Shown: positions 1 to 64,000, numbered from the stretch's first letter. The stretch: 64,000 nt of DNA from a bacterium (GCA_963674965.2 CAXXFL010000001.1:1184001-1248000), one strand, 5' to 3'. The notes: generated from the letters alone by a model not told the origin. A program made the numbers and translations.

Positions 1-7
1 GCGGGGC

Positions 8-2488
8 GTGGGCGAGGTGGCCATGGAGGTCGAGTCGCTCGGCGGCGACCTCAACGCCTTTACCAGCTACGACCGCACGGTTTTCCATATAACTCTGGCC
101 AGCCGCTATTACGACCGGGCCCTGGATATTCTTTCGGACCTGACCCATAACGCGACGTTCGATCCCGTCGAGGTCGACCGTGAGCGGGAGGTGGTAAGAG
201 AGGAAATCCGCAGGGGCAAGGACAACCCCTCTTCCCGCGTTTACAAGTACCTGTTCGAGAAAGCCTACAGGGAGCACACATACCGGCGTCCCGTCATCGG
301 CTACGACGATAACGTGAAGTCCTTTACCAGCGCCGACCTGAAAAATTTTTACGAGAAATGGTACGTGCCCGAGAACATGACCGTGGTCGTCACCGGCGAC
401 GTGGACTCGGGACGCGTTATAAGGGACGTGGAAAAATGGTTCGGCGACTTCTCCGGTCCCGCTCCTTCCTCGAGCCCAAGGGACGCGGTCGAGACGGTGC
501 AGATTTCGCCGCGGGAAAAGGTCTACCGGGAGGACGTAAGCGAGGGCTGGATGTACCTGGGCTTTCATATCCCCGCCTTCGCCCATGAGGACATGGCCGC
601 GCTGGACGTGATGTCGGTTATTATCGGCGGCGGCGAGACCTCGCGGCTGGTCTACAGGGTGAGAACGCAAAAGCGGCTGGTGAGCAGGATATGGGCCTAC
701 GCCTATACGCCCCGCGACCCCGGCCTTTTCCTTGTAGGCTGCAACGTCAAGGAGGACAAGTCACGCGAGGCCCTCGAGCAGATTCTCAAGCAGATGTACG
801 TCCTCAAACACGAGACGGTGGATGACTGGGAGCTGCAAAAGGCCAAGATCACCCTCGAGACCGACTCCATATACTCGAGGGAGACCGTGGACGGCCAGGC
901 GAGAAGGCTGGGCTATTACATGACCCTCACGGGCGATCCCTACTTCGAGGACAAGTACCTCGAGAAAATAAAGAACGTCACCGCCGAGGATATTAAGAAA
1001 GCGGCGAAAAAATACTTCTCCGGCCAGAACTTGACGGCCGTGGCCATAATGCCGGACAAGAATTCCAATTCCCACTCCATCGACGAGCAAAAGGTCAATT
1101 CCATAATAAGGGACGTGGACAAATGGGACTCCGGCTACTCGATCGGGAGCCTCAACCTTTCCCGGCCTGACCCTCCCGAGATACCCGAGGCCGAGGTCGC
1201 GCCCTCTGAAAAGGGCGGGATACCTCTTTACTCGCCGCCCGAGAAGTTCGTCCTATCCAACGGCGTGAAGCTGATCGTGAGGGAGAACCACTCCGTGCCG
1301 CTGGTCTCGGTCCGGGCCGCCTTCAAGGGGGGCCTACGCCTCGAGAACCGCGAGAACAACGGGATAAACAATTTCATCGCCGACGCCATCACCAAGGGAA
1401 CGGTGAATTATACCTCCCACGAGATCGACTCCTTTATCGAGGCCCGGGCCGGTTCCATCTCCGGCTTTTCCGGGCTGAGCTCGCTGGGCGTAACCATGGA
1501 GCTGCCCAGCCAGTACTTCCACGGCGCCCTTCCCGTGTTCGCCGACGTCATCCGGTTCCCCACCTTCCCCTCCAAGGAGGTAGAGGCCGAGCGGGAGATA
1601 ATCATCTCGAGCATCAAGAACAACCTTGACCAGCCCGGCAAGCTGGCCCGGCGGCTTTTCGAGTCCACCCTCTACGAGGAACACCCCCTGGGCATGGACA
1701 CCATGGGCACGGAGACCAGCGTGAGGGGGCTGACCTGCTCGGACCTGCGCGACTACTACGAAGCCCTTTCCGTTCCCGGTAACCTGGTCATAGCCGTGGT
1801 GGGAGACGTCGAGGCGGCCAAGGTTAAAAACGACTTCGAGAAGCTCTTCAAGGACTGGGCCGCCGAGCCCTTCCAACCGGCCGCGGCTCCTCCCGAGCCG
1901 CCCCCAGCCCGGGTCAGGGAGGTCAGCGAGTGCCGCGACGTGGAGCAGACGAACATCATCATCGGCTTCCAGGGCCTCAGGGTGACCAGTGAGGACCGCT
2001 ATCCCATGGCGGTCCTGGGCTCGGTCCTTTCCGGCATGTCGGGAAGACTCTTCTCCACCCTCCGCGAAAAACAAAGCCTGGCCTACGGCGTGGCGGCCTT
2101 CAGCACCGAGGCCCTCGATCCCGGCTTCCTGGGCGTGTCCATCGGCACCTCCCCGGAAAAGGAGGCCCAGGCCACGGAGGGATTGTTAAAGGAACTCGAG
2201 AAGGCCAGAAACGAGCGCGTGACCGACGAGGAACTGACCCGGGCCAAGGAGGTCCTCATCGGGGAGTACGAGATCGGACAGCAAAAACTCTCGACCCAGG
2301 CCGCCAACTACGCCCTCGACGAGCTCTACGGCATGGGCTACGAGGAGGCCGACAATTACGCGAGAAGGATCGAGAGCGTCACCGCCGCGGACGTTCAGAG
2401 GGCGGCCGAGAAGTATTTAAAGGAGAACGCTCACGTCATCGCCGTGGTCAGGCCCTGCGGGTTCCAGGCCAAGGCCGAAGTCGAGTAG
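8..2488 (+). CDS. M16 family (pitrilysin-like) zinc peptidase, two-lobed single-chain type; 5'-truncated by window edge
   Basis: GGDLNAFTSYDRTVF, E..VVREE, HTYRRPVIG, FYEKWYVPENM motifs; second M16 half starts at LSNGVKLIVREN; frame is open to the window start, so the HxxEH motif lies upstream. Confidence 0.9.
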   Translation: MGEVAMEVESLGGDLNAFTSYDRTVFHITLASRYYDRALDILSDLTHNATFDPVEVDREREVVREEIRRGKDNPSSRVYKYLFEKAYREHTYRRPVIGYDDNVKSFTSADLKNFYEKWYVPENMTVVVTGDVDSGRVIRDVEKWFGDFSGPAPSSSPRDAVETVQISPREKVYREDVSEGWMYLGFHIPAFAHEDMAALDVMSVIIGGGETSRLVYRVRTQKRLVSRIWAYAYTPRDPGLFLVGCNVKEDKSREALEQILKQMYVLKHETVDDWELQKAKITLETDSIYSRETVDGQARRLGYYMTLTGDPYFEDKYLEKIKNVTAEDIKKAAKKYFSGQNLTAVAIMPDKNSNSHSIDEQKVNSIIRDVDKWDSGYSIGSLNLSRPDPPEIPEAEVAPSEKGGIPLYSPPEKFVLSNGVKLIVRENHSVPLVSVRAAFKGGLRLENRENNGINNFIADAITKGTVNYTSHEIDSFIEARAGSISGFSGLSSLGVTMELPSQYFHGALPVFADVIRFPTFPSKEVEAEREIIISSIKNNLDQPGKLARRLFESTLYEEHPLGMDTMGTETSVRGLTCSDLRDYYEALSVPGNLVIAVVGDVEAAKVKNDFEKLFKDWAAEPFQPAAAPPEPPPARVREVSECRDVEQTNIIIGFQGLRVTSEDRYPMAVLGSVLSGMSGRLFSTLREKQSLAYGVAAFSTEALDPGFLGVSIGTSPEKEAQATEGLLKELEKARNERVTDEELTRAKEVLIGEYEIGQQKLSTQAANYALDELYGMGYEEADNYARRIESVTAADVQRAAEKYLKENAHVIAVVRPCGFQAKAEVE

Positions 2489-2539
2489 AACGTATCGATT
2501 GTGGCGAGGGGACTCGGGCGTCCGGTTGCGCTCGAGTCC

Positions 2540-2569
2540 TTGACATTTGCTTTCCGCTTTCAATATGAT
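2540..2569 (+). promoter_or_regulatory. sigma70-type promoter for nitronate monooxygenase-like gene
   Basis: TTGACA (2540-2545), 18 nt spacer, TATGAT (2564-2569); AGGAGG RBS before ATG 2629. Confidence 0.6.
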
Positions 2570-2628
2570 GTTCCCGTGGTCCGGCCTTTTTCCGGGTTGG
2601 CCGCGCATTTTCAAACCAGGAGGCAACC

Positions 2629-3600
2629 ATGTTTCAGACCGAAATGACCCGAATGCTTGGCATCGAGTACCCCATCGTGGGCGGCGCCATGATGCATCTT
2701 TCCACCCCCGAGTACGTTGCGGCCATCTCCGAGGCCGGCTGTCTCGGTCTCCTGGCCTCCGCCATGTGGAAGACCAAGGAGGAGTTCCGGGACGCCGTGC
2801 AAAAGACAAAGGGCCTTACCAAAAAGCCCTTTGGCGTCAACCTGAACCTTTTCCCCGCCATGCGGCCCATCGACAACAAGGAGTACATGGGGGTCATGAT
2901 CGACGAGGGCGTCAAGATCGTCGAGACCTCGGGCCACAAGGCCCCCGAGGACCTGGCCAGGGAATTCAAGGCCAACGGCATGACCTGGATGCACAAGTGC
3001 GTGGGGGTTCGCTACGCTAAAAAAGGCGAGTCCCTCGGCGCGGACATGATCACCGTGGTGGGATACGAGAACGGCGGGGCCACCGGCGTGCTTGACATAG
3101 GCACTTTCGTGCTCGTGCCCTCCGTGGTCGAGGCCCTGAAAGTTCCCGTCATCGGGGGAGGAGGAGTAAGCAACGGGGCCGGCCTGGTGGCCATCATGGC
3201 CCTCGGCGCCAAGGGCGTCATCATGGGCACGCGCTTCCTCCTGGCCGACGAGTGCCCCATCCATCTCAACCTGAAAAAGGCACTGGCCGAGGCGGCGGAA
3301 ACCGACACCGTGCTGGTGATGCGGTCCATCGGCAACACCCACCGGCTCTGGAGAAACGAGGTGGCCGACAAAATAGTCGAGATCGAGTCCCGAGGCGGGA
3401 CCCTCCAGGAGATAATCAAGGCCGCGGCGGGGGAGCACGACCGGGCCATGTTCGAGTCGGGCGACGTGAGCAAGGGTACCGTATCCTGCGGACAGGGCGT
3501 GGGCCTGTGCCGTGAGGTAAAGCCGATGAAGGAGATCGTTCAGGATATCATGAAGGAAGCCCGGGAGGTCGCCAAGAGAATCGGAACCATGGCCGGTTGA
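2629..3600 (+). CDS. nitronate monooxygenase / FabK-like enoyl-reductase family flavoprotein
   Basis: LGIEYPIVGGAM, AAISEAGCLGLL, KPFGVNL, PVIGGGG, GVIMGTRF, CGQGVGL motifs. Confidence 0.85.
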   Translation: MFQTEMTRMLGIEYPIVGGAMMHLSTPEYVAAISEAGCLGLLASAMWKTKEEFRDAVQKTKGLTKKPFGVNLNLFPAMRPIDNKEYMGVMIDEGVKIVETSGHKAPEDLAREFKANGMTWMHKCVGVRYAKKGESLGADMITVVGYENGGATGVLDIGTFVLVPSVVEALKVPVIGGGGVSNGAGLVAIMALGAKGVIMGTRFLLADECPIHLNLKKALAEAAETDTVLVMRSIGNTHRLWRNEVADKIVEIESRGGTLQEIIKAAAGEHDRAMFESGDVSKGTVSCGQGVGLCREVKPMKEIVQDIMKEAREVAKRIGTMAG

Positions 3601-3628
3601 AAAAAACCGGCGCCGCGAGGAGTAAAAA

Positions 3629-4255
3629 ATGGCTGACGAAAGAAAAGAAGTAATTTTCAGGCCGATCGGGTTCGTAAGGTCCCCCTATAAAAAGGGAGGC
3701 TTCACCCCCTTCCAGCCCCTCGAGCGGGAGGAGGGAAAATCGCAAATCGAGCTTTTTCCCGAGTACGCGCCTTGCCTTGACCGGCTGGCGGACTTCAACT
3801 ACGTGATCGTGCTCTTTTACGCCCATGAAACGGACGGCGAGTGGACGCCGAAAGTGAAGCCGCCCTGGGCCAAGGGGGCCGAGGTCGGGCTCTTCGCCTC
3901 GCGCTCTCCCAGGCGTCCCAATTGCATAGGCCATTCCATCGCCCGGCTCCGGGGCATCGAGGGAAACGTTCTTCACCTGTCGGCGCTTGACGCCTTCGAC
4001 GGGACGCCGGTCCTGGATATCAAGCCCTATATAAAGGGACTGGACGACCGGGCCGACGCCAACGCCGGCTGGATCGAGGAAATGGACGGGCACGATCACC
4101 TGCTCCAGCATATAAGAGGCGTTCCTCACGACCATGGCCACGATCACGACCACGACCATTCCCATGGTCACGATCATCATCACGACCATGACGGCGGGCG
4201 CGACCGCGGCCACAAGCACGACCATCACCACGGTCACGAGCACGACGACGAGTGA
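3629..4255 (+). CDS. tsaA: TsaA/TrmO-like SAM-binding tRNA methyltransferase domain with His-rich C-terminal tail
   Basis: FRPIGFVRSPY, GLFASRSPRRPNCIG, LDAFDGTPVLDIKPY signature motifs. Confidence 0.85.
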   Translation: MADERKEVIFRPIGFVRSPYKKGGFTPFQPLEREEGKSQIELFPEYAPCLDRLADFNYVIVLFYAHETDGEWTPKVKPPWAKGAEVGLFASRSPRRPNCIGHSIARLRGIEGNVLHLSALDAFDGTPVLDIKPYIKGLDDRADANAGWIEEMDGHDHLLQHIRGVPHDHGHDHDHDHSHGHDHHHDHDGGRDRGHKHDHHHGHEHDDE

Positions 4256-4309
4256 AAAGCGAAGAAGGCGCCGGTTATGGGCGCCTTCCTTACTTTGGCG
4301 GGCATTCGC

Positions 4310-5560
4310 TCAGCGGGACCGCCACACGCTCCAGGCGTTGCGGGCGAAGGAGGGCAGCATTTTCGCCACCAGCGTCGGCCACCCGCTTTCAGGCCCCTTG
4401 TAATTCGGGGTGGGGCTCATCTCGATGGCCTTGTGCTCGTCGCAGGCCACCTGACAAAGGCCGCAGCCCACGCAGCGCTCGGCGGCGTGGACCCTGGTCT
4501 TGCCCTTGGTGTCCACCGTGATGGCGCCCATGGGACAGGCCCGGGCGCATTTGCCGCAGTGGTTGCACTTGGCGGTCAGGAACCGGGGCATGAAGTGGGG
4601 CGGGGCTATGAGGCCCGGCACGTTGAACTCGGTAATGGACCGGAGGTTGTGACAGCAGCAGCCGCAGCACGAGCATGAGCCCGAGGAACGCAGCCCGGAG
4701 GACTCGTTGAACATCCAGCTTACCATGCCGTCCTTTTCCGCCGCCGCCTTGATCTCGAGCACGTCCTTTTTGCCGATCTCGCGCATCATGTCCTGGCGGA
4801 CCAGGTAGTCAACGATATCGCCGAAGGCCACGCAGTTCTCGGTCTCCTTGCCGCAGCCCTGGCCCGTCAGTTCCATGGTCATGCGGCACTGGCAGTGGCC
4901 CACGGCGAACTTGTCGTACATGTCGAGGATTTCCTCCATCTTGTCCGAGGGCCAGGCCATGGGGATGGCCGTCACCGCTTGTTGCGCGGGAATGTACCTC
5001 GTAAGGGGGGCCGCCGCCGGGTACTTGGCGTAGTCCATAAGATAGCCCGTCTCCCAGATGGTCTCGAAAAGCTCGGCGAACTTCTGGTGCCATTCGGAAA
5101 TGGTGCTCTTGTCGGTCCGCATGAGGACGGACTCGAACACGCCCGGCACCAGGGGCATGATGAAATACCTTTTCTTGCCCTCCGGACCGGACTCGATTAT
5201 GATCCGCTTCTCGTGGGCCAGCCGATGAAGGACTTGCTTGACCTCGCTCTCGGGACGGTTCGAGGCGCGGACCAGGTCGTCCACCGTCTGCCCGCGAGTC
5301 AAAGGCTTCAAATGGCTGAAAAGGTCGGCCTCCTCCTCGGTGAATATGTGCTCGACGATGGCGATAAGCTCGTCGCAGATGGGAGGACCCATTAATAAGG
5401 GGCTGGAAAACTTTTTGGCCGCCTCGAGATAGTATTTCGAGAGCGACGGGTAATCGCCCGGCTTCTTCGGCTTCACGTTCCTCACCCGCGGCTCGCTCGG
5501 GCCGATCACGCCCGACTCGATCCTGATAATGCGCTTCCTTGCCTCCTTGCCCTTGTCCAT
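4310..5560 (-). CDS. 4Fe-4S dicluster domain protein (Cys-rich ferredoxin family common in Desulfobacterota)
   Basis: CQCR, CSCCGCCC, CNHCGKCARACP and CVGCGLCQVAC motifs; AGGAGG RBS. Confidence 0.8.
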   Translation of the reverse strand: MDKGKEARKRIIRIESGVIGPSEPRVRNVKPKKPGDYPSLSKYYLEAAKKFSSPLLMGPPICDELIAIVEHIFTEEEADLFSHLKPLTRGQTVDDLVRASNRPESEVKQVLHRLAHEKRIIIESGPEGKKRYFIMPLVPGVFESVLMRTDKSTISEWHQKFAELFETIWETGYLMDYAKYPAAAPLTRYIPAQQAVTAIPMAWPSDKMEEILDMYDKFAVGHCQCRMTMELTGQGCGKETENCVAFGDIVDYLVRQDMMREIGKKDVLEIKAAAEKDGMVSWMFNESSGLRSSGSCSCCGCCCHNLRSITEFNVPGLIAPPHFMPRFLTAKCNHCGKCARACPMGAITVDTKGKTRVHAAERCVGCGLCQVACDEHKAIEMSPTPNYKGPESGWPTLVAKMLPSFARNAWSVWRSR

Positions 5561-5626
5561 GCGTTCCTCCTTGCGATTTGGTATTGGAATAAGCTTATTA
5601 TAGACGCTAAAGCGAGGGCAAGACCC

Positions 5627-5666
5627 AAAAAGTTACCGGCCCGGGATGGCGCCCCGAGCCGGTAAG
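5627..5666 (-). terminator. Rho-independent terminator after VIT/VWA gene
   Basis: minus strand CTTACCGGCTCGGGG...CCCGGGCCGGTAAC followed by TTTTT. Confidence 0.65.
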
Positions 5667-5683
5667 GTTGAGAGCCCTTATGG

Positions 5684-8020
5684 CTATTGCATGTCCAGGG
5701 TCACGGTGATGGTCTCTCCACCCGAGGAAGGCGCGGGGAAGCTAATCTTTTTAATGATTTCCATGACGCACTTCTCGAGACGCTTGCTGCTCAGCTCGTC
5801 CTTCACGACCTCGACCTTGACGACCTTGCCGTTCGAGTCGATCTCGATCTTAAGCTCGAGCTTGCCCGAGATTCCCGACCCGGAGACGGCGGAGCTCAGG
5901 CAAACGTCGATATCGGCCATCTTGGCCTCGATGGCCTTCCTGACGGCCGACTCGGAAAGCGAATTCGTCTCCACCTTCACGATGGTCGCGGACAAGTCCT
6001 TGTCGTCGCTCGGACCTTCATCGAAGCATTCCTCTCCGAGCGCGTAGTAGGCGGACTTGGCCGGGGCCATGGATTTCATCCTCATCGCTCCGCCAAACCC
6101 GCGGCCGGAGGCGGGCGAGGACCCCACGGCGTAATCGGAGACGCCCTGCGGCAGGGGAAGAGGCTGCTTGACCGTCGTGGCCTTGCCGTCTTTGAGCCTG
6201 ACCTCGGAGTCGATGGCCACGAAGGAAGTGTAGGCGGTGAGCAGGTTATAGGTGAGGCCCAGGTCGGTTACCTCTTTGACCCTCTCGTCGTTCGGGGCCA
6301 GTTGGTTATAGTCGTCGAGCACGGTTATCCGCTGCCTGGCCCAGAGGTAGCGAAGGGCCGCGTTGGTTTCCCTGGGGTTGGCCGAGGCCACGTCGATGGT
6401 CTGAGAGTATTCGCCCTCGCCCGTTTTTCCGGTCAGCTTGATCTCGCCTTTCGGGCTTCCCTTGTATTTGCCGAAGACCACCACCGGCCGCTCGGCCAGC
6501 ACGTCGGGGACGCTGGGCGGCTCGACGTCGTAGACCTTGAAGGACCCGTAATCGATCTCGACGTTGGTCAGGGCCGGGGTGGAGATGAGCTTCCTGAACT
6601 TGTCCGCCGTGCCCTTGGCCTTGCCGGGCTCGGTGATGATATAAGGCTCGCCCATGCCCACGCGGGCCATGCCCTCGATGATGAAGCGGTTGACGCTCGA
6701 GCCGATGCCGAAGGCGAAGACGTTGGCCTCGTTGAGATTGTCCCGGATAAGGTCGAAGGCCTCCTTCTCGACCGAGACGTAGCCGTCGGTCACGATGATG
6801 ATGGTGCGAGAGAAACCCTCCGTACCCGGAAGGTCCATGGCCCGCTTGAGGGCCGGAAGAAGCTCGGTGCCGCCGCCGCCCTGCTGGTTGTCGATCACGT
6901 CGATGGCTTTCTGGACGTTGCGCTCGTTGGCGGGCAGGCTCTTCTCGCTCATCACCGTGTTGGACGAGGCGAAAAGAAGGACGTTGAAGCGGTCGGTGGG
7001 CTTGAGGCCGCCGATGAGGTCGCTAAGGAGCTTCTTCGAGATATCCAGGGGAAACCCGTTCATCGAGCCGGACACGTCCACGATAAAGACGTACTCGCGG
7101 GGAGGGATTTCACTCTCGCTGATTTTTTCAGGGGGCTGGGTCATGAGGAGGAAGAAGTTCTCGTCTTTTCCCTCGTACAGGATGAGGCCCGACTCGATCT
7201 TGCCGCCCTGAAGCTGGTATTGAAGGATGAAGTCGCGGTTGCCGCCCTTTTTGTCGGACGGGTCCAGCTCGATCTTGGCGTCGGCCTTGCCGTCGTAGGT
7301 CACGTCCACTTTATGGGTGTCGCAGCTTATCTTGCCGATGGGAAGACCGGCCGAGATATTGACCTTGATCCCGAAACCGTAGGGCGCGTCCTCCCCCTCG
7401 TGGAGATAAGGGTTCTTAACCCAGCTCTCGCTCGCCGGGGCCGAGGCCTCGGGCTGGTTCGAGTACCTGGGACCCACCACGGTGGGATAGGAAAACTCGT
7501 AAATCCCGTCAGTGGGAACGAGAAGCTCGGTGTATTTGAGCTCGACCACTATCCGATCGCCGGGCAGGATGTTGGCCACGTTCATCTGGAAGACGTTGGG
7601 CCGCCGCTGCTCGAGGAGGGAAGCGCTTTTGCCTTCCTCCTTGGCCTGCTCGTATTCCTGGCGGGCTTTTTCCTTTTCCTTTATTTTGGCCACGATGGTC
7701 CGCTCGCCTATGGTCATCTTCATGCCGTAGACGGCGGCCCTGGTCGAGGCCGGGAAGATGTAGATGGCCTCGATGGGCTTCTTGCCGTCGTTCTTATATA
7801 CCTGGGTCACGACCACGTCGGCGATGACGCCGGCTATGTTCACGTCCGCCGAGGTCGACTCGAGCGAGAACTGGTCCACCTCGGCGTCGTCGCCGGTAAC
7901 CAGAAAATATGGCGACAGGGTTTTATCCTCCGCGGTCGTGGGCACGGCCCCCGACGGCGAGCTAAGTAAAAAAACCGACAAAACCATCGCGGTCAGGGCG
8001 CCCAACAAGATGTATCTCAT
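5684..8020 (-). CDS. secreted VIT + von Willebrand factor A domain protein with C-terminal TonB-C/AgmX-like domain
   Basis: signal peptide; VIT (IEAIYIFP..AAVYGMKMTIG..ASLLEQ..NVFQMNVANI); MIDAS DVSGSM, GGGTEL, IIVTDG; YTSFVAID; C-terminal G..ELKIEIDSNGKV..FPAP. Confidence 0.88.
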   Translation of the reverse strand: MRYILLGALTAMVLSVFLLSSPSGAVPTTAEDKTLSPYFLVTGDDAEVDQFSLESTSADVNIAGVIADVVVTQVYKNDGKKPIEAIYIFPASTRAAVYGMKMTIGERTIVAKIKEKEKARQEYEQAKEEGKSASLLEQRRPNVFQMNVANILPGDRIVVELKYTELLVPTDGIYEFSYPTVVGPRYSNQPEASAPASESWVKNPYLHEGEDAPYGFGIKVNISAGLPIGKISCDTHKVDVTYDGKADAKIELDPSDKKGGNRDFILQYQLQGGKIESGLILYEGKDENFFLLMTQPPEKISESEIPPREYVFIVDVSGSMNGFPLDISKKLLSDLIGGLKPTDRFNVLLFASSNTVMSEKSLPANERNVQKAIDVIDNQQGGGGTELLPALKRAMDLPGTEGFSRTIIIVTDGYVSVEKEAFDLIRDNLNEANVFAFGIGSSVNRFIIEGMARVGMGEPYIITEPGKAKGTADKFRKLISTPALTNVEIDYGSFKVYDVEPPSVPDVLAERPVVVFGKYKGSPKGEIKLTGKTGEGEYSQTIDVASANPRETNAALRYLWARQRITVLDDYNQLAPNDERVKEVTDLGLTYNLLTAYTSFVAIDSEVRLKDGKATTVKQPLPLPQGVSDYAVGSSPASGRGFGGAMRMKSMAPAKSAYYALGEECFDEGPSDDKDLSATIVKVETNSLSESAVRKAIEAKMADIDVCLSSAVSGSGISGKLELKIEIDSNGKVVKVEVVKDELSSKRLEKCVMEIIKKISFPAPSSGGETITVTLDMQ

Positions 8021-8065
8021 TTTTATCTCCTTTCAATTCGAGGCCTTTTCGGCCGTTTCCATAAT

Positions 8066-8092
8066 ATAACGGCCGGCCGGCGGGAAAGTTCA
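8066..8092 (-). promoter_or_regulatory. putative ECF-sigma promoter upstream of VIT/VWA gene
   Basis: minus strand TGAAC-16 nt-CGTTAT matches the AAC..N16..CGT ECF pattern. Confidence 0.4.
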
Positions 8093-8258
8093 TCATCCGA
8101 ATCATTTTGAATTATAGAGGACTGGGATTGGAAAACAAAGACCGGGCCTTTCCGGGGATAGGGTAGGAGGGGGACTCGCGGCTCCCTTCCTCTCACGCGG
8201 TCGCGCGTAAGTTTCCATACAGCGGTTCCCGACTTGCCATGCCGGGCGCGCCGCGTAT

Positions 8259-8287
8259 AAAAAGACGCGCCGAGGCGCGTCTTTTTT
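8259..8287. terminator. bidirectional intrinsic terminator
   Basis: AAAAAGACGCGCC-GA-GGCGCGTCTTTTTT inverted repeat with A/T tails on both sides. Confidence 0.8.
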
Positions 8288-8309
8288 ACCTTAATTGCCT
8301 TTTCGAAAA

Positions 8310-8900
8310 TCAGTCGCCGTAATACCCCGCCTCCTCGAGGGCGGTCTCGACGTTATCGCACCAGCGTTGGCTTTCCTCGACGGTTATCACGTTGTCGGCG
8401 GATATGAACTGAAGCTCCCTGAACTCCGTCTCGTATTGCTGGGACCAGTTCACGAAGCCCAGGCGCTCGATCTCTGAATTGAAGGCCTGGAAGTCGGTCC
8501 GGACCCTCTCGATCTCCTCATCGGTATGGTCGTCGCTGAGCTTGTTGATGAAATCCTGCTCGGCAACGCCCATAAGGCCCGACATCATCTCGGACCCTTT
8601 ATTGGCGCAAAGCAGTATCCCTCCCACCGCGCTCCCGACCCCAAGGAAAAGGATGAGGCCGCACCCGATAAGCAGGAACTTAAGGCCCGACCCTCCCGAG
8701 GCGGGAGGTGGAGGCGGAGGCTGGTAGGATTGAGCCCCCCAGCCGCCGGGGTAGGGAGACCCGGGCGGAGGCTGAGCCGGTCCGGGCGGATACCCGCCGG
8801 GCGGTCCCGCGCTGGGGCCTCCTCGCGGGGAAAGAGAAAAACGAGGCCCGAGGGAAAATATTCCCTCGAGCCCTTTAGCAAACGATAGTATCCGATGCAT
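8310..8900 (-). CDS. hypothetical single-pass membrane protein with Pro/Gly-rich N-terminus
   Basis: PPGGYPPGP-rich region, hydrophobic helix FLLIGCGLILFLGVG, acidic helical C-terminus; GGAGAGG RBS. Confidence 0.65.
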   Translation of the reverse strand: MHRILSFAKGLEGIFSLGPRFSLSPRGGPSAGPPGGYPPGPAQPPPGSPYPGGWGAQSYQPPPPPPASGGSGLKFLLIGCGLILFLGVGSAVGGILLCANKGSEMMSGLMGVAEQDFINKLSDDHTDEEIERVRTDFQAFNSEIERLGFVNWSQQYETEFRELQFISADNVITVEESQRWCDNVETALEEAGYYGD

Positions 8901-8946
8901 TTTCCATCCTCTCCATCCGTCGTCCCAGAGGGAGTGGAACCGGCCG

Positions 8947-10248
8947 TTAAAAGGGCAGGCCGGCGTTCACGTACAGCTCGGCCTGGTTCTCGTCGGACCA
9001 GCCAAGCTCGAACCTGATTACGACGCTGGGAGTTATGATGAAGCGGAAGCCGCCTCCCACCGCGTAATGGTAATCCTCGAACATTTCCTCGGGGATGTCA
9101 GTATAGTCCTCGTATACCCTGCCCTCCTCGTAGAAAAGGACGAAAGAGGGATACTGGGCCTTGATCAAACCGTCGAACAGGGCCACGCGCCAGTCGGTGA
9201 AAAATGCCTGCCTGATCTCGACGTTGAACTGGGTCGAGTTCTTGTCGATAAACCGGTTGCCGTAATAGCCTCGCAGGTTGTTGATATCGCCGAAGCTGGG
9301 CATCTGGTGGAAGGGCACTTCTCCCTGGGTCATGATGGCCTTTCCCTGCAGGGCCAGGATGGTATCATCGCTGAAGAGGGGAATGAACTGGCGGGCCTGA
9401 AGCTCGACCCTGTTATAGGAAAGGTCCGAGCCCAGTATCTCGTCGAAACGGTCGTAGTCGGCCTCGAAGTAATTTCCCTTTATGGGCCACACCACCTCTT
9501 CCCGGCCGCCGCCGAGGGGGAACCTGTCGACCCGGCGATCAAGATATACGCCCACGCCCACGCCGATGAGGTCGGCTTCCATGAAATGATAGCTGTAATA
9601 ATCCTCCGGATATAAGTCGGACACCAGCCTTTCCCAGAAAACGTCGTCCAGCTCATCGGCTATCTCCCCATCCCTGGGGTCCACGTGCATATAGGTGGCC
9701 TGAAGACGAAGACCGACGGCGCCCAGTTGGGTCTCGGGTATGCGGTAGGTGTAACGCGGCTGGAATTCCATCTTGGTCCAGGAATAGTTGCACAGGTCGT
9801 CCTCGGTGGAGAAGTTGCCGATGCCGTAATAGCGCATGGCCGGCTTTTCCTCATAGCCGAGGTAAAGCTTGAGACGGCCGTTAGGAGAAAGGAAATAAGG
9901 CTCCTGCCAGTCGATACTGTAAACCTGATACTGGGACTCGGTGTAGCTGAAGGAGAAGCTGGTGTCGCGTCCCTCCTTTCCGAAGATGTCGCGGTACATG
10001 ATGGCGAAGCCCACCCCGAAGCCGGTGTCAGGACCGGTGTATACGTAAGGCGTGCCGGCGAACTTGAGTTCCTTCTTGCCCTCCTTGCCGGATTCGGCCG
10101 TGTCGCCCTCCGCGGCCTCGGCCTCGCTGATCCTTTCGATCCTTATATACTTGCCCTTGTTTCCATCCTCAGGTTCCTCCGCTTTGACGGTCGGTAAAAT
10201 ACCCAGGCATACCACTAGCGCCGCGGTTAATGTCAACCAGGATTTCAT
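8947..10248 (-). CDS. Omp85 (BamA/TamA) family outer membrane beta-barrel, apparently without POTRA domains
   Basis: signal peptide; PYVYTGPDTGFGVG start of barrel; LRGYYGNRF lid motif; GGGFRF; C-terminal GLPF. Confidence 0.8.
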   Translation of the reverse strand: MKSWLTLTAALVVCLGILPTVKAEEPEDGNKGKYIRIERISEAEAAEGDTAESGKEGKKELKFAGTPYVYTGPDTGFGVGFAIMYRDIFGKEGRDTSFSFSYTESQYQVYSIDWQEPYFLSPNGRLKLYLGYEEKPAMRYYGIGNFSTEDDLCNYSWTKMEFQPRYTYRIPETQLGAVGLRLQATYMHVDPRDGEIADELDDVFWERLVSDLYPEDYYSYHFMEADLIGVGVGVYLDRRVDRFPLGGGREEVVWPIKGNYFEADYDRFDEILGSDLSYNRVELQARQFIPLFSDDTILALQGKAIMTQGEVPFHQMPSFGDINNLRGYYGNRFIDKNSTQFNVEIRQAFFTDWRVALFDGLIKAQYPSFVLFYEEGRVYEDYTDIPEEMFEDYHYAVGGGFRFIITPSVVIRFELGWSDENQAELYVNAGLPF

Positions 10249-10364
10249 CTAATCCCTCCCCCTTTCGAAATCGAGTCTAATAATTCTATATTATTCTCCG
10301 GCCAAAGGCCAGACGAGCAAGAGAGTTTATTTTTAGCGCATATTGGGCCATTAAGCAAGGCTTT

Positions 10365-12071
10365 TCATTGAATCTCTCTTATTTTATATGCCTTTATCGT
10401 CAATGAGTGGATGGTGAAGGGCGGCGGGTAATCGAATTGGTTGACCAGGCTAAGATTATAAAGCTTTCCATTGTCGGCCATGACGCCCGTAAGCCACTCG
10501 GACCCGTGCCTGGTCATCTCAAAATAATAGTCCGTCTTTTTTGCCAAAAGGTAAGGCCCGGTCCGGCGCTTATCGAGATAGGGAATGATGGTGGGGTCCG
10601 TCAATCCGCCCAGGTCGATTATCCTTCGCCTGGAATAGTATCCCAGACACCCTATGTCCAGGCAGGCGATGGATTCGCCCTCCCCCGTAAAAACCCTGGC
10701 CCACTCGGCCGCCGCTCGGTGCTCCTTTTTTAACTGGTCGGCGTTACGAAAATATTTTTGCCGCCACGCGCCCAGGAATAGTAACTCCATCGCCAGCGCC
10801 CCAATAATTATTAGGGCCGCGGTGGTCAGCGCGAAATTCGCGGGACTCAGCCCTCCGCGGGCGCTGGGTTTTTCTTTAGCTCTTTGCGCTAGGCCGCTCG
10901 TTATCGAGACCCCGGCCCAGGCCATGGCGGTCACCGAGAAAGCCCAGATAGCCGGGATCAGGGCGATCTGGTAACGGAGGTAATGGTAGGGCGTGACCGC
11001 CGACGCGGACCTGAAAAAAAGAGCGTGCAGTAAAAAATGAAAAAGGGCCCATGTCATAAAAACGCCGGCGGGAGTGACCCGGGTCAGTCTATTCATTAAG
11101 GCCGATTCACCCGCCTCGCCGTCCTTGTTTTTAACTTTGCTCGCGAAAAGCGCCGCCAGGGCCGCCACTACTCCAACCAGGCCCAGAAGAATAACGCCTC
11201 TCTCGTCGGTCCATAAATATATGACGTGTTGCTCCGCGAACCTCAGGATCGCCTGGGGGGATGGTCCCGAGTTAAAGATGTCGGACGCCAGTTTTCCCGC
11301 CCGGGTGGGAGGAAGAAGATATCCCGTCCTGGCGAATGAATATAGATACCAGGGAGCGGCGATGATTATGGATAAGCCAAGTCCCATCCAGGCTTTCCAT
11401 GACCTCTCGCCCGCGAGAAAAAGTATGGCCGCGAGCACGATTAAAAGGCCCCCCCCCGTGGGTCTGACAAGAATCATCAGGCCAAGGAATATGCCCGGAG
11501 CGATAAGGTAGCGGCCTCGACTGAAGAGCAATATCGAGGCGGCGCCCAGGCACAGGAACATGGCCGACTCCATGCCGGAACCGGCCAGCCACAGCATGTT
11601 TCCGGAAAGGGCCACGCCCAGTCCCGCCAGGGCGCCCATGACGAGAGGCCAGACGTTTATCACGGCCTTGGCTTTGGCCATCTTCATGGCGACGGACCTG
11701 GCCGCGATCTTGTAAACGAGGGCGGCGGAGACGGCGAGGAAAATCTCGCCTCCTATTCTCGCGGCCTCGACCGGGTCGACGCCGATGGCGGACAGGACCC
11801 CCAGCAAGGCGACCCAAAGGGGCGACGAGAACCCCAGGCTGAACTCGCCCGGGTTGAAGCAGAACCCGAGACCCTCGCCCAGGTTGGAGGCGAACCTCGA
11901 GTGGATGTAGGCGTCGTCCACCGGGAGGCCGGGAGCGCCCCTCGCGAAGGCCAGCGAAAGACCCAGGGAAATCCCGAAACAAATTGAAATAAGAGTCCAG
12001 TCAAGGAAAAGTATCTTTTTATCCTTGCCGGCCGGGCGGTCGGGCGAGTTGCTTTCAGACGCGGGCGTCAT
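10365..12071 (-). CDS. GT-C fold polytopic membrane glycosyltransferase (DDAYI type)
   Basis: VDDAYIH..FASNL.EG.GF.FNPGE..G.SSPLW, SGMES, RP after TM, DIGCLGYYS..IIDLGGL; many TM helices. Confidence 0.7.
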   Translation of the reverse strand: MTPASESNSPDRPAGKDKKILFLDWTLISICFGISLGLSLAFARGAPGLPVDDAYIHSRFASNLGEGLGFCFNPGEFSLGFSSPLWVALLGVLSAIGVDPVEAARIGGEIFLAVSAALVYKIAARSVAMKMAKAKAVINVWPLVMGALAGLGVALSGNMLWLAGSGMESAMFLCLGAASILLFSRGRYLIAPGIFLGLMILVRPTGGGLLIVLAAILFLAGERSWKAWMGLGLSIIIAAPWYLYSFARTGYLLPPTRAGKLASDIFNSGPSPQAILRFAEQHVIYLWTDERGVILLGLVGVVAALAALFASKVKNKDGEAGESALMNRLTRVTPAGVFMTWALFHFLLHALFFRSASAVTPYHYLRYQIALIPAIWAFSVTAMAWAGVSITSGLAQRAKEKPSARGGLSPANFALTTAALIIIGALAMELLFLGAWRQKYFRNADQLKKEHRAAAEWARVFTGEGESIACLDIGCLGYYSRRRIIDLGGLTDPTIIPYLDKRRTGPYLLAKKTDYYFEMTRHGSEWLTGVMADNGKLYNLSLVNQFDYPPPFTIHSLTIKAYKIREIQ

Positions 12072-15000
12072 TGGCCCGTCCGGAAAATATTTCGCCAGGC
12101 CGATTGCAGCTTCTCGGTGAGGCTGTCGCTGAGCGAGTAAATGACGGGAATGACGAAAGGCGTGAAAAAGGTCGAGGCCACCAGTCCTCCCAGGACGGCG
12201 ATGGCCAGTGGCGAGTACATCATGCTTCCCGTGTCGTTAAGCCCGAGGGCCATGGGGAAAAGCCCGACGATGGTGGTAAGGGCCGTCATCATGATCGGCC
12301 GGAAGCGGTCGGAGGCCGCCTGCATGAGGCTTTCCCGTTTTCCCAGCCCCTTCTTGCGCAGGTTATGCACGTGGTCGACCAGCACGATGGCGTTGTTCAC
12401 GACGATGCCAACCAGGAGCAGGCATCCGGCTCCGGAGAGGACGTTGAAGGTCGCCCTCGAAACCAGAAGGGCCACGACCACGCCGATGATGGCGAAGGGC
12501 AGAGTGAACATGATCACGAAGGGCAAAAAGAACGACTCGAACTGGGCCGTCATAACCAGGAAGACCAGGACCATGGCGAGGAGTATAGCTATGGCCAGGG
12601 TCTTCAAGTCCTCCTTGGTTTCCTCGAACTCCTCGCCGAATACCCAGGAATAGCCCATGGGAAGCTTCAAGTTGGCCAGCCTCGCCTTGACCCGGTCGGC
12701 CACGAAGGCGAGGTCCTTGCCCTCGGGGATAATGGGTATGCGGGCGGTGATAAGCCGGTTGTCCCGCCTTACCTGCTCGGGAATGGGCACCTCCCGGAAC
12801 TTGGCCACGTTCTTGAGGGGAATGAAATCGCCGCGGGCGTTCTGGATCATCATGGACTCGAGATTCATGCGGGACTTGCGGTCGGCCTCCTTGACCTGGA
12901 TGTAGATGTCCGTCGGGCTGTCCCCCGTGTGCATCTGGCCCACCATGACGCCCCGAACCGAATAAGACACGGCCATGGCAACCTGACCCGCCTCGAAGCC
13001 GTACTGCTTGGCCAGGTCGCGGTCGACCAGCACGTGAAGCTCCAGTTCGCCGTCCTTTTCGATCTCCTTTATTTCTTTTAGCCCTTTAACCCCGAGAATC
13101 TTGTTCCTTATCATCTCGGCGAAGAAGTAGACCTGGTCGGGGTCGGGCCCTCTTACCTTGATGCTGGTGCCGACCTGCGATCCGGGCGGGCCGCCGTGTC
13201 CTTCCCCCGCCGTGTCCAGGGAAACGCCGGGCCAGTCGACCTTTTCCTCGAGGAAATCGTTGACCATGTCCCGGAGTTCCTCGGCCGTGTACTTGGACTG
13301 GCGGTCGTTGGGCAGCACCAGAAGTATTCTCGTGAATACCGGGGTCACGATGGCCGCCACCGTCTCCAGGTCCCATTCCTCTTTTTTCTCCAGGAAAAGG
13401 TCCTCGAGGACCGCCATCTTGGCGTCAACTTCCTCGATGGGGGGCTTGCGCTCGAACTTGACGCTGACCCGCACGATCTTGATCAAAGCGGCCGGCACGG
13501 CCTCCTTCTCGATCAATTTGGGATCGGGCCAGGCAAACACGGCGATGGAAGCGATAAACAGCAGGCCGACTATTAACAAGGAGACAAAGCGGTGATCCAG
13601 TCCCCGCTCCAGCGTCTTGAGAAAAACCGAGGAAGTCTTCTCGAACCACTTGGGCATCCGCCGGGGAATGGGACGGAGAAGCCTCGAGGCCATCAGCGGT
13701 ATGAGAGTCAGGCTCACGAACAGGCTCGAGCTGATGGCCAGGGCCAGGACCATGCCTAGCTGTTTCATCAATATGGAGGCCTCGGACTGCTCGGTGAAAA
13801 TAAGGGGAAGGAAAACGATCACCGTGGTGGTGGTCGCCACGGATATGGCCAGTCCCACCTCGTTGCTGCCCTCAAGCGAGGCATGGAAGGGCGTCATGCC
13901 CCGCCGATGGGACAAATCTATGGACTCGAGAACCACGATCGAGTTGTCAACCAGCATGCCCACGCCCACGATAAGGGCGCTCAAGGTGATTACGTTGAAG
14001 CTTATCTCGAGGAAATACATGCAGGCGATGGTGGTCAGAATGGACATGGGAATGGCCATGGAAACGATAACCGTCGCCCTTATGCTCTTCAGAAAAAGAT
14101 ACAACACCAGAAAGGCCAGGCCGGCGCCCACGACCCCCGTTTCCGTCAGTATCTTGATCGACTGGGTGATCTCCTTGGACTGGTCGAACCAGGTGTACAT
14201 GTTAACGTCTTTGAGACGCGGGTCCTGGAAAAGCTTCTCCAGTTCCTTGTTCACCGCCCGGCAGGCGTCAACCGTGTTGGCCCCCGACTCCTTCAGGATG
14301 AACATGATATAGCAGCGGCGCTTGTTAAGACGCCCTATAAAAAAGGGCTTTTCATAGTGGACCCTCACGTCCGCCACGTCGCCGACGCTGACCGTCCCGG
14401 TGATGGGCAGCCGCCGTATTTCATCGAGGTCCTTGAACTCCCCCACGATGCGGACGTTGTGCGACTTCTCCGCGAAGTCCACCGAGCCCGCGGAGATGGT
14501 CATGTTGGCCGCCGTTAAAACCTCGAACACCTGGAGCACCGAGACGTGATAGGCGGTCAGCTTGTCCTGGTCTATCTCGACCAGCACCCTTTGTTCCTCC
14601 AGGCCCTCGACCTGGATGCTGGCCACGCCCTCCACCGTCTTCAAGGGACGGATAACGTAACGGTCGAGAAGGTCCGCGTTGTCCGCGCTGTCCTCCGGGA
14701 AGGTGATGGCCCCCATGATAATGGGAAACTGCTCGGTGTCGAACTTCTGGATTAAAATATTGTTGACGTCCTCGGGCAGGTCCTTTCGGATCGAGTCGAT
14801 CCGCTCCTGCACGTCCAGCACCATGTAGTCCATCTTGGCCGAGGGCGCCAGCTCGATACCGATATAGGCGTAGCCCGAGCGGCACCGGGTCATGATCTTG
14901 TCTATGCCCGGCAATGTCGAGATGGCCTCCTCGATGGGCTCGGCGATCTGGTCCGATATCTCGACCGGAGACGCGCCCTCGTAGGGGACGTGCACCTCGA

Positions 15001-15133
15001 TGTAGGGGATGTCCATCTTGGGCATGAACTCGAGGGGGATCTTGGGAATGGCCACCGCCCCAAGCACGACCACCAGGACGAAGACCATCATGGTCGTGAC
15101 CCCCCGGCGTATGGCCGCTTCCGATATCTTCAT
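12068..15133 (-). CDS. RND efflux transporter permease subunit (AcrB/AcrD/AcrF family)
   Basis: GMLVDNSIVVLE, QFESF, GIVVNNAIVLVD, RFRPIMMTALTT motifs; 1021 aa. Confidence 0.95.
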   Translation of the reverse strand: MKISEAAIRRGVTTMMVFVLVVVLGAVAIPKIPLEFMPKMDIPYIEVHVPYEGASPVEISDQIAEPIEEAISTLPGIDKIMTRCRSGYAYIGIELAPSAKMDYMVLDVQERIDSIRKDLPEDVNNILIQKFDTEQFPIIMGAITFPEDSADNADLLDRYVIRPLKTVEGVASIQVEGLEEQRVLVEIDQDKLTAYHVSVLQVFEVLTAANMTISAGSVDFAEKSHNVRIVGEFKDLDEIRRLPITGTVSVGDVADVRVHYEKPFFIGRLNKRRCYIMFILKESGANTVDACRAVNKELEKLFQDPRLKDVNMYTWFDQSKEITQSIKILTETGVVGAGLAFLVLYLFLKSIRATVIVSMAIPMSILTTIACMYFLEISFNVITLSALIVGVGMLVDNSIVVLESIDLSHRRGMTPFHASLEGSNEVGLAISVATTTTVIVFLPLIFTEQSEASILMKQLGMVLALAISSSLFVSLTLIPLMASRLLRPIPRRMPKWFEKTSSVFLKTLERGLDHRFVSLLIVGLLFIASIAVFAWPDPKLIEKEAVPAALIKIVRVSVKFERKPPIEEVDAKMAVLEDLFLEKKEEWDLETVAAIVTPVFTRILLVLPNDRQSKYTAEELRDMVNDFLEEKVDWPGVSLDTAGEGHGGPPGSQVGTSIKVRGPDPDQVYFFAEMIRNKILGVKGLKEIKEIEKDGELELHVLVDRDLAKQYGFEAGQVAMAVSYSVRGVMVGQMHTGDSPTDIYIQVKEADRKSRMNLESMMIQNARGDFIPLKNVAKFREVPIPEQVRRDNRLITARIPIIPEGKDLAFVADRVKARLANLKLPMGYSWVFGEEFEETKEDLKTLAIAILLAMVLVFLVMTAQFESFFLPFVIMFTLPFAIIGVVVALLVSRATFNVLSGAGCLLLVGIVVNNAIVLVDHVHNLRKKGLGKRESLMQAASDRFRPIMMTALTTIVGLFPMALGLNDTGSMMYSPLAIAVLGGLVASTFFTPFVIPVIYSLSDSLTEKLQSAWRNIFRTGQ

Positions 15134-15145
15134 GGCCCGAGCCCC

Positions 15146-18100
15146 TTACGATGACCGCTCGTCGTTACCGCCCGTTTGGCCGCCCGCGGTTGGCTTGTCT
15201 TTCGCCGTTTCCGTCCCGGGTCCCTTTTTTTCCGGCTCGCCGGCTTTCACGGTCTCTATCGATACTCCGCCCTCTTCCCTGACGGCCTTGGGCTTATAGG
15301 AGCGGGGCAGGATTTTATCCAGGATCAGGTAGACGCAGGGGATGGTGGTGAGGGTCATGAAGGTCGAGGCGATAAGCCCTCCGATGACGGTGATGGCCAT
15401 GGGGGCCCGAAGCTCGGCCCCCGGACCGAGGGCGATGGCCATGGGGGCCATGCCGAGCACGGTGGTCAGGGTGGTGATCAGGATGGGACGCAGCCTGGTC
15501 GAGCCCGCGTCCACGATGGCCTCGATCCTCTCGAGCCCCTCGTCTCTTCTCTGGTTGATGGTAGTCACGAACACGATGGCGTCGTTAACCGCTATGCCAA
15601 TCATCATGAGCATCCCGATTAGGGAGAAAATGTTGATGGTCTGCCCGGTCAGTATCAGGATGAGGGCGAGACCTATGAGGGAGAAGGGCACGCAGAACAT
15701 GATGACGAAGGGATGGACCAGGCTCTCGAACTGGGAGGCGAGCACGATGTACACCAGCATCAGGGCGAGCAGCGCCGCCAGGTAGAGGCTGGGCATGGAC
15801 CTTTTCATCTCCTCGTTTTGTCCCGTAATGCGCCAGACGTATCCGGCGGGCAGGGTTATTTTATTAAGGTCCCGCTCGATGTCGGCCACCACGTCGCCGA
15901 GGGGACGGCCGTGTATGTTGCCCCTGATGATGGCCACCCTGCTGTTCTCCGAGCGGGTGATGGTGGCGGGCCCCGCGCCTATTTCTACCCTGGCCAATTG
16001 ATCGAGCCTGACCTCGCCCTGGGCGCAGGGGATCATGATCCTTTGCAGCCTCTCCATGGTGTCGCGGTCGTCCTTTTCGAGCTGCACTCGAATGTCGATC
16101 TGCTGGTCCGGAAGATCGTAGGAACTGGCCAGTTCTCCCTTTACCTTGCCCTGGATCACGTTGGATATTTCCGTGACCGAGACCCCAAAGGACGCGGCCC
16201 GGTCCCGGTCTATGGCGATGTTGACCTCGGGGTTTTCCTCCCCCAGGGAGGACTCGATCTCGGCCAGGCCGGGAATGGCGGGGAACTCCCGCCCGTCCTT
16301 CTCGACCTTCTTCTCGAGCGCGGCCACTATGGTCTCGGAGGCCATTACCAGCTTGTCCAGGTCCGGTCCCTCGATCTCGATCTCGATCGGGGTCTTGTAA
16401 CTGAGAAGCTGGGGCTTGGCCGACCTCAAGCCCACCAACCCCACGATATCGCGGGAAAGGGCCGTGGTCACCTCGTCGATGATGGCCTCGTCCGAGACCG
16501 AGCGCTGGTCGCTCTCCACCAGGGAGACGTGGACCTCGCCCAGGTTTTCCGACTTCTCCGAGGCGCCCTCCCCCTCGGCCGTGCTGATGCCGACCGTGGT
16601 GAATAGAGAAGTGATTAGGTCGGCGTTCCGGACCTCGCGAATCCGGGACTCGATCTCGCCCATCTTGTCGTTCGTCTCCTCGATGGGAGTGCCGATGGGA
16701 AACTCGGCCCGGATGCGAAACTCGCTCTGGTCCACCGGAGGCAACAGTTCCCAGCCTATCACGTAGATAACGCCGACCGAGCCGACGGACACGATCATGG
16801 CTATCAGGCATACGAGGTAAGGATGGGCCAGCACCAGCCGGAGCTGTTTGGGATACCATCTCTTAAGCCCGTTAAAGAAAACGTCAAAAGCGGCAAGCGG
16901 CAAGGCGAGGAATCGAAGTCGGCTTTTTTCGGACTTCTTGCCGGGAGGGGACCCTTCATCCTTCGCCTGGGCTAAGACCCCCTCGGGAAGGTCCATCTCG
17001 CTGAGAAGCTCCTTGGGAAGCCGGACCCGTTTTCCCAAAACCACGCTGAGCATGGGCGCCAGGGAAAGGGCCACCAGTTCGGAGCAGATCAGGCTGAAAG
17101 CGACCGCCCAGGCCAGGTCCCCGAATATCTGCCGGAACATGCCCTCCAGGTAAAGGATGGGAAAAAAGACCATGATGTTGGTGAGCGTCGAGGCGGTGAT
17201 GGCCGAGCTCACCTCCTCCGCCCCCCGCAGGGCGCTGAGCTCCGCGTCGGGCTCGAAGACGCGGCGGCGAAGTATGTTCTCGATCACCACGATCGAGTTG
17301 TCCACCAGCATGCCCACGCCCAGCGCCAGGCCCCCGAGGCTCATGATGTTGAAGCTGATGTCCCGGAAGAACATGAGGTTGAAGGTGGCGATGATCGAGA
17401 CCGGGATGGAAAGGCCCACGATAAAGGTCGAGCTGAAGTTGCGAAGGAAAACGTAAAGCACCACCACCGCGAAAAAGGCGCCCCATATGGCCGTCTGGGC
17501 CACCGAGTAGATGGACTGGATTATGAAAACCGACTGGTCGGAGATGACCTTGATCTCGACCCCGTTCTCCATCTCGACGGGCTCCTCCTCGATGAAGAAG
17601 GGCCGGTAATTGAGAAGCAGGCCAAGTAGGCCGTTGGCCGCGCTTTTCAATTTCCGGACGGGGTCCTTAAGCTTCTTTTCCCACTCCTCGTTCCTGACGC
17701 CGGACCGATGCTTGTCCTTGATCTCGGCCACCGTGTCGTGAACGGACCGGGCCACGGTGACGATGTTGGCGTCTCCCTCCTTGAAGACCGAGACCTTGAT
17801 GCACTCCTTGCCCTCGAGCCGGGCTATCTCGGTACGCTCCTTGTGCTTCCTGCTCACCGTCGCCACGTCCCGGATTCTGATGGTCGCGGCCCTGGTCTCC
17901 TCCGAGCCCGAGGCGGAGCTCGAGCTCGAGGCCGAGCCGGCCGAGAGGGCCAAAAGGGACCCCATGCCGCCCAGGCCTCCCATTCCTCCCATGCCCCCCA
18001 TCATGGAGCTTGAGGCCCCCCCCATCCCGGAGGAGACGCTTGAAGTGGAGGAACCGCTTCCCGAGGAGCCGGTCCGCTCGGCGATGATCATGTCGCGTAT

Positions 18101-18814
18101 GCTCTCGAGTTCCTGGAAGCGGTTCACCGTCCTTACCGCCAGCTCGTCGCCGCCCTCCTCGATCGAGCCGCCCGCCACGTTGACGTTCTCGCTCTTGAGC
18201 CTTTCCACGATGGTCGAGACGCGAAGGCCCAGGCGGCTGAGCTTTTCCTCGTCGATCTCGATGATGATCTCGTCCTCGTATCCGCCCTCGACCTTGACCG
18301 CCGCCACCCCGTCAAGGCGCTCGAGCTCGAGCTCGACGTTCATCTCGACCCAGCGGCGCAGGGTCGCCAGGTCGGCGTCGCCGCCCACGGCCATGGTGAT
18401 GATCGGGTCCTGGTTGGGGTCGTACCGCAAAAGGACCGGCCTCTCGACCTCCTCGGGCAGGATGCTCTCGAGAAGCTGGATTTTCTCCCGGATGTCCATG
18501 GCGATCACGTCAACGTCCGAGCCCCACTTGAACTCGACGTAAACGTCGGACCAGTCCGGCCTCGAGACCGAGCTGACCTTGACCACGTTGTTGATGATTC
18601 CCACCGAGCTCTCGATGAACTTGGTCACCCTCTCCTCGACCTCGCGGGGGGCCGCGTGGGGGTACTCGGTGCGGATGGTTATCTTGGGATAGGTGATGTC
18701 GGGAAGCAGGTTAAGCGGTATCTTCTGCAAACTGACGAAACCGAGCAGAAGTATGCCCACGACGATCATCGAGAGCGCCACCGGCCGGCGTATCGAGGGA
18801 GTAGCAAGGTTCAA
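15146..18814 (-). CDS. RND efflux transporter permease subunit with low-complexity insertion
   Basis: GMLVDNSIVVIENI, LASQFES, AVNDAIVFV, RLRPILITTLTT; TTG start. Confidence 0.95.
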   Translation of the reverse strand: MNLATPSIRRPVALSMIVVGILLLGFVSLQKIPLNLLPDITYPKITIRTEYPHAAPREVEERVTKFIESSVGIINNVVKVSSVSRPDWSDVYVEFKWGSDVDVIAMDIREKIQLLESILPEEVERPVLLRYDPNQDPIITMAVGGDADLATLRRWVEMNVELELERLDGVAAVKVEGGYEDEIIIEIDEEKLSRLGLRVSTIVERLKSENVNVAGGSIEEGGDELAVRTVNRFQELESIRDMIIAERTGSSGSGSSTSSVSSGMGGASSSMMGGMGGMGGLGGMGSLLALSAGSASSSSSASGSEETRAATIRIRDVATVSRKHKERTEIARLEGKECIKVSVFKEGDANIVTVARSVHDTVAEIKDKHRSGVRNEEWEKKLKDPVRKLKSAANGLLGLLLNYRPFFIEEEPVEMENGVEIKVISDQSVFIIQSIYSVAQTAIWGAFFAVVVLYVFLRNFSSTFIVGLSIPVSIIATFNLMFFRDISFNIMSLGGLALGVGMLVDNSIVVIENILRRRVFEPDAELSALRGAEEVSSAITASTLTNIMVFFPILYLEGMFRQIFGDLAWAVAFSLICSELVALSLAPMLSVVLGKRVRLPKELLSEMDLPEGVLAQAKDEGSPPGKKSEKSRLRFLALPLAAFDVFFNGLKRWYPKQLRLVLAHPYLVCLIAMIVSVGSVGVIYVIGWELLPPVDQSEFRIRAEFPIGTPIEETNDKMGEIESRIREVRNADLITSLFTTVGISTAEGEGASEKSENLGEVHVSLVESDQRSVSDEAIIDEVTTALSRDIVGLVGLRSAKPQLLSYKTPIEIEIEGPDLDKLVMASETIVAALEKKVEKDGREFPAIPGLAEIESSLGEENPEVNIAIDRDRAASFGVSVTEISNVIQGKVKGELASSYDLPDQQIDIRVQLEKDDRDTMERLQRIMIPCAQGEVRLDQLARVEIGAGPATITRSENSRVAIIRGNIHGRPLGDVVADIERDLNKITLPAGYVWRITGQNEEMKRSMPSLYLAALLALMLVYIVLASQFESLVHPFVIMFCVPFSLIGLALILILTGQTINIFSLIGMLMMIGIAVNDAIVFVTTINQRRDEGLERIEAIVDAGSTRLRPILITTLTTVLGMAPMAIALGPGAELRAPMAITVIGGLIASTFMTLTTIPCVYLILDKILPRSYKPKAVREEGGVSIETVKAGEPEKKGPGTETAKDKPTAGGQTGGNDERSS

Positions 18815-18819
18815 TTTAC

Positions 18820-19932
18820 TTACGACCCGTTGCCCGCGCCTTTTTCAAGGTCGCCGCGCTTGATGACGATCTTGCTGCTGGGCGTGAGCGCGGCCTGGCC
18901 CTCCACGATGACCAGGTCCGTGTCCTTGACCCCCTCGAGGGTCTCGATCCATTTCTCGTCCACCAGCCCGGTCTTGATATTGACCAGCCTGGCGTTCTCG
19001 CCCGCCGCCACCCACACCTGGTTTTCGTTTCCAGCGATGAGGGCGCGGCGCGGAATGACCAGGGCCTCCGGCTTGACCGAGGTCACCACCTTGAGGCGGG
19101 CGAACATGCCCGGCCTTACGTTCATGCCGGGGTTGGGGATCGAGACCTCGACCTCGACCGTTCCCGTCTGGGTGTCCACCATGGGCTGAATCTTGCTCAC
19201 CTTGCCCTCCAGGGGAAACTCGGAGGGGTCCAGGTCCGCGTGGATCGCGTCGATCCTGATCCTGACCTCCTGGCCCAGGCTTATCTTGGCCACCTCCGCC
19301 TCGGTCACCGTGATGGGTATCTTAAGGTTGTCAAGGTCCGCCACGGTCATGATTACCTCCATGGCGTTGACCTGCCTGTAAAGCTCGACGTTGCGCTTGA
19401 TCACCACCCCCTCGAAGGGGCTCTTGATCTCGGTGTTCTTTACCCTGAGCTGGGAAAGGGAAAGGCTCGAGCGGGCGTCGTCATAGGACCTTCTCAGCTT
19501 GTCCAGCTCCGACTTGGACTTCATGCCCTCGTCGTAAAGCTCCTTGGCGCTAAGGTACTCCGAGCGCGCCAGGCGATAGGCGGCCTGGGACTGCTGCAGA
19601 CTAAGACGGTATTCCTCGTCGTCGATCTTGGCCAGAAGCATGCCCGCCTCGACCTCGTCGCCCACGTCCGCGTAAAGGGCCTCGACCGCGCCCGAGACCT
19701 CGCTGACAAGGTCCGCCCGCTGGACCGGCTCGATGTTGCCGTGGACCTCGATCACCTCCTCCATGGCCCGGGACTGGGGAGCAAGGGCAAGCACCGTGAT
19801 GGGGGCCTCCTCCGTCCCCTCCTCCTCGGACTTCTTCTTGCAGCCCTCGGGAGCGGCCAGGCCAAGGAAAAGAAAAGCGCATACGAAAATTATCGCCGCG
19901 GCGCGAAATGAAAAACTTGAAGATCGCGACAT
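18820..19932 (-). CDS. RND efflux periplasmic adaptor (membrane fusion protein)
   Basis: SEVSGAV..L..VGDEV..G.LLAKID, IKSPFEGVV, RPGMFAR, ALVIPRRAL. Confidence 0.93.
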   Translation of the reverse strand: MSRSSSFSFRAAAIIFVCAFLFLGLAAPEGCKKKSEEEGTEEAPITVLALAPQSRAMEEVIEVHGNIEPVQRADLVSEVSGAVEALYADVGDEVEAGMLLAKIDDEEYRLSLQQSQAAYRLARSEYLSAKELYDEGMKSKSELDKLRRSYDDARSSLSLSQLRVKNTEIKSPFEGVVIKRNVELYRQVNAMEVIMTVADLDNLKIPITVTEAEVAKISLGQEVRIRIDAIHADLDPSEFPLEGKVSKIQPMVDTQTGTVEVEVSIPNPGMNVRPGMFARLKVVTSVKPEALVIPRRALIAGNENQVWVAAGENARLVNIKTGLVDEKWIETLEGVKDTDLVIVEGQAALTPSSKIVIKRGDLEKGAGNGS

Positions 19933-19956
19933 GCCTTACCCCCGGACGCCGGCGGG

Positions 19957-20763
19957 CTAATGGGCCATGAGTTTTATAAGGCTATCCATAACCTTGGGCA
20001 TGGCCTCGCCAGACGGCTCCTTGATGTATACGTCGGTGATGCCGGCGTAGCTGTTTTCGGAAGGATTAATCTCTATTAACCTGGCCCCCTCCTGCTTGGC
20101 TTGATGAGGAAGAGCGGCCGCCGGGTATACCGCTCCCGAGGTGCCCAATACCAGCATCAGGTCGCAGCGGGAAGCGGCGTCATAGGACTCCTCCAGGCGC
20201 TGGACCGCCTCGCCGAACATGACCACGTCCGGACGGGTGAGGCCCCCGCAGGAACAGCGGGGCATGATCTCGATCACGCGCTGGAGACTGAAGTTGTCCC
20301 GGTCCTCCAAAACGTCCCGGGCCCCATTTAAAAACTCGTCTTTATTAAGCGAGCGGCGCTGGTTGCAACTTACGCAGCGGCTCCTGAAAAGGTTGCCGTG
20401 GACCTCGAGCACGTTAACGTTGCCCGCGTCTTCATGGAGGTTGTCTATGTTCTGAGTAATAACCGCGAAAAGCTTTTTCATCCCCTCCAGCTCGGCCAGG
20501 GCCCTGTGAGCGCCGTTTATTTTCGCTTTCTGAAAGGTATCCACCGAGTTAAGAAGGAATTCGCGGAGGACCTCGGGACGCCGCTGCATGACCGACATTA
20601 TTCCCTGCGCCGTGCCGAACTCCTCCGGGTCGAACTGGTCCCAGATGCCGCCGGGGTCCCTGAACGTGGGGATGCCGCTCTCGGCCGATATGCCCGCGCC
20701 CGTAAAGGCGGCGACGTCATTCGCCTCTTTGATCAGCAGCGCGGCTTGCTCGTAAACGTTCAT
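19957..20763 (-). CDS. cobB: NAD-dependent protein deacylase (sirtuin, Sir2 family)
   Basis: FTGAGISAESGIPTFR, ITQNIDNLH, EVHGN, CxxC..CxCGG, RPDVVMFGE, GTSGAVYPAA. Confidence 0.93.
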   Translation of the reverse strand: MNVYEQAALLIKEANDVAAFTGAGISAESGIPTFRDPGGIWDQFDPEEFGTAQGIMSVMQRRPEVLREFLLNSVDTFQKAKINGAHRALAELEGMKKLFAVITQNIDNLHEDAGNVNVLEVHGNLFRSRCVSCNQRRSLNKDEFLNGARDVLEDRDNFSLQRVIEIMPRCSCGGLTRPDVVMFGEAVQRLEESYDAASRCDLMLVLGTSGAVYPAAALPHQAKQEGARLIEINPSENSYAGITDVYIKEPSGEAMPKVMDSLIKLMAH

Positions 20764-20987
20764 GGTCGGGGCCCCCTTGAATCTTATTTTAAACTAATGT
20801 GGAAAATTTATTATAGACCAGCTTACTATAAAGATAAATTCATTCCACCGTCAGGACAAGCAAGGCTGCATTAGAAAATATCATTAGTGGCCGTTAAGTC
20901 AAGACGAAAAAATAAATAGGGTCTTCCCCCATTTTTTAAAACTTGAGATGTACGGCTCGTGGCAGTCTGCAAAAAAAATCGACGGCC

Positions 20988-21205
20988 AAGCCCGAAGGGC
21001 TTTAACATGAATAGCCGCAGGCGCCAGCCTACGGGAGACGTGGCCTAAAAATTTTTCCCCGCCCCTGAAGGGGGCGAACCTTGCCGGGCGTCGGCAATCC
21101 TGGTCGCCGCGGGTCCGGCCCGTTCAGGGCCGAAGAATATCCTGCCAAATCCTTACCGTAGGCCAAGGCCTACGGCTACTCGAATTTCCCCCCTACCGGG
21201 GGGAG
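20988..21205. repeat. nested palindromic REP/REPIN-like intergenic element
   Basis: TAGCCGCAGGCGCCAGCCTACGG (21012-21034) is inverted to CCGTAGGCCAAGGCCTACGGCTA (21156-21178); GCCCCTGAAGGGGGCGAACC (21061-21080) inverted to GGTCCGGCCCGTTCAGGGCC (21112-21131); flanking GCCC-GAA-GGGC and CCCCCC-TACC-GGGGGG hairpins. Confidence 0.7.
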
Positions 21206-21369
21206 GCGGCCGAGTCCTTTTCAGAGGCGTCGACGACTGGACGCTCGAGGAGGCGACGGTTGATTTTCACTTCGAGCGGAGGACAACTTGTCTGATGAAA
21301 AACGAAGCCACGAGTGAAACGGTCAAAATTGTGGGAAGTTACGTAAAACAAAAAGGTCCCGCCCGACTG

Positions 21370-24237
21370 TCAGGTAGGGGAAACGGGTTTTTCGAAAAGA
21401 GCCCTTCTTGCCGGGCCGGCCCCGATAAAGAAAGCCAGTGAAACAAGCCCGGCAATGGCCGCCCAAAGTCCCATCCGGAAGGACCAGGGCTCATAGGAGA
21501 ACTCGACCTTTTGCTTGCCCTCCTTCAAGGTGACGGCCCTGAGGAGGAAGTACGCCCTGGCCACGCGCTTTTCCGCCCCCTTAAGGCGGGCCTTCCAGCC
21601 CGGGTAGCAAAGGTCGGACAAAACCAGCCAGCCGGGCCGCCACATGTCGGCCTCCACCGTCACCCGGTTCGAGCCGTGCTCGATGGACTCGACGACCCCC
21701 GGCGGCCCTTCCCCGCCGCTCGAGTATACGTTGCCCTCGCTTTGCTCGTCGCCCAGGGAAAGGATCACTCTTTTGCGGGGGTCGGTCATGCCCGAGACAA
21801 GCTCGGCCAGGGCGTCGGACTCGGAAAGGATAATCGCCTCGCCCACCGGGAAGGCGCGGGGCATGGCCTTGGGATCGCGGTAAAGCCAGGTCTCGCCCCT
21901 TACCAGTTCCTCCCAGGGGGCCGAGCCGATCGAGCGGCCTGGCTCGAGCCTGAAGTCGGCCCACCCGACCTGGTCGTAGGCCGGGCTCGAGGCCGGCAGG
22001 GACGAAAGGGTAAGGCCGGTCTTTCCCTCCGTGCCGACCGCAAGGACCGTCTCGACGGTCAGCGGCCCTTTATCTCCCGGATGAAAGCCGGGATGAATAT
22101 GCCGGGCGTATATCATCCCGTCGGAAAAGGCCATGAGCCAGGCCCCGTCCTCCTCCAGCGGAGCGGCCGGGGCCATGGCGGCGGGACCCAGGCGAAGGAA
22201 ATAGTCCTCCTCCTCCCCGGACTCCTCGCCGGCCGCGGGGGTCCAGTCGATACGAGACGGCGGATGCTGGAGAAGAGATGGCGCGGTCCCCTCCAGCACG
22301 GGAAGCCTGGCGGGACCCACGTGCCCGGGACCGGGCGAGAGAATCTCGGAGTTCGCGAGAAGGGACGAGATGGACCGGTTATATGGAAGGGGTCCGTCCA
22401 TCAGCGCGTAGCTTACGTTGAAAAGCTCGAGCAGGCGGTGGCCGAGCCGGTCCGGCGCCGGCTGAAGATACCCCGTTTCCCTGTACCAGTAGTCGCCCGC
22501 CTCGGCGCGGCCGTGTCCGTTAATGGCGTTTATGGCCCGAACCAGCCGCCGGTCGTTAACGCCGTCCATGACGCGAAGGTCGGCGATCGAGTAAAGGATG
22601 TTCACGTTGGGCGGCGAGATATCCTGGCTGATATAGACGCGGTCCAGGACTGGGTTCCGCTCGAGCCAGTCCAGGGCCCCGCCCGCCTCGAGGCGGGACT
22701 CGTAGTCGGGGTCACGGGGCGGCTGCTGGTACGAGTCCGCGGCCAGGCAGAACATGGACCCGGCCAAGGCCGCCGCCGAGGCCGACATGGCCAGGAGTTT
22801 CCTTTCCCGTCCCTGGACCCGGTTCATGGCAAACCAGGTGAGAAAAGCTCCCAGGGCCAGGGTGACGAGAAACATCGAAACGGAGTAAGCGTTAAGGAAG
22901 CGCGGACCGCCGGGAAGAGGCTCATGAAAAATGACCATGATGAAAATGGCGGATAAGAAAACCATGAGCACGTTCGAGACCAGGGTCGCGTTGGCCTTGC
23001 CGCCGGTTATAAAGGAAAGACCGCGTCCGGCCAGGATGGCCGCGCAAAGGGCCAGCCCGGGATGGGGGTGCTTGAAGTTTCCCGAAAGGTTGAAGACCGG
23101 CAGATAACCGATGAGCCGGAACAGGGGAAGACCGAACATGACCCCCCCGAAGAAAAGGGAGAACGCGATCATGCCGATCTCGATCCGGCTCAGCCGCCTG
23201 ATTTTGGAGGCGCCCACCAGGGCCAGGAAAAGGGGGACCATCCCGAAGGCCGGCGCCAGCCAGGGCAGGTTGGTCGAGTTGTAAGGAGGGACGCCCGAGG
23301 CCTCAGCGGCCCAGGTTATGCTGGGCGGATCGAGAAAAGCCGCGCCCGCCGGCGCCCGCCCGAAAAACCAGGGAGATGCCAGGCTGATCCAACGCCTGGC
23401 CGAGTAATGGAAAAAGCCCGCTCCCGGCACGTGGAAGTGATAGCCCCGAAACCAGTACTCGAGAAAGGGCAGGATCATGGGAAGGCAAATCAGGAACCCG
23501 GACGCGAAGGCCAGCGAGAAAAGCATGGGCGCGGAAAGGACGCCCTTTTTCCTTATGCAAAAGAAGGCCGTAAAGGCTGGAAAAAGAAGCGTGTAAAAGG
23601 CGGCCTCGGGATGTCCGTTGTTTATCACCGCGAAGACGAGGGCGGCAAGGACCGCGAAGTCGAGCGCCTTCCGCCTTTGCGCCAGCCTTAGCGTGAAAAG
23701 CATTAGCCCGGGCAAAAGGACGTCGGCGTTAAGATAGTTCTCGTTCACGAACATCTTCATGTAGCCGGTAAAGGCGAAGACCTGCGAGGCCAGAAGTGAC
23801 GGGGCGAGGGAAAGGCACAGCCTCCTGGCGAGAAAATGCGTGAAGAGGGCGGCGAGAAGGAGCCTGATCACGATCGTTAGGTCGCGGGTGAAGAGGTTGT
23901 CGGAGGCGTACACGATAAACTTGAGAGGGTAGAAGACCCCCGAGAGCATGTTGCCTAAAAGGGGAGTGCCCAGGGCGTTGTAAGGGTTCCACAGCGGGAA
24001 GAAGCCTTCGGCCAAGTCGCGCTCGATCTGGCGGTCGAAGGCGTACTGGCCCATTAAATAGTACTGCTCCTGGACGGCGCCCCGGAATATGCTTTTGCCC
24101 GAGAGCCAGGAACCGCCGTAAAGCAAAAAGACCATGACCAGGGCCAATAGGCTTACGGCCGCCGCCTCGAGCAGGAAGCGGCGATGGGTCGGGGAAGACG
24201 AGCGGGTCTCCCCTTCCGCGCCGGCTTGTTCGGTCAT
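21370..24237 (-). CDS. YfhO family membrane protein (GT-C glycosyltransferase-like)
   Basis: PLWNPY..LGTPLLGN..SGVFYP N-terminal motif; GHPE; C-terminal PRAF, GWLVLSD..YPGWKA, LRAV.L..GK..VEFSYEP. Confidence 0.85.
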   Translation of the reverse strand: MTEQAGAEGETRSSSPTHRRFLLEAAAVSLLALVMVFLLYGGSWLSGKSIFRGAVQEQYYLMGQYAFDRQIERDLAEGFFPLWNPYNALGTPLLGNMLSGVFYPLKFIVYASDNLFTRDLTIVIRLLLAALFTHFLARRLCLSLAPSLLASQVFAFTGYMKMFVNENYLNADVLLPGLMLFTLRLAQRRKALDFAVLAALVFAVINNGHPEAAFYTLLFPAFTAFFCIRKKGVLSAPMLFSLAFASGFLICLPMILPFLEYWFRGYHFHVPGAGFFHYSARRWISLASPWFFGRAPAGAAFLDPPSITWAAEASGVPPYNSTNLPWLAPAFGMVPLFLALVGASKIRRLSRIEIGMIAFSLFFGGVMFGLPLFRLIGYLPVFNLSGNFKHPHPGLALCAAILAGRGLSFITGGKANATLVSNVLMVFLSAIFIMVIFHEPLPGGPRFLNAYSVSMFLVTLALGAFLTWFAMNRVQGRERKLLAMSASAAALAGSMFCLAADSYQQPPRDPDYESRLEAGGALDWLERNPVLDRVYISQDISPPNVNILYSIADLRVMDGVNDRRLVRAINAINGHGRAEAGDYWYRETGYLQPAPDRLGHRLLELFNVSYALMDGPLPYNRSISSLLANSEILSPGPGHVGPARLPVLEGTAPSLLQHPPSRIDWTPAAGEESGEEEDYFLRLGPAAMAPAAPLEEDGAWLMAFSDGMIYARHIHPGFHPGDKGPLTVETVLAVGTEGKTGLTLSSLPASSPAYDQVGWADFRLEPGRSIGSAPWEELVRGETWLYRDPKAMPRAFPVGEAIILSESDALAELVSGMTDPRKRVILSLGDEQSEGNVYSSGGEGPPGVVESIEHGSNRVTVEADMWRPGWLVLSDLCYPGWKARLKGAEKRVARAYFLLRAVTLKEGKQKVEFSYEPWSFRMGLWAAIAGLVSLAFFIGAGPARRALFEKPVSPT

Positions 24238-24258
24238 GGCCAGTTCGCGCTCCCTTTT

Positions 24259-24645
24259 CTAGTCCCCGAAGAACTCCTTGTCGGAAAGGTCCGACCAGAG
24301 CGGGCGGCGGGGCGGATGCTCGGGCAGTTCTCCCGGCTCGGGCGGATCGGGCGGGTCCTGTTTCCTGGCGGGCGGCGTCGGGCGCTTGGCCTTGGGGGGG
24401 TTGGGACCGCCCTTGCCCGTGGGCTCGGAAAACCCCACGCACTTGCCTTCCTTGTCGCGCAGCCAGCCGTCGCCGTACCAGCCCAGGTGCTTTCCGTCCA
24501 GCGCCAGCACGGCCCCCTTCACGATGGCCGCCGCCGGATCGCCCTTCTCGTTGTACACGAACCGCCGGTCCTTGTCCATGAAATAAGAGGCCTTGCCCTT
24601 GCGGTTGTGTATGGCGTGAAATTTCTTTCCCTTCCCGTCTTCCAT
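24259..24645 (-). CDS. 4-fold beta-flower-like small protein with Pro-rich tail
   Basis: repeated Y.x.x.G..  units (YNEKGDPAA, LDGKHLGWY, RDKEGKCVGF) then Pro-rich tail ending WSDLS..EFF; GGAGGAG RBS. Confidence 0.6.
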   Translation of the reverse strand: MEDGKGKKFHAIHNRKGKASYFMDKDRRFVYNEKGDPAAAIVKGAVLALDGKHLGWYGDGWLRDKEGKCVGFSEPTGKGGPNPPKAKRPTPPARKQDPPDPPEPGELPEHPPRRPLWSDLSDKEFFGD

Positions 24646-24767
24646 CTTCTCCTCCGTTCTCTTTCGTCAGTACCGCCGGCCGGGACCAAGCCCCGCCCAC
24701 GCGACTACAGGATAATCTTTTTCCGTCCCCGGCGCAAAGGGGACAAGGATATGTGGTTGCCACTTTC

Positions 24768-24795
24768 TTGACCAGCTATTCTCAGATGATATTAT
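24768..24795 (+). promoter_or_regulatory. sigma70-type promoter for ATPase/DUF4276 pair
   Basis: TTGACC (24768-24773), 16 nt, extended -10 TGaTATTAT (24787-24795). Confidence 0.45.
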
Positions 24796-24877
24796 GTTGC
24801 TGGATTGAGGCGATATAACCAGATTAAAGCTTCAATTCTATCTCGCGAGTAATTCATTTGAATTCGGAGATTTTATT

Positions 24878-26035
24878 ATGTATATCACGAAAGTCGGTTT
24901 GAGGAATTGGCGCAATTTCAAAAATGTGGATGTGTCTTTTTCAAGCGCGACCACCTATATGATGGGTCCCAACGCCTCGGGGAAGTCCAATTTTCTTGAC
25001 GTTTTCAGATTTATACGAGACGTGGTGGACCCTAAGGGCGGGGGCCTTCAAAAGGCCGTCGAGTCAAGAGGAGGCATGAAGAAGCTTCGTTCCGTCTATG
25101 CAAGGCAAAAACCCACGATCGATATTGAAATCGAATTGAACGATTCTCTTGCTTTCAATGGAGATTCTCACCAATGGGTCTATCAGCTTTCCATTCAAAC
25201 GGAAAAAGGCGGGAAAAACAGGCCGGTGGTAAAGTCTGAGCGCGTAATAAAACAGGGGGTAACTATCGTTGATCGTCCGCAACCCGATGACGAATCCGAT
25301 CCGGAAAGGCTGACTCAGACTTTTATCGAGCAGATCAACATGAATAAAGATTTCCGGGAAGTCTCGGATTTTTTCGCGAGGGTAACTTATCTTCATCTTG
25401 TGCCTCAACTTTTAAAATTTGGCGACGGCATGGGAACCCAGCGGCTTAGCAACGATCCGTTCGGCCAGGGATTTTTGGAGCAAATATCCGAGACCAATCA
25501 AAAAACCAGAGACTCAAGACTTAAAAAGATCGAGCAAATTCTGAAAAACGTCATCCCCCATTTCGAGAGTTTGAGATTCGTCAAAGACGACGTGACGGGA
25601 GCGCCGCATATCGAGATGCGCTACGTCCACTGGCGGCCAAACGCCGGCTGGCAGAGGGAGGACCAGTTCTCCGACGGGACTTTGAGGCTTATCGGCATTA
25701 TATGGGTCCTATTGACTTCCAATAATCTGATCCTTCTCGAGGAACCCGAGTTGTCTCTCCATGCAAGGGTGGTTGAGCAGATACCGCAGTTGATCCATAA
25801 AACTCACAAGTCAAGGAAGACCGCGGGCGGACAGATTTTTATCAGTACTCACAGCGAATCGTTGCTGCAAAATAAAAGCATCGGAGGCGACTTCCTCTTA
25901 TTAGTCCCCCATAAAGACAAGGAGGGGACGGATATCAGAAATCCGTCAGACAATGATAATGCGGCCCTTGAAAGCGGCATGTCTGCCGCAGAGATTCTCT
26001 TGCCTCAAACTTCTGAATCTATCGGGTCCGTCTGA
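24878..26035 (+). CDS. AAA_21/ABC-type (RecF/SMC/OLD-like) ATPase
   Basis: LRNWRNF, Walker A GPNASGKS, signature FSDGT, Walker B/D-loop LLEEPELSLH, H-loop STHS. Confidence 0.88.
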   Translation: MYITKVGLRNWRNFKNVDVSFSSATTYMMGPNASGKSNFLDVFRFIRDVVDPKGGGLQKAVESRGGMKKLRSVYARQKPTIDIEIELNDSLAFNGDSHQWVYQLSIQTEKGGKNRPVVKSERVIKQGVTIVDRPQPDDESDPERLTQTFIEQINMNKDFREVSDFFARVTYLHLVPQLLKFGDGMGTQRLSNDPFGQGFLEQISETNQKTRDSRLKKIEQILKNVIPHFESLRFVKDDVTGAPHIEMRYVHWRPNAGWQREDQFSDGTLRLIGIIWVLLTSNNLILLEEPELSLHARVVEQIPQLIHKTHKSRKTAGGQIFISTHSESLLQNKSIGGDFLLLVPHKDKEGTDIRNPSDNDNAALESGMSAAEILLPQTSESIGSV

Positions 26036-26037
26036 TA

Positions 26038-26655
26038 ATGGCCGAAGTCCACGCCTATTCATTCGTCGAGGATTGGCCCTCAGCCGAGGCAATAAAAAAA
26101 ATCGTTAAACATTGTAACGGGTCAAGAAGAAATCCGATCTCTTTAATTCAAGGCTTTCCGAAGGTAATGAACGGCAAATCGAACGTTAAGAAAAAAGCTC
26201 ACGATTTAATTGGAATGTCCCGTAATAGTCTCCACGTTATTTCCCTTGTAGACCTTGACGCCGATGATTGCGCGCCGGAATTGATTCAGGAATGGTTTGA
26301 AAGACCTCCCCAGGATTTGCCCGGCAGGCTGGTTTTCCGCGTTGCCGTTCACGAGGTCGAAAGCTGGATAATGGCCGACAGGATCGCGTTCTCCTCCTTT
26401 CTCGGAATCTCTCCGCAAAATATCGACCAAAATCCGGACGCCCTGACCAATCCTAAAAAGCGCTTGTTCTCGATACTTTGCAAAAAGGGCAAAAAGAAAT
26501 GGCATCGAGACATGCTGCCCCAGGGAAACGCTTCCATCGGACCTCTTTACAATGAAAAACTATGCGATTTCATTGTTTCTAAATGGGACCCTGAGCGAGC
26601 GGCTAAAAACTCTCCCAGCCTCTCGGGCGCCATCGAGGCCGTCAAAAAATTGTAG
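26038..26655 (+). CDS. DUF4276-like (Toprim-like) partner protein
   Basis: FVED, VDLDAD, AVHEVESWIMAD, PD...PK, AAKNSPSL motifs; 2 nt after ATPase stop. Confidence 0.7.
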   Translation: MAEVHAYSFVEDWPSAEAIKKIVKHCNGSRRNPISLIQGFPKVMNGKSNVKKKAHDLIGMSRNSLHVISLVDLDADDCAPELIQEWFERPPQDLPGRLVFRVAVHEVESWIMADRIAFSSFLGISPQNIDQNPDALTNPKKRLFSILCKKGKKKWHRDMLPQGNASIGPLYNEKLCDFIVSKWDPERAAKNSPSLSGAIEAVKKL

Positions 26656-26762
26656 TGACGCGTCCGTCAATTTACGCCTTGCGGCCATGTTCCCTTGCTA
26701 TGATATTTCCACGCGCATGGTCGGTTATTTAACGCCCAAGCTTATTATTCTCCGGACTCGAA

Positions 26763-28082
26763 TCACTCAAGTTCCCCGTCCACTATCCAGTAAGGGCGGG
26801 AGTAGACGTGTCTTTTCGTGTTGATATTTTCCGACCAGGTGATCAGGAACGTATCCTCATTGGCGGCGACGGCCGAGTAATTGATGAACGGACGACCAGG
26901 AGCACTATGACCTCTCATGATAGTCTCGAAAACGATTAGCTCATCGGTGAGAGGCGCGCCTATCGAGTTGAACGCGCGAGCGTAAACGCCATTTATTTCA
27001 ACGGCTTGCTTCGGTTGATTTGGGAGCAGAATGAAATCTGAGTATAGTTTATTCCACGTGACAATAAAATTATTTTTACCGCTGATCGCGACGTCAGGGT
27101 TATAACAGCAAGTGTCATCGACGTTCACTTTGATAATCTCGCTTAAAGGATTCGCTTCTCCGTCATAAATTCGAAAGAAAGAACCTACGTAAAGGGTGCT
27201 CCAGACGATGACAAAATTACCATCGGGGCCGGCGGCCGCGGACACGTAATGGTCACTCCTGTAAGGATCACTTGGATCGGCCTCAAATGCATCGCCAACG
27301 GGATTTCCTGAAGAGTTGAAAAGTCTGGAAATTGCGATCGAATTTGGGAAATCATTTTGGCCCAGCGTGAGCCAGGTAATAATAAATTTATCGTCAGGCA
27401 GCATTGCGATATCCAAAGAATAATCGAAAAACTGTGCTATGTCGATCAACTGGGCATCTCCAAGAGGTATCCCTTTTGAATCGAAACGCTGAAGAAATAA
27501 ATATTTTGGGCACCAGCCCTGAATCCACCACGCAAGGATGATATTGTCGTTACTATCAAGCGCGATTTTTCTCATCAGCACGTCTCCGTAGTTGGCGCGC
27601 AGACGTACCGGCCTTTCCGGCGGCTTTTTATCGTGGTGATAGATTTACGCGTAAATCAGGCCGTCCTCCTCCCAGGCCGCGACGACGTTGCCGTTAAAGC
27701 TGGAGCCGAGGCAGATGGGGATGACGTCGTTGGTTCGAGTCGAGGGATTATAGGCGCCTCCCAGGGGCTCTCCATTCGGGCCCAGGTGCCTTATATAAGC
27801 CAACTCCTCGGGCTAGCTGCTTTCATGGGATTTCCATAATACGGTGAAATTCCCGTCGCCGTCGGAGGCGACCTGAGAATCGTAGGCCGCCGCCAGGCGG
27901 CTCTGGTCGTCTTTGTATTTACGACCCGCCCGGACGACTGACCCGGCCACGAGTTCTTCACCCGCGTCATGAGTGAAGCCGCCGCCCCCTTCCTCCAGCA
28001 GGTCGTTGCAACCCATGACGGCCAGGGCCAAAAGAAGGAAAAATACGGCCGGCGGTTTCTTGTAATGAATCGTCCTTTTCAT
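26763..28082 (-). pseudogene. lipoprotein with beta-propeller-like repeats interrupted by two in-frame stops
   Basis: ORFs 27813-28082 and 26763-27581 are in the same frame; between them the frame reads SS*PEELAYIRHLGPNGEPLGG...VVAAWEEDGLIYA*IYHHD...DVLMRK (TAG 27813-27815, TAA 27645-27647); lipobox LAVMGC; repeats DGNFTVLW/DGNFVIVW/NNFIVTW/DTFLITW. Confidence 0.8.
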
Positions 28083-28238
28083 CTTAGTGCCTCCTTAATT
28101 TGGACTTAGCCTTGAACTCCCGCGCAGTATACCAGTTCGGCACGATAATTGACAAATCCGGCCGCCGTCGTGGACAAGCTGAAGAAAAAGTGTATAATAA
28201 ACGGCGCGTGATCAGGGTCTTACCTTGAACAAGGTTGG

Positions 28239-30185
28239 TTGGGGTTGAAACATCTGTTATTAAAATATAGACGGATTGCGATTATTCTCGCCCACGCGTT
28301 CTTTTTCATGGCGGCCTACGTGCTTTCCTATATGCTTCGCTTCGACTTTTTTTTGCCCGAGGACCCGGCCCGCCTTCTGGCCATCTCTTTGCCCGTAGTA
28401 ATAATCGTAAAACTGGTCGTGTTCGAGATGTTCGCCCTTTACCAGGGCTGGTGGCGCTTCGTAAGCGTGAGCGACCTGTCCCAGATAATCAAGGCGAGTA
28501 TTTTATCCGCCATAACCATCACCTTTTTCGGTTTTCTTGCTTTTCACGGCCATGGTTTTCCACGGTCCATTCCTATTATCGACTTGGGGCTGACCATTAT
28601 CTTCGTGGGTGGCTCGAGGTTTCTGGTCAGGGCCTTCCGCGAGGGTCATCTTTTGACTTTATCTCGGGACACGGCGGGCTCCGCCCGCGTTCTCATCGTG
28701 GGCGCGGGCAACGCGGGCGAGTCCTTGGCCCGGGAAATCGGCAAGAACATGGAGCTTCATTACTCGATAGCGGGCTTCGTGGACGATAACTATTACAAGC
28801 AGCGCGTCCGTATACATGGCTATCCCGTACTTGGTAGAATCGACGATATAGCTCCCATCAGCGTGGACTACCAGGTGGACGAGATATTCATCGCCATTCC
28901 CTCGGCCACGGGCGAGCAGATGAAGCGTATCCTGGGCATCTGCGAGGAAACGGGCCTTAAGATCAAGACCATCCCGGGCATGGACGGTCTCATCGAGGGC
29001 AAGGTCAGCGTAAGCCAGCTCCGCGAGGTCGACATCGTGGACCTTTTAGGCCGGGACCCCGTCAACCTGGACGCCCAGGCCATACGCGATTATCTCAAGG
29101 ACAAGCGGGTCCTCGTAACTGGGGCCGCCGGCAGCATCGGCAGCGAGATATGCCGGCAGGTGCTTCACTTCGAGCCCGCCGAGCTTATCCTCCTGGACAA
29201 GTGGGAAAACGGCGTCTTCGAGATGGGAAGGGAGCTTAAAAAGTATCAGGGCGATAAAAGGATAAGCTACTTCGTGGCCGACGTAAAGGACCGCGACCGG
29301 ATCGAGAAAATCTTCAGGCGGGTAAGGCCCGACGTGGTTTTCCACGCCGCCGCCTACAAGCACGTTCCCCTTATGGAGGCTAACCCGGGAGAAGCGATAA
29401 AAAACAACGTTGGGGGAACGAAAACCCTGGCGGACGTCTGCGTCGAGCTGGGCTGTATCGACCGGTTCGTGATGATATCCACGGACAAGGCGGTCAACCC
29501 GACCAGCGTAATGGGGGCGAGCAAGCGCATCGCCGAGCGCTACGTGCAGAGGCTTTCCCGGCCCGAGGGCGTCAAATTCATCACCGTCCGTTTCGGCAAC
29601 GTCCTCGGCTCGGCGGGAAGCGTGATCCCCATCTTCAAGGAGCAGATTAAAAGAGGCGGTCCCGTCACCGTTACCCATCCCAACATGATGAGATATTTCA
29701 TGACCATACCCGAGGCGTCCCAACTCGTGCTTCAGGCCGGGTCCATGGGCAAGGGCGGGGAGATATTCGTCCTGGACATGGGAGAGCCGGTGAAAATCCT
29801 GGACTTGGCCAAGACCCTTATCAAGCTCTCCGGCTACAAGCCGGACCTGGATATACCCATCGAGTTCACCGGTATACGGCCGGGCGAGAAGCTTTTCGAG
29901 GAGCTTTGCCTGGATGAGGAGTTCGTCGAGAAGACCGAGCACGCCAAAGTGTTTATCCACGCGTCGGTGGCGCATTATCCCGAGGACTTCACGGAGAGCT
30001 TACTGGCGCTTATCAGGGACGCCGACTCCCTCGATCTTAAAACGATCAAGGAATCGATCGCCTATCTGGTTCCCGAATACTTAAGCCCCAAGGTCACGCC
30101 CCTTGGACATTTTTCCAAGGATTCCGACCTGTTAGGGCCAACCTGCAAGCTTCCGGAAAATCAGCCCAGAAAGACCAGGAAATAG
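28239..30185 (+). CDS. membrane-anchored nucleoside-diphosphate sugar 4,6-dehydratase (CapD/PglF/WbpM family)
   Basis: 4 N-terminal TMs; GAGNAG; DLLGRDP; VTGAAGSIGSEICRQ; HAAAYKHVPLME; STDKAVNPTSVMGASKR; VRFGNVLGS; GIRPGEKLFEEL. Confidence 0.95.
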   Translation: MGLKHLLLKYRRIAIILAHAFFFMAAYVLSYMLRFDFFLPEDPARLLAISLPVVIIVKLVVFEMFALYQGWWRFVSVSDLSQIIKASILSAITITFFGFLAFHGHGFPRSIPIIDLGLTIIFVGGSRFLVRAFREGHLLTLSRDTAGSARVLIVGAGNAGESLAREIGKNMELHYSIAGFVDDNYYKQRVRIHGYPVLGRIDDIAPISVDYQVDEIFIAIPSATGEQMKRILGICEETGLKIKTIPGMDGLIEGKVSVSQLREVDIVDLLGRDPVNLDAQAIRDYLKDKRVLVTGAAGSIGSEICRQVLHFEPAELILLDKWENGVFEMGRELKKYQGDKRISYFVADVKDRDRIEKIFRRVRPDVVFHAAAYKHVPLMEANPGEAIKNNVGGTKTLADVCVELGCIDRFVMISTDKAVNPTSVMGASKRIAERYVQRLSRPEGVKFITVRFGNVLGSAGSVIPIFKEQIKRGGPVTVTHPNMMRYFMTIPEASQLVLQAGSMGKGGEIFVLDMGEPVKILDLAKTLIKLSGYKPDLDIPIEFTGIRPGEKLFEELCLDEEFVEKTEHAKVFIHASVAHYPEDFTESLLALIRDADSLDLKTIKESIAYLVPEYLSPKVTPLGHFSKDSDLLGPTCKLPENQPRKTRK

Positions 30186-30255
30186 CCGACGCAAAAGCGC
30201 CGCGGCGTGGCGTTGGCGGCTTCCTTTCCCGAGTCAGGAGAAAAGCATCGAGATA

Positions 30256-30555
30256 TTATTGGCCGGAAACGCCCTTTTTCTTAAGGGCGTCCTGAAGGCC
30301 CCTGATTTGCTCGCGTTGGAGCCTTATGGTCCGGGTATACTCGTACCAGGCCACGGCCTCGAGCGCCACGGCCACGAAGAAACCAACGGAAAAGGCGGCC
30401 ATAAGAGCGACCCAGACGGGCAGATGGAGATCGAGCGGCGGGTACCAGATCAGCATGAAGGTTATCTTGTGGCCGATGGTATCGAGGTTGACGATTATTT
30501 CCGTAACTAAAAGCACGGCGGCCAGGGCGATTAGAATCCTTATTAAAAAGCGCAT
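30256..30555 (-). CDS. LapA family (lipopolysaccharide assembly protein A) membrane protein
   Basis: two TM helices with N..I..L..LPVWV..AAF.VG then coiled-coil tail; position downstream of ihfB. Confidence 0.6.
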   Translation of the reverse strand: MRFLIRILIALAAVLLVTEIIVNLDTIGHKITFMLIWYPPLDLHLPVWVALMAAFSVGFFVAVALEAVAWYEYTRTIRLQREQIRGLQDALKKKGVSGQ

Positions 30556-30564
30556 GAGAACTCC

Positions 30565-31068
30565 TCACTCCTTCTCGGTTAATTTCGCGAAAGCCTCGGA
30601 AAGCTTCGCCCTCGTGGCCTCGATATGCTCGGAGATAACGTGTACCTCGCCGAACAGGGGCATGAAGTTGGTGTCGCCCTTCCAGCGCGGGACCAAGTGG
30701 ACGTGAAGATGGCCGGGAACGCCCGCTCCCGCGACCTCCCCGAGATTAATGCCCACGTTATATCCATGAGGCTTCATGACCGAGTCGATGGCGTCCCTCA
30801 TTTTCCTTACCGCGTCAAAAAGGTCGAAAAGCTCGCCGTCCTCGAGGTCTCCCAACTCGGCCAGGTGCCGCTTCGGCATAACCAGGACATGGCCGCCGTT
30901 ATAGGGGTACTTGTTCATAAATACCACCGACAGCCCGGTCCGGCCGACGATCAGGTTTTTCTCGTCCTCGTCCGACTCGATGCGGGGGCAGAAAAGACAT
31001 CCGGATTCCTCGTCCCTGGACTCCTTCTCGATATATCGCATGCGCCATGGAGCCCAAAGGTTTTTCAA
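30565..31068 (-). CDS. HIT domain protein (Ap4A phosphorylase/hydrolase type)
   Basis: LWAPWRMRYI, CLFC, NKYPYNGGHVLV, GYNVGINLG..AGAG...HLHVHLVPRW.GDTNFMP; TTG start at 31068 with GGAGGGG RBS. Confidence 0.92.
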   Translation of the reverse strand: MKNLWAPWRMRYIEKESRDEESGCLFCPRIESDEDEKNLIVGRTGLSVVFMNKYPYNGGHVLVMPKRHLAELGDLEDGELFDLFDAVRKMRDAIDSVMKPHGYNVGINLGEVAGAGVPGHLHVHLVPRWKGDTNFMPLFGEVHVISEHIEATRAKLSEAFAKLTEKE

Positions 31069-31099
31069 ACGCCCCTCCCGTAATCGGCGGGAAAGGGCG

Positions 31100-31378
31100 T
31101 CAAGCGTCAACCCTTTCCTTGAGTTCCTTGCCCACCTTGAAGAAAGGAACGCGTTTGGCCTCGACGTCCACCTTGTCCCCCGTCCTGGGGTTCCGGCCCT
31201 CGCGGCTCCTTCTTTCCTTGACCTGGAAACTGCCGAAACCGCGGATTTCGATCCGATCACCGGTGGCAAGGGCCTCCGTCATCGAGTCGAATATCGTCTT
31301 GACGATAACCTCTGAGTCCTTCAGGCTAAGGTCCTTGACGCGCTCGGCAAGTTTCTCGATAAGTTCCCTTTTCGTCAT
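31100..31378 (-). CDS. ihfB: integration host factor subunit beta
   Basis: MTKRELIE..., [34 protein letters not shown] 31378 with GGGAGG RBS; synteny after rpsA/sppA. Confidence 0.93.
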
Positions 31379-31425
31379 CGCGGCATCCTCCCGATCCCTT
31401 AATGTTTTGTGAACCCTTGCGTCCA

Positions 31426-32562
31426 TTAATTTACGTTAATTATGTACATCACTCGAAGGGGAGATTCAACGTCCCTTCGTACGGTATCAAGTCCCGGAAA
31501 AAGGCCCTGCATCAGCCCCTCCAGCAAACTGGACGGTTTTTTAGGCGGCCAAACCACGGCCGGCTCGCCCTCGATGCCTCCAAGCTCCCCGGCCTTGTTT
31601 ATGGCGTCCCACAGGTTTCCTATCTCGTCGACCAGTCCTATCTCCTTGGCGGTCTGGCCGGTGTATATCTTGCCCGTGGCCAGGACTTTGACGTCCTTGA
31701 TGGCCATGTCCCTTCCCTCGGCCACGGCCGACTCGAACTGGCCGTGCATCTCGTCCACCAGGGACTGGAGGTAGGCCTTTTCCTTGTCCGTCATGGCCCG
31801 GTAGGGACTTCCCGCGTCCTTGAACTCGCCGCTCTTAATGGACACGTTCTTTATCTTGATCCAATCGAGAAATCCCTCGAGGTTCGTTACCTCCATGATG
31901 ACGCCTATGCTGCCGGTGATGGTGCCCTGGTTGGCGTAGATCGAATGGGCGGGGCAGGAAACGTAGTAGCCCCCCGAGGCCGCCACCTGTCCCATGGAAA
32001 CCACCACCGGTTTTTTCTCGGCCAGCTTTTTGACCTCGTCGTGGATTTCCTGGGAGGCCCCGACCGTGCCTCCGGGCGAGTCGACCCGAAGGACCACGGC
32101 CGCGATGGAGCCGTCGTCGCGGAAACGGTGAATCTGGTCTATCGTTTCCTTCGACTCCATGATGATACCCTCGATCTTGATCACGCCGACCTTCTTGCCG
32201 AAGTTGACGCTTCCGGCCGACATGAAAACGCCCATCAAGGTCATCAGCGCCAGAGCGGCCAGAGCCAAGGTAAGCACGGCAAGTATCGGGTGCTGCTTTA
32301 AAAAGCTCTTTCGCTCCGGAGGCGGCGCCCATTGGTGCTGGTAACCCAGGTTATTCCATCCCGCGGGGCCCGACTGTCCCGGATACTGGCCGGAAACGTC
32401 GCTCCAGCCGGCGCCGGACGGGTAACCGAAGTCGGAAGAAACCTCGGCGGGACGAGCGCCATCCCCGGCGGCCCAGCCCCGCTGTTCAGCCGGTCCTTCC
32501 GACGGTCCCCGCCCCCCTACAACGGGAGAATCGGGTTTAGGGTCTTTTTCCTCGTCGTTCAT
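31426..32562 (-). CDS. sppA: signal peptide peptidase SppA (S49), 36K type with long N-terminal extension
   Basis: [51 protein letters not shown]. Confidence 0.93.
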
Positions 32563-32586
32563 ATATTACCCGCCGCTTGAAATCCC

Positions 32587-35481
32587 TTACTCGGTTTTCT
32601 CCTCGGCTGGCCCGGAGGCCTCATCCGAGGCGCTATCCGAGGGAGGTCCCTCGCCGCCGGACGCGGACGCCTCGGCCTCTTCCCGCGCTTCTTCCTCGCC
32701 GGCCTTGTCGCCTCCGCCCTCATCAGAAGCGGAGCTTTCCTCGGGAGCCTTCTCTTCCGCGCCTTCATCGGCGGAAGCCGTCTCGGCCTGGACCGCCGAA
32801 TCTTCCTGGACCGCCGAAGCTTCCTGGACCGCCGAAGCTTCCTCGCCCGCCAAAGCTTCCTCGCCCGCCAAAGCTTCCTCGCCCGCCGGTGCTTCCTCCT
32901 TGGCCGCGTCGTTCATCTTGATCTTGGAAAGCTTGTCCTGGATCAACTCGCCCAGCTTCGAGGTCCCGTCGCCCTCCTGCTTGCTGTACTTGTTGACCAC
33001 CGCCGTTTCCTCGGTCCGCTCCAGGGCCTTCACCGAGAGCCTGATCTTTCGCTCGGTGATGTCCACGTTGAGAATCTCAGCGGTGATCTCCTGGCCCGGC
33101 TGTACCATTTCCGAGGGGTCCTTGACCTTGTCGTGAGAAAGCTCGCTCACGTGGATAAGTCCCTCGATGCCCTCCTCGAGCTCGACGAAGACGCCGAAGT
33201 CGGTAATGTTGACCACCTTGCCCACGGCGTCCATGCCCGGGCGGTACTTGGCGGGAACGCTTTCCCAGGGGTCGGCCATGGCCTGCTTGACACCCAGGCT
33301 GAACCTTTCGTTCTCCTTGTCTATTTTGAGGACCACGCAGTCCACTTCCTGTCCCTTTTTAACGACCTCGGAAGGATGTTTCACGCGCTTGGTCCAGGAA
33401 AGGTCGGATATATGAACCAGGCCGTCGATGCCGTCCTCGACCCCGATGAAGACGCCGAAGTTGGTAATGTTCCTGACCTTGCCCGAGACGCGGGTGCCCT
33501 CGGGGTATTTGAGCTCGAGCATGTCCCAGGGGTTCTGCTGGGCCTGCTTGATGGAAAGGCTGATTCTTCTGTTGACCGTGTCGATGTCCAGGACCTTGCA
33601 CTCCACTTCCTGGTTGACCTGAACGTACTTGGAGGGATGGACCCGCTTCTTGTTCCAGCTCATCTCGGATATGTGCACCAGGCCCTCGACGCCCCGCTCG
33701 AGCTCGACGAACGCGCCGTAGTCGGTCACGCTCACCACGTTGCCCACCACGATGGTGCCGATGGGGTATTTTTTCTCGACGTTGTCCCAGGGGTCGGGCA
33801 GTATCTGCTTGAGGCCGAGGCTGACCTTTTCGGTGTCCTTGTTAAAGCGAAGGACCTTGACCGTTATCTCCTGGCCCACGTCCATGATCTCGGAGGGATG
33901 GTTGATCCGGCCGTAGCTCATGTCCGTGATATGGAGAAGGCCGTCGATGCCGCCCAGGTCCACGAAGGCTCCGTACTCGGTCAGGTTCTTGACCACGCCC
34001 GTTACCACCTGGTCCTTTTCCAGGCCGTCCAGGGTCTCGGAGCGCTTGGACTCGAATTCCTTTTCCATGACCGCCCGCCTGCTTACCACCACGTTGCCGC
34101 GTTTCCGGTTGAACTTGATGATAAGGAACTCGCCGTCCGTTCCCAGCAGTTTCTCCAGGTTGCGGGAGGGACGAAGGTCGGCCTGGCTGCCGGGCAGGAA
34201 GGCGTTGACCCCGATGTCAACCATCAGGCCGCCCTTGACCTTCTCCGTGATCCTCCCGGTTACGGGCTTCTCATCCTTGAAGGCCTCCTCGAGGTCGTTC
34301 CATACCCGGCGCTTCTCCGCCTTGTCCTTCGAGATGCGGATGATGCCGTCTTCCTCGTCCCGCCGCTCGATAAGCACCTCGACGTCCATGCCCACCTCGA
34401 CGTTCTCGCCGTGGAACTCGGAAAGGGGCACGTGCCCCTCGGACTTGTCCCCGATGTCAACCATCACGTGGTCCTTGTGGACCCCCACCACCACGCCTTT
34501 TATGATCTCGCCCTCGTCGTACTCCCGCTTTTTCAAGCTTTCCTCGAAGAGGGCGCCGAAATCCTCGGGTTCTTCCTCTTTCTCCGTCTCGGCCGCCGGA
34601 GCCTGGGGAGGGGACGCCTCCGAGACGCCTTCCGTCTCCGGGGAAACCGCGGCCGGCTGGGAAGTCTCCGCCGCCGTCTCCATGTTTGCCCTTTCCGTTA
34701 CGGCCGCCTCGGCCGCCTTGTCCTCACCCGTCTTTTCCAAGTCTTGCTCGTTGTTTCCGTTTTCGTTGTTAACCAATACCCCGTCCTCCAACCTAACTTT
34801 ATTCTCCGGCCGCCCGGCGGATTCCACCAGCCTGAGAATCTCTTTTACCACCTCGTCGATGCTCATCGAGGTGGAATCGATCTCCTCGGCGTCTGGATGC
34901 CTTTTGAGCGGCGCCAATGAGCGCGTTGAATCGTCGTGGTCCCGCCGGCGGATGTCGGCGAGGACCGCGTCGTAATCGGCCTCAATACCCTTGTCCACCA
35001 ACTCTTTATAGCGTCTTCTCGCCCTCTCCTCGGGGGAGGCCGACAAGAAAACCTTGACCTCGGCGTTCGGGAACACCACCGTGCCTATGTCACGGCCCTC
35101 CATTACCACTCCTCCATCCTCTCCCATTCGTCTCTGAAGAAGCATAAGTCTTTCGCGAACGGAGGGAAGGGCCGAGATGGATGAGGCCTTCATTCCCATT
35201 TTCTCGTCCCGGATGGGGGACGACACGTCCTCCTCGCCGATAAAAGTCCTGGTCCCGCCCCCGGCCGTTTTCTGACGGAGGTCCAGGTTTTCCAAAAACT
35301 TCTCCATTGCCTCCGGGTCTTGAACTTCAACGCCCGCGCGGTCGGCGGCCAACGCCGCCGCTCGATACATCGCTCCAGTGTCGATGTACCGGTAAGAAAG
35401 CCTTGTGGCCACGGTCCGCGCTATTGTGCTTTTTCCCGCTCCGGAGGGTCCGTCTATGGCGATAACGTATCCTAATTTCAT
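32587..35481 (-). CDS. cmk-rpsA: in-frame fusion of cytidylate kinase (Cmk) and 30S ribosomal protein S1 (RpsA)
   Basis: N-half IAIDGPSGAGKST, IDTGAMYRA, VMEGRDIGTVVFP; C-half six S1 repeats (AFLPGSQ, YGAFVDLGGIDGLLHITD, GVEGLVHISE...); no stop between domains; internal GGAGG + TTG at 34776. Confidence 0.9.
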   Translation of the reverse strand: MKLGYVIAIDGPSGAGKSTIARTVATRLSYRYIDTGAMYRAAALAADRAGVEVQDPEAMEKFLENLDLRQKTAGGGTRTFIGEEDVSSPIRDEKMGMKASSISALPSVRERLMLLQRRMGEDGGVVMEGRDIGTVVFPNAEVKVFLSASPEERARRRYKELVDKGIEADYDAVLADIRRRDHDDSTRSLAPLKRHPDAEEIDSTSMSIDEVVKEILRLVESAGRPENKVRLEDGVLVNNENGNNEQDLEKTGEDKAAEAAVTERANMETAAETSQPAAVSPETEGVSEASPPQAPAAETEKEEEPEDFGALFEESLKKREYDEGEIIKGVVVGVHKDHVMVDIGDKSEGHVPLSEFHGENVEVGMDVEVLIERRDEEDGIIRISKDKAEKRRVWNDLEEAFKDEKPVTGRITEKVKGGLMVDIGVNAFLPGSQADLRPSRNLEKLLGTDGEFLIIKFNRKRGNVVVSRRAVMEKEFESKRSETLDGLEKDQVVTGVVKNLTEYGAFVDLGGIDGLLHITDMSYGRINHPSEIMDVGQEITVKVLRFNKDTEKVSLGLKQILPDPWDNVEKKYPIGTIVVGNVVSVTDYGAFVELERGVEGLVHISEMSWNKKRVHPSKYVQVNQEVECKVLDIDTVNRRISLSIKQAQQNPWDMLELKYPEGTRVSGKVRNITNFGVFIGVEDGIDGLVHISDLSWTKRVKHPSEVVKKGQEVDCVVLKIDKENERFSLGVKQAMADPWESVPAKYRPGMDAVGKVVNITDFGVFVELEEGIEGLIHVSELSHDKVKDPSEMVQPGQEITAEILNVDITERKIRLSVKALERTEETAVVNKYSKQEGDGTSKLGELIQDKLSKIKMNDAAKEEAPAGEEALAGEEALAGEEASAVQEASAVQEDSAVQAETASADEGAEEKAPEESSASDEGGGDKAGEEEAREEAEASASGGEGPPSDSASDEASGPAEEKTE
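32787..32894. repeat. 18-bp tandem repeat (6 copies) in the acidic tail of rpsA
   Basis: CCTGGACCGCCGAATCTT, CCTGGACCGCCGAAGCTT x2, CCTCGCCCGCCAAAGCTT x2, CCTCGCCCGCCGGTGCTT; encodes EEAPAG-EEALAG-EEALAG-EEASAV-QEASAV-QEDSAV. Confidence 0.9.
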
Positions 35482-35484
35482 AAC

Positions 35485-36774
35485 TTATCTGGCCACTCCT
35501 GTCAAGCTGGAGGCGAAATTTGGAAAGGAGGTCGAGATGCACTCGGCGCCCTCGATGATGGTTTCTCCCTCGGCAATCAGGGCCGCCACGGCCGCCGACA
35601 TGCCTACCCTGTGGTCCAATCCGCAGGACACCCTCGCCCCTCTAAGGTTACTTTTCCCTTTGATTTCAAGGCCGTCCGGCCTTTCGTCCACATCGACTCC
35701 CATGGATTTTAGAAGTCCGGACATGGCGGAAATCCTGTCACTTTCCTTCACCCTAAGCTCGGCCGCGTCTTTGATCACCGTTTTTCCACTGGCCCGGGCG
35801 GCGGCCACGCAGAGCACCGGCAGCTCATCTATGGACCTGGGCACCGCGTCGCCTTCCACCGTGACCGCCCTCAAATCGGAGGCTCGAACGATCAGGTCGC
35901 ACACCGGCTCGCCGCCCTCGAGGCGCTCGTTCGTTCTCGATATGTCCGCGCCCATTTCCCCCAGCGCGTCGAGGATTCCCGACCGGGTGGGGTTTACGCC
36001 CACGTTCTCGATGAGAAGCTCGGAGCCGGGCACGATAAGAGCGGCGACGATGAAGAAAGCCGCCGAGGAAATATCTCCCGGCACGCGTATCTCGCCCGGC
36101 GACTCAAGCCCTTTGACTCCCTTTACTCCCGACCATCCGCCCTTTTCCCTTTTCACCTCGGCCCCGAAAAAGGGCAGCATCAATTCCGTGTGGTCCCTGG
36201 TGGGAGCCGGTTCCCTTACCCACGTCTCGCCCTCGGCGAAAAGGCCCGCCAGCAGGACCGAGCTTTTTACCTGGGCGCTGGCCACCGGCATCTCATACCG
36301 TATGGGTTTTAAAGGGCCCCCCTCGATTTTAAGAGGGGCCGTGCCGCCGGGGGCCGCCGACACTCTCGCGCCCATGAGGGCCAGGGGGTCGGTGATCCTG
36401 GCCATGGGCCTTTTAACGAGGCTCTCGTCTCCCGTCAACTCGACCTTTACGTCCAGTCCCGCGAGAAGGCCGGCGAGAAGCCTCATGCTGGTCCCGGAGT
36501 TGCCAAGGTAGATCGGTCCTTCCGGAGACTTGAGCGCTCGGTGTCCTTTTCCATGCGCGATAAAAGAGTCGCCGTCATCCTCGATGGCTACCCCCATGGC
36601 CTTGAAGGCGGAGGCCGTGCTTATAACGTCCTCCCCTTTGAGCGCGCCGCGTATCAAGGTCTTGCCCCGGGCCACGGATGCCAGCATCACGGCGCGATGG
36701 GAGATGGACTTGTCGCCCGGCGGCCGCGTCTTTCCTCTCAGGGGCCCCGAGGGCCCGAGTTTGAGGACGCTCAT
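35485..36774 (-). CDS. aroA: 3-phosphoshikimate 1-carboxyvinyltransferase
   Basis: PGDKSISHRA, GNSGTSMRL, ASAQVKS, RDHTE, PGDISSAAF, LRVKESDRI, DHRVGMS; ATG 36774 overlaps tyrA stop (ATGA). Confidence 0.96.
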   Translation of the reverse strand: MSVLKLGPSGPLRGKTRPPGDKSISHRAVMLASVARGKTLIRGALKGEDVISTASAFKAMGVAIEDDGDSFIAHGKGHRALKSPEGPIYLGNSGTSMRLLAGLLAGLDVKVELTGDESLVKRPMARITDPLALMGARVSAAPGGTAPLKIEGGPLKPIRYEMPVASAQVKSSVLLAGLFAEGETWVREPAPTRDHTELMLPFFGAEVKREKGGWSGVKGVKGLESPGEIRVPGDISSAAFFIVAALIVPGSELLIENVGVNPTRSGILDALGEMGADISRTNERLEGGEPVCDLIVRASDLRAVTVEGDAVPRSIDELPVLCVAAARASGKTVIKDAAELRVKESDRISAMSGLLKSMGVDVDERPDGLEIKGKSNLRGARVSCGLDHRVGMSAAVAALIAEGETIIEGAECISTSFPNFASSLTGVAR

Positions 36775-37646
36775 CCCTGGTCCCCCGAGGTGATCCTTTT
36801 GCGGACCTCGCGGCATCGGGTGAACCTCTCGAGCAGGGCCTTTTCGTTTCCCGCCTCGATTTCCCGCTTGACCTCGCCCAGCGTCGCGGTCAGCCTGTCG
36901 ATGGCCTCGATGATGGCGACGCGGTTGTCCAGGCAGACGTCCCTCCACATCTCGGGCGAGCTGGAGGCGACGCGGGTGAAGTCCTTCAAGCCTCCCGCCG
37001 AGAAGCGGAGCATGGGCACCTGGTCGTCCCATTTCAGCAGGGTGTCCACCAGGGCGTAGGCGACCATGTGGGGCAGGTGGCTTACCGCGCCGAGCACCAC
37101 GTCGTGAACGTCGGGGGCCATGGTCTCGACCCTGGCCCCCGCGGCCTCCCACAGTTTTTTCACCAGCTCGACGGCCGCGGGGTCGGTAAACTTCCCGGGC
37201 GTGAGGATGGTCCTCCTCCCCTTGTACAGGCCGGCCGTCGCGGCGATGGCGCCGGTCTTCTCGCTGCCCGCGATGGGATGGCCGGGGACCACGTGGACGT
37301 AGTTGGGCAGGTGTCCCACCAGCTCGCCCGTCACCACCTCCTTGGTGCTGCCCGCGTCGGTGACGATGGCGCCGGGCTTGATCAAGTGTGACACCTCGGC
37401 GATGATGGGGACCATCGAGCGGACGGGCACGGCCAGCATGATCACGTCGGCGCCCTCGACCGCCTCGGCCGCCTCGGTGGTCGCGTCGTCAATGGCCCCG
37501 ATGGCGAGAGCGTCGTACAGGTTTTCCTTGGTCCTTCCGCACCCGACGACGCTTTCCACCGCTCCCGCCTCCTTCAAGGCCAGGGCGAAGGACCCGCCGA
37601 TAAGGCCGACGCCGATGACGGCGAGTCGCTTGACGCTCGCGCTCAC
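36771..37646 (-). CDS. tyrA: prephenate/arogenate dehydrogenase
   Basis: GVGLIGGSFA, DAGSTK, GHPIAGSEKTG, HD...VSHLPH, GGLKDFTRVASSSPEMWRD; GTG 37646 overlaps hisC stop. Confidence 0.94.
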   Translation of the reverse strand: MSASVKRLAVIGVGLIGGSFALALKEAGAVESVVGCGRTKENLYDALAIGAIDDATTEAAEAVEGADVIMLAVPVRSMVPIIAEVSHLIKPGAIVTDAGSTKEVVTGELVGHLPNYVHVVPGHPIAGSEKTGAIAATAGLYKGRRTILTPGKFTDPAAVELVKKLWEAAGARVETMAPDVHDVVLGAVSHLPHMVAYALVDTLLKWDDQVPMLRFSAGGLKDFTRVASSSPEMWRDVCLDNRVAIIEAIDRLTATLGEVKREIEAGNEKALLERFTRCREVRKRITSGDQG

Positions 37647-38734
37647 GCGCATTCCTTGAGGGCCGCAATAAACCTTTCGTTCTCGCTTTGCGTGCCCACG
37701 GTGGCCCGGAGGTACTCGGGCAGGCGGTAGCCACCCATGGGTCGCACGATGACGCCCTTGTGAAGGAGCTTGTCATACAGGTCCTTGGCGTCGATCGGGC
37801 TCTTGAAAAGAATGAAGTTGCCCACCGAGGGAAGGTAGCCGATGCCCATATCCTTGAAGCTCTTCTCGAGGTACTTCATGCCCTCGAGGTTGACCCTCTT
37901 TACCTCCTCGAGGAAGTCCTCGTCGTCCAGGGCCGCCTCGGCCGCGATCTGGGCCGGGACGCTGGTGTTGAAGGGCTGGCGCACGCGGTTCATGAAGTCG
38001 GCCTTGTCCGCGCTCATGACCCCGAACCCTATGCGCAGGGCGGCCAGCCCGTAAATCTTGGAAAAGGTGCGCGTGGCGATGACGTTGGCCCCCGCCTTGG
38101 CCAGCTCGACACCATTAGGATAGTCGTCCCTGTTAACGTACTCGAAGTAGGCCTCGTCAATCACCACGATAACGTCGTCGGGAATCGACTCGAGAAGCTC
38201 GTCCATCTCGGACTTGGTGTTGTAGGTTCCCGTCGGGTTGTTGGGGTTGGCGATGAACAGAAGACGCGTGTTGTCCTTGACCGCCTTGGCCATGGCGCGA
38301 AGGTCGTGGCCATAATCCTTGCCGGGTGGGACCACGGTCTTCTCGAAGCCCCTGGCGTCAACGGCCAGGTCGTAAACCACGAAGGCGTGCTCGCTCACCA
38401 CCGCGTGGTCGCCGGGCCTCATGAAGGTGGCCGCCACCAGCTCGAGTATCTCGTTGCTTCCGTTGCCGGGGATTATCATGTTCTGGCTCACGCCCAGCTT
38501 GGCCGCCAGCTTGTCCTTGAGCAGGGTGGCGTTCCCGTCCGGGTACCTGTGCAGGTCCGTTAGAGAATTCTTAAGGGCCGCGACCGCCTTGGGCGAGGGG
38601 CCCAGGGGGTTCTCGTTGCTGGCTATCTTGATCGAGTCCTTGATCCCCAGTTCCCGCTCGAGTTCCTCGATGGGCTTTCCGGGCACGTAGGGGACCAGTT
38701 TCTTGATGTAGTCGGCGACTATTTCTTTTTTCAT
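37643..38734 (-). CDS. hisC: histidinol-phosphate/aromatic aminotransferase
   Basis: PYVPGKPIEEL, ASNENPLG, YPDG, GNGSNE, NPNNPTG, DEAYFEY, RTFSKIYGLAALRIG. Confidence 0.95.
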   Translation of the reverse strand: MKKEIVADYIKKLVPYVPGKPIEELERELGIKDSIKIASNENPLGPSPKAVAALKNSLTDLHRYPDGNATLLKDKLAAKLGVSQNMIIPGNGSNEILELVAATFMRPGDHAVVSEHAFVVYDLAVDARGFEKTVVPPGKDYGHDLRAMAKAVKDNTRLLFIANPNNPTGTYNTKSEMDELLESIPDDVIVVIDEAYFEYVNRDDYPNGVELAKAGANVIATRTFSKIYGLAALRIGFGVMSADKADFMNRVRQPFNTSVPAQIAAEAALDDEDFLEEVKRVNLEGMKYLEKSFKDMGIGYLPSVGNFILFKSPIDAKDLYDKLLHKGVIVRPMGGYRLPEYLRATVGTQSENERFIAALKECA

Positions 38735-38841
38735 TTCACAACTCCTTGACGTGTTGGGGGACCGATATAAAGCTCCCCCCTATAGCGGGAGAACCGCTCT
38801 TTTATCGCCCCGCGCCCGAGGCCCGAGGCCCCGCGCGCCGA

Positions 38842-39975
38842 TCAAACTCCCAGGAACTGGTGTTCCTTTCTAACTCTCGGGTAAGATCCCAGGACCTTGA
38901 CGAAGACGCAGTCCTCCTCGAGTTCCTTTAGGGCGCCCGCTATCTCCGGCTCGGACGTGTGTCCGTTCATCTCTATAAAGAACACGTATTCCCAGGCCCT
39001 TCCCTTGAGGGGCCTGCTCTCGATCTTGGACAGGTTTATGTCCCTTCCCGCGAAATGGCCGAGGGCGTCGTAAAGGACGCCCGGCCTGTCCTTGACGGAA
39101 AACACGATCGAGGTCGTGTCCCGGCCGCTTCTTGGTCCCATCTCCCTGCCGATGACCAGGAACCTGGTATAGTTGTGCTTCAAGTCCTCGACGCCCTGGG
39201 CGATGGTCTTGAGGTTGTAGTAAACCCCGGCGAACTCGCTGGCGATGGCGGCCGCGTCCCTGTCCACCGCGGCCATCCTGGCGGCCTCCGAGGTGCTGGC
39301 CACCTCTTGCACGGTCACGCTGGGCAGGTTCTTTCTCAGCCAGTTCCTGCACTGGGCCAGGGCGTGAGGATGGGAATAAATCCTTTGCACTTTCTGTACG
39401 TCGCCCGTGAGGCTGAGCAGGTTATGGGTTATCTCGAGGACTATCTCGGCGCAAATGGTAAGGTCCGAGTGCAGGAACATGTCCAGGGTGTGGGTCACCA
39501 CTCCCTCGGTCGAGTTCTCGATGGGGACCACGCCGTAGTCCGCGTGTCCTCTTTCGACCTCCTCGAACACGTCCGAGATGCTCCGCTCGGCCACGAAGTC
39601 GGCCCGGTGTCCGAACTGCTGCCTTCCCGCTATGTGAGTAAAGGTGGCCTCGGGCCCGAGGTAGGCCACCTGGAGCTTCTTCTCGAGGGACCGGCAGGCG
39701 CTTATGATCTCCCTGAAGACGGGCTTGATCGAGTCGGTGGGAAAAGGCCCCGAGTTAAGCGAGTGAAGCCGCTCGAAGATGTCCTCCTCCCGGCCGGGGA
39801 TGTAGTACAGCTTCGAGCGGGACCTTTTGATCTCGCCGATCTCCCGGGCCAACTCGGCCCGCTTGTTTAAAAGGGCAAGTATCTTGCCGTCCGCCTGGTC
39901 GATCTTTTTCCTGACGTCCTTTATCCGTATATCGACGTCCGGGTCCTTGGCGCTTTTACCGGTTTTTTTCGCCAC
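38842..39975 (-). CDS. pheA: bifunctional chorismate mutase/prephenate dehydratase
   Basis: RKKIDQAD..ILALLNKRA; YLGPEATFTH; VPIENSTEG; SHPHALAQC; NYTRFLVIG; ACT domain KIESRP; LGSYP. Confidence 0.95.
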   Translation of the reverse strand: MAKKTGKSAKDPDVDIRIKDVRKKIDQADGKILALLNKRAELAREIGEIKRSRSKLYYIPGREEDIFERLHSLNSGPFPTDSIKPVFREIISACRSLEKKLQVAYLGPEATFTHIAGRQQFGHRADFVAERSISDVFEEVERGHADYGVVPIENSTEGVVTHTLDMFLHSDLTICAEIVLEITHNLLSLTGDVQKVQRIYSHPHALAQCRNWLRKNLPSVTVQEVASTSEAARMAAVDRDAAAIASEFAGVYYNLKTIAQGVEDLKHNYTRFLVIGREMGPRSGRDTTSIVFSVKDRPGVLYDALGHFAGRDINLSKIESRPLKGRAWEYVFFIEMNGHTSEPEIAGALKELEEDCVFVKVLGSYPRVRKEHQFLGV

Positions 39976-40204
39976 TTGGCCAGCCCTCCTTAAGACCTTC
40001 GATCCTATTATAATTCCCGCTTGGTTTCAACCGGCGGTCCGCGTCGGCGCTTTGAAAAGCGAGTAATAATGAGGGGAAGCTTTACACGGCCCGGTTTCTG
40101 AATTATCTTAATAAATAAGGAGGTTTCCTCGAGCCTGCCCGAGTTGGACGGTTTTTCCTCCCCGCCTTTTATGGCCCCGGGATTGACGCTGGAGTAATTG
40201 ATAC

Positions 40205-41203
40205 TTGCTTGTACTTGGCATAGAGAGTTCCTGCGACGAGACGGCCGCCGCGGTCGTCGGCGAGGGGGGCCGCTCGCTTTCGGACGTCATCGCCAGCCAG
40301 GACGAAATCCACTCGGCCTTTGGGGGGGTGGTCCCCGAGCTGGCGGCCCGGGCCCACATGGAAAGGGTCCAGCCCGTCATCCGGGAGGCCCTGTCTCGAG
40401 CGGGAGTGGGCGTCGAGGATATCGAGGGCGTAGCCGTCACCTCCGGTCCGGGACTCTCCGTCTGCCTTCTCGTCGGCATCCAGGCGGCCAAGGGCATAGC
40501 TCTCGGGCTGGGTATACCCCTGGTGGGCGTGAACCACCTGGAGGGCCATCTTCTGGCCTCCTTTATCGACGGGAGCCGTCCGCCGCCGGAGTATCCCTTC
40601 ATCGGCCTGGTGGCCTCGGGAGGACACACGTCCTTGTACCTGGCCTCGGCTCCGGGGAAATACAAGCGGCTGGGTCATACCCTTGACGACGCGGCGGGCG
40701 AGGCTTTTGACAAGACGGCCAAGGTCCTTGGCCTTCCATATCCTGGGGGGAGGGAAATCCAGGTCCTGGCGGAGAGGGGCGATCCTCGAGCGATCGATTT
40801 TCCCCGCCCTCTTCTGGCCAGGCCGGGCTACGATTTCAGTTTCTCCGGACTCAAGACGGCGGTAATCAACTATGTGGCCAAGATGGAAGGAGAACTTAAT
40901 CGAGCCGACGTGGCGGCTTCCTTCCAGGCGGCCGCGGTCGAGCTACTGGTTGCCAAGACCACAAGGGCCGCCAGGGAACTGGGGGTGCCCCGCATAGTGG
41001 TCTCGGGCGGCGTGGCCGCCAACCGGCTATTACGGGAAGAATTCGAGAAGGCCGGTTCTCGAGAGCTTCTCCAATTGTGGTTCCCGGGTCTTCGACTTTG
41101 CACCGACAACGCCGCCATGATAGCCCACGTGGGCCGAGGTCTTCTGAAAAACGGAGGAAACGACGGACCGGGCCTCGCGCCTCGCGCGGTCTGGCCCCTG
41201 TAA
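40205..41203 (+). CDS. tsaD: tRNA N6-adenosine threonylcarbamoyltransferase
   Basis: LGIESSCDETAAAVV, GGVVPELAARAH, NHLEGH, SGGHT, DDAAGEAFDK, FSFSGLKT, CTDNAAMIA. Confidence 0.97.
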   Translation: MLVLGIESSCDETAAAVVGEGGRSLSDVIASQDEIHSAFGGVVPELAARAHMERVQPVIREALSRAGVGVEDIEGVAVTSGPGLSVCLLVGIQAAKGIALGLGIPLVGVNHLEGHLLASFIDGSRPPPEYPFIGLVASGGHTSLYLASAPGKYKRLGHTLDDAAGEAFDKTAKVLGLPYPGGREIQVLAERGDPRAIDFPRPLLARPGYDFSFSGLKTAVINYVAKMEGELNRADVAASFQAAAVELLVAKTTRAARELGVPRIVVSGGVAANRLLREEFEKAGSRELLQLWFPGLRLCTDNAAMIAHVGRGLLKNGGNDGPGLAPRAVWPL

Positions 41204-41322
41204 CTCGTTTTATAATCCGGAGAAAACCTGCGATAATAATAATTTGGACTTAATTTCAGGCAAGGGCAAAGCCCGCGTGGAAAAGAAGGGAGCCGACCCT
41301 CCAGCGCGGAGATGGAAAATAG

Positions 41323-42063
41323 ATGACGGAAGAGAAAAAAACGGACGATTCGAACGCGGCCGGCGAACATGGCTCGTCCCGCTCGATCCTCGATTTAAGA
41401 GGACGCCTTAACGATTCCTACCTGGCGCTTATGAACACGCCGGGCAAGATAAACGACGTGGCCTTCGGTTTCGCCATAGGCGTCTGGGTGTCTTTTACTC
41501 CCCTTTTCGGTCTGCACACGGCCCTGGCTTTTTTAATAGCCACCGCCTTTAGGAAAAGCACGGCCGCCGCCATCATCGGCACTCTGGTGTTGAACCCGTT
41601 GACCGGCCCGTTCATCGTGGCCGCGGAAATGGAACTGGGTCTTTTTCTCACCGGCCGCGGCGACGCCGCCTGGCCGGCCAGGATCAGCCTTAACCTCGAG
41701 GGCTTAAGGGCGCTTTACGGCGTCGGCGCCGAGCTGATCATTCCTTTCACGCTGGGTTGCTTAGCCCTTGGTCTGGTGGCCACGCCGGCGTGTTATTATC
41801 TTGTTTTCCGATCTCTCGTCAGCTACCGTCGCAGGCTTTACGGCAAGGTTAAATCGCGTATCGAGAGCACGGTAAAAAAGGAGGTCGAGGTCCTTAAGAA
41901 AGCCGGGGCCAAAACGGGCGAGGGCGCGAGAAAAGGGGCCCAATCCTTCAAGGAGCTTCAAAAACGGCGCAAGGAACGGGCGATCAAGGCGACCAAGGGG
42001 GTTACGCCCCGCACTCGTGTAACCAATCCCGCCTCATCCCGCGGCGGCGGCGACGGCCGGTGA
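41323..42063 (+). CDS. DUF2062 domain membrane protein
   Basis: A.GFAIGVWVSFTP..G.HT, A..GT...NPLT pattern; basic C-terminal tail. Confidence 0.75.
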   Translation: MTEEKKTDDSNAAGEHGSSRSILDLRGRLNDSYLALMNTPGKINDVAFGFAIGVWVSFTPLFGLHTALAFLIATAFRKSTAAAIIGTLVLNPLTGPFIVAAEMELGLFLTGRGDAAWPARISLNLEGLRALYGVGAELIIPFTLGCLALGLVATPACYYLVFRSLVSYRRRLYGKVKSRIESTVKKEVEVLKKAGAKTGEGARKGAQSFKELQKRRKERAIKATKGVTPRTRVTNPASSRGGGDGR

Positions 42064-42926
42064 CGACAAGGGTCCGTAAAGTGAGCCAGGCAAGGCGTAT
42101 TCTCGAGGAATACGGATACAAGCCTAAAAAAAGCAGGGGCCAGAGCTTCCTTTGCCAGGAGTCCTATTTGAAAAGGATCGCCGGTCTGGCCCGGATAGGT
42201 CCCTTCGAGATCGTGCTCGAAATCGGGCCGGGACCGGGCAACCTCACCCGGCGGCTCCTGGAAAAGGCCGGCCGCGTGGTCGCCATCGAGGTCGACCCCG
42301 AGCTTTGCGCCGTTCTGAGAAACGAGATTCAGGACGAGCGCTTTACTCTTATCGAGGCCGACGCCGTAAAATACGACCTCCGCTCGATCGCTCCCCCCGA
42401 GGAGAAGATCAAGGTGGTGGCCAACATTCCCTATAACCTTACCACTCCCATATTGTTCAAGCTGCTTGACGACCGCCGGCTTTTTTCCGCTTTATTCCTT
42501 CTCATGCAAAAGGAGGTGGCCGAAAAAATATGCGCCCCTTGCGGGAAAAAGCCCTATGGCATCCTGTCGGCCCAGGCCCAGATGTTCGCCGATTGCTCTT
42601 TGGCCCTCGAGGTCCCGGCCCGTGCCTTCCGCCCGCGGCCCAAGGTCGATTCAACCCTCGTCAGGCTGAAGATTCTGGACAAGCCCCGGGCCGAGCTTGT
42701 CGACGAAAAGGTTTACAAGAGGGTGGTAAGGGCCGCCTTCGCCAAGAGGCGGAAGACCATCCGCAACTCCCTGTCCTCGAGCGGCTTCGATATCAAGCCC
42801 GAATGGGTCGGGCCCGCCCTGAAAAAGGCGGGAGTGTCGCCCCAGCGCCGGGCCGAGACCGTGTCGGTCGAGGAATTCGCGGCCATAGCCAACGCCGCGG
42901 CCGAGATGGAGGCAGCCGATGCCTGA
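42060..42926 (+). CDS. rsmA: 16S rRNA m6,2A1518/1519 dimethyltransferase
   Basis: PKKSRGQSFL, LEIGPGPG, VVANIPYN, QKEVA, F.PRPKVDS, F.KRRKTIRN, RAE. Confidence 0.95.
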   Translation: MTTRVRKVSQARRILEEYGYKPKKSRGQSFLCQESYLKRIAGLARIGPFEIVLEIGPGPGNLTRRLLEKAGRVVAIEVDPELCAVLRNEIQDERFTLIEADAVKYDLRSIAPPEEKIKVVANIPYNLTTPILFKLLDDRRLFSALFLLMQKEVAEKICAPCGKKPYGILSAQAQMFADCSLALEVPARAFRPRPKVDSTLVRLKILDKPRAELVDEKVYKRVVRAAFAKRRKTIRNSLSSSGFDIKPEWVGPALKKAGVSPQRRAETVSVEEFAAIANAAAEMEAADA

Positions 42927-43746
42927 GTTGCCGGAGGTCGAGACCATCCGGTGCGCTCTCCAGCCCAAAGTGGTTGGAAAGCTGATCGAAAAGGCGGTTA
43001 TACGCCGCGGTTCGAGGCTTATGCGGGACACGGTTAGCGCCGGGACCTTGAAGAAGAGGATCGAGGGGAGACGCGTCGACGCGGTGGGAAGGCGAGGTAA
43101 ATACCTTCTCTTCGAGCTGTCCGGGGGGGAATGCCTGGTGATCCACCTTGGCATGACGGGCAAGCTCTACGTGGTCGGCAAGGACGAGGACTCGCCCGAG
43201 CATACTCATCTTCGCCTCGAGCTCGGCGGGTCGTCGCTAGTTCTATCGGACCCCCGCACCTTCGGCAGGGTCATGGTCGCCAAGACCGGCGAGAAGGAAA
43301 AGCTGCCGGCCCTGGCTCGGCTGGGGCCGGAGCCGCTGGGCAAGGAATTCACCGACGAGGCCCTGGCCGCGGGCCTGAAGGGAAGAAAGGCGGCCCTTAA
43401 AGGACTTCTGCTTGACCAGTCCATAGTGGCCGGCGTGGGCAGCATTTACGCCGACGAGGCCTGCTTCCTGGCCCGGGTCAGCCCGCTTCGGCCGGGCGGT
43501 GAACTGGCCGGGACGGAGATAAAGGCCCTTCGCCAAGCCATAGTCAAGGTGCTCGAGACGGGCATAGCCAACCAGGGATGCACCATACGGGACTATGAGT
43601 GGGACCAGGGAAAAAGCGGGGGCTTCGCCAGACTCCTTAAGGCTTACGGACGAGAGGGACAAACTTGCAAAAGGTGCGGGGAAAAGATAATTAGAAAGGT
43701 GGTGGCCGGAAGAGGAGCTTCATATTGTCCCGGCTGCCAATCTTGA
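42919..43746 (+). CDS. mutM: formamidopyrimidine-DNA glycosylase
   Basis: MPELPEVET, RRGKYL, HLGMTG, DPRTFG, LGPEPL, LLDQ..AGVG.IYADE, C-terminal Zn finger CKRC..CPGCQ. Confidence 0.96.
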   Translation: MPELPEVETIRCALQPKVVGKLIEKAVIRRGSRLMRDTVSAGTLKKRIEGRRVDAVGRRGKYLLFELSGGECLVIHLGMTGKLYVVGKDEDSPEHTHLRLELGGSSLVLSDPRTFGRVMVAKTGEKEKLPALARLGPEPLGKEFTDEALAAGLKGRKAALKGLLLDQSIVAGVGSIYADEACFLARVSPLRPGGELAGTEIKALRQAIVKVLETGIANQGCTIRDYEWDQGKSGGFARLLKAYGREGQTCKRCGEKIIRKVVAGRGASYCPGCQS

Positions 43747-43807
43747 GGCCGGGAGACGCAATTAACGCGCTCGAGGCGGAAGAGGCGAGAGCGGAGAAAT
43801 CGAAAAC

Positions 43808-45079
43808 ATGAGAAAAAAATCGGCGAGCAAGGCCCCAAAAGTGAGCGGCCGTATAAGAACGGCTTTACTGGCCGTCTCACTAGCGGCCGCCTTTTTATTC
43901 CTTTCGTTGCCGGCCTCCTCCCAAAAGGACGGCCTGCCCGTCAAGGAGTACGGAGGGCAGGTCGGTTGTGACAGGACCCATGAGGAACAGGCGGCCATGG
44001 AAACGGTGGCTTCCTTCGTCTCCGGGTTTGACGGTAACAACCTCAGGGTGGAGCCAAAACTGATCCTTATGGCCAGGGAGCTCGCTACCGCCATACAGAA
44101 GCGGCCCTCCCTCCAGTCCCAGATACTCAGTTCCAAACAAACGGAGGATTTGAAACTGAAATACGGCGTCTACGAGACCGGCATGCACGCCTTCAGCACC
44201 ATGTTCGACGACGTTAAGCTAATGAAGGAGCAGATAGCCAACGAGTTCGCCAAGGACGTGGATAAAAGATACTCCCACATGGGGGCCGGCGTGACCGCGC
44301 CCAGGGGCGGGGGCGTTCCCGGCGTGGTGGTCATACTTCTTTTCGAGAAGCGGGTCATGCTGGCGCCTTTTCCCATGAAGGTGGGCCACCCGTCGTCATA
44401 CTCGTTGAAGGGCCGGCTGATGAACTCGAGCCAGGGCCAGAAGCCGAGCATTTTCCTTACCTCGCCCGACGGCTTGGTCAACCGCCTTATCTCGACCTTC
44501 AACGGTCCCAACTTCAGCGCCTCGGTGGCTTTCAACAAGGGCAAGGGAGTGTACAGGCTGGAGGTCGTTTCGACCGGTCCAGGCTCTTCCCAACTCGCGG
44601 CCCTTCTCACTGTGGAAGCGGGGGACGAGCCCGCCGAGCGGCCGGGAGCTTTCGAGATAACGGGAAGCTATCCCTACCCCGGCGACGAGGAGGAGGCGGA
44701 AAAAATCGTGCTTGACATGATTAACGAGATACGCGCAAGGGAAGGCCTGGAAAAGGTCGTCCACGAGCCGCGTCTGGCGAGGATGGCCAAGGAACACAGC
44801 GAGGACATGAGGGACAACAACTACGTGGGACACCTGTCTCCCAATTACGGCACGATCAAGGACCGAAGCAAGTTAAGCGGTCTTGGCTCCTATACGGTCA
44901 AGGAAAACGTTGCCCTTAACGCCAGCCTGCCCGAGGCCATGAACAACCTGCTGCGAAGCCCCGCCCACAGAGTGCCCATTATCGACCCGGAGAACACGCG
45001 CGTGGGAGTGGGCGTGGCCTTCGATCAAAGAAACGGTAACATGCATTTTTACTTGACCCAGGAGTTCGCCAAGATGTAG
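43808..45079 (+). CDS. secreted CAP (SCP) domain protein
   Basis: signal/TM helix; INEIRAREGL, A.EHSEDM, GHLS, ENVA, SPAHR..I, VGVGV, YLTQEF. Confidence 0.85.
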   Translation: MRKKSASKAPKVSGRIRTALLAVSLAAAFLFLSLPASSQKDGLPVKEYGGQVGCDRTHEEQAAMETVASFVSGFDGNNLRVEPKLILMARELATAIQKRPSLQSQILSSKQTEDLKLKYGVYETGMHAFSTMFDDVKLMKEQIANEFAKDVDKRYSHMGAGVTAPRGGGVPGVVVILLFEKRVMLAPFPMKVGHPSSYSLKGRLMNSSQGQKPSIFLTSPDGLVNRLISTFNGPNFSASVAFNKGKGVYRLEVVSTGPGSSQLAALLTVEAGDEPAERPGAFEITGSYPYPGDEEEAEKIVLDMINEIRAREGLEKVVHEPRLARMAKEHSEDMRDNNYVGHLSPNYGTIKDRSKLSGLGSYTVKENVALNASLPEAMNNLLRSPAHRVPIIDPENTRVGVGVAFDQRNGNMHFYLTQEFAKM

Positions 45080-45278
45080 CCCTTCCCTCTTGTCTTCAAA
45101 TCCAAAATTTCCTTGCCCGGTCTTCGGTAAAGTGGTAATGTAAATTCCAACCGCTTGAGGGACGAAAAAAAATAAAAGATCGATGGTGACTCGCCGCTTT
45201 CCATTTCGCTAAGACATGGAGGAAGACGGCGTTGGTTTTCGAGTATCGAGCTATTCATCATTAGGAGGGAGCGTCATT

Positions 45279-45455
45279 ATGAGTTCGATAAGCGTAGAGA
45301 ACGGCCACGATGGGCTTATAGACGAAAGATGCGAGTGCGGAAACCTGCTTTGCAAGGTTTACAGCGAGACGGTGGAAATCAAATGCCGCCGATGCAAGCG
45401 CATTCACGTGATCCCGATCGATAAACTCATGGAGTATCGAAAGGCCCTGATTTAA
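45279..45455 (+). CDS. small zinc-ribbon protein resembling Mu Com family regulators
   Basis: RCECGNLLCK..VEIKCRRCKRI; strong AGGAGGGAG RBS before ATG 45279. Confidence 0.7.
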   Translation: MSSISVENGHDGLIDERCECGNLLCKVYSETVEIKCRRCKRIHVIPIDKLMEYRKALI

Positions 45456-45666
45456 GGGCCTCTCGGGTTAAAAAAAAGCATTCCACCAGTACTCCCTTTT
45501 TCCTCATCGGCCCAAAGGTTGATGAGATAAATAAAGGCTCGCGCTTTGACAAAGAGGAGCGGGGAGTCGATATTATTATCATGTCCGATCTCGCGCCGGC
45601 GTCGATCAGCCGCTGGTTGGCCGCGCGCCTTATCTTAATAACCACGTTTTCCGGGAGGATATATAA

Positions 45667-46314
45667 ATGGAGCCTCGTTTTTTCGGTCACGTATTTAAAA
45701 GGTCCCCGTCCTGGTCCGCGGATTACGAGGGCAATGACTTTTCTCCTTCTTCCGGCGGCTACCCCGGCGGCATGGGACCGCCTTATGCCCCCGGCCCTCC
45801 CTACCAGGGAGGCTCGGGAGGAGGAACGTCCTCACTGGTCAAACTTCTGCTGGGCGGCGGGTGCGGATGCCTTACTTTGGTGGGCGTGGCGTTGGTCGTT
45901 TTCTTCGGGTGGGCCGCTTCTCTTCCCGAGTCCGGCGCCATGCCCGGGTCGCAGATTCGGGAAGAGACCAGGCAATACATGGAGGACCATGGCCTCATAG
46001 ATGAAAGCGACCGGATCATTTACTTCTCCGACGAGTCTCTGGGCGTTGACAACTCTGAGCTTTGCTTCTTTACCGATAAAAAGATCGTCTATTACACTGA
46101 AGACACGGGCGCGAACACCATCTACTGGAGGAACGTGGAGAGCGTCGAGCGCCGCGACGAGTTCCTTACCGTGGTTATCCTGGTCCATTCCAAAGAGGAC
46201 AGCTTTTTAAAATGCGAGATAGTAACGGGCGGAAACGAGTTCTTTACGGCCCTGGAGAAGAAATGGGAAACCGTTAAAAGCTACGAGAACGAAAACCAAG
46301 AGGATGAGGAATAA
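45667..46314 (+). CDS. hypothetical single-pass membrane protein with Pro/Gly-rich N-terminus
   Basis: GGYPGGMGPPYAPGPPY, TM LLLGGGCGCLTLVGVALVVFF, globular C-domain; GGGAGG RBS. Confidence 0.7.
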   Translation: MEPRFFGHVFKRSPSWSADYEGNDFSPSSGGYPGGMGPPYAPGPPYQGGSGGGTSSLVKLLLGGGCGCLTLVGVALVVFFGWAASLPESGAMPGSQIREETRQYMEDHGLIDESDRIIYFSDESLGVDNSELCFFTDKKIVYYTEDTGANTIYWRNVESVERRDEFLTVVILVHSKEDSFLKCEIVTGGNEFFTALEKKWETVKSYENENQEDEE

Positions 46315-46320
46315 CGCGGG

Positions 46321-47652
46321 ATGAGCGAGGCTGGATACGAAAAGGCGCTGGCTTACCTTAACCTATACACCAACTACGAAAGAGAGCTGCGCTACCCCTA
46401 CGACGGGTGGTCCATGAACATCGAGCGCGTGCGCCTGCTCCTGGACGAGCTGGGCGCGCCGGACAAGTCCCTGTCCGTCGTACATATCGCCGGCACCAAG
46501 GGAAAGGGGTCGACGGCGGTCATGATCGAGGCCGCGGCCCGGGCCGCCGGCTATAAGACGGGCCTTTTCACCTCGCCTCATCTGCTCGAGTACAGGGAAA
46601 GGATCAGGATCGACTACCAGCCGGTGGAAAAAGCAGCCGTGGCCGCATGGGTCGAGCGCCTTATGCCGGCCGCGGAAAAAGTCCACTCGAGGCCCAAACT
46701 GGGCAAGCTGACTTATTTCGAGATTCTGACGGCCTTGGCCCTCGCCGTCTTCGCCGAGGCCAGGGTCGACCTCGCCGTGCTCGAGACCGGGCTGGGAGGC
46801 CGCTTTGACGCGACCAACGTCTGCGACCCCCTCGCGTCCGTGCTCACGCCCGTGAGCCTGGACCATACCGATATCCTGGGAGACACCCTCGAGGAAATAG
46901 CCTCGGAAAAAGCCATGATCATAAAGCCCGGAAAGCCCGCGGTGATCGCGCCCCAGACGAGGGGCGTATACGCGGTCTTCGCCTCCAGGGCCCGGGAGGT
47001 GGGGGCCGAACAAATCAGGGTGGCCGACGTCTACTCGTGGAAAACCATCGAGGAAAGCGCGACCGGGCAGAAGATACGCCTCGCGGGCCGGCGAGTGATC
47101 GAGGACCTCTTCATTCCTCTTCCCGGCGAGCCTCAGGCCATTAACGCCGCCGTCGCCGCGGCCACCCTCGACGTTCTCGAGGACAAGGGCTTTTCTATCA
47201 GCGACGGCCGGATCAAAAAAGGCATGGCCTCCATTTCGTGGCCCGCCAGGTTCCAGCGGGTAAGCCGCGACCCGGACGTAATACTTGACGGCGCTCATAA
47301 CGCCTCCAGCGCGGGTTATCTTCGCGACACGCTTTCACGCCTTTACGGGGGCAAAAAAATTATCGCGGTCCTGGGACTGGGAGGGGACAAGGACGTCGAG
47401 GGCTTTTGCCGCGAGCTTGGCCCGGCCCTCGATCGCGCCGTTATTACCAAGTCGCGGGCCATGAAGGCGGTCCCCGCCGGCGCCATCTCGTCATATCTTG
47501 CAGAGTTTGGCGTCGAGTGCAAGGCGACGGACGCGGTGGCGGCGGCCATGGAGGAGGCCCTTGCTCAGGCGTGTCCCGATTCGATCATAGTGGTGACGGG
47601 CTCCTTTTACGTTATCTCCGAGGCCATGGAGTGGTTTGCCCAAAAAGTCTGA
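46321..47652 (+). CDS. folC: bifunctional folylpolyglutamate synthase/dihydrofolate synthase
   Basis: HIAGTKGKGST, FTSPHL..RERI, TYFE..T, ETGLGGRFDATNV, LDHT..LG, WPARFQ, LDGAHN, TGSFY. Confidence 0.95.
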   Translation: MSEAGYEKALAYLNLYTNYERELRYPYDGWSMNIERVRLLLDELGAPDKSLSVVHIAGTKGKGSTAVMIEAAARAAGYKTGLFTSPHLLEYRERIRIDYQPVEKAAVAAWVERLMPAAEKVHSRPKLGKLTYFEILTALALAVFAEARVDLAVLETGLGGRFDATNVCDPLASVLTPVSLDHTDILGDTLEEIASEKAMIIKPGKPAVIAPQTRGVYAVFASRAREVGAEQIRVADVYSWKTIEESATGQKIRLAGRRVIEDLFIPLPGEPQAINAAVAAATLDVLEDKGFSISDGRIKKGMASISWPARFQRVSRDPDVILDGAHNASSAGYLRDTLSRLYGGKKIIAVLGLGGDKDVEGFCRELGPALDRAVITKSRAMKAVPAGAISSYLAEFGVECKATDAVAAAMEEALAQACPDSIIVVTGSFYVISEAMEWFAQKV

Positions 47653-47781
47653 GGCCCTTATCTCCGGCTTTTTCGCCCGAGGTCCGGGTTTTTTTACCGC
47701 CGGAAAATTCTGTTATAATGATGCGGCTTAGAGAATTCTAATTTTCTCCATATTCTTTTTTCTTTCTGGGGGTATAATAAA

Positions 47782-49038
47782 TTGCATCATTTCGAGTACA
47801 AAGACGGAGAGCTTTGCTGTGAGGAAGTTCCCCTGACCCGGATCGCCGAGGAATTCGGCACTCCCTGCTACGTGTATTCCAAGGCAACCCTCGTCCGTCA
47901 TTTCAAGGCTTTTGACGATCCCTTCGCCGACCTTCCCCACCTGACCTGCTTTTCGGTCAAGGCCTGCTCGAACCTGGCCATCCTCCGGCTTTTCGGGGAC
48001 CTGGGCGGGGGCTTCGACGTGGTCAGCGGCGGCGAGCTGTTCCGAGTGATCAAGGCCGGGTGCGACCCGAGGAAGGTGGCTTACTCCGGCGTGGGCAAGA
48101 CGGCTGACGAGATAGCTTTCGCCTTGGACTCGGACGTATTGATGTTCAACGTGGAGAGCGAGGCCGAGCTAGAGGCCATCGCGAGGATCGCCGAGAAGAA
48201 GGGCAAGAAGGCCCGCCTGTCGGTCCGGGTAAATCCCGAGGTCGACCCCAAAACCCATCCTTACATAGCCACGGGACTTCGGGAGGCCAAGTTCGGGGTC
48301 ATTACCGAGGACGCCCGCAAGATTTACATGAGGACCCTGGAGATGGAATGGGTCGAGGCCATCGGCGTGGACTGCCACATCGGCAGTCAGCTCACCCAGA
48401 CGGCGCCCTTTATCGAGGCCCTTGCCAGATTGATCAATCTTACCTCGTCCCTCCGGGATGACGGATTGGAAATAAAGTACCTCGACCTGGGAGGGGGCCT
48501 GGGCATAACCTATCGCGACGAGAGGCCGCCCCTGCCCAAGGAATACGCCGTCGAGATCGCGGGCGCCATCAAGGAGCTGGGCGTGACCCTTATCCTCGAG
48601 CCCGGCAGGGTGATAGTGGGCAACGCGGCCGTGCTTCTTACCCGGGCGCTTTACGAGAAAAAGACGCCGGATAAAAAGTTCATCATCGTCGACGCGGCCA
48701 TGAACGACTGCATTCGGCCTTCCCTTTACGGCGCGTATCATGACATAAAGCCGGTAAAGGAGGCGGCCGAGGGGAAGGAGGAGGCCGTGGACATGGTGGG
48801 ACCCATTTGCGAGTCCACCGACTTCCTGGCCAAGAACCGGCTCATGCCTCCCTTTAGAGCGGGCGACCTCGCGGCGGTCATGAGCGCCGGGGCTTATTGC
48901 GCGGCCATGGCCAGCAATTACAACTCCAGGCCCCGGGCGGCCGAGGTCCTGGTCTCGGGCGACAAGGCCATGCTCATACGGAAGAGGGAAACTTACGACG
49001 ACGTCATCAGGGGGGAGTCCGTCCCGGACGCCCTATAA
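47782..49038 (+). CDS. lysA: diaminopimelate decarboxylase
   Basis: GTPCYVYS, SVKACSN, FDVVSGGEL, HIGSQ, DLGGG, EPGR, RPSLY, GPICES, GAY..MASNYNSRPR. Confidence 0.96.
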   Translation: MHHFEYKDGELCCEEVPLTRIAEEFGTPCYVYSKATLVRHFKAFDDPFADLPHLTCFSVKACSNLAILRLFGDLGGGFDVVSGGELFRVIKAGCDPRKVAYSGVGKTADEIAFALDSDVLMFNVESEAELEAIARIAEKKGKKARLSVRVNPEVDPKTHPYIATGLREAKFGVITEDARKIYMRTLEMEWVEAIGVDCHIGSQLTQTAPFIEALARLINLTSSLRDDGLEIKYLDLGGGLGITYRDERPPLPKEYAVEIAGAIKELGVTLILEPGRVIVGNAAVLLTRALYEKKTPDKKFIIVDAAMNDCIRPSLYGAYHDIKPVKEAAEGKEEAVDMVGPICESTDFLAKNRLMPPFRAGDLAAVMSAGAYCAAMASNYNSRPRAAEVLVSGDKAMLIRKRETYDDVIRGESVPDAL

Positions 49039-49068
49039 AGGGCCCCCTGGAGGATATCGAGGAAACCG

Positions 49069-49890
49069 ATGGAACTTGAGTTCACTAAAATGCACGGCCT
49101 CGGCAACGACATGGTCGTGCTCGATTCACTGAGTAGCGGCTTTATACCGACCTCCGAGCAGGCCCGGGCCATGCTGCAAAGGCGGTATGGAATCGGCGGA
49201 GACCAGATACTCGTGCTCCTTCCCTCGGAGTCGGCGGACTTCAAGATGCTGATCTTCAACAACGACGGCTCCGAGGTCGAGATGTGCGGGAACGGCGTCC
49301 GCTGCCTTGCCAGGTACATCCACGACCGGGGCATTTCGGACAAGACCCCCCTCGAGATAGAGACCCTGGCCGGGACCATCAAGCCGGAGCTGGTGGGCGA
49401 CCTGGTCAAGGTGGATATGGGCAAACCCATATTCGAGGCCTCGAGGGTCCCGGTCAAAGGAGAGGGAATACTCCGGGGGGTCGAGATGGAGGCGGGCGGC
49501 CGGGTCTTCAAGATGAGCGCGGTCAGCATGGGCAATCCTCACTGCGTGATCGAGACCGACGACGTCGAGGCCGTGCCCCTCTCGGAAATAGGTCCCGTCA
49601 TCGAGAGGCATCCCTGGTTTCCGAACCGGACCAACGTCGAGTTCGTCCAGGTAGTATCGCCCAGGCGGATGATCGTCCGGGTGTGGGAAAGAGGCGCGGG
49701 CATTACCCTGGCCTGCGGCACCGGGGCCTGCGGCGCGGCCGTAGCCATGATGGACCTGGGACGCGTTGGCCGCGAGGTCACCGCGGCCCTTCCGGGAGGA
49801 GACCTGGAAATAAAATGGGACGAGAAGACCGGCCACGTCTTCATGACCGGTCCCGCCCGGGAGGTATACCGGGGCACGATCAAGCTCTAG
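49069..49890 (+). CDS. dapF: diaminopimelate epimerase
   Basis: FTKMHGLGND, NNDGSEVEMCGNGVRC, SMGNPHCV, NVEF, VWERGAGITLACGTGAC. Confidence 0.97.
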   Translation: MELEFTKMHGLGNDMVVLDSLSSGFIPTSEQARAMLQRRYGIGGDQILVLLPSESADFKMLIFNNDGSEVEMCGNGVRCLARYIHDRGISDKTPLEIETLAGTIKPELVGDLVKVDMGKPIFEASRVPVKGEGILRGVEMEAGGRVFKMSAVSMGNPHCVIETDDVEAVPLSEIGPVIERHPWFPNRTNVEFVQVVSPRRMIVRVWERGAGITLACGTGACGAAVAMMDLGRVGREVTAALPGGDLEIKWDEKTGHVFMTGPAREVYRGTIKL

Positions 49891-50144
49891 CCGGGGCGGC
49901 CGTTGCCGCCGACGCCCGGCTCTGATATATTTCACGGAACGCCGGTAATTATTCGTTTGGTGGACGATTTTTATGAGGCCGGCCGGATGGTCCGCCGTCA
50001 AGACGTTTGAAGGCGCAATTCTAAGGCCCGCGGCTTGCGCCGCCCACATAGCGGAGTTGTGTGGATACGCCGCGGCCGGTTGGCGCGCGGGGCGGGGGCC
50101 CCGGCGATCATTGAAACTAAAGCTTGAAAGGAGCGAGGAGACAC

Positions 50145-51977
50145 ATGGTTGAATTCAGCGAGAAAGTCTTGCCCGGGACCTTTTACAACCGCGCCCGGAA
50201 ACATCCCGAGAAGGTCTACCTTATTTCACGGTTCGATGAAACGGGAAAGAAAACGCCCGACGTCCTCCATAACGTGACCTGGGCGCAAACCGAGCGGATC
50301 GTGAGAGACTTCATCAAGGGCCTTAAAGTCATGGGCTTTAAGGACCTCGACCGTCTCGCCGTTTTCGGGCCCAACCGTCCGCGCTGGATTTACTCTTGCT
50401 TCTCGGCCATCGGCCTTCGGGGGACCCACGTTCCCATATATCCTACCAGCAAGGAGGACGACGTCTGGTGGATACTCCAGGACTCTGGCGCCAAGTTCGT
50501 GGTCTGCGGGAGCATGGAGCACGTGGAGAAGGCCCTGGCCGTCAAGGACAGGGTCGAGACCCTGGAGGGGATCATTTTGATGGACCCGCCGCCCGGCGAC
50601 CAGGACGACCGCGTGATCGGCTTCGACCAGGTGCTGCAAAAGGGACGGGACAGCGGCATCTCCGACGACGATCTGGACAAGGCCATCGAGACCATCGGGG
50701 AAGAGGACCTGGCGGCCATTATCTACACCTCCGGCACCACGGGGCGGCCAAAGGGGGTCATGCTCACCCACAAGAACTTCATCGCCCAAAGGCGTCTCGA
50801 GCATAACTTCGACTTCACCGACGAGGAGGTCTTCCTGGCCCATCTTCCCATGTGCCACTCCTTTGGTTTTTCCTCAGACCTTTTAAACGGGACCAACATC
50901 GGCGCGACCCTTTTCGTGGCCGACAGCCTCGAGACCATGGAGATGCGCAAAAACCTGGCCGACTCGAGGCCCACCTTCATGGCCTCCGTGCCCCGGTTGT
51001 GGGAGAAGTTCTACATCCAGATCGGGCAGACCATCAAGGAGCAGTCGCCCTTCAAGCAAAAGCTGGTCGGCTGGGCCATCGAGGTCGGACAGGAGGCCTA
51101 CAAGACCAAGACCGACGGAAAGCCCCTGTCCCCGGTCCTTCAGCTCAAGGCAAAGTTCGCCTCCCGCATTTTCGGCAAGATCAAGGCCAGGGTCGGCCTG
51201 GACCGGCTCAAATACAGCGCCACCGGCGGCGGTCCCATTAACGCCAAGCTGATATACTTCTTCGGCGGCATGGGGATCGAGCTCTTCCAGGGGTTCGGCC
51301 TGACCGAGACGGCCCCCATCATCTACGCCAACCATCCCAAGGCCAACAAGATCGGGACCGTGGGCAAGCCCCTGGACAACATGGAGGGAAAGATAGCCGA
51401 GGACGGCGAAATACTGGTTCGCGGCCCGCAGATCATGACGGGCTATTACAACAACCCCGAGGCCACCAGGGAAGTGCTCGACGCCGAAGGGTGGTTCTAT
51501 ACAGGCGACATCGGGGAGATCGACTCGGAGGGTTTCCTTAGAATAACCGACAGGAAAAAGGAACTCATCATCACCTCGGGCGGAAAGAACATCGCCCCCC
51601 AGCCCATCGAGAACGAGTTCAACACCGATCCCTACATCGAGATGATCTGCGCCATCGGCGACGGCCGGAAGTTCATATCCGCCCTGGTGGTTCCCGAGTT
51701 CGACAACGTCAAGGCCTGGCTGAAGGAAAAGACCGGCGAGACCATTGACGACAACCAAAAGCTCATCGAGAACGAGCAGGTCAAGGAGCTTATCCAGGAG
51801 AGGATCGGCGAGGCCAACAAGCGCCTGGCCAAGTACGAGCAGATCAAAAAGTACGTGATCCTTTCCCAGCCCTTCGCCGAGGAGTCGGGAGAGCTTACGC
51901 CGTCACAGAAAAAGAAGCGCCGCGTAATCCACCAGAAGTACGAGAGCGAGATCGAGGGCATGTACCCCTCGGACTAA
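50145..51977 (+). CDS. long-chain fatty acid--CoA ligase (AMP-dependent synthetase, FadD15-like)
   Basis: IIYTSGTTGRPKGVMLTH, SVPRLWEK, GFGLTET, GEILVRGP, GWFYTGDIG, ITDRKKELIITSGGKNIAP; ATG 50145 with GAGGAG RBS. Confidence 0.93.
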   Translation: MVEFSEKVLPGTFYNRARKHPEKVYLISRFDETGKKTPDVLHNVTWAQTERIVRDFIKGLKVMGFKDLDRLAVFGPNRPRWIYSCFSAIGLRGTHVPIYPTSKEDDVWWILQDSGAKFVVCGSMEHVEKALAVKDRVETLEGIILMDPPPGDQDDRVIGFDQVLQKGRDSGISDDDLDKAIETIGEEDLAAIIYTSGTTGRPKGVMLTHKNFIAQRRLEHNFDFTDEEVFLAHLPMCHSFGFSSDLLNGTNIGATLFVADSLETMEMRKNLADSRPTFMASVPRLWEKFYIQIGQTIKEQSPFKQKLVGWAIEVGQEAYKTKTDGKPLSPVLQLKAKFASRIFGKIKARVGLDRLKYSATGGGPINAKLIYFFGGMGIELFQGFGLTETAPIIYANHPKANKIGTVGKPLDNMEGKIAEDGEILVRGPQIMTGYYNNPEATREVLDAEGWFYTGDIGEIDSEGFLRITDRKKELIITSGGKNIAPQPIENEFNTDPYIEMICAIGDGRKFISALVVPEFDNVKAWLKEKTGETIDDNQKLIENEQVKELIQERIGEANKRLAKYEQIKKYVILSQPFAEESGELTPSQKKKRRVIHQKYESEIEGMYPSD

Positions 51978-51986
51978 GGGGAAAAA

Positions 51987-52745
51987 TTGATACCTATCGA
52001 TCTTGCCGGCAAGGCCGCCGTCGTTACCGGCGGCGGCCGCGGCATTGGAAGGGCCGTTGCCCTCGAGCTGGCCAGGGCCGGCGCCGACGTTCTGGTCACG
52101 GCCCGCACGGCCGGACAGCTCGAGGAAACGGCGGGCCTCATCGAGGACCTGGGCCGGAGGGCCCTGATCCTGGCCGGCGACGCTTCCCTCCCGGAAACGG
52201 CCGAGAAGGCGGTGAAAACCGCGGCCGGGAACATCGGCGGACCCCACCTCCTGGTAAACAACGCGGGCATGGAGATCGTGAAAAGCCTCCTGGACTCGAG
52301 CCCCGAGGACTTCGACCTCATCATGAACGTCAACGTCAAGAGCATGATGCTCTTCACCCGGGCGGCCGGAAAATACATGATCGAGAACGGCGGCGGCAAG
52401 ATCGTCAACATGGCCTCGACCGGCGGCTTTATCGCGGGCCCCAACCAGTCCCTTTACCACGCCAGCAAGGCCGCCTGCGCCCATTTCACCAAGGCCATGG
52501 CCATCGAGTGGGCCAGGTACAAGATCAACGTCAACGCCGTTGCTCCCGGCTGGGTGGACACGGAGTTGATTTCCTTCATCACCGGCAATGAGGACGCCTT
52601 CAAGAAATACATCAAGGGCGTGCCCATGCGGCGGGTGGCCGATCCCCGGGAGGTTGCCTTTGCGGTGGCCTTTCTCTGCTCCGACCTCGCCTCCTACATG
52701 ACCGGCTCCGTTGTCGTGGTCGACGGCGGCCTGATGATTCCCTGA
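51987..52745 (+). CDS. SDR family NAD(P)-dependent oxidoreductase (FabG/KduD-like)
   Basis: TGGGRGIG, LVNNAG, catalytic YHASK, VNAVAPG, YMTG..VVVDGG. Confidence 0.93.
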   Translation: MIPIDLAGKAAVVTGGGRGIGRAVALELARAGADVLVTARTAGQLEETAGLIEDLGRRALILAGDASLPETAEKAVKTAAGNIGGPHLLVNNAGMEIVKSLLDSSPEDFDLIMNVNVKSMMLFTRAAGKYMIENGGGKIVNMASTGGFIAGPNQSLYHASKAACAHFTKAMAIEWARYKINVNAVAPGWVDTELISFITGNEDAFKKYIKGVPMRRVADPREVAFAVAFLCSDLASYMTGSVVVVDGGLMIP

Positions 52746-52793
52746 GTACTTGGCGCTATAATAAATAATTGGCTATTGCCATGGAGGTGCGAA

Positions 52794-53693
52794 ATGAAAC
52801 GCTCGTGGAAGCTCGCGTTGGCTATAATTATTGTGGGGCTGCTGCTGGGAGGAGTCAGGCTTCTGGCCCTTGGCCCGGCCGACTTTCCCGACGGCCAGGT
52901 AGTGTTCGAGCCCTATAAGATCGAGCCCGGCGTCGTTCTGCCCGGCGAGGTATGTAAATACCGGTTTTTCTGGAAGGGCAGTCTTCTGACCCAGGACGTT
53001 TTCATTCCCGCGGCGGAGGGGGTCGTCAAGGTGGAAAAACATCCCACCAGGCCCGGGTGGCAGTGCCACCGCGCCGACGGCGTGACCATCCCCCCGGCGT
53101 CCCTTATCTTCAAGGCCGACGACGGGGTCTTCGAGTGCATGGACGCCGCGACTTGGAAGGCGGACCAGTACTCGATTCGCATCCGGGAATCCTTCGATTA
53201 TTACGACCTGTCCATGACCTTCGACCAGGAGAAGAAAACCCTCGACCGGGTCAGAACAAGGCGAAAAGGTGAGACCCGACGGACCTTCGATTTCACGCAG
53301 GGTTACGGACCCGTCGGCGCGGTGGCCTTGTCCCGAAGCATGGCCTGGGAGGTGGGCGACGAGCGCAAGTTCGAGGTCATGGACGGAAACGAGCGCTGGC
53401 TCATCGTTTTAAAGTGCGAGGCGGAGGAGGACGTTACCGTTCCCGCGGGTACTTTCCATGCCCTTCGCTTCCAGCCCAGCCTTTTCCTCATGCCCAAAAA
53501 CCCGTCCTTCGAGACCAAGCGCTATTGGGAAAAAGAAAGGGAAAGAGAGGCCACCACCGACTCGAGAATTAAAACCGCCAAGATATGGTCGCAAAAAGAA
53601 CCGCCCAGGGTGCTGCTCAAGTTTCAAAGCGAGGTTTTTTTCGGCCACGTTTACGGAGAGCTCGTCGAGTACACGCCGGGGACCGCCGAGTGA
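52794..53693 (+). CDS. DUF3108-like exported beta-rich protein
   Basis: N-terminal signal/TM; PGEVCKY..W; EDVTVPAGTF motif; beta-rich C-terminus; GGAGG RBS before ATG 52794. Confidence 0.65.
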   Translation: MKRSWKLALAIIIVGLLLGGVRLLALGPADFPDGQVVFEPYKIEPGVVLPGEVCKYRFFWKGSLLTQDVFIPAAEGVVKVEKHPTRPGWQCHRADGVTIPPASLIFKADDGVFECMDAATWKADQYSIRIRESFDYYDLSMTFDQEKKTLDRVRTRRKGETRRTFDFTQGYGPVGAVALSRSMAWEVGDERKFEVMDGNERWLIVLKCEAEEDVTVPAGTFHALRFQPSLFLMPKNPSFETKRYWEKEREREATTDSRIKTAKIWSQKEPPRVLLKFQSEVFFGHVYGELVEYTPGTAE

Positions 53694-54745
53694 CCGACTA
53701 CGTCATCGAGGACTTCAGGGGCGACGCCGAGGCCCTCGAGCGCATGGCCCACGCGGCCTGGCGCGACGAGTACGCCGTGGACTCCTACCCCAACCTTTAC
53801 AAGCCCGACTACCTCGAGTATCTCATGAAGAACGTGGACGACCCCCGCATGGCCATCGCCGCCTACGAGGGGGACGAGCCGGTTGGGTTTATCCTCAACC
53901 TGCCTCGCGTGATGGTCATGGGCGGCAAGGAATACCGGGCGGCCCTTTCCTGCCTCCTGGTGGTGAGGAAGAAGACCTTCCGCCAGGGCCTGGCCCAGGC
54001 CATGATCCAGGAGGGATTGAAAAGGAACAAGGAACTCAACTTCGACTTCACCCTCTTTTACCTCGAGACCGGACACCGCTCGAGCAAGCTCTTTAACAAA
54101 CTCGCCGGCGCGGGAATGCCCATCGCGAGGGTGAAGAGGATGCACGTCATCGCCCGCGTGCTCGATCTCGACAAGCTCCGCTCGAGCGAGAACGTTAAAT
54201 CATACGAGGCGCTGGCCATCAAGCTCCTTGGCGCCCACAATCCTCCCGCCGATCCTGGCGACCCCCGCGTCAGGGAGGCCGGCCCATCCGACGCGCCCGG
54301 GATTCTCGAGCTTCTTAACGCCCACGTGGGCAAGGTAAGGCTGGCCAGGAAGTTCGAACTGGAGGAGATGACAAGGGAGCTTTTCCATCCGCCCATAGCC
54401 AGGACGCTGGTTTACGAGAAGGAAGGCAACATCCGCGGCGTTCTGGCCTACGTGATCGTGGACCACGTGGGAAGGATTCACGCTCCCTGGGCCTGGATCA
54501 ACCACGTGGCCTGGGATGGCCTGAGTCTTTCCGAAAGGGTCCGGCTCGTTAAAAGCTTCCTGGCCCGCGTTTCCTCAGAGGGAGCCACGGGAGTGGTCGA
54601 GTGGTCGAAAAAAGTCTACCCCACTTCCGCCCTTTACGCTTCCCGCTTCGTTCCCTACCCCAGGACCATCGACATGATGGCCTGGCGGTTCATCGACGGG
54701 ATATCCCTGTCCAACGTGCCCGACGTCTACGAGGTCCAGATATAA
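53690..54745 (+). CDS. tandem-GNAT acyltransferase resembling N-myristoyltransferase
   Basis: GNAT motif A LLVVRKKTFRQGLAQAMI; second GNAT half VREAGPSDAPGILELLN; GTG 53690 overlaps upstream stop (GTGA). Confidence 0.7.
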   Translation: MTDYVIEDFRGDAEALERMAHAAWRDEYAVDSYPNLYKPDYLEYLMKNVDDPRMAIAAYEGDEPVGFILNLPRVMVMGGKEYRAALSCLLVVRKKTFRQGLAQAMIQEGLKRNKELNFDFTLFYLETGHRSSKLFNKLAGAGMPIARVKRMHVIARVLDLDKLRSSENVKSYEALAIKLLGAHNPPADPGDPRVREAGPSDAPGILELLNAHVGKVRLARKFELEEMTRELFHPPIARTLVYEKEGNIRGVLAYVIVDHVGRIHAPWAWINHVAWDGLSLSERVRLVKSFLARVSSEGATGVVEWSKKVYPTSALYASRFVPYPRTIDMMAWRFIDGISLSNVPDVYEVQI

Positions 54746-54910
54746 TACCGACCTTCCCGAGGCCCGGCCCCCGGATGCCATTTCTGTCGAGTCCCTTTTC
54801 TTGCTATAAAGGTAACGTGGGATTATAGTTCTTGTTGAGGCGGCCTTTTTCTCGCCGTCCGGCTTTTAGCCCATGACCGGGCCCGGCCGGGAAGCCGCGC
54901 CGACAATCTC

Positions 54911-56398
54911 ATGACCTACAGGCCAATCAAAAAGGTGATGCTCGTTTTTCCTCCCATGGCCAACACGCGCCTGACGAACAACATCTGCGCCCCGCCCATG
55001 GGCATAGCCTCGCTGGCCGCTTACCTTCGGGAGAACTCGGAGGTCGAGATCAAGGCGCTGGACTCGGTTGTCGAGGGCTTCGAGATAGTGGAGGACCTGG
55101 GCCGCGACGTCGTCAAGATAGGACTGTCCTACGGCGAGATACAAAAGAGGATAAGAGAATTCGGTCCCGACCTTCTGGGCGTGTCCAATATCTTCTCGAG
55201 CCAGTTCCCCTTTACGCGCGAGATCGTAAAACGGGCCAAGGCCGAGGACCCCGACCTCTTCGCCGTTACTGGAGGAACGTACCCTTCCTTTATGCCCGAG
55301 AGGGCCCTCGAGACGACCGAGCTGGACGCGGTAGTGATCGGGGAGGGAGAGCTTCCTCTCAAGTCGATAATCGAAGCGATCAATCAAGGCAAAACGCCCG
55401 AGGGTCTCGCGGCAATCGCGCTCAAGACCGGCGAGGGCCTTTCGGTCAACAAACAAAAGCACATGATCGAGGACCTCGACTCGCTTCCCCTGCCCGCTCG
55501 AGATTTGTTTCCCGTCGAGCGCTATTTCGAGATCAACCTTCCCATGCAGTCCATCAGCCGGGACAGGCGGAACCTGTCGGTGGCCACCTCGAGGGGATGT
55601 CCCTATAAGTGCCAATTTTGTTCCTCCACCATTCACTGGGGACACAAATACAGGACGAGAAGCGTGGAAAAGGTACTGGACGAGCTGGATCATTTAAAAA
55701 GTACATACTCGATCGGGGAGATCAAGTTCGAGGACGACAACCTTTCCTTCGACCAAAAACGGGCCAAGGCCCTCTTCAGGGGCATGATCGAAAGGGGCCT
55801 TACCTTCCATTGGAACACGCCCAACGGGATCGCCGTCAGGCACCTGGACGACGAGATGCTCTCGCTCATGAAAAAGAGCGGCTGCTATGAACTGACCCTG
55901 GCCGTCGAGAGCGGGGACCAGGACGTGCTTCGCGATATTATCCATAAGCCCCTGAAACTCGAGGAGGCAAGGGACGCCGCCAAAAGAATCAAAGACCACG
56001 GCATCGAGACGGCCGGCTACTTCATCATCGGTTTTCCAGGAGAGACTAAAAAGCAGGTGCAAAACACTCTGGATTTCGCCGTGTCCCTCGCCCTGGACCG
56101 GGTCTATATCTTCATGTACACGCCCCTTCCCGGCACTCCGCTGGCAGAGCGGGCCATCGCCGAGGGGCTGGTGAGGGACGACTTCGATTTCGAAAAGGAG
56201 AACAATTATTTCCTGCCCTCGGTCAAGCTCCCGGACCTTTCCTGGGAGGAGATGATCTCCATGCAGCGTCGGGCCTTCTGGAGAAGCAACCTGCGCCTCC
56301 TTTACACCCGGCCCGACCGCTTTATCAGGAAATACGGCTCGACCATTTACAACCATCCCGAGCTGGTCCTCAAGTTTTTCCGCGCCATAAGGCTTTAG
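54911..56398 (+). CDS. B12-binding domain radical SAM protein (paralogue 1)
   Basis: PPMGIASLAAYL, PDLLGVS, GGTYPS, GEGE, LPLPARDL, TSRGCPYKCQFC, EDDN, AVESG, FIIGFPGET, PLPGT. Confidence 0.92.
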   Translation: MTYRPIKKVMLVFPPMANTRLTNNICAPPMGIASLAAYLRENSEVEIKALDSVVEGFEIVEDLGRDVVKIGLSYGEIQKRIREFGPDLLGVSNIFSSQFPFTREIVKRAKAEDPDLFAVTGGTYPSFMPERALETTELDAVVIGEGELPLKSIIEAINQGKTPEGLAAIALKTGEGLSVNKQKHMIEDLDSLPLPARDLFPVERYFEINLPMQSISRDRRNLSVATSRGCPYKCQFCSSTIHWGHKYRTRSVEKVLDELDHLKSTYSIGEIKFEDDNLSFDQKRAKALFRGMIERGLTFHWNTPNGIAVRHLDDEMLSLMKKSGCYELTLAVESGDQDVLRDIIHKPLKLEEARDAAKRIKDHGIETAGYFIIGFPGETKKQVQNTLDFAVSLALDRVYIFMYTPLPGTPLAERAIAEGLVRDDFDFEKENNYFLPSVKLPDLSWEEMISMQRRAFWRSNLRLLYTRPDRFIRKYGSTIYNHPELVLKFFRAIRL

Positions 56399-56410
56399 GG
56401 AGAGACGCCC

Positions 56411-57925
56411 GTGAAGGTCCGGCCCATCGCGCGCGCGCTTTTCATCTATCCTCCCGAGAGGGCGCTCAAGGGCTTTTTCCGCGCCAACGTTCCCCCCCTC
56501 GGGGCCGCTTGCCTGGCCGCCTGGATAGGAGACCGGTGCGAGACCGCCATCCTCGACGCCAAGCTCGAGGGCTATGACAGCGTCTCGGTGGACGGCCCCT
56601 TCGAGGTCTACGGCCTGGGCATGGACGAGATCGAGTCGAGGGTGAGGGCCTTCAAGCCGGACCTGGTCGGCTTAACGTGCCTGGCCTCCTTTAACTGGCC
56701 CGAGGTTAAAAAAATCGCGGCCCTGGTTAAGAGGGTTGGCCCCGATATCCTGGTGGTGGCGGGCGGTACTCACCCGGCCTTTCTTTACGAGCAATGCCTG
56801 GCCGAGGCCCCGGAGATCGATCTGATCGTCCGGGGGGAGGGAGAACTCGCGCTCTCCAAAATTCTTGACGCGGCGACGGCGGGAAAAAACATAGACGTGA
56901 TTCAAGGAATGGCCTTCAGGAAAGAGGACGGGACTGTCCAGGCCAACGGTTTCTCGGAGCCGGTGGAAAGTCTCGACGAGCTGCCATTTCCGGCGCGGCA
57001 TCTTCTTGACATGGACGGTTACTTCGAGACCAGGGCGCCCTTTTCCCGGACCTTCCGCCATAAACGGAACACCAGCATCCAGACCTCGCGCGGCTGCCCT
57101 GCGCACTGCACTTTTTGCTCGTCGGCCAACTTTTGGGGGCACGGCTTCCGGCCTCAGTCTCCCGGCCGGGTGCTGGCGGAAATTGAGCATCTTATCGACC
57201 GCTATGGGATAAGGGAGCTTCAGTTCGTGGACGACAACCTTGTCTTCGATCGCGACCGGGCGGTGAGCATCTTCGAGGGCATGATTGAGAGGGACCTTGG
57301 CCTCGAGTGGTGCATGCCCAACGGGGTGGCCCTGTGGAGGCTCGATCCCGAGCTGATCGCCTTGATGAGGAGGGCGGGCTGCTACAGCATGACCTTGGCC
57401 TTCGAGTCGGGCAACCAGCGGGTGCTGTCGCGCTTGGTAAAGAAGCCCTTGAACCTTAAAAAAGTCCCGCCCCTGATCGAGGAGATGAAGAGGCAGGACG
57501 TCCAGATTCACGCCTTTTTCATTTCCGGCTTTCCCGGCGAGACCAGGGAGGAAATGCTGGACACCTATCGGCTGGCGAAAAGTCTCGATTTAGACGGGGC
57601 CTACTTCTTTATCGCCACCCCCCTTCCGGGCACCGAGCTTTGCCGGACCTGCGAGGACGAGGGTTATATCGACCCGGACCTGGACTTCACCAAGATCGAG
57701 TTCAACAAGGGGCATATCAACACTCCGGACTGGACGGCCGAGGAAGTCGAGCGCCTGGCGGGCTCATTTTATCTTCGATTCATGGTTTCCGTTTTGTCGC
57801 GTCATCCCCTCCGTTTTTTTAAAAACTACGGAGGCGTTATTATAAAGAGGCCGGGATACACTCTCGTTCATTTCCTGGTTTTTATCAAGCGCTCGCTCCT
57901 CAGGCTGTTGGGGCGCGGCGACTGA
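56411..57925 (+). CDS. B12-binding domain radical SAM protein (paralogue 2)
   Basis: PPLGAACLAA, PDLVGLT, GGTHP, GEGE, TSRGCPAHCTFC, VDDN, AFESG, FISGFPGET, PLPGT. Confidence 0.92.
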   Translation: MKVRPIARALFIYPPERALKGFFRANVPPLGAACLAAWIGDRCETAILDAKLEGYDSVSVDGPFEVYGLGMDEIESRVRAFKPDLVGLTCLASFNWPEVKKIAALVKRVGPDILVVAGGTHPAFLYEQCLAEAPEIDLIVRGEGELALSKILDAATAGKNIDVIQGMAFRKEDGTVQANGFSEPVESLDELPFPARHLLDMDGYFETRAPFSRTFRHKRNTSIQTSRGCPAHCTFCSSANFWGHGFRPQSPGRVLAEIEHLIDRYGIRELQFVDDNLVFDRDRAVSIFEGMIERDLGLEWCMPNGVALWRLDPELIALMRRAGCYSMTLAFESGNQRVLSRLVKKPLNLKKVPPLIEEMKRQDVQIHAFFISGFPGETREEMLDTYRLAKSLDLDGAYFFIATPLPGTELCRTCEDEGYIDPDLDFTKIEFNKGHINTPDWTAEEVERLAGSFYLRFMVSVLSRHPLRFFKNYGGVIIKRPGYTLVHFLVFIKRSLLRLLGRGD

Positions 57926-57941
57926 GACCGGAGGTTTTTTT

Positions 57942-59417
57942 ATGCGCCCCATCCAGCGGGTGATGCTGATATATCCGCCCGTTACTTTCGCTCCTCAGAG
58001 TATGAAGCAATGCCATCTTCCGCTTGGTCTTGCTTATCTCGCGGGCATGATCCGCGGAAAAGTCGAGCTCGAGGTACTTGACGCGGCGGCCGAGGGCTGG
58101 GAGCGCGAGGAGCCCGCCGGAGAGAAGCTTCTTCGCTACGGCCTTACCTTTCCCGAGATCGAGTCCCGGATTCGCGCCTTCAAGCCCGACATGGTGGGCA
58201 TGAGCTGCATCTTCTCGAGCCAGTTTAGAAACGTGGTCGAGATCGCCAGGATCGTCAAAAAAATCGATCCTTCCACGCTTACCATCACCGGCGGGACCCA
58301 TCCGACCTTTCTGCCCGAGTACTCGATGGCCCGGTGCCCCGAGCTCGACTTCATCGTTCGAGGGGAGGGAGAGTTCGCGCTCGACGAGTTGATCGATTCC
58401 TTGCGCAAGGGGGGAGACCCGGCCCATATAAAAGGGCTCGTTTATCGGGATGGGGACCGCGTTAAAATCAATCCCGACCGGGAGCCTTACCCGAACCTGG
58501 ACGATATTCCCTTTCCCGCCCGCGACCTGTTTCCCATTCAAAGATACTCCGACATAGGCGTGCCCATGGGGACCGTTTTCAGGCACAAGCCTTACATGAA
58601 CCTCATCACCTCGAGGGGATGCCCCTTCCACTGCACCTTTTGCTCTTCCACTAACTTCTGGGGCAACAACTACAGGACGCGCTCTCCCGAGAACGTGCTG
58701 GCGGAAATGGAAACCCTCTACCGGGACATGGGCGTGCGAGAGTTCAAGTTCTTCGACGACAACCTGACGACCAACCGGAAGAGGGCCATGGCCATCTTCC
58801 AGGGCATGATCGACCGTGGCCTCAAGGTTACCTGGAACACGCCCAACGGCATCCACGTGGTGACCCTCGACGAGGAGCTTCTTGACCTGATGAAAAGAAG
58901 CGGCTGTTTCGAGCTGACCCTGGCGGTCGAGAGCGGAAACGCCGACGTGTTACGGGACATAATCCGCAAGCCCACCAAGCTCCACCACGTTGAGGAGGCC
59001 TCGGCCTTGATTAAAAAGAAGGGCATCGCGACCAACGGCTTTTTCATCATCGGCTTCCCGGGCGAGACCAAGGACCAAATAAGAAACACCCTGGACTTCT
59101 CGCTCAAGATCGACCTCGACCGCATGTCGTTCTTCATCTACAACCCGCTTCCCGGCACGCAATTATTCGACGTCTGCGTTGAGAAGGGCTATATCACTCC
59201 CGACCAGATGGCCGAGGACGCGGACTACTTCGAGGGCCGCTTCGACACGCCCGAGTGGACCCGGTCCGAGCTTCACAAGCTGCGGCGGAACTGGTTCTGG
59301 AAATATAACGCGGGCCTTCTGTTCCGTTCTCCCGCCAGGTTCTTCAAGAACTATCTGCCCCTGGTGGCCCGGCCGCGGCAGACCTGGGAGATCGTCAAGC
59401 GGGTCGCGAGGACCTGA
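57942..59417 (+). CDS. B12-binding domain radical SAM protein (paralogue 3)
   Basis: PLGLAYLAG, PDMVGMS, GGTHPT, GEGE, TSRGCPFHCTFC, FDDN, AVESG, FIIGFPGET, PLPGT. Confidence 0.92.
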   Translation: MRPIQRVMLIYPPVTFAPQSMKQCHLPLGLAYLAGMIRGKVELEVLDAAAEGWEREEPAGEKLLRYGLTFPEIESRIRAFKPDMVGMSCIFSSQFRNVVEIARIVKKIDPSTLTITGGTHPTFLPEYSMARCPELDFIVRGEGEFALDELIDSLRKGGDPAHIKGLVYRDGDRVKINPDREPYPNLDDIPFPARDLFPIQRYSDIGVPMGTVFRHKPYMNLITSRGCPFHCTFCSSTNFWGNNYRTRSPENVLAEMETLYRDMGVREFKFFDDNLTTNRKRAMAIFQGMIDRGLKVTWNTPNGIHVVTLDEELLDLMKRSGCFELTLAVESGNADVLRDIIRKPTKLHHVEEASALIKKKGIATNGFFIIGFPGETKDQIRNTLDFSLKIDLDRMSFFIYNPLPGTQLFDVCVEKGYITPDQMAEDADYFEGRFDTPEWTRSELHKLRRNWFWKYNAGLLFRSPARFFKNYLPLVARPRQTWEIVKRVART

Positions 59418-60076
59418 TGGTATCGGGAGAGACGCGGAACCTGGAACGAATCGACTGGCCGGAGGTGGCGGGGAAGTTCTCGGGCCTGGTCCGGGACGAG
59501 ACGCGCTCGAAGTATTTTCCGGCCAACCCGCTCAGGCAACTCATCATCAGGAATTTTCTCCGGCGCCTGGGAGACGTTCTCGAGCCGGCCCGTTGGCGGG
59601 ACCTTCTGGACGTGGGCTGCGGCGAGGGCTTCGTGGATTATTATCTTGGACTTCGCTTCCCGGGAAGTATCATAACGGGTCTGGACGTTGACCCGTCGGC
59701 GCTCGAGGCGGCCAGGGGGATCAATCCCGGCTTTACCTATATCGAGCAAAAAGGCGAGCAACTGCCCTTCGAGGATAGATCGTTCGACGCGGTCATCTGC
59801 ATCGAGGTGCTCGAGCACCTTCTGGATTACGGGTCGGTCATGAAGGAGCTGCATAGGACGGCAAAGGAGGTCGTGGTAATCAGCGTGCCGGCTTTTCCAT
59901 TTTATCAACTCACCAATTTCATGATTGGCAAAAACCTTGGAAGGATGGGCGAGCATCCCGGCCACGTGACGCAGTTCGGTCCCTGGAAATTAAAAAGGGA
60001 GATGGAAAAGGTTTTCGGGGACTCTTCTCACGTGTCCTTTTCGTACCCGTGGCTTTTAGGAACGGCGGAAAAATAA
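59417..60076 (+). CDS. class I SAM-dependent methyltransferase
   Basis: LLDVGCGEG, GLD, LPFEDRSFDAVICIEVLEHL, ISVP, HPGHV; 1-nt overlap with upstream stop. Confidence 0.9.
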   Translation: MVSGETRNLERIDWPEVAGKFSGLVRDETRSKYFPANPLRQLIIRNFLRRLGDVLEPARWRDLLDVGCGEGFVDYYLGLRFPGSIITGLDVDPSALEAARGINPGFTYIEQKGEQLPFEDRSFDAVICIEVLEHLLDYGSVMKELHRTAKEVVVISVPAFPFYQLTNFMIGKNLGRMGEHPGHVTQFGPWKLKREMEKVFGDSSHVSFSYPWLLGTAEK

Positions 60077-60118
60077 CGGAAATCTTGCCCTTCGCCGGGA
60101 AGGGAAAAAAAGCTTGTA

Positions 60119-60145
60119 AAAGGGCGGCGGAGTTTGCCGCCCTTT
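60119..60145. terminator. bidirectional terminator between methyltransferase and spoVG
   Basis: AAAGGGCGGC-GGAGTTT-GCCGCCCTTT inverted repeat between convergent genes. Confidence 0.7.
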
Positions 60146-60165
60146 GCGAGCGATGAGGAAGTATA

Positions 60166-60456
60166 TTAGAGGTTTACCGCCTCCTTATGGCTGGGAAAAC
60201 CCTTTTCCAACTCCTCGTTATACTTGTCCAGGACCGTGGTTTCAATAAGCTGTCTTGTCTCCGGATTCAATGGATGGGCAACGTCCCGGAACATGCCGTT
60301 CTTTCCCTTTTTATTGGGCATGGCCACGAAAAGACCCTTGGTGCCGCGAATAACCTTAAGACCCCTGATCATAAAACAGTCGTCAATGGTGATATTTACG
60401 TAGGCTCTAAGCTTGTTCTCGTCAACCGGTACTACGGCCACGTCGGTGATCTTCAT
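60166..60456 (-). CDS. spoVG: SpoVG family nucleic-acid-binding regulator
   Basis: MKITDV, LRAYVNITIDDCF.I.GLKVI.G.KGLFVAMP, FRDVAHPLN; GGGAGG RBS. Confidence 0.95.
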   Translation of the reverse strand: MKITDVAVVPVDENKLRAYVNITIDDCFMIRGLKVIRGTKGLFVAMPNKKGKNGMFRDVAHPLNPETRQLIETTVLDKYNEELEKGFPSHKEAVNL

Positions 60457-60499
60457 GTCTAAGTCCTCCCTTGAAAGTGCTCAATCGAGTAAGCTATTA

Positions 60500-60682
60500 T
60501 TATTTACTTTCCCCTGACGGGGTAACTCCACAACTCCTGAGCGCGGTTTCGGCGGCTTCCCTCATTTCCTTGCGCCGTCCCATTGCTTCCTTTTGGATTT
60601 TTTCCTGACAACCAATGCAGATATATCCGAGCATCGGCTCCTTTTTACCGCACAGGATGCAGGTTCTGAACTTCTCTTCCAT
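60500..60682 (-). CDS. small CxxC-CxxC zinc-finger protein upstream of spoVG
   Basis: CILC..ICIGC followed by charged helix; GGGGGAG RBS; 43 nt from spoVG start. Confidence 0.65.
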   Translation of the reverse strand: MEEKFRTCILCGKKEPMLGYICIGCQEKIQKEAMGRRKEMREAAETALRSCGVTPSGESK

Positions 60683-60913
60683 TTAGGGTTACTCCCCCTT
60701 GCCCATCTGGTGTCCCTCGCGGCACATCATTGACGAATCTTGATATTAATCGCCCTCAGAAAAAATTTAAGCGGCTTTTGCCGGACCCGACTCACGAGGC
60801 GGGGAGGCAAAAGCCAGATAACCTTGAAAAATATTAATATTCCGTGCTTTAGTAACAATTATATTTATCGTTTTATCCATATTATTAATCCCACAACCCA
60901 TGCGGATTTAATT

Positions 60914-60929
60914 AGCACATAGCGTACCA
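60914..60929 (-). promoter_or_regulatory. sigma-54 (-24/-12) promoter
   Basis: minus strand TGGTACGCTATGTGCT: GG and GC spaced as in TGGCACG-N4-TTGC; within AT-rich 490-bp intergenic region. Confidence 0.65.
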
Positions 60930-61169
60930 AAATCAGGAGCTTAAATAGTCATTTTTTTTCAAATTGTAACTATCCATTTATTAACGAGTAAATATTACAT
61001 TTTTGGTACGGCATTAAAGACGCCTTATTCATTAATTAGTGCCACTATTCCAGAACAGTAGTGTCCGGGACCCAATGATGGACGTTTTTTGCGCACTATT
61101 TATAAAAGGACCCATATATTTGCGACCAGCCTAAGTAGAATGGACCAATCCAGGAAACCTTCTCGAGCG

Positions 61170-61820
61170 TTATTTCTTCCACAACCTGACCATGGACCGA
61201 GCGGCTTCTTCTGGATTGGAACTGGCTGAAATAGAAGATATTACGGCGGCGCATGCACATCCTGTGCCTCTTATCTCCAATAAATTATCCGCCCCTATGC
61301 CCCCTATGGCGACAACGGGGATACTTACCGATTTAACTACATGAATTAAATTGTCTATTCCCTGAGGAATGGAGACGTTGTTTTTGGTCGAGGTCGTATA
61401 CATGGAGCCAAATCCGACATAATCAGCATCATCAAATTCTGCTTTTTTTGCTTCCTCAACGGAATGAGTGGATATTCCTAAAAGGAATGAATTGCCCGAT
61501 ATTGATCGAGCGCGGGAGGCGGGCAGGTCGTCCTGACCAAGATGTGCGCCGTGAGCGCCCGAAGCCAGGGCAACATCCAGACGGTCGTTGACAATAAATG
61601 CCGCGCCCCTTTTGTCACAAAGAGTTGCCATTTCGCGAGCGAGATTTACCATCTCACCCGCCGGCAGTTTTTTGGCCCGCAACTGCACAACCGTCACGCC
61701 CGCCTCGAGCGTCTGGCGCAAAAGCTTTAAAGGCTCTTTGCCCGCCCCCACCTCGGGATCGATAATGGCGTAAACTCCCCTAACTTTTTTTCGGCAAAAC
61801 TCACGCCTATCGATGGCCAT
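61170..61820 (-). CDS. thiE: thiamine-phosphate synthase
   Basis: GVTVVQLRAK, FIVNDRLDVA, GAHLGQDD, GISTHS, ADYVGFG..Y.TSTK, PVVAIGGI. Confidence 0.95.
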   Translation of the reverse strand: MAIDRREFCRKKVRGVYAIIDPEVGAGKEPLKLLRQTLEAGVTVVQLRAKKLPAGEMVNLAREMATLCDKRGAAFIVNDRLDVALASGAHGAHLGQDDLPASRARSISGNSFLLGISTHSVEEAKKAEFDDADYVGFGSMYTTSTKNNVSIPQGIDNLIHVVKSVSIPVVAIGGIGADNLLEIRGTGCACAAVISSISASSNPEEAARSMVRLWKK

Positions 61821-61949
61821 TTTGTCCTCTCCCCTTTTCGTCCGATTTACTCTCGATAATTTCTTCCCAAGTCGCCGCGCGGTAGAGGGCGTCGTGTCCC
61901 ATGGCTTTCAATGCCCTGATTCTTTTCACCGGCCTCATTCTAGCCTCGA

Positions 61950-62011
61950 TGGGGGAAACGGCGCTCCAAATGGCGTAAACGGGTATTTCTCACTGGTCCT
62001 CTCGAACCCCC
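61950..62011 (-). ncRNA. degenerate TPP-riboswitch-like element upstream of thiE
   Basis: minus strand GGGG-GTTC-GAGA-GGAC-CAG-TGAGAAATACCCGT; 3' half only loosely resembles canonical ACCTGAT..TAATGCCAGCG. Confidence 0.35.
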
Positions 62012-62143
62012 TTTCCCTTAATAGCTCGGGAAAACCAGCCATCGAGAAGGCTATGGACATGGTGTAAGAATTGGAAAGGGACGCCCTTAATTATTATGGA
62101 CGCATCCATGGCCAATACGGCCAAGGCGGGCCCTTTTTCCAAT

Positions 62144-63664
62144 TCAGGCCCCGGCCGACCCCAGCTTCTGGGCGATCGCCTCCGCAACCCTTACCGAGAT
62201 GGCCCAGATGGTCTCCTGGGGATTAACTCCAAGGGACGTGGGGAACACGCTTCCGTCGGCGATATACAGATTCTGGACGTCGTGGAACTCTCCCGTCGGG
62301 CCCACCACGCTCTTCTTGGGATTTACGCCCATCCTGCACGTGCCCTGGGGATGGAAGGCCATAAGTATCCAGTCGGAAGGCTTGGTCTTCTCGCGAGATA
62401 TGCGGTCCAGGTCGGACATGCTCAGGACCTCGGGCACGGCGAAGTTGCCGTTGATGACCTTCCTGGCGCCGGCCGAAAAAAGCACCCGGTCGCAGATAAT
62501 CATGGCCTTGTAAAGGGTCTCGGCGTCCTCGTCCCTGAGATGGAAAGACATGGCCGGCTCGCCGTCGCCGTCGGCCCTGACCCTTCCCTGTCCTTTCTCG
62601 CTGATCATGATCCCGAGGCTGGCCATATGGCGGTATTGCTTGCACACGTCCCACAGGTCGGGCCCAATGCCTGCCAGTCCCGGCAGCTGGGAGGCAGGTC
62701 CCGTAAAGGTCGCCTCCATCATTATGCCCTGCTCGACGTAGTCGTCGATGTACATGTTCTGGCATACCCCGAGGTGGGAGTTGATCTCCTCCTCGAATAT
62801 GCCGATGGTGCGGGCGCACAGGTGGAGCTTGAGACCTTTTCCCACTTTGCCGCTTTTATTTCCAATCTTGTTTTTTAGCAAAAAGGCCGGAGTGCAAAGC
62901 GACCCCATGGATAGGACCACCACCTTGGCCGAAACGTCAACGTTGAACCGGTACTTGCCCGAGCGACGGTCGATAACCATGCCGTGAACGCCCGTCACCC
63001 CGTCCTTTTCTCCCGTCAGTATCTGGGCCTTCACGTCGCAGTAAAACTTGGCGCCAAGCTTGTCGGCGTCGGGGATGATCTTGACCACCATCGATTCCTT
63101 GGCCCCCTCGGTGCAGCCGTAGGCGCAGTTGCCGCAGCCGCGGCACTTGTCGTTCACGTTTCTCTTGAGGGGACGGGGATGGAGGCCCAGCTTGCGGGCG
63201 CCCTCGGAAATAATCTCGCCTCCGCGTCCCATTACCTCCGGCCTTACCTCCTGGACGCTCATGTCCTTCTCGACCTTGTCGTAATAGGGCGCCATGTCGG
63301 CCGGCCCGAAACCCTCGAGACCCATCTTGACCCATTCGTTCAACACCGAGTCGGGGGCCCTGAAGCAGGTACCCATGTTGACCGTGGTCGTGCCGCCCAG
63401 GCAGCGGCCGGTGGGCACTATGATCGAGGGAATGCCGGTGGTGGCGTCGAGACCCATGTTCCTGGTCATCTTGAAGAAGCCGTCCTTGACCTTGCCGGTG
63501 AAGTCCTCGGTGAAATAAGCCCCGCCCTCCTCGAGCACCACCACGGAAAGTCCCTTGCCGGCCAACTCCCGCGCCACCGTGGCCCCGCCGGCGCCGCTAC
63601 CTATTATACAAACGTCAACGTCCTCACGGACGGCCGAGTCGAGGTCTTTGCCTTCTATAATCAT
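62144..63664 (-). CDS. GMC family oxidoreductase
   Basis: IIGSGAGG, VLEEG, GRCLGGTT.VN, CRGCGNCAYGC..GAK, VGKGL.LH, HPQGTCRMG, NLYIADGSVFPTSLGVNPQETI. Confidence 0.93.
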   Translation of the reverse strand: MIIEGKDLDSAVREDVDVCIIGSGAGGATVARELAGKGLSVVVLEEGGAYFTEDFTGKVKDGFFKMTRNMGLDATTGIPSIIVPTGRCLGGTTTVNMGTCFRAPDSVLNEWVKMGLEGFGPADMAPYYDKVEKDMSVQEVRPEVMGRGGEIISEGARKLGLHPRPLKRNVNDKCRGCGNCAYGCTEGAKESMVVKIIPDADKLGAKFYCDVKAQILTGEKDGVTGVHGMVIDRRSGKYRFNVDVSAKVVVLSMGSLCTPAFLLKNKIGNKSGKVGKGLKLHLCARTIGIFEEEINSHLGVCQNMYIDDYVEQGIMMEATFTGPASQLPGLAGIGPDLWDVCKQYRHMASLGIMISEKGQGRVRADGDGEPAMSFHLRDEDAETLYKAMIICDRVLFSAGARKVINGNFAVPEVLSMSDLDRISREKTKPSDWILMAFHPQGTCRMGVNPKKSVVGPTGEFHDVQNLYIADGSVFPTSLGVNPQETIWAISVRVAEAIAQKLGSAGA

Positions 63665-63700
63665 TTTACTTCTCCCTTTCTAAGGTATCCGCCGGCGCGC

Positions 63701-64000
63701 CTACTTGGCGACCAGGCAGGAGTGGTGATCGTATCCGAGGGTCCTTTCCATCTCGGGCTCGGAAAAATAGGTCACGATAATCGAGCCCTTGAGGGAAACG
63801 ATGATCATCCGCTGCACGTAGTTGCTTCCGTTCTCAAAGGACTGGAGCACCTTGACCTGGTCCTCCCTGGGCAGCTTCGAGTACTGCTGCCGGTAGCCCA
63901 TGGCGAATGGAGCCACCTCGAGGGCCCGAAGAAGCCAGATCATGCCGGAGCGATAAAGAGAAGGCATGCCGCCCAGGTATTTTTCCATTTCCCGGATGAC
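63701..64000 (-). CDS. small helical partner of GMC oxidoreductase (gluconate 2-dehydrogenase subunit 3-like); 5'-truncated
   Basis: frame open to window edge; YSKL..EDQ..VL, LK....YF..PE....LGY pattern typical of genes preceding this GMC subfamily. Confidence 0.55.
   Translation of the reverse strand, partial: VIREMEKYLGGMPSLYRSGMIWLLRALEVAPFAMGYRQQYSKLPREDQVKVLQSFENGSNYVQRMIIVSLKGSIIVTYFSEPEMERTLGYDHHSCLVAK

Follow-up and report, generated by a model that had tools for sequence, protein, structure and literature searches.

Introduction

N-myristoylation is usually presented as a eukaryotic invention. The N-myristoyltransferases (NMTs), which in eukaryotes attach a fatty chain to the ends of proteins, carry an N-terminal extension that serves ribosome targeting, and Eis also brings a C-terminal carboxylate to its active site. 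A broader view of the NMT scaffold comes from a study of HisAT/NAT16 (PMC12219266, Nat Commun 2025), which, in the sections drawn on here, describes NMT-type double-GNAT structures in bacteria and archaea from the AlphaFold DB. There the NMT type is a double-GNAT with its C-terminus ending at the active site, as in NMT1, and the same sections give no function for the prokaryotic NMT-type proteins. The first-pass annotation of the DNA analysed here had treated NMT as eukaryotic, a position that these prokaryotic structures make outdated.

Here we describe an intact and well-conserved bacterial member of the NMT type, encoded in a 64,000-nucleotide stretch of genomic DNA (the window), together with a high-confidence model, a conserved tail, mapped invariant residues and a taxonomic range. 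The features discussed are collected in Table 1.

Results

The gene and its protein

ORF calling, translation and the fold model bear out the double-GNAT reading frame of about 351 residues that had been proposed at this position. The GTG start overlaps the stop codon of the upstream DUF3108 gene by 4 nt (GTGA). A longer form beginning at an ATG at 53585 is possible; all 44 aligned homologues start at or near the GTG position. The gene is single copy, giving only one match in its own 6.5-Mb genome. NCBIfam holds no model for the protein, and its strongest Pfam matches are to generic acetyltransferase models (Acetyltransf_1 and Acetyltransf_9).

The distribution of the gene is patchy. It is present in 8 of 13 genomes of its own phylum, and 151 genomes sampled from the class to which an Aminicenantes-titled MAG belongs yielded it in 32 cases. 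Broken copies also occur, with in-frame stops in two genomes (G244, G320) and fragments in two more (G003, G348). Such a pattern of scattered and occasionally disrupted copies would fit an accessory enzyme that can be dispensed with, for example a small-molecule acetyltransferase.

Table 1. Positions in the window of the NMT-type gene, its predicted parts and its upstream neighbours
Feature	Position	Strand	Remarks
NMT-type double-GNAT acyltransferase gene	53690..54745	+	GTG start, stop 54743-54745, 351 aa
N-terminal GNAT lobe, residues about 1-170	53690..54199	+	predicted acyl-CoA-binding, catalytic
Residues 24-45 (W24 RDE27Y28..S32.P34N35.Y37.P39..)	53759..53824	+	profile alignment to human NMT1
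Residues 86-102 (LSCLLVVRKKTFRQGLA)	53945..53995	+	predicted beta-bulge/oxyanion strand, then CoA pyrophosphate loop
Residues 153-160 (VIARVLDL)	54146..54169	+	aligned to human NMT1 Y296-W-H298-R299-S-L-N
C-terminal GNAT-like lobe, residues about 190-351	54257..54742	+	without CoA-loop motif; predicted acceptor site, as in NMT
Tail V346-Y-E348-V-Q350-I351	54725..54742	+	predicted catalytic base, I351 main-chain carboxylate
DUF3108 protein, N-terminal hydrophobic segment	52776..53693	+	Pfam DUF3108, E 7.5e-15
FadD-like AMP-forming acyl-CoA ligase	50124..51977	+	Pfam, NCBIfam
SDR	51987..52745	+	Pfam, NCBIfam

Sequence and fold relationship to NMT

A PDB search with the single 351-residue sequence returned only noise (best E 0.47, to Rab6), and so profiles were needed. 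We searched 177,635 PDB sequences with a close-family profile (A1) and with an 88-sequence superfamily profile (A2). With A1 the best 44 sequences were all NMTs (best E 1.8e-8), and the next families stood at E 0.15 or worse. With A2 the best 44 were again all NMTs, human NMT1 matching at E 1.3e-24, and Eis followed at 3.6e-7, so that the A2 profile favours NMT over Eis by 17 orders of magnitude. Every collinear NMT block listed in the first-pass annotation was reproduced in the alignments of A1 and A2 to NMT chains. The profile segment fdlwspeylewql aligns to human NMT1, lsCllvtrkellrkGlakalikE to P. vivax NMT, and fWvrvLdaekv to the NMT segment YWHRSLNPRKL. A further long block, lReyrpeDld..lln.y...l..vf..eel...l....v..tlvye, aligns to NMT MRLMKKKDVEGVHKLLGSYLEQFNLYAVFTKEEIAHWFLP..VIYTYVNE. 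This collinear match is far beyond chance.

The protein belongs to a superfamily of full-length relatives of about 350 residues that is linked to NMT by profile; 248 cluster representatives are related to it at E <= 1e-3 and 112 at E <= 1e-10. One relative, P0152, is a direct phmmer match (E 1.2e-22) and alone clears the Pfam NMT cut-off, with 42.9 bits against 25; a search with P0152 found only nine proteins, none named as NMT. The 351-residue protein itself lies below the curated cut-offs of both Pfam models. PF01233 (NMT) gives no match at E <= 0.1, and PF02799 (NMT_C) matches residues 187-257 (E 0.038), scoring 14.1 bits where the cut-off is 27.9; this is the sole NMT_C match in the genome. 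At E <= 0.1, NMT_C is matched by 28 of 44 family members (best E 2.2e-5) and NMT by 4 of 44 (best E 0.013); all 44 match Acetyltransf_9. Identity of the protein to NMTs is 13-16%.

An AlphaFold2 model made without templates (pLDDT 92.5, pTM 0.89) predicts a double-GNAT fold of two lobes only, with the acyl-CoA site in the N-terminal lobe. In a Foldseek search with this model, NMTs occupied all rows listed among the first 50 ranks, at E about 1e-23 (best 1.3e-23). Comparison by VIA with 48,161 representative chains gave Z 33.1 for yeast NMT (rmsd 2.5 Å, 328 residues aligned) and 32.0 for C. parvum NMT. Other double-GNAT proteins scored lower: 23.6 for MAB_4324, 15.8-19.0 for Eis proteins, 17.0 for HisAT, 16.2 for MshD and 13.7-14.6 for FemA/FemX. 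Superposition on individual NMT structures gave Z of 32.7-34.5 with rmsd 2.3-2.7 Å over 314-328 residues. The first-pass annotation had set its comparison with NMT against an Eis- or FemX-type fold, and the best structural matches proved to be NMTs (Z 33-34.5; Eis reaches about 19 and FemA/X about 14). The resemblance is thus one of true kinship, found in sequence and in fold alike by the profiles, Foldseek and VIA, and the bacterial protein is a real but distant relative of NMT, not an orthodox NMT. Residue 1 of the model pairs with residue 153 of human NMT1 and the homologues begin at the same point, so both the N-terminal extension and the opening part of the catalytic core are missing from the protein.

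Conserved residues and the C-terminal tail

The N-terminal lobe aligns to residues 167-276 of human NMT1 in the A2 alignment, and its strands run from E5 to E157 in the model. Pfam assigns Acetyltransf_1 to residues 27-137 (E 1.3e-6), and Acetyltransf_9 also matches this lobe. Residues 24-45 contain invariant and near-invariant columns of the 44-sequence family alignment, and of the columns in the 88-sequence superfamily alignment just three are near-invariant, W24 among them; the NMT stretch aligned to them is presumably the substrate lid (Ab loop). Further along, C88-L89-L90 aligns to NMT N-F-L in the residue-level A1 alignment, which we take to be the beta-bulge/oxyanion position. The predicted CoA pyrophosphate loop, R98-x-G100-x-A102, occurs in the N-terminal lobe only, and C88, V91, R98, G100 and A102 are invariant in the 44 sequences.

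The C-terminal lobe aligns to human NMT1 291-405 (A2). In the A2 alignment V153 and A155 take the place of human NMT1 Y296 and H298, and the invariant R156 pairs with R299 (human residue numbers are set by the 6fz5 and 1rxt rows). We assume that Y296 and H298 are among the residues recognising the N-terminal glycine peptide; because both are replaced, a glycine-peptide acceptor cannot be assumed. Seven acidic residues, E27, E126, E167, E173, D201, E230 and E348, are invariant in the 44-sequence alignment.

The short hydrophobic C-terminus (EVQI) picked out in the first-pass annotation is real and conserved. The motif [FYA][ED]x[QHV][IVLM] forms the chain end, at the same position, in 114 of 117 full-length close homologues; in the family alignment E348 is invariant, and V346 and Q350 are each conserved at 90% or more. 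Among distant full-length representatives a terminal Arg (WR/FR/LR) is found in 64 of 101. Residue 351 of the model pairs with the last residue of every full-length NMT among the matches listed (human, yeast, Candida, Aspergillus, Leishmania and Plasmodium), and in the human NMT deltaC2 truncation residue 349 pairs with 494. The first-pass annotation had named an exposed C-terminus as a counter-argument; in the model, I351 superposes on the catalytic C-terminal residue of NMTs, at a point where confidence drops (mean pLDDT 86 for residues 341-350, and 63 for residue 351).

Gene neighbourhood

The ligase, SDR, DUF3108 and NMT-type genes follow one another on the same strand, with gaps of 10 and 31 nt and then the 4-nt overlap, and the NMT-type gene is probably co-transcribed here with the other three. 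The best NCBIfam model for the ligase is the fatty acid-CoA ligase FadD11, at 354.8 bits, well below its cut-off of 950. We compared the ten proteins of the window's gene string, the NMT-type protein included, with 80 related loci by tblastn. The ligase, the SDR, three radical-SAM proteins and a methyltransferase were none of them convincingly adjacent in these 80 loci, where the sole ligase match (L014) was 25% identical and 4.6 kb away, and the same genes were absent beside the NMT-type gene from nine further loci within the phylum, some of them in same-family genomes. No ligase family ranks in the top 25 for the gene immediately upstream or downstream. The earlier suggestion that the nearby acyl-CoA ligase supplies the acyl group therefore loses its footing, since that adjacency is not conserved in the 80 or the nine loci.

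DUF3108 was rejected as a general partner, being adjacent in only one other genome (L004, identical to L085) among the loci compared. The order there is lysA-dapF-DUF3108-NMT-type, and because both the ligase and the SDR are missing from it, the ligase-SDR pair looks like a local insertion or loss. In a clade at 54-57% identity, an SDR directly abuts the NMT-type gene in one locus (L005) and lies within a 754-residue protein in another (L006); with a family as common as the SDRs, such adjacency is likely to be coincidental. A conserved operon partner of any kind was likewise rejected, none having emerged from tblastn against the 80 loci or from all-against-all clustering of 2,297 flanking ORFs, in which the top 'clusters' were shadow ORFs inside the NMT-type gene. 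Each neighbour family is confined to at most 12 of 81 loci, the commonest upstream family reaching 8 of 71 and the commonest downstream family 6 of 79. Upstream neighbours include a YbaK-like editing domain (8 of 71 loci) and peptidases (M28 in 6, S9 in 5 and M19 in 4 of the 71), raw counts without a background rate that say little about the acceptor. Single copy and with no widely shared neighbour family, the gene appears to stand alone, and the ligase-SDR-DUF3108-NMT-type arrangement is a local one rather than a conserved pathway.

Wider scans of the window were also made. The 166-nt gap that precedes the radical-SAM genes contains a promoter-like site, found in a scan that overall did no better than chance (2 promoter-like sites where 2.3 were expected, and 15 terminator-like sites where 12.5 were). 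A sphingolipid-type pathway is unsupported: there is no aminotransferase-type (PLP) condensing enzyme among ten further ORFs scanned at 40-49 kb and 62-64 kb, which are of housekeeping type (TsaD, KsgA, Fpg, a Mur-type ligase, LysA, DapF and others). A RiPP cluster was set aside, with no precursor evident by eye among ORFs of at least 30 aa at 60000-62200, and no Rfam family was found at 59800-62300. Fused longer forms of the NMT-type protein were absent at E <= 1e-5 among 5,190 candidates, which is weak evidence. Two sequencing data sets were listed as containing the stretch, both from one study and of DNA or unknown type, with no RNA set listed.

Discussion

These data allow us to propose that the protein is probably a cytoplasmic, stand-alone acyl-CoA N-acyltransferase of the NMT type, with its C-terminal carboxylate serving as base and the catalysis read from homology. 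The best explanation includes a mostly bacterial, wide superfamily of double-GNATs (about 350 residues) with an ancestry in common with eukaryotic NMT, and a specificity that differs from the glycine rule of the eukaryotic enzyme. By analogy with NMT, the N-terminal GNAT lobe would bind acyl-CoA through the R98-x-G100-x-A102 loop and the C88-L90 bulge would polarise the thioester. The C-terminal GNAT-like lobe, not binding CoA, would build the acceptor site, and the chain end (..Y-E-V-Q-I351) would fold back into the active site. There the free carboxylate of I351 may deprotonate the primary amine of the acceptor, which would then attack the thioester directly. The roles of the bulge and the carboxylate in this scheme are inferred from NMT itself. 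The number of invariant acidic residues makes a cationic primary amine the most likely acceptor, and we lean towards the N-terminus of a peptide or protein, or else a small molecule resembling an amino acid. The shared fold does not fix either the substrate or the acyl donor, and the chance of an acyl chain of C8 or longer seems to us slightly short of even.

The main competitor to this proposal keeps the NMT-type scaffold and assigns it to small-molecule or xenobiotic N-acetylation, with acetyl- or short acyl-CoA donating to a cationic acceptor such as an aminoglycoside, polyamine, amino acid or thiol precursor, in the manner of Eis, MshD and HisAT/NAT16. We regard it as possible and on the unlikely side. 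The best Pfam models point in its direction, Acetyltransf_9 being the Eis-type N-terminal domain and matched by every family member, as do the accessory-type distribution with its broken copies, the acidic residues, which fit a cationic ligand, and the C-terminal carboxylate that Eis also deploys. HisAT, a double-GNAT, prefers short acyl chains according to the sections of the study drawn on here (PMC12219266). Against this stand the NMT superposition, which exceeds that of every acetyltransferase-type tandem GNAT by about 10 Z units, the margin between NMT and Eis in the A2 profile, and the tight gene string shared here with a long-chain-type acyl-CoA ligase. That same string underlies the pathway put forward in the first-pass annotation, in which the FadD-like ligase makes a fatty acyl-CoA, the NMT-type enzyme acylates a peptide, protein or aminolipid, and the SDR, DUF3108 and possibly three B12-radical-SAM proteins and a methyltransferase tailor or carry the product. 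Four closely spaced genes on one strand, FadD11 as the best ligase model (albeit below cut-off), the SDR abutting the NMT-type gene in L005 and L006, and a fold compatible with a long acyl chain are consistent with such a pathway. We nevertheless consider it improbable, since neither the ligase, SDR, radical-SAM nor methyltransferase genes are adjacent across the 80 and nine loci, DUF3108 recurs in one other genome without ligase or SDR, adjacency to so common a family as the SDRs is likely to arise by chance, and a promoter-like site, from a scan at chance level, falls in the 166-nt gap.

A true protein N-myristoyltransferase, transferring C14 from myristoyl-CoA to an N-terminal glycine after methionine removal, would account for the shared fold, lobe order and chain end, for the collinear motifs across both lobes, and for a superfamily relative, P0152, that passes Pfam NMT. 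This is very improbable for the 351-residue protein, which falls below both Pfam cut-offs, carries V153 and A155 at human NMT1 Y296 and H298, has nothing N-terminal of human NMT1 residue 153 and is about 14-15% identical to NMTs; in the lineages that carry it the gene has a patchy distribution and is dispensable, and the literature searched contained no report of such activity in bacteria. Least probable of all is an aminoacyl-tRNA-dependent transferase of the FemABX or L/F-transferase kind, which is also a double-GNAT. The general fold is common to FemA/FemX, and a gene for a YbaK-like aminoacyl-tRNA editing domain lies directly upstream in 8 of 71 loci; yet this is a minority of loci, the CoA pyrophosphate loop R-x-G-x-A is invariant, the FemA/X fold match is about 19 Z units weaker than that of NMT, and no FemAB-type model matches at E <= 0.1.

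The proposed N-acyltransferase may bear on the history of N-myristoylation. If peptides or proteins are lipidated, this would be a new route of bacterial protein lipidation and would bear on how NMT arose. If a small molecule is acetylated, the NMT scaffold and its C-terminal-carboxylate chemistry would predate their use in protein lipidation. The boldest version, in which bacteria fatty-acylate peptide or protein N-termini by NMT chemistry from medium- or long-chain acyl-CoA and a prokaryotic stock was recruited and extended into eukaryotic NMT, strikes us as a long shot. The enzymology is directly testable, in terms of the acyl-CoA, the amine and the chain end as base. The locus is also a caution against inferring function from gene order in this single genome.

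Comparison with known systems

The aminoglycoside and protein acetyltransferases Eis and Eis2 (PDB 3sxn, 9mva) share with the bacterial protein an Acetyltransf_9 match in the N-terminal lobe and a tandem GNAT arrangement in which the N-terminal lobe is the active one. They differ in having a third, SCP2-like domain, which the 351-residue protein is without, in a length of about 400 residues, and in a superposition that reaches only Z 15.8-19.0 at rmsd 5.9-6.9 Å, with a profile E of 3.6e-7 against 1.3e-24 for NMT. The closest solved structure other than an NMT is MAB_4324 of Mycobacterium abscessus (PDB 7q3a; rmsd 3.3 Å, 294 residues aligned, Z 23.6), a bacterial tandem-repeat GNAT of similar size (340 residues). 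It lies about 10 Z units below NMT and its alignment stops at model residue 334, leaving the tail unmatched; it is not among the A1 matches or the best 60 of 180 A2 matches.

Eukaryotic NMT (glycylpeptide N-tetradecanoyltransferase, EC 2.3.1.97; yeast Nmt1p 2p6e, human NMT1 5o9s) comes closest, with the same lobe order, an equivalent chain-end residue, collinear blocks in both lobes and a CoA loop in the N-terminal lobe. The bacterial protein departs from it in a canonical R-x-G-x-A loop where the alignment has R-S-K-R-L-A in NMT, in C88 where NMT has Asn before the bulge, in its tail motif YEVQI, and in a length of 351 residues without the N-terminal extension; its gene, moreover, is patchy and dispensable. 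As far as the structural alignment shows, the definition of the NMT type in the sections of PMC12219266 drawn on here fits the 351-residue protein.

Gene and product

The NMT-type gene, named after eukaryotic N-myristoyltransferase (NMT), is an intact reading frame of 351 codons plus a stop, and it begins at a GTG that shares bases with the DUF3108 stop codon TGA just upstream (GTGA). A longer start is possible at the ATG at 53585; as all 44 aligned homologues (44/44) begin at or near the GTG, we took 351 aa as the product. In Pfam, the first half of the protein matched the generic GNAT domain Acetyltransf_1 (residues 27-137, E 1.3e-6) and also Acetyltransf_9 (E 8.2e-6), and the second half matched NMT_C alone, below threshold (residues 187-257, E 0.038; 14.1 bits vs a cut-off of 27.9). 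The protein misses both Pfam NMT cut-offs (NMT and NMT_C), no NCBIfam model was found for it, and a PDB search with its single sequence returned only noise. Its own genome (6.5 Mb, 7 contigs, 97.6% complete) carries one copy, which is also the only NMT_C match in the whole 6.5 Mb.

Relationship to NMT

Profile searches connected the protein to NMT. The close-family profile (A1), built from 44 homologues 42-71% identical to the window's protein, was run against 177,635 distinct PDB sequences; places 1-44 were all NMTs, with a best E of 1.8e-8, and the families after them stood at E 0.15 or worse. On P. vivax NMT it aligned in two collinear stretches, 59-112 on 104-158 and 179-258 on 211-291. 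The superfamily profile (A2, 88 sequences) again gave NMTs throughout its top 44 and reached human NMT1 at E 1.3e-24 (10-118 on residues 167-276; 149-262 on 291-405), with Eis next at E 3.6e-7. The collinear NMT blocks that the first-pass annotation had picked out by eye were all recovered in these HMM alignments, and that observation is beyond chance. A transitive link was provided by P0152, a homologue matched directly by the window's protein in phmmer (E 1.2e-22, 28% identity), which alone passes Pfam NMT (42.9 bits vs a cut-off of 25, E 5.9e-11; NMT_C E 0.0033). Among the A1 members, 28/44 match NMT_C and 4/44 match NMT at E <= 0.1.

The template-free AlphaFold2 model built from A1 has a mean pLDDT of 92.5 and a pTM of 0.89. 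With Foldseek, the matches listed within the first 50 ranks were all NMTs (E down to 1.3e-23, TM 0.77-0.81). VIA-align against 48,161 representative chains gave yeast NMT at Z 33.1 (rmsd 2.5 A over 328 residues) and C. parvum NMT at Z 32.0; after a gap came MAB_4324 (23.6), other tandem GNATs (19-21), Eis proteins (15.8-19.0), HisAT (17.0), MshD (16.2) and FemA/FemX (13.7-14.6). NMTs are thus the best matches in the comparison with FemX and Eis proposed at first pass. The relationship of the 351-aa protein to NMT is real and specific, being reached by three independent routes: profiles, transitive link and fold.

Conserved residues and the chain end

A word-index search returned 203 homologous proteins at E <= 1e-3, nearly all of 349-364 residues; the few with names are annotated as GNAT acetyltransferase or as hypothetical protein, and derive from MAGs of Aminicenantes, Saccharicenans and Acidobacteria. 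Exhaustive HMMER searching of 1.84 billion cluster representatives gave a superfamily of 248 representatives at E <= 1e-3 (112 at E <= 1e-10), mostly of about 350 residues and with identity down to about 20%.

The A1 alignment, whose 44 members were drawn from those 203 proteins, has 35 invariant columns, including R98, G100 and A102 of the CoA pyrophosphate loop as well as C88, E126-G128-H129-S131, R156, W269, Y323-R325, W332 and E348. All its members (44/44) share a stop column, with the tail ..V-Y-E-V-Q-I, and the terminal motif [FYA][ED]x[QHV][IVLM] occurs in 114/117 close homologues of at least 330 residues (the exceptions are P0102, P0105 and P0119). A terminal Arg, typically as ..WR, ..FR or ..LR, closes 64/101 full-length distant representatives. 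From these counts, the chain end is fixed across the superfamily and the tail residues are specific to subfamilies. One large distant branch (P0186, P0170, P0210 and others) ends ..L-L-W-R or ..D-F-R instead of ..E-V-Q-I. With a conserved Arg next to its presumed catalytic carboxylate, this branch may act on a different class of acceptor.

A second-look structural alignment listed 50 rows, all NMT entries. Each full-length NMT among them has its final residue (human 496, Aspergillus 492, Candida 451, yeast 455, Leishmania 421, Plasmodium 410) matched to model residue 351. With the human deltaC2 truncation 6skj the alignment stops at model residue 349 and chain residue 494, which indicates that the two tails are in register residue by residue. 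These alignments bear on the possible entry of the C-terminus into the active site, raised at first pass, as the terminal residue of the model appears to superpose on the NMT chain end. Together, the register and the conserved tail give strong indirect support for a predicted placement of I351 at the position of the NMT catalytic C-terminal residue. Model confidence drops at the very end of the tail, from a mean pLDDT of 86 in block 341-350 to 63 at residue 351.

Distribution

Within its own phylum the gene was matched in 8/13 representative genomes, and among named relatives the closest comes from 'Deltaproteobacteria bacterium RBG_13_61_14' (70% identity). For G013, an Aminicenantes-titled MAG, the gene was present in 2/201 sampled genomes of the phylum and 32/151 of the class, several of the class copies being broken or partial. 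One copy has an in-frame TGA (G244:C14:2969-4147) and another an in-frame TAA (G320:C45:105280-106345); others are fragmentary (G003:C276:1746-2002, G348:C15:41450-41749), and in some broken copies only both ends remain. Judged from these stops and fragments, the gene seems dispensable in such lineages. A genome of the window's order (G012) holds two copies, C68:32984-34036 and C2:9138-10184 (L093, L096), whose products share 70% and 41% identity with the window's protein; the C2 copy lies on a long branch with L030.

A quick maximum-likelihood tree of 82 sequences resolved two clades with starred support. One, of 11 rows, holds 7/8 own-phylum sequences and loci L005-L008; the other, of 71 rows, is mostly titled Aminicenantes or 'uncultured Eubacteriales', with the own-phylum locus L015 nested inside. 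Of loci L081-L097, 14/17 were left out, 12 as duplicates of kept rows and two (L083, L087) not matched to one. As leads only, look-alike clusters in the ESM Atlas came most commonly from Myxococcota, Pseudomonadota, Acidobacteriota, Verrucomicrobiota, Planctomycetota and Nitrospirota, and a giant-virus cluster had Pfam NMT in 92% of its members.

Gene surroundings

The NMT-type gene is the last of a tight same-strand string that starts from lysA; housekeeping genes (TsaD, KsgA, Fpg, Mur-type ligase) lie further upstream.

Features around the NMT-type gene, in window coordinates
Feature	Position	Strand	Remark
lysA	47782-49038	+	
dapF	49069-49890	+	
FadD-like acyl-CoA ligase	50124-51977	+	
SDR	51987-52745	+	
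DUF3108	52776-53693	+	
NMT-type gene	53690-54745	+	351 codons + stop
Three B12-binding radical-SAM paralogues	54911-59417	+	495, 504 and 491 aa; after a 166-nt gap
Class I SAM methyltransferase	59417-60076	+	start overlaps stop of last radical-SAM gene
96-aa ORF	60166-60456	-	looks SpoVG-like by eye
216-aa ORF	61170-61820		looks thiamine-phosphate synthase-like by eye

Among NCBIfam models, the radical-SAM paralogues score best with the Sden_1168 P-methyltransferase family, but their 281-334 bits fall well short of its cut-off of 575. The stretch 60001-62000 has a G+C of 0.477 vs about 0.59 on both sides, and no Rfam family was found in it.

A tblastn search with the window's neighbours in 80 loci of species-representative genomes showed none with a ligase, radical-SAM or methyltransferase gene next to the NMT-type gene. 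The sole ligase match (L014) is 25% identical and 4.6 kb off, SDR matches are few, unlinked and 27-34% identical, and lysA-dapF-DUF3108 recurs only in L004. Nine other own-phylum loci, same-family genomes included, lack the window's gene string and have no radical-SAM or methyltransferase gene beside the NMT-type gene; DUF3108 adjoins it in only one other genome. The order in L004:4820-9053 is lysA-dapF-DUF3108-NMT-type, to which the window adds the ligase and SDR between dapF and DUF3108 (49890-52776), a pattern suggestive of insertion or loss of the two genes in an otherwise common order.

Clustering of all flanking ORFs gave no family beyond 12/81 loci. Immediately upstream (71 loci) were YbaK-like tRNA_edit domain (8), Peptidase_M28 (6), Peptidase_S9 (5), Peptidase_M19 (4) and Prok-JAB (4) genes, and immediately downstream (79 loci) GH116-like (6), PEPCK (5), GH127 (5) and PrsW (5) genes. 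SDRs are common, and in a clade of 54-57% identity (L005, L006) an SDR gene other than the window's abuts the NMT-type gene. In L006 it encodes a 754-aa protein (27-2288, +) whose SDR domain is C-terminal and preceded by about 470 residues without annotation, and it overlaps the NMT-type start by 4 nt; L005 has a plain 284-aa SDR there. A search for fused longer forms found none, which is weak evidence. With no conserved neighbours and no fused forms, the gene behaves as a stand-alone. The earlier proposal that the ligase feeds the acyltransferase fails as a general rule, since the pairing is conserved in neither the 80 loci nor the nine; a ligase partnership is possible for the window's genome and is not a family property.

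Proposed mechanism

The fold, CoA loop, lobe order and fixed tail are observed for the 351-aa protein, and from these we infer its chemistry. The N-terminal lobe would hold acyl-CoA, the bulge C88-L90 would polarise the thioester, and the C-terminal lobe would build the acceptor groove. In the ternary complex, the I351 carboxylate would deprotonate a primary amine, which would then attack the thioester. The many invariant acidic residues suggest a cationic acceptor, and without the NMT Tyr/His pair the eukaryotic Gly-x-x-x-Ser/Thr rule is less likely to apply, both as read from the alignments. As for the acyl group, two points speak for a longer chain, as proposed at first pass: the NMT-like scaffold and the ligase in the window. 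Two others speak for acetyl: the matches to generic acetyltransferase models and a distribution that is accessory and decaying. We place the chances of a chain of C8 or longer slightly below even.

Comparison with known NMTs

The 351-aa protein is 13-16% identical to NMTs. In the structural alignment it begins opposite human NMT1 residue 153, so the entire N-terminal extension is missing from the bacterial protein, along with the first part of the catalytic core. With human numbering set by the offset between the 6fz5 and 1rxt rows of the A2-profile alignment, W24, one of three near-invariant A2 columns, aligns with Y180, E27 with D183, C88-L89-L90 with N246-F247-L248 and R156 with R299, whereas Y296 and H298 are replaced by V153 and A155. 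We take these human residues to belong to the lid loop, oxyanion hole and peptide pocket. Given these differences and the failed Pfam cut-offs, we do not class the protein as an NMT and place it instead among the NMT-type proteins of a prokaryotic superfamily.

In the literature searched, we found no paper characterising a prokaryotic NMT relative and nothing on a myristoyltransferase in Asgard. One paper (PMC12219266, Nat Commun 2025) states that NMTs had been reported as limited to eukaryotes and that AlphaFold DB 'surprisingly' contains archaeal and bacterial proteins with NMT-type double-GNAT structures, a type it defines by a C-terminus that extends to the active site; it gives them no function. 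That prokaryotes have proteins of this kind has therefore been published already; the gene described here adds a new variant, compact and bacterial, to this known enzyme type, and its 351-aa product offers a clean, testable entry point.
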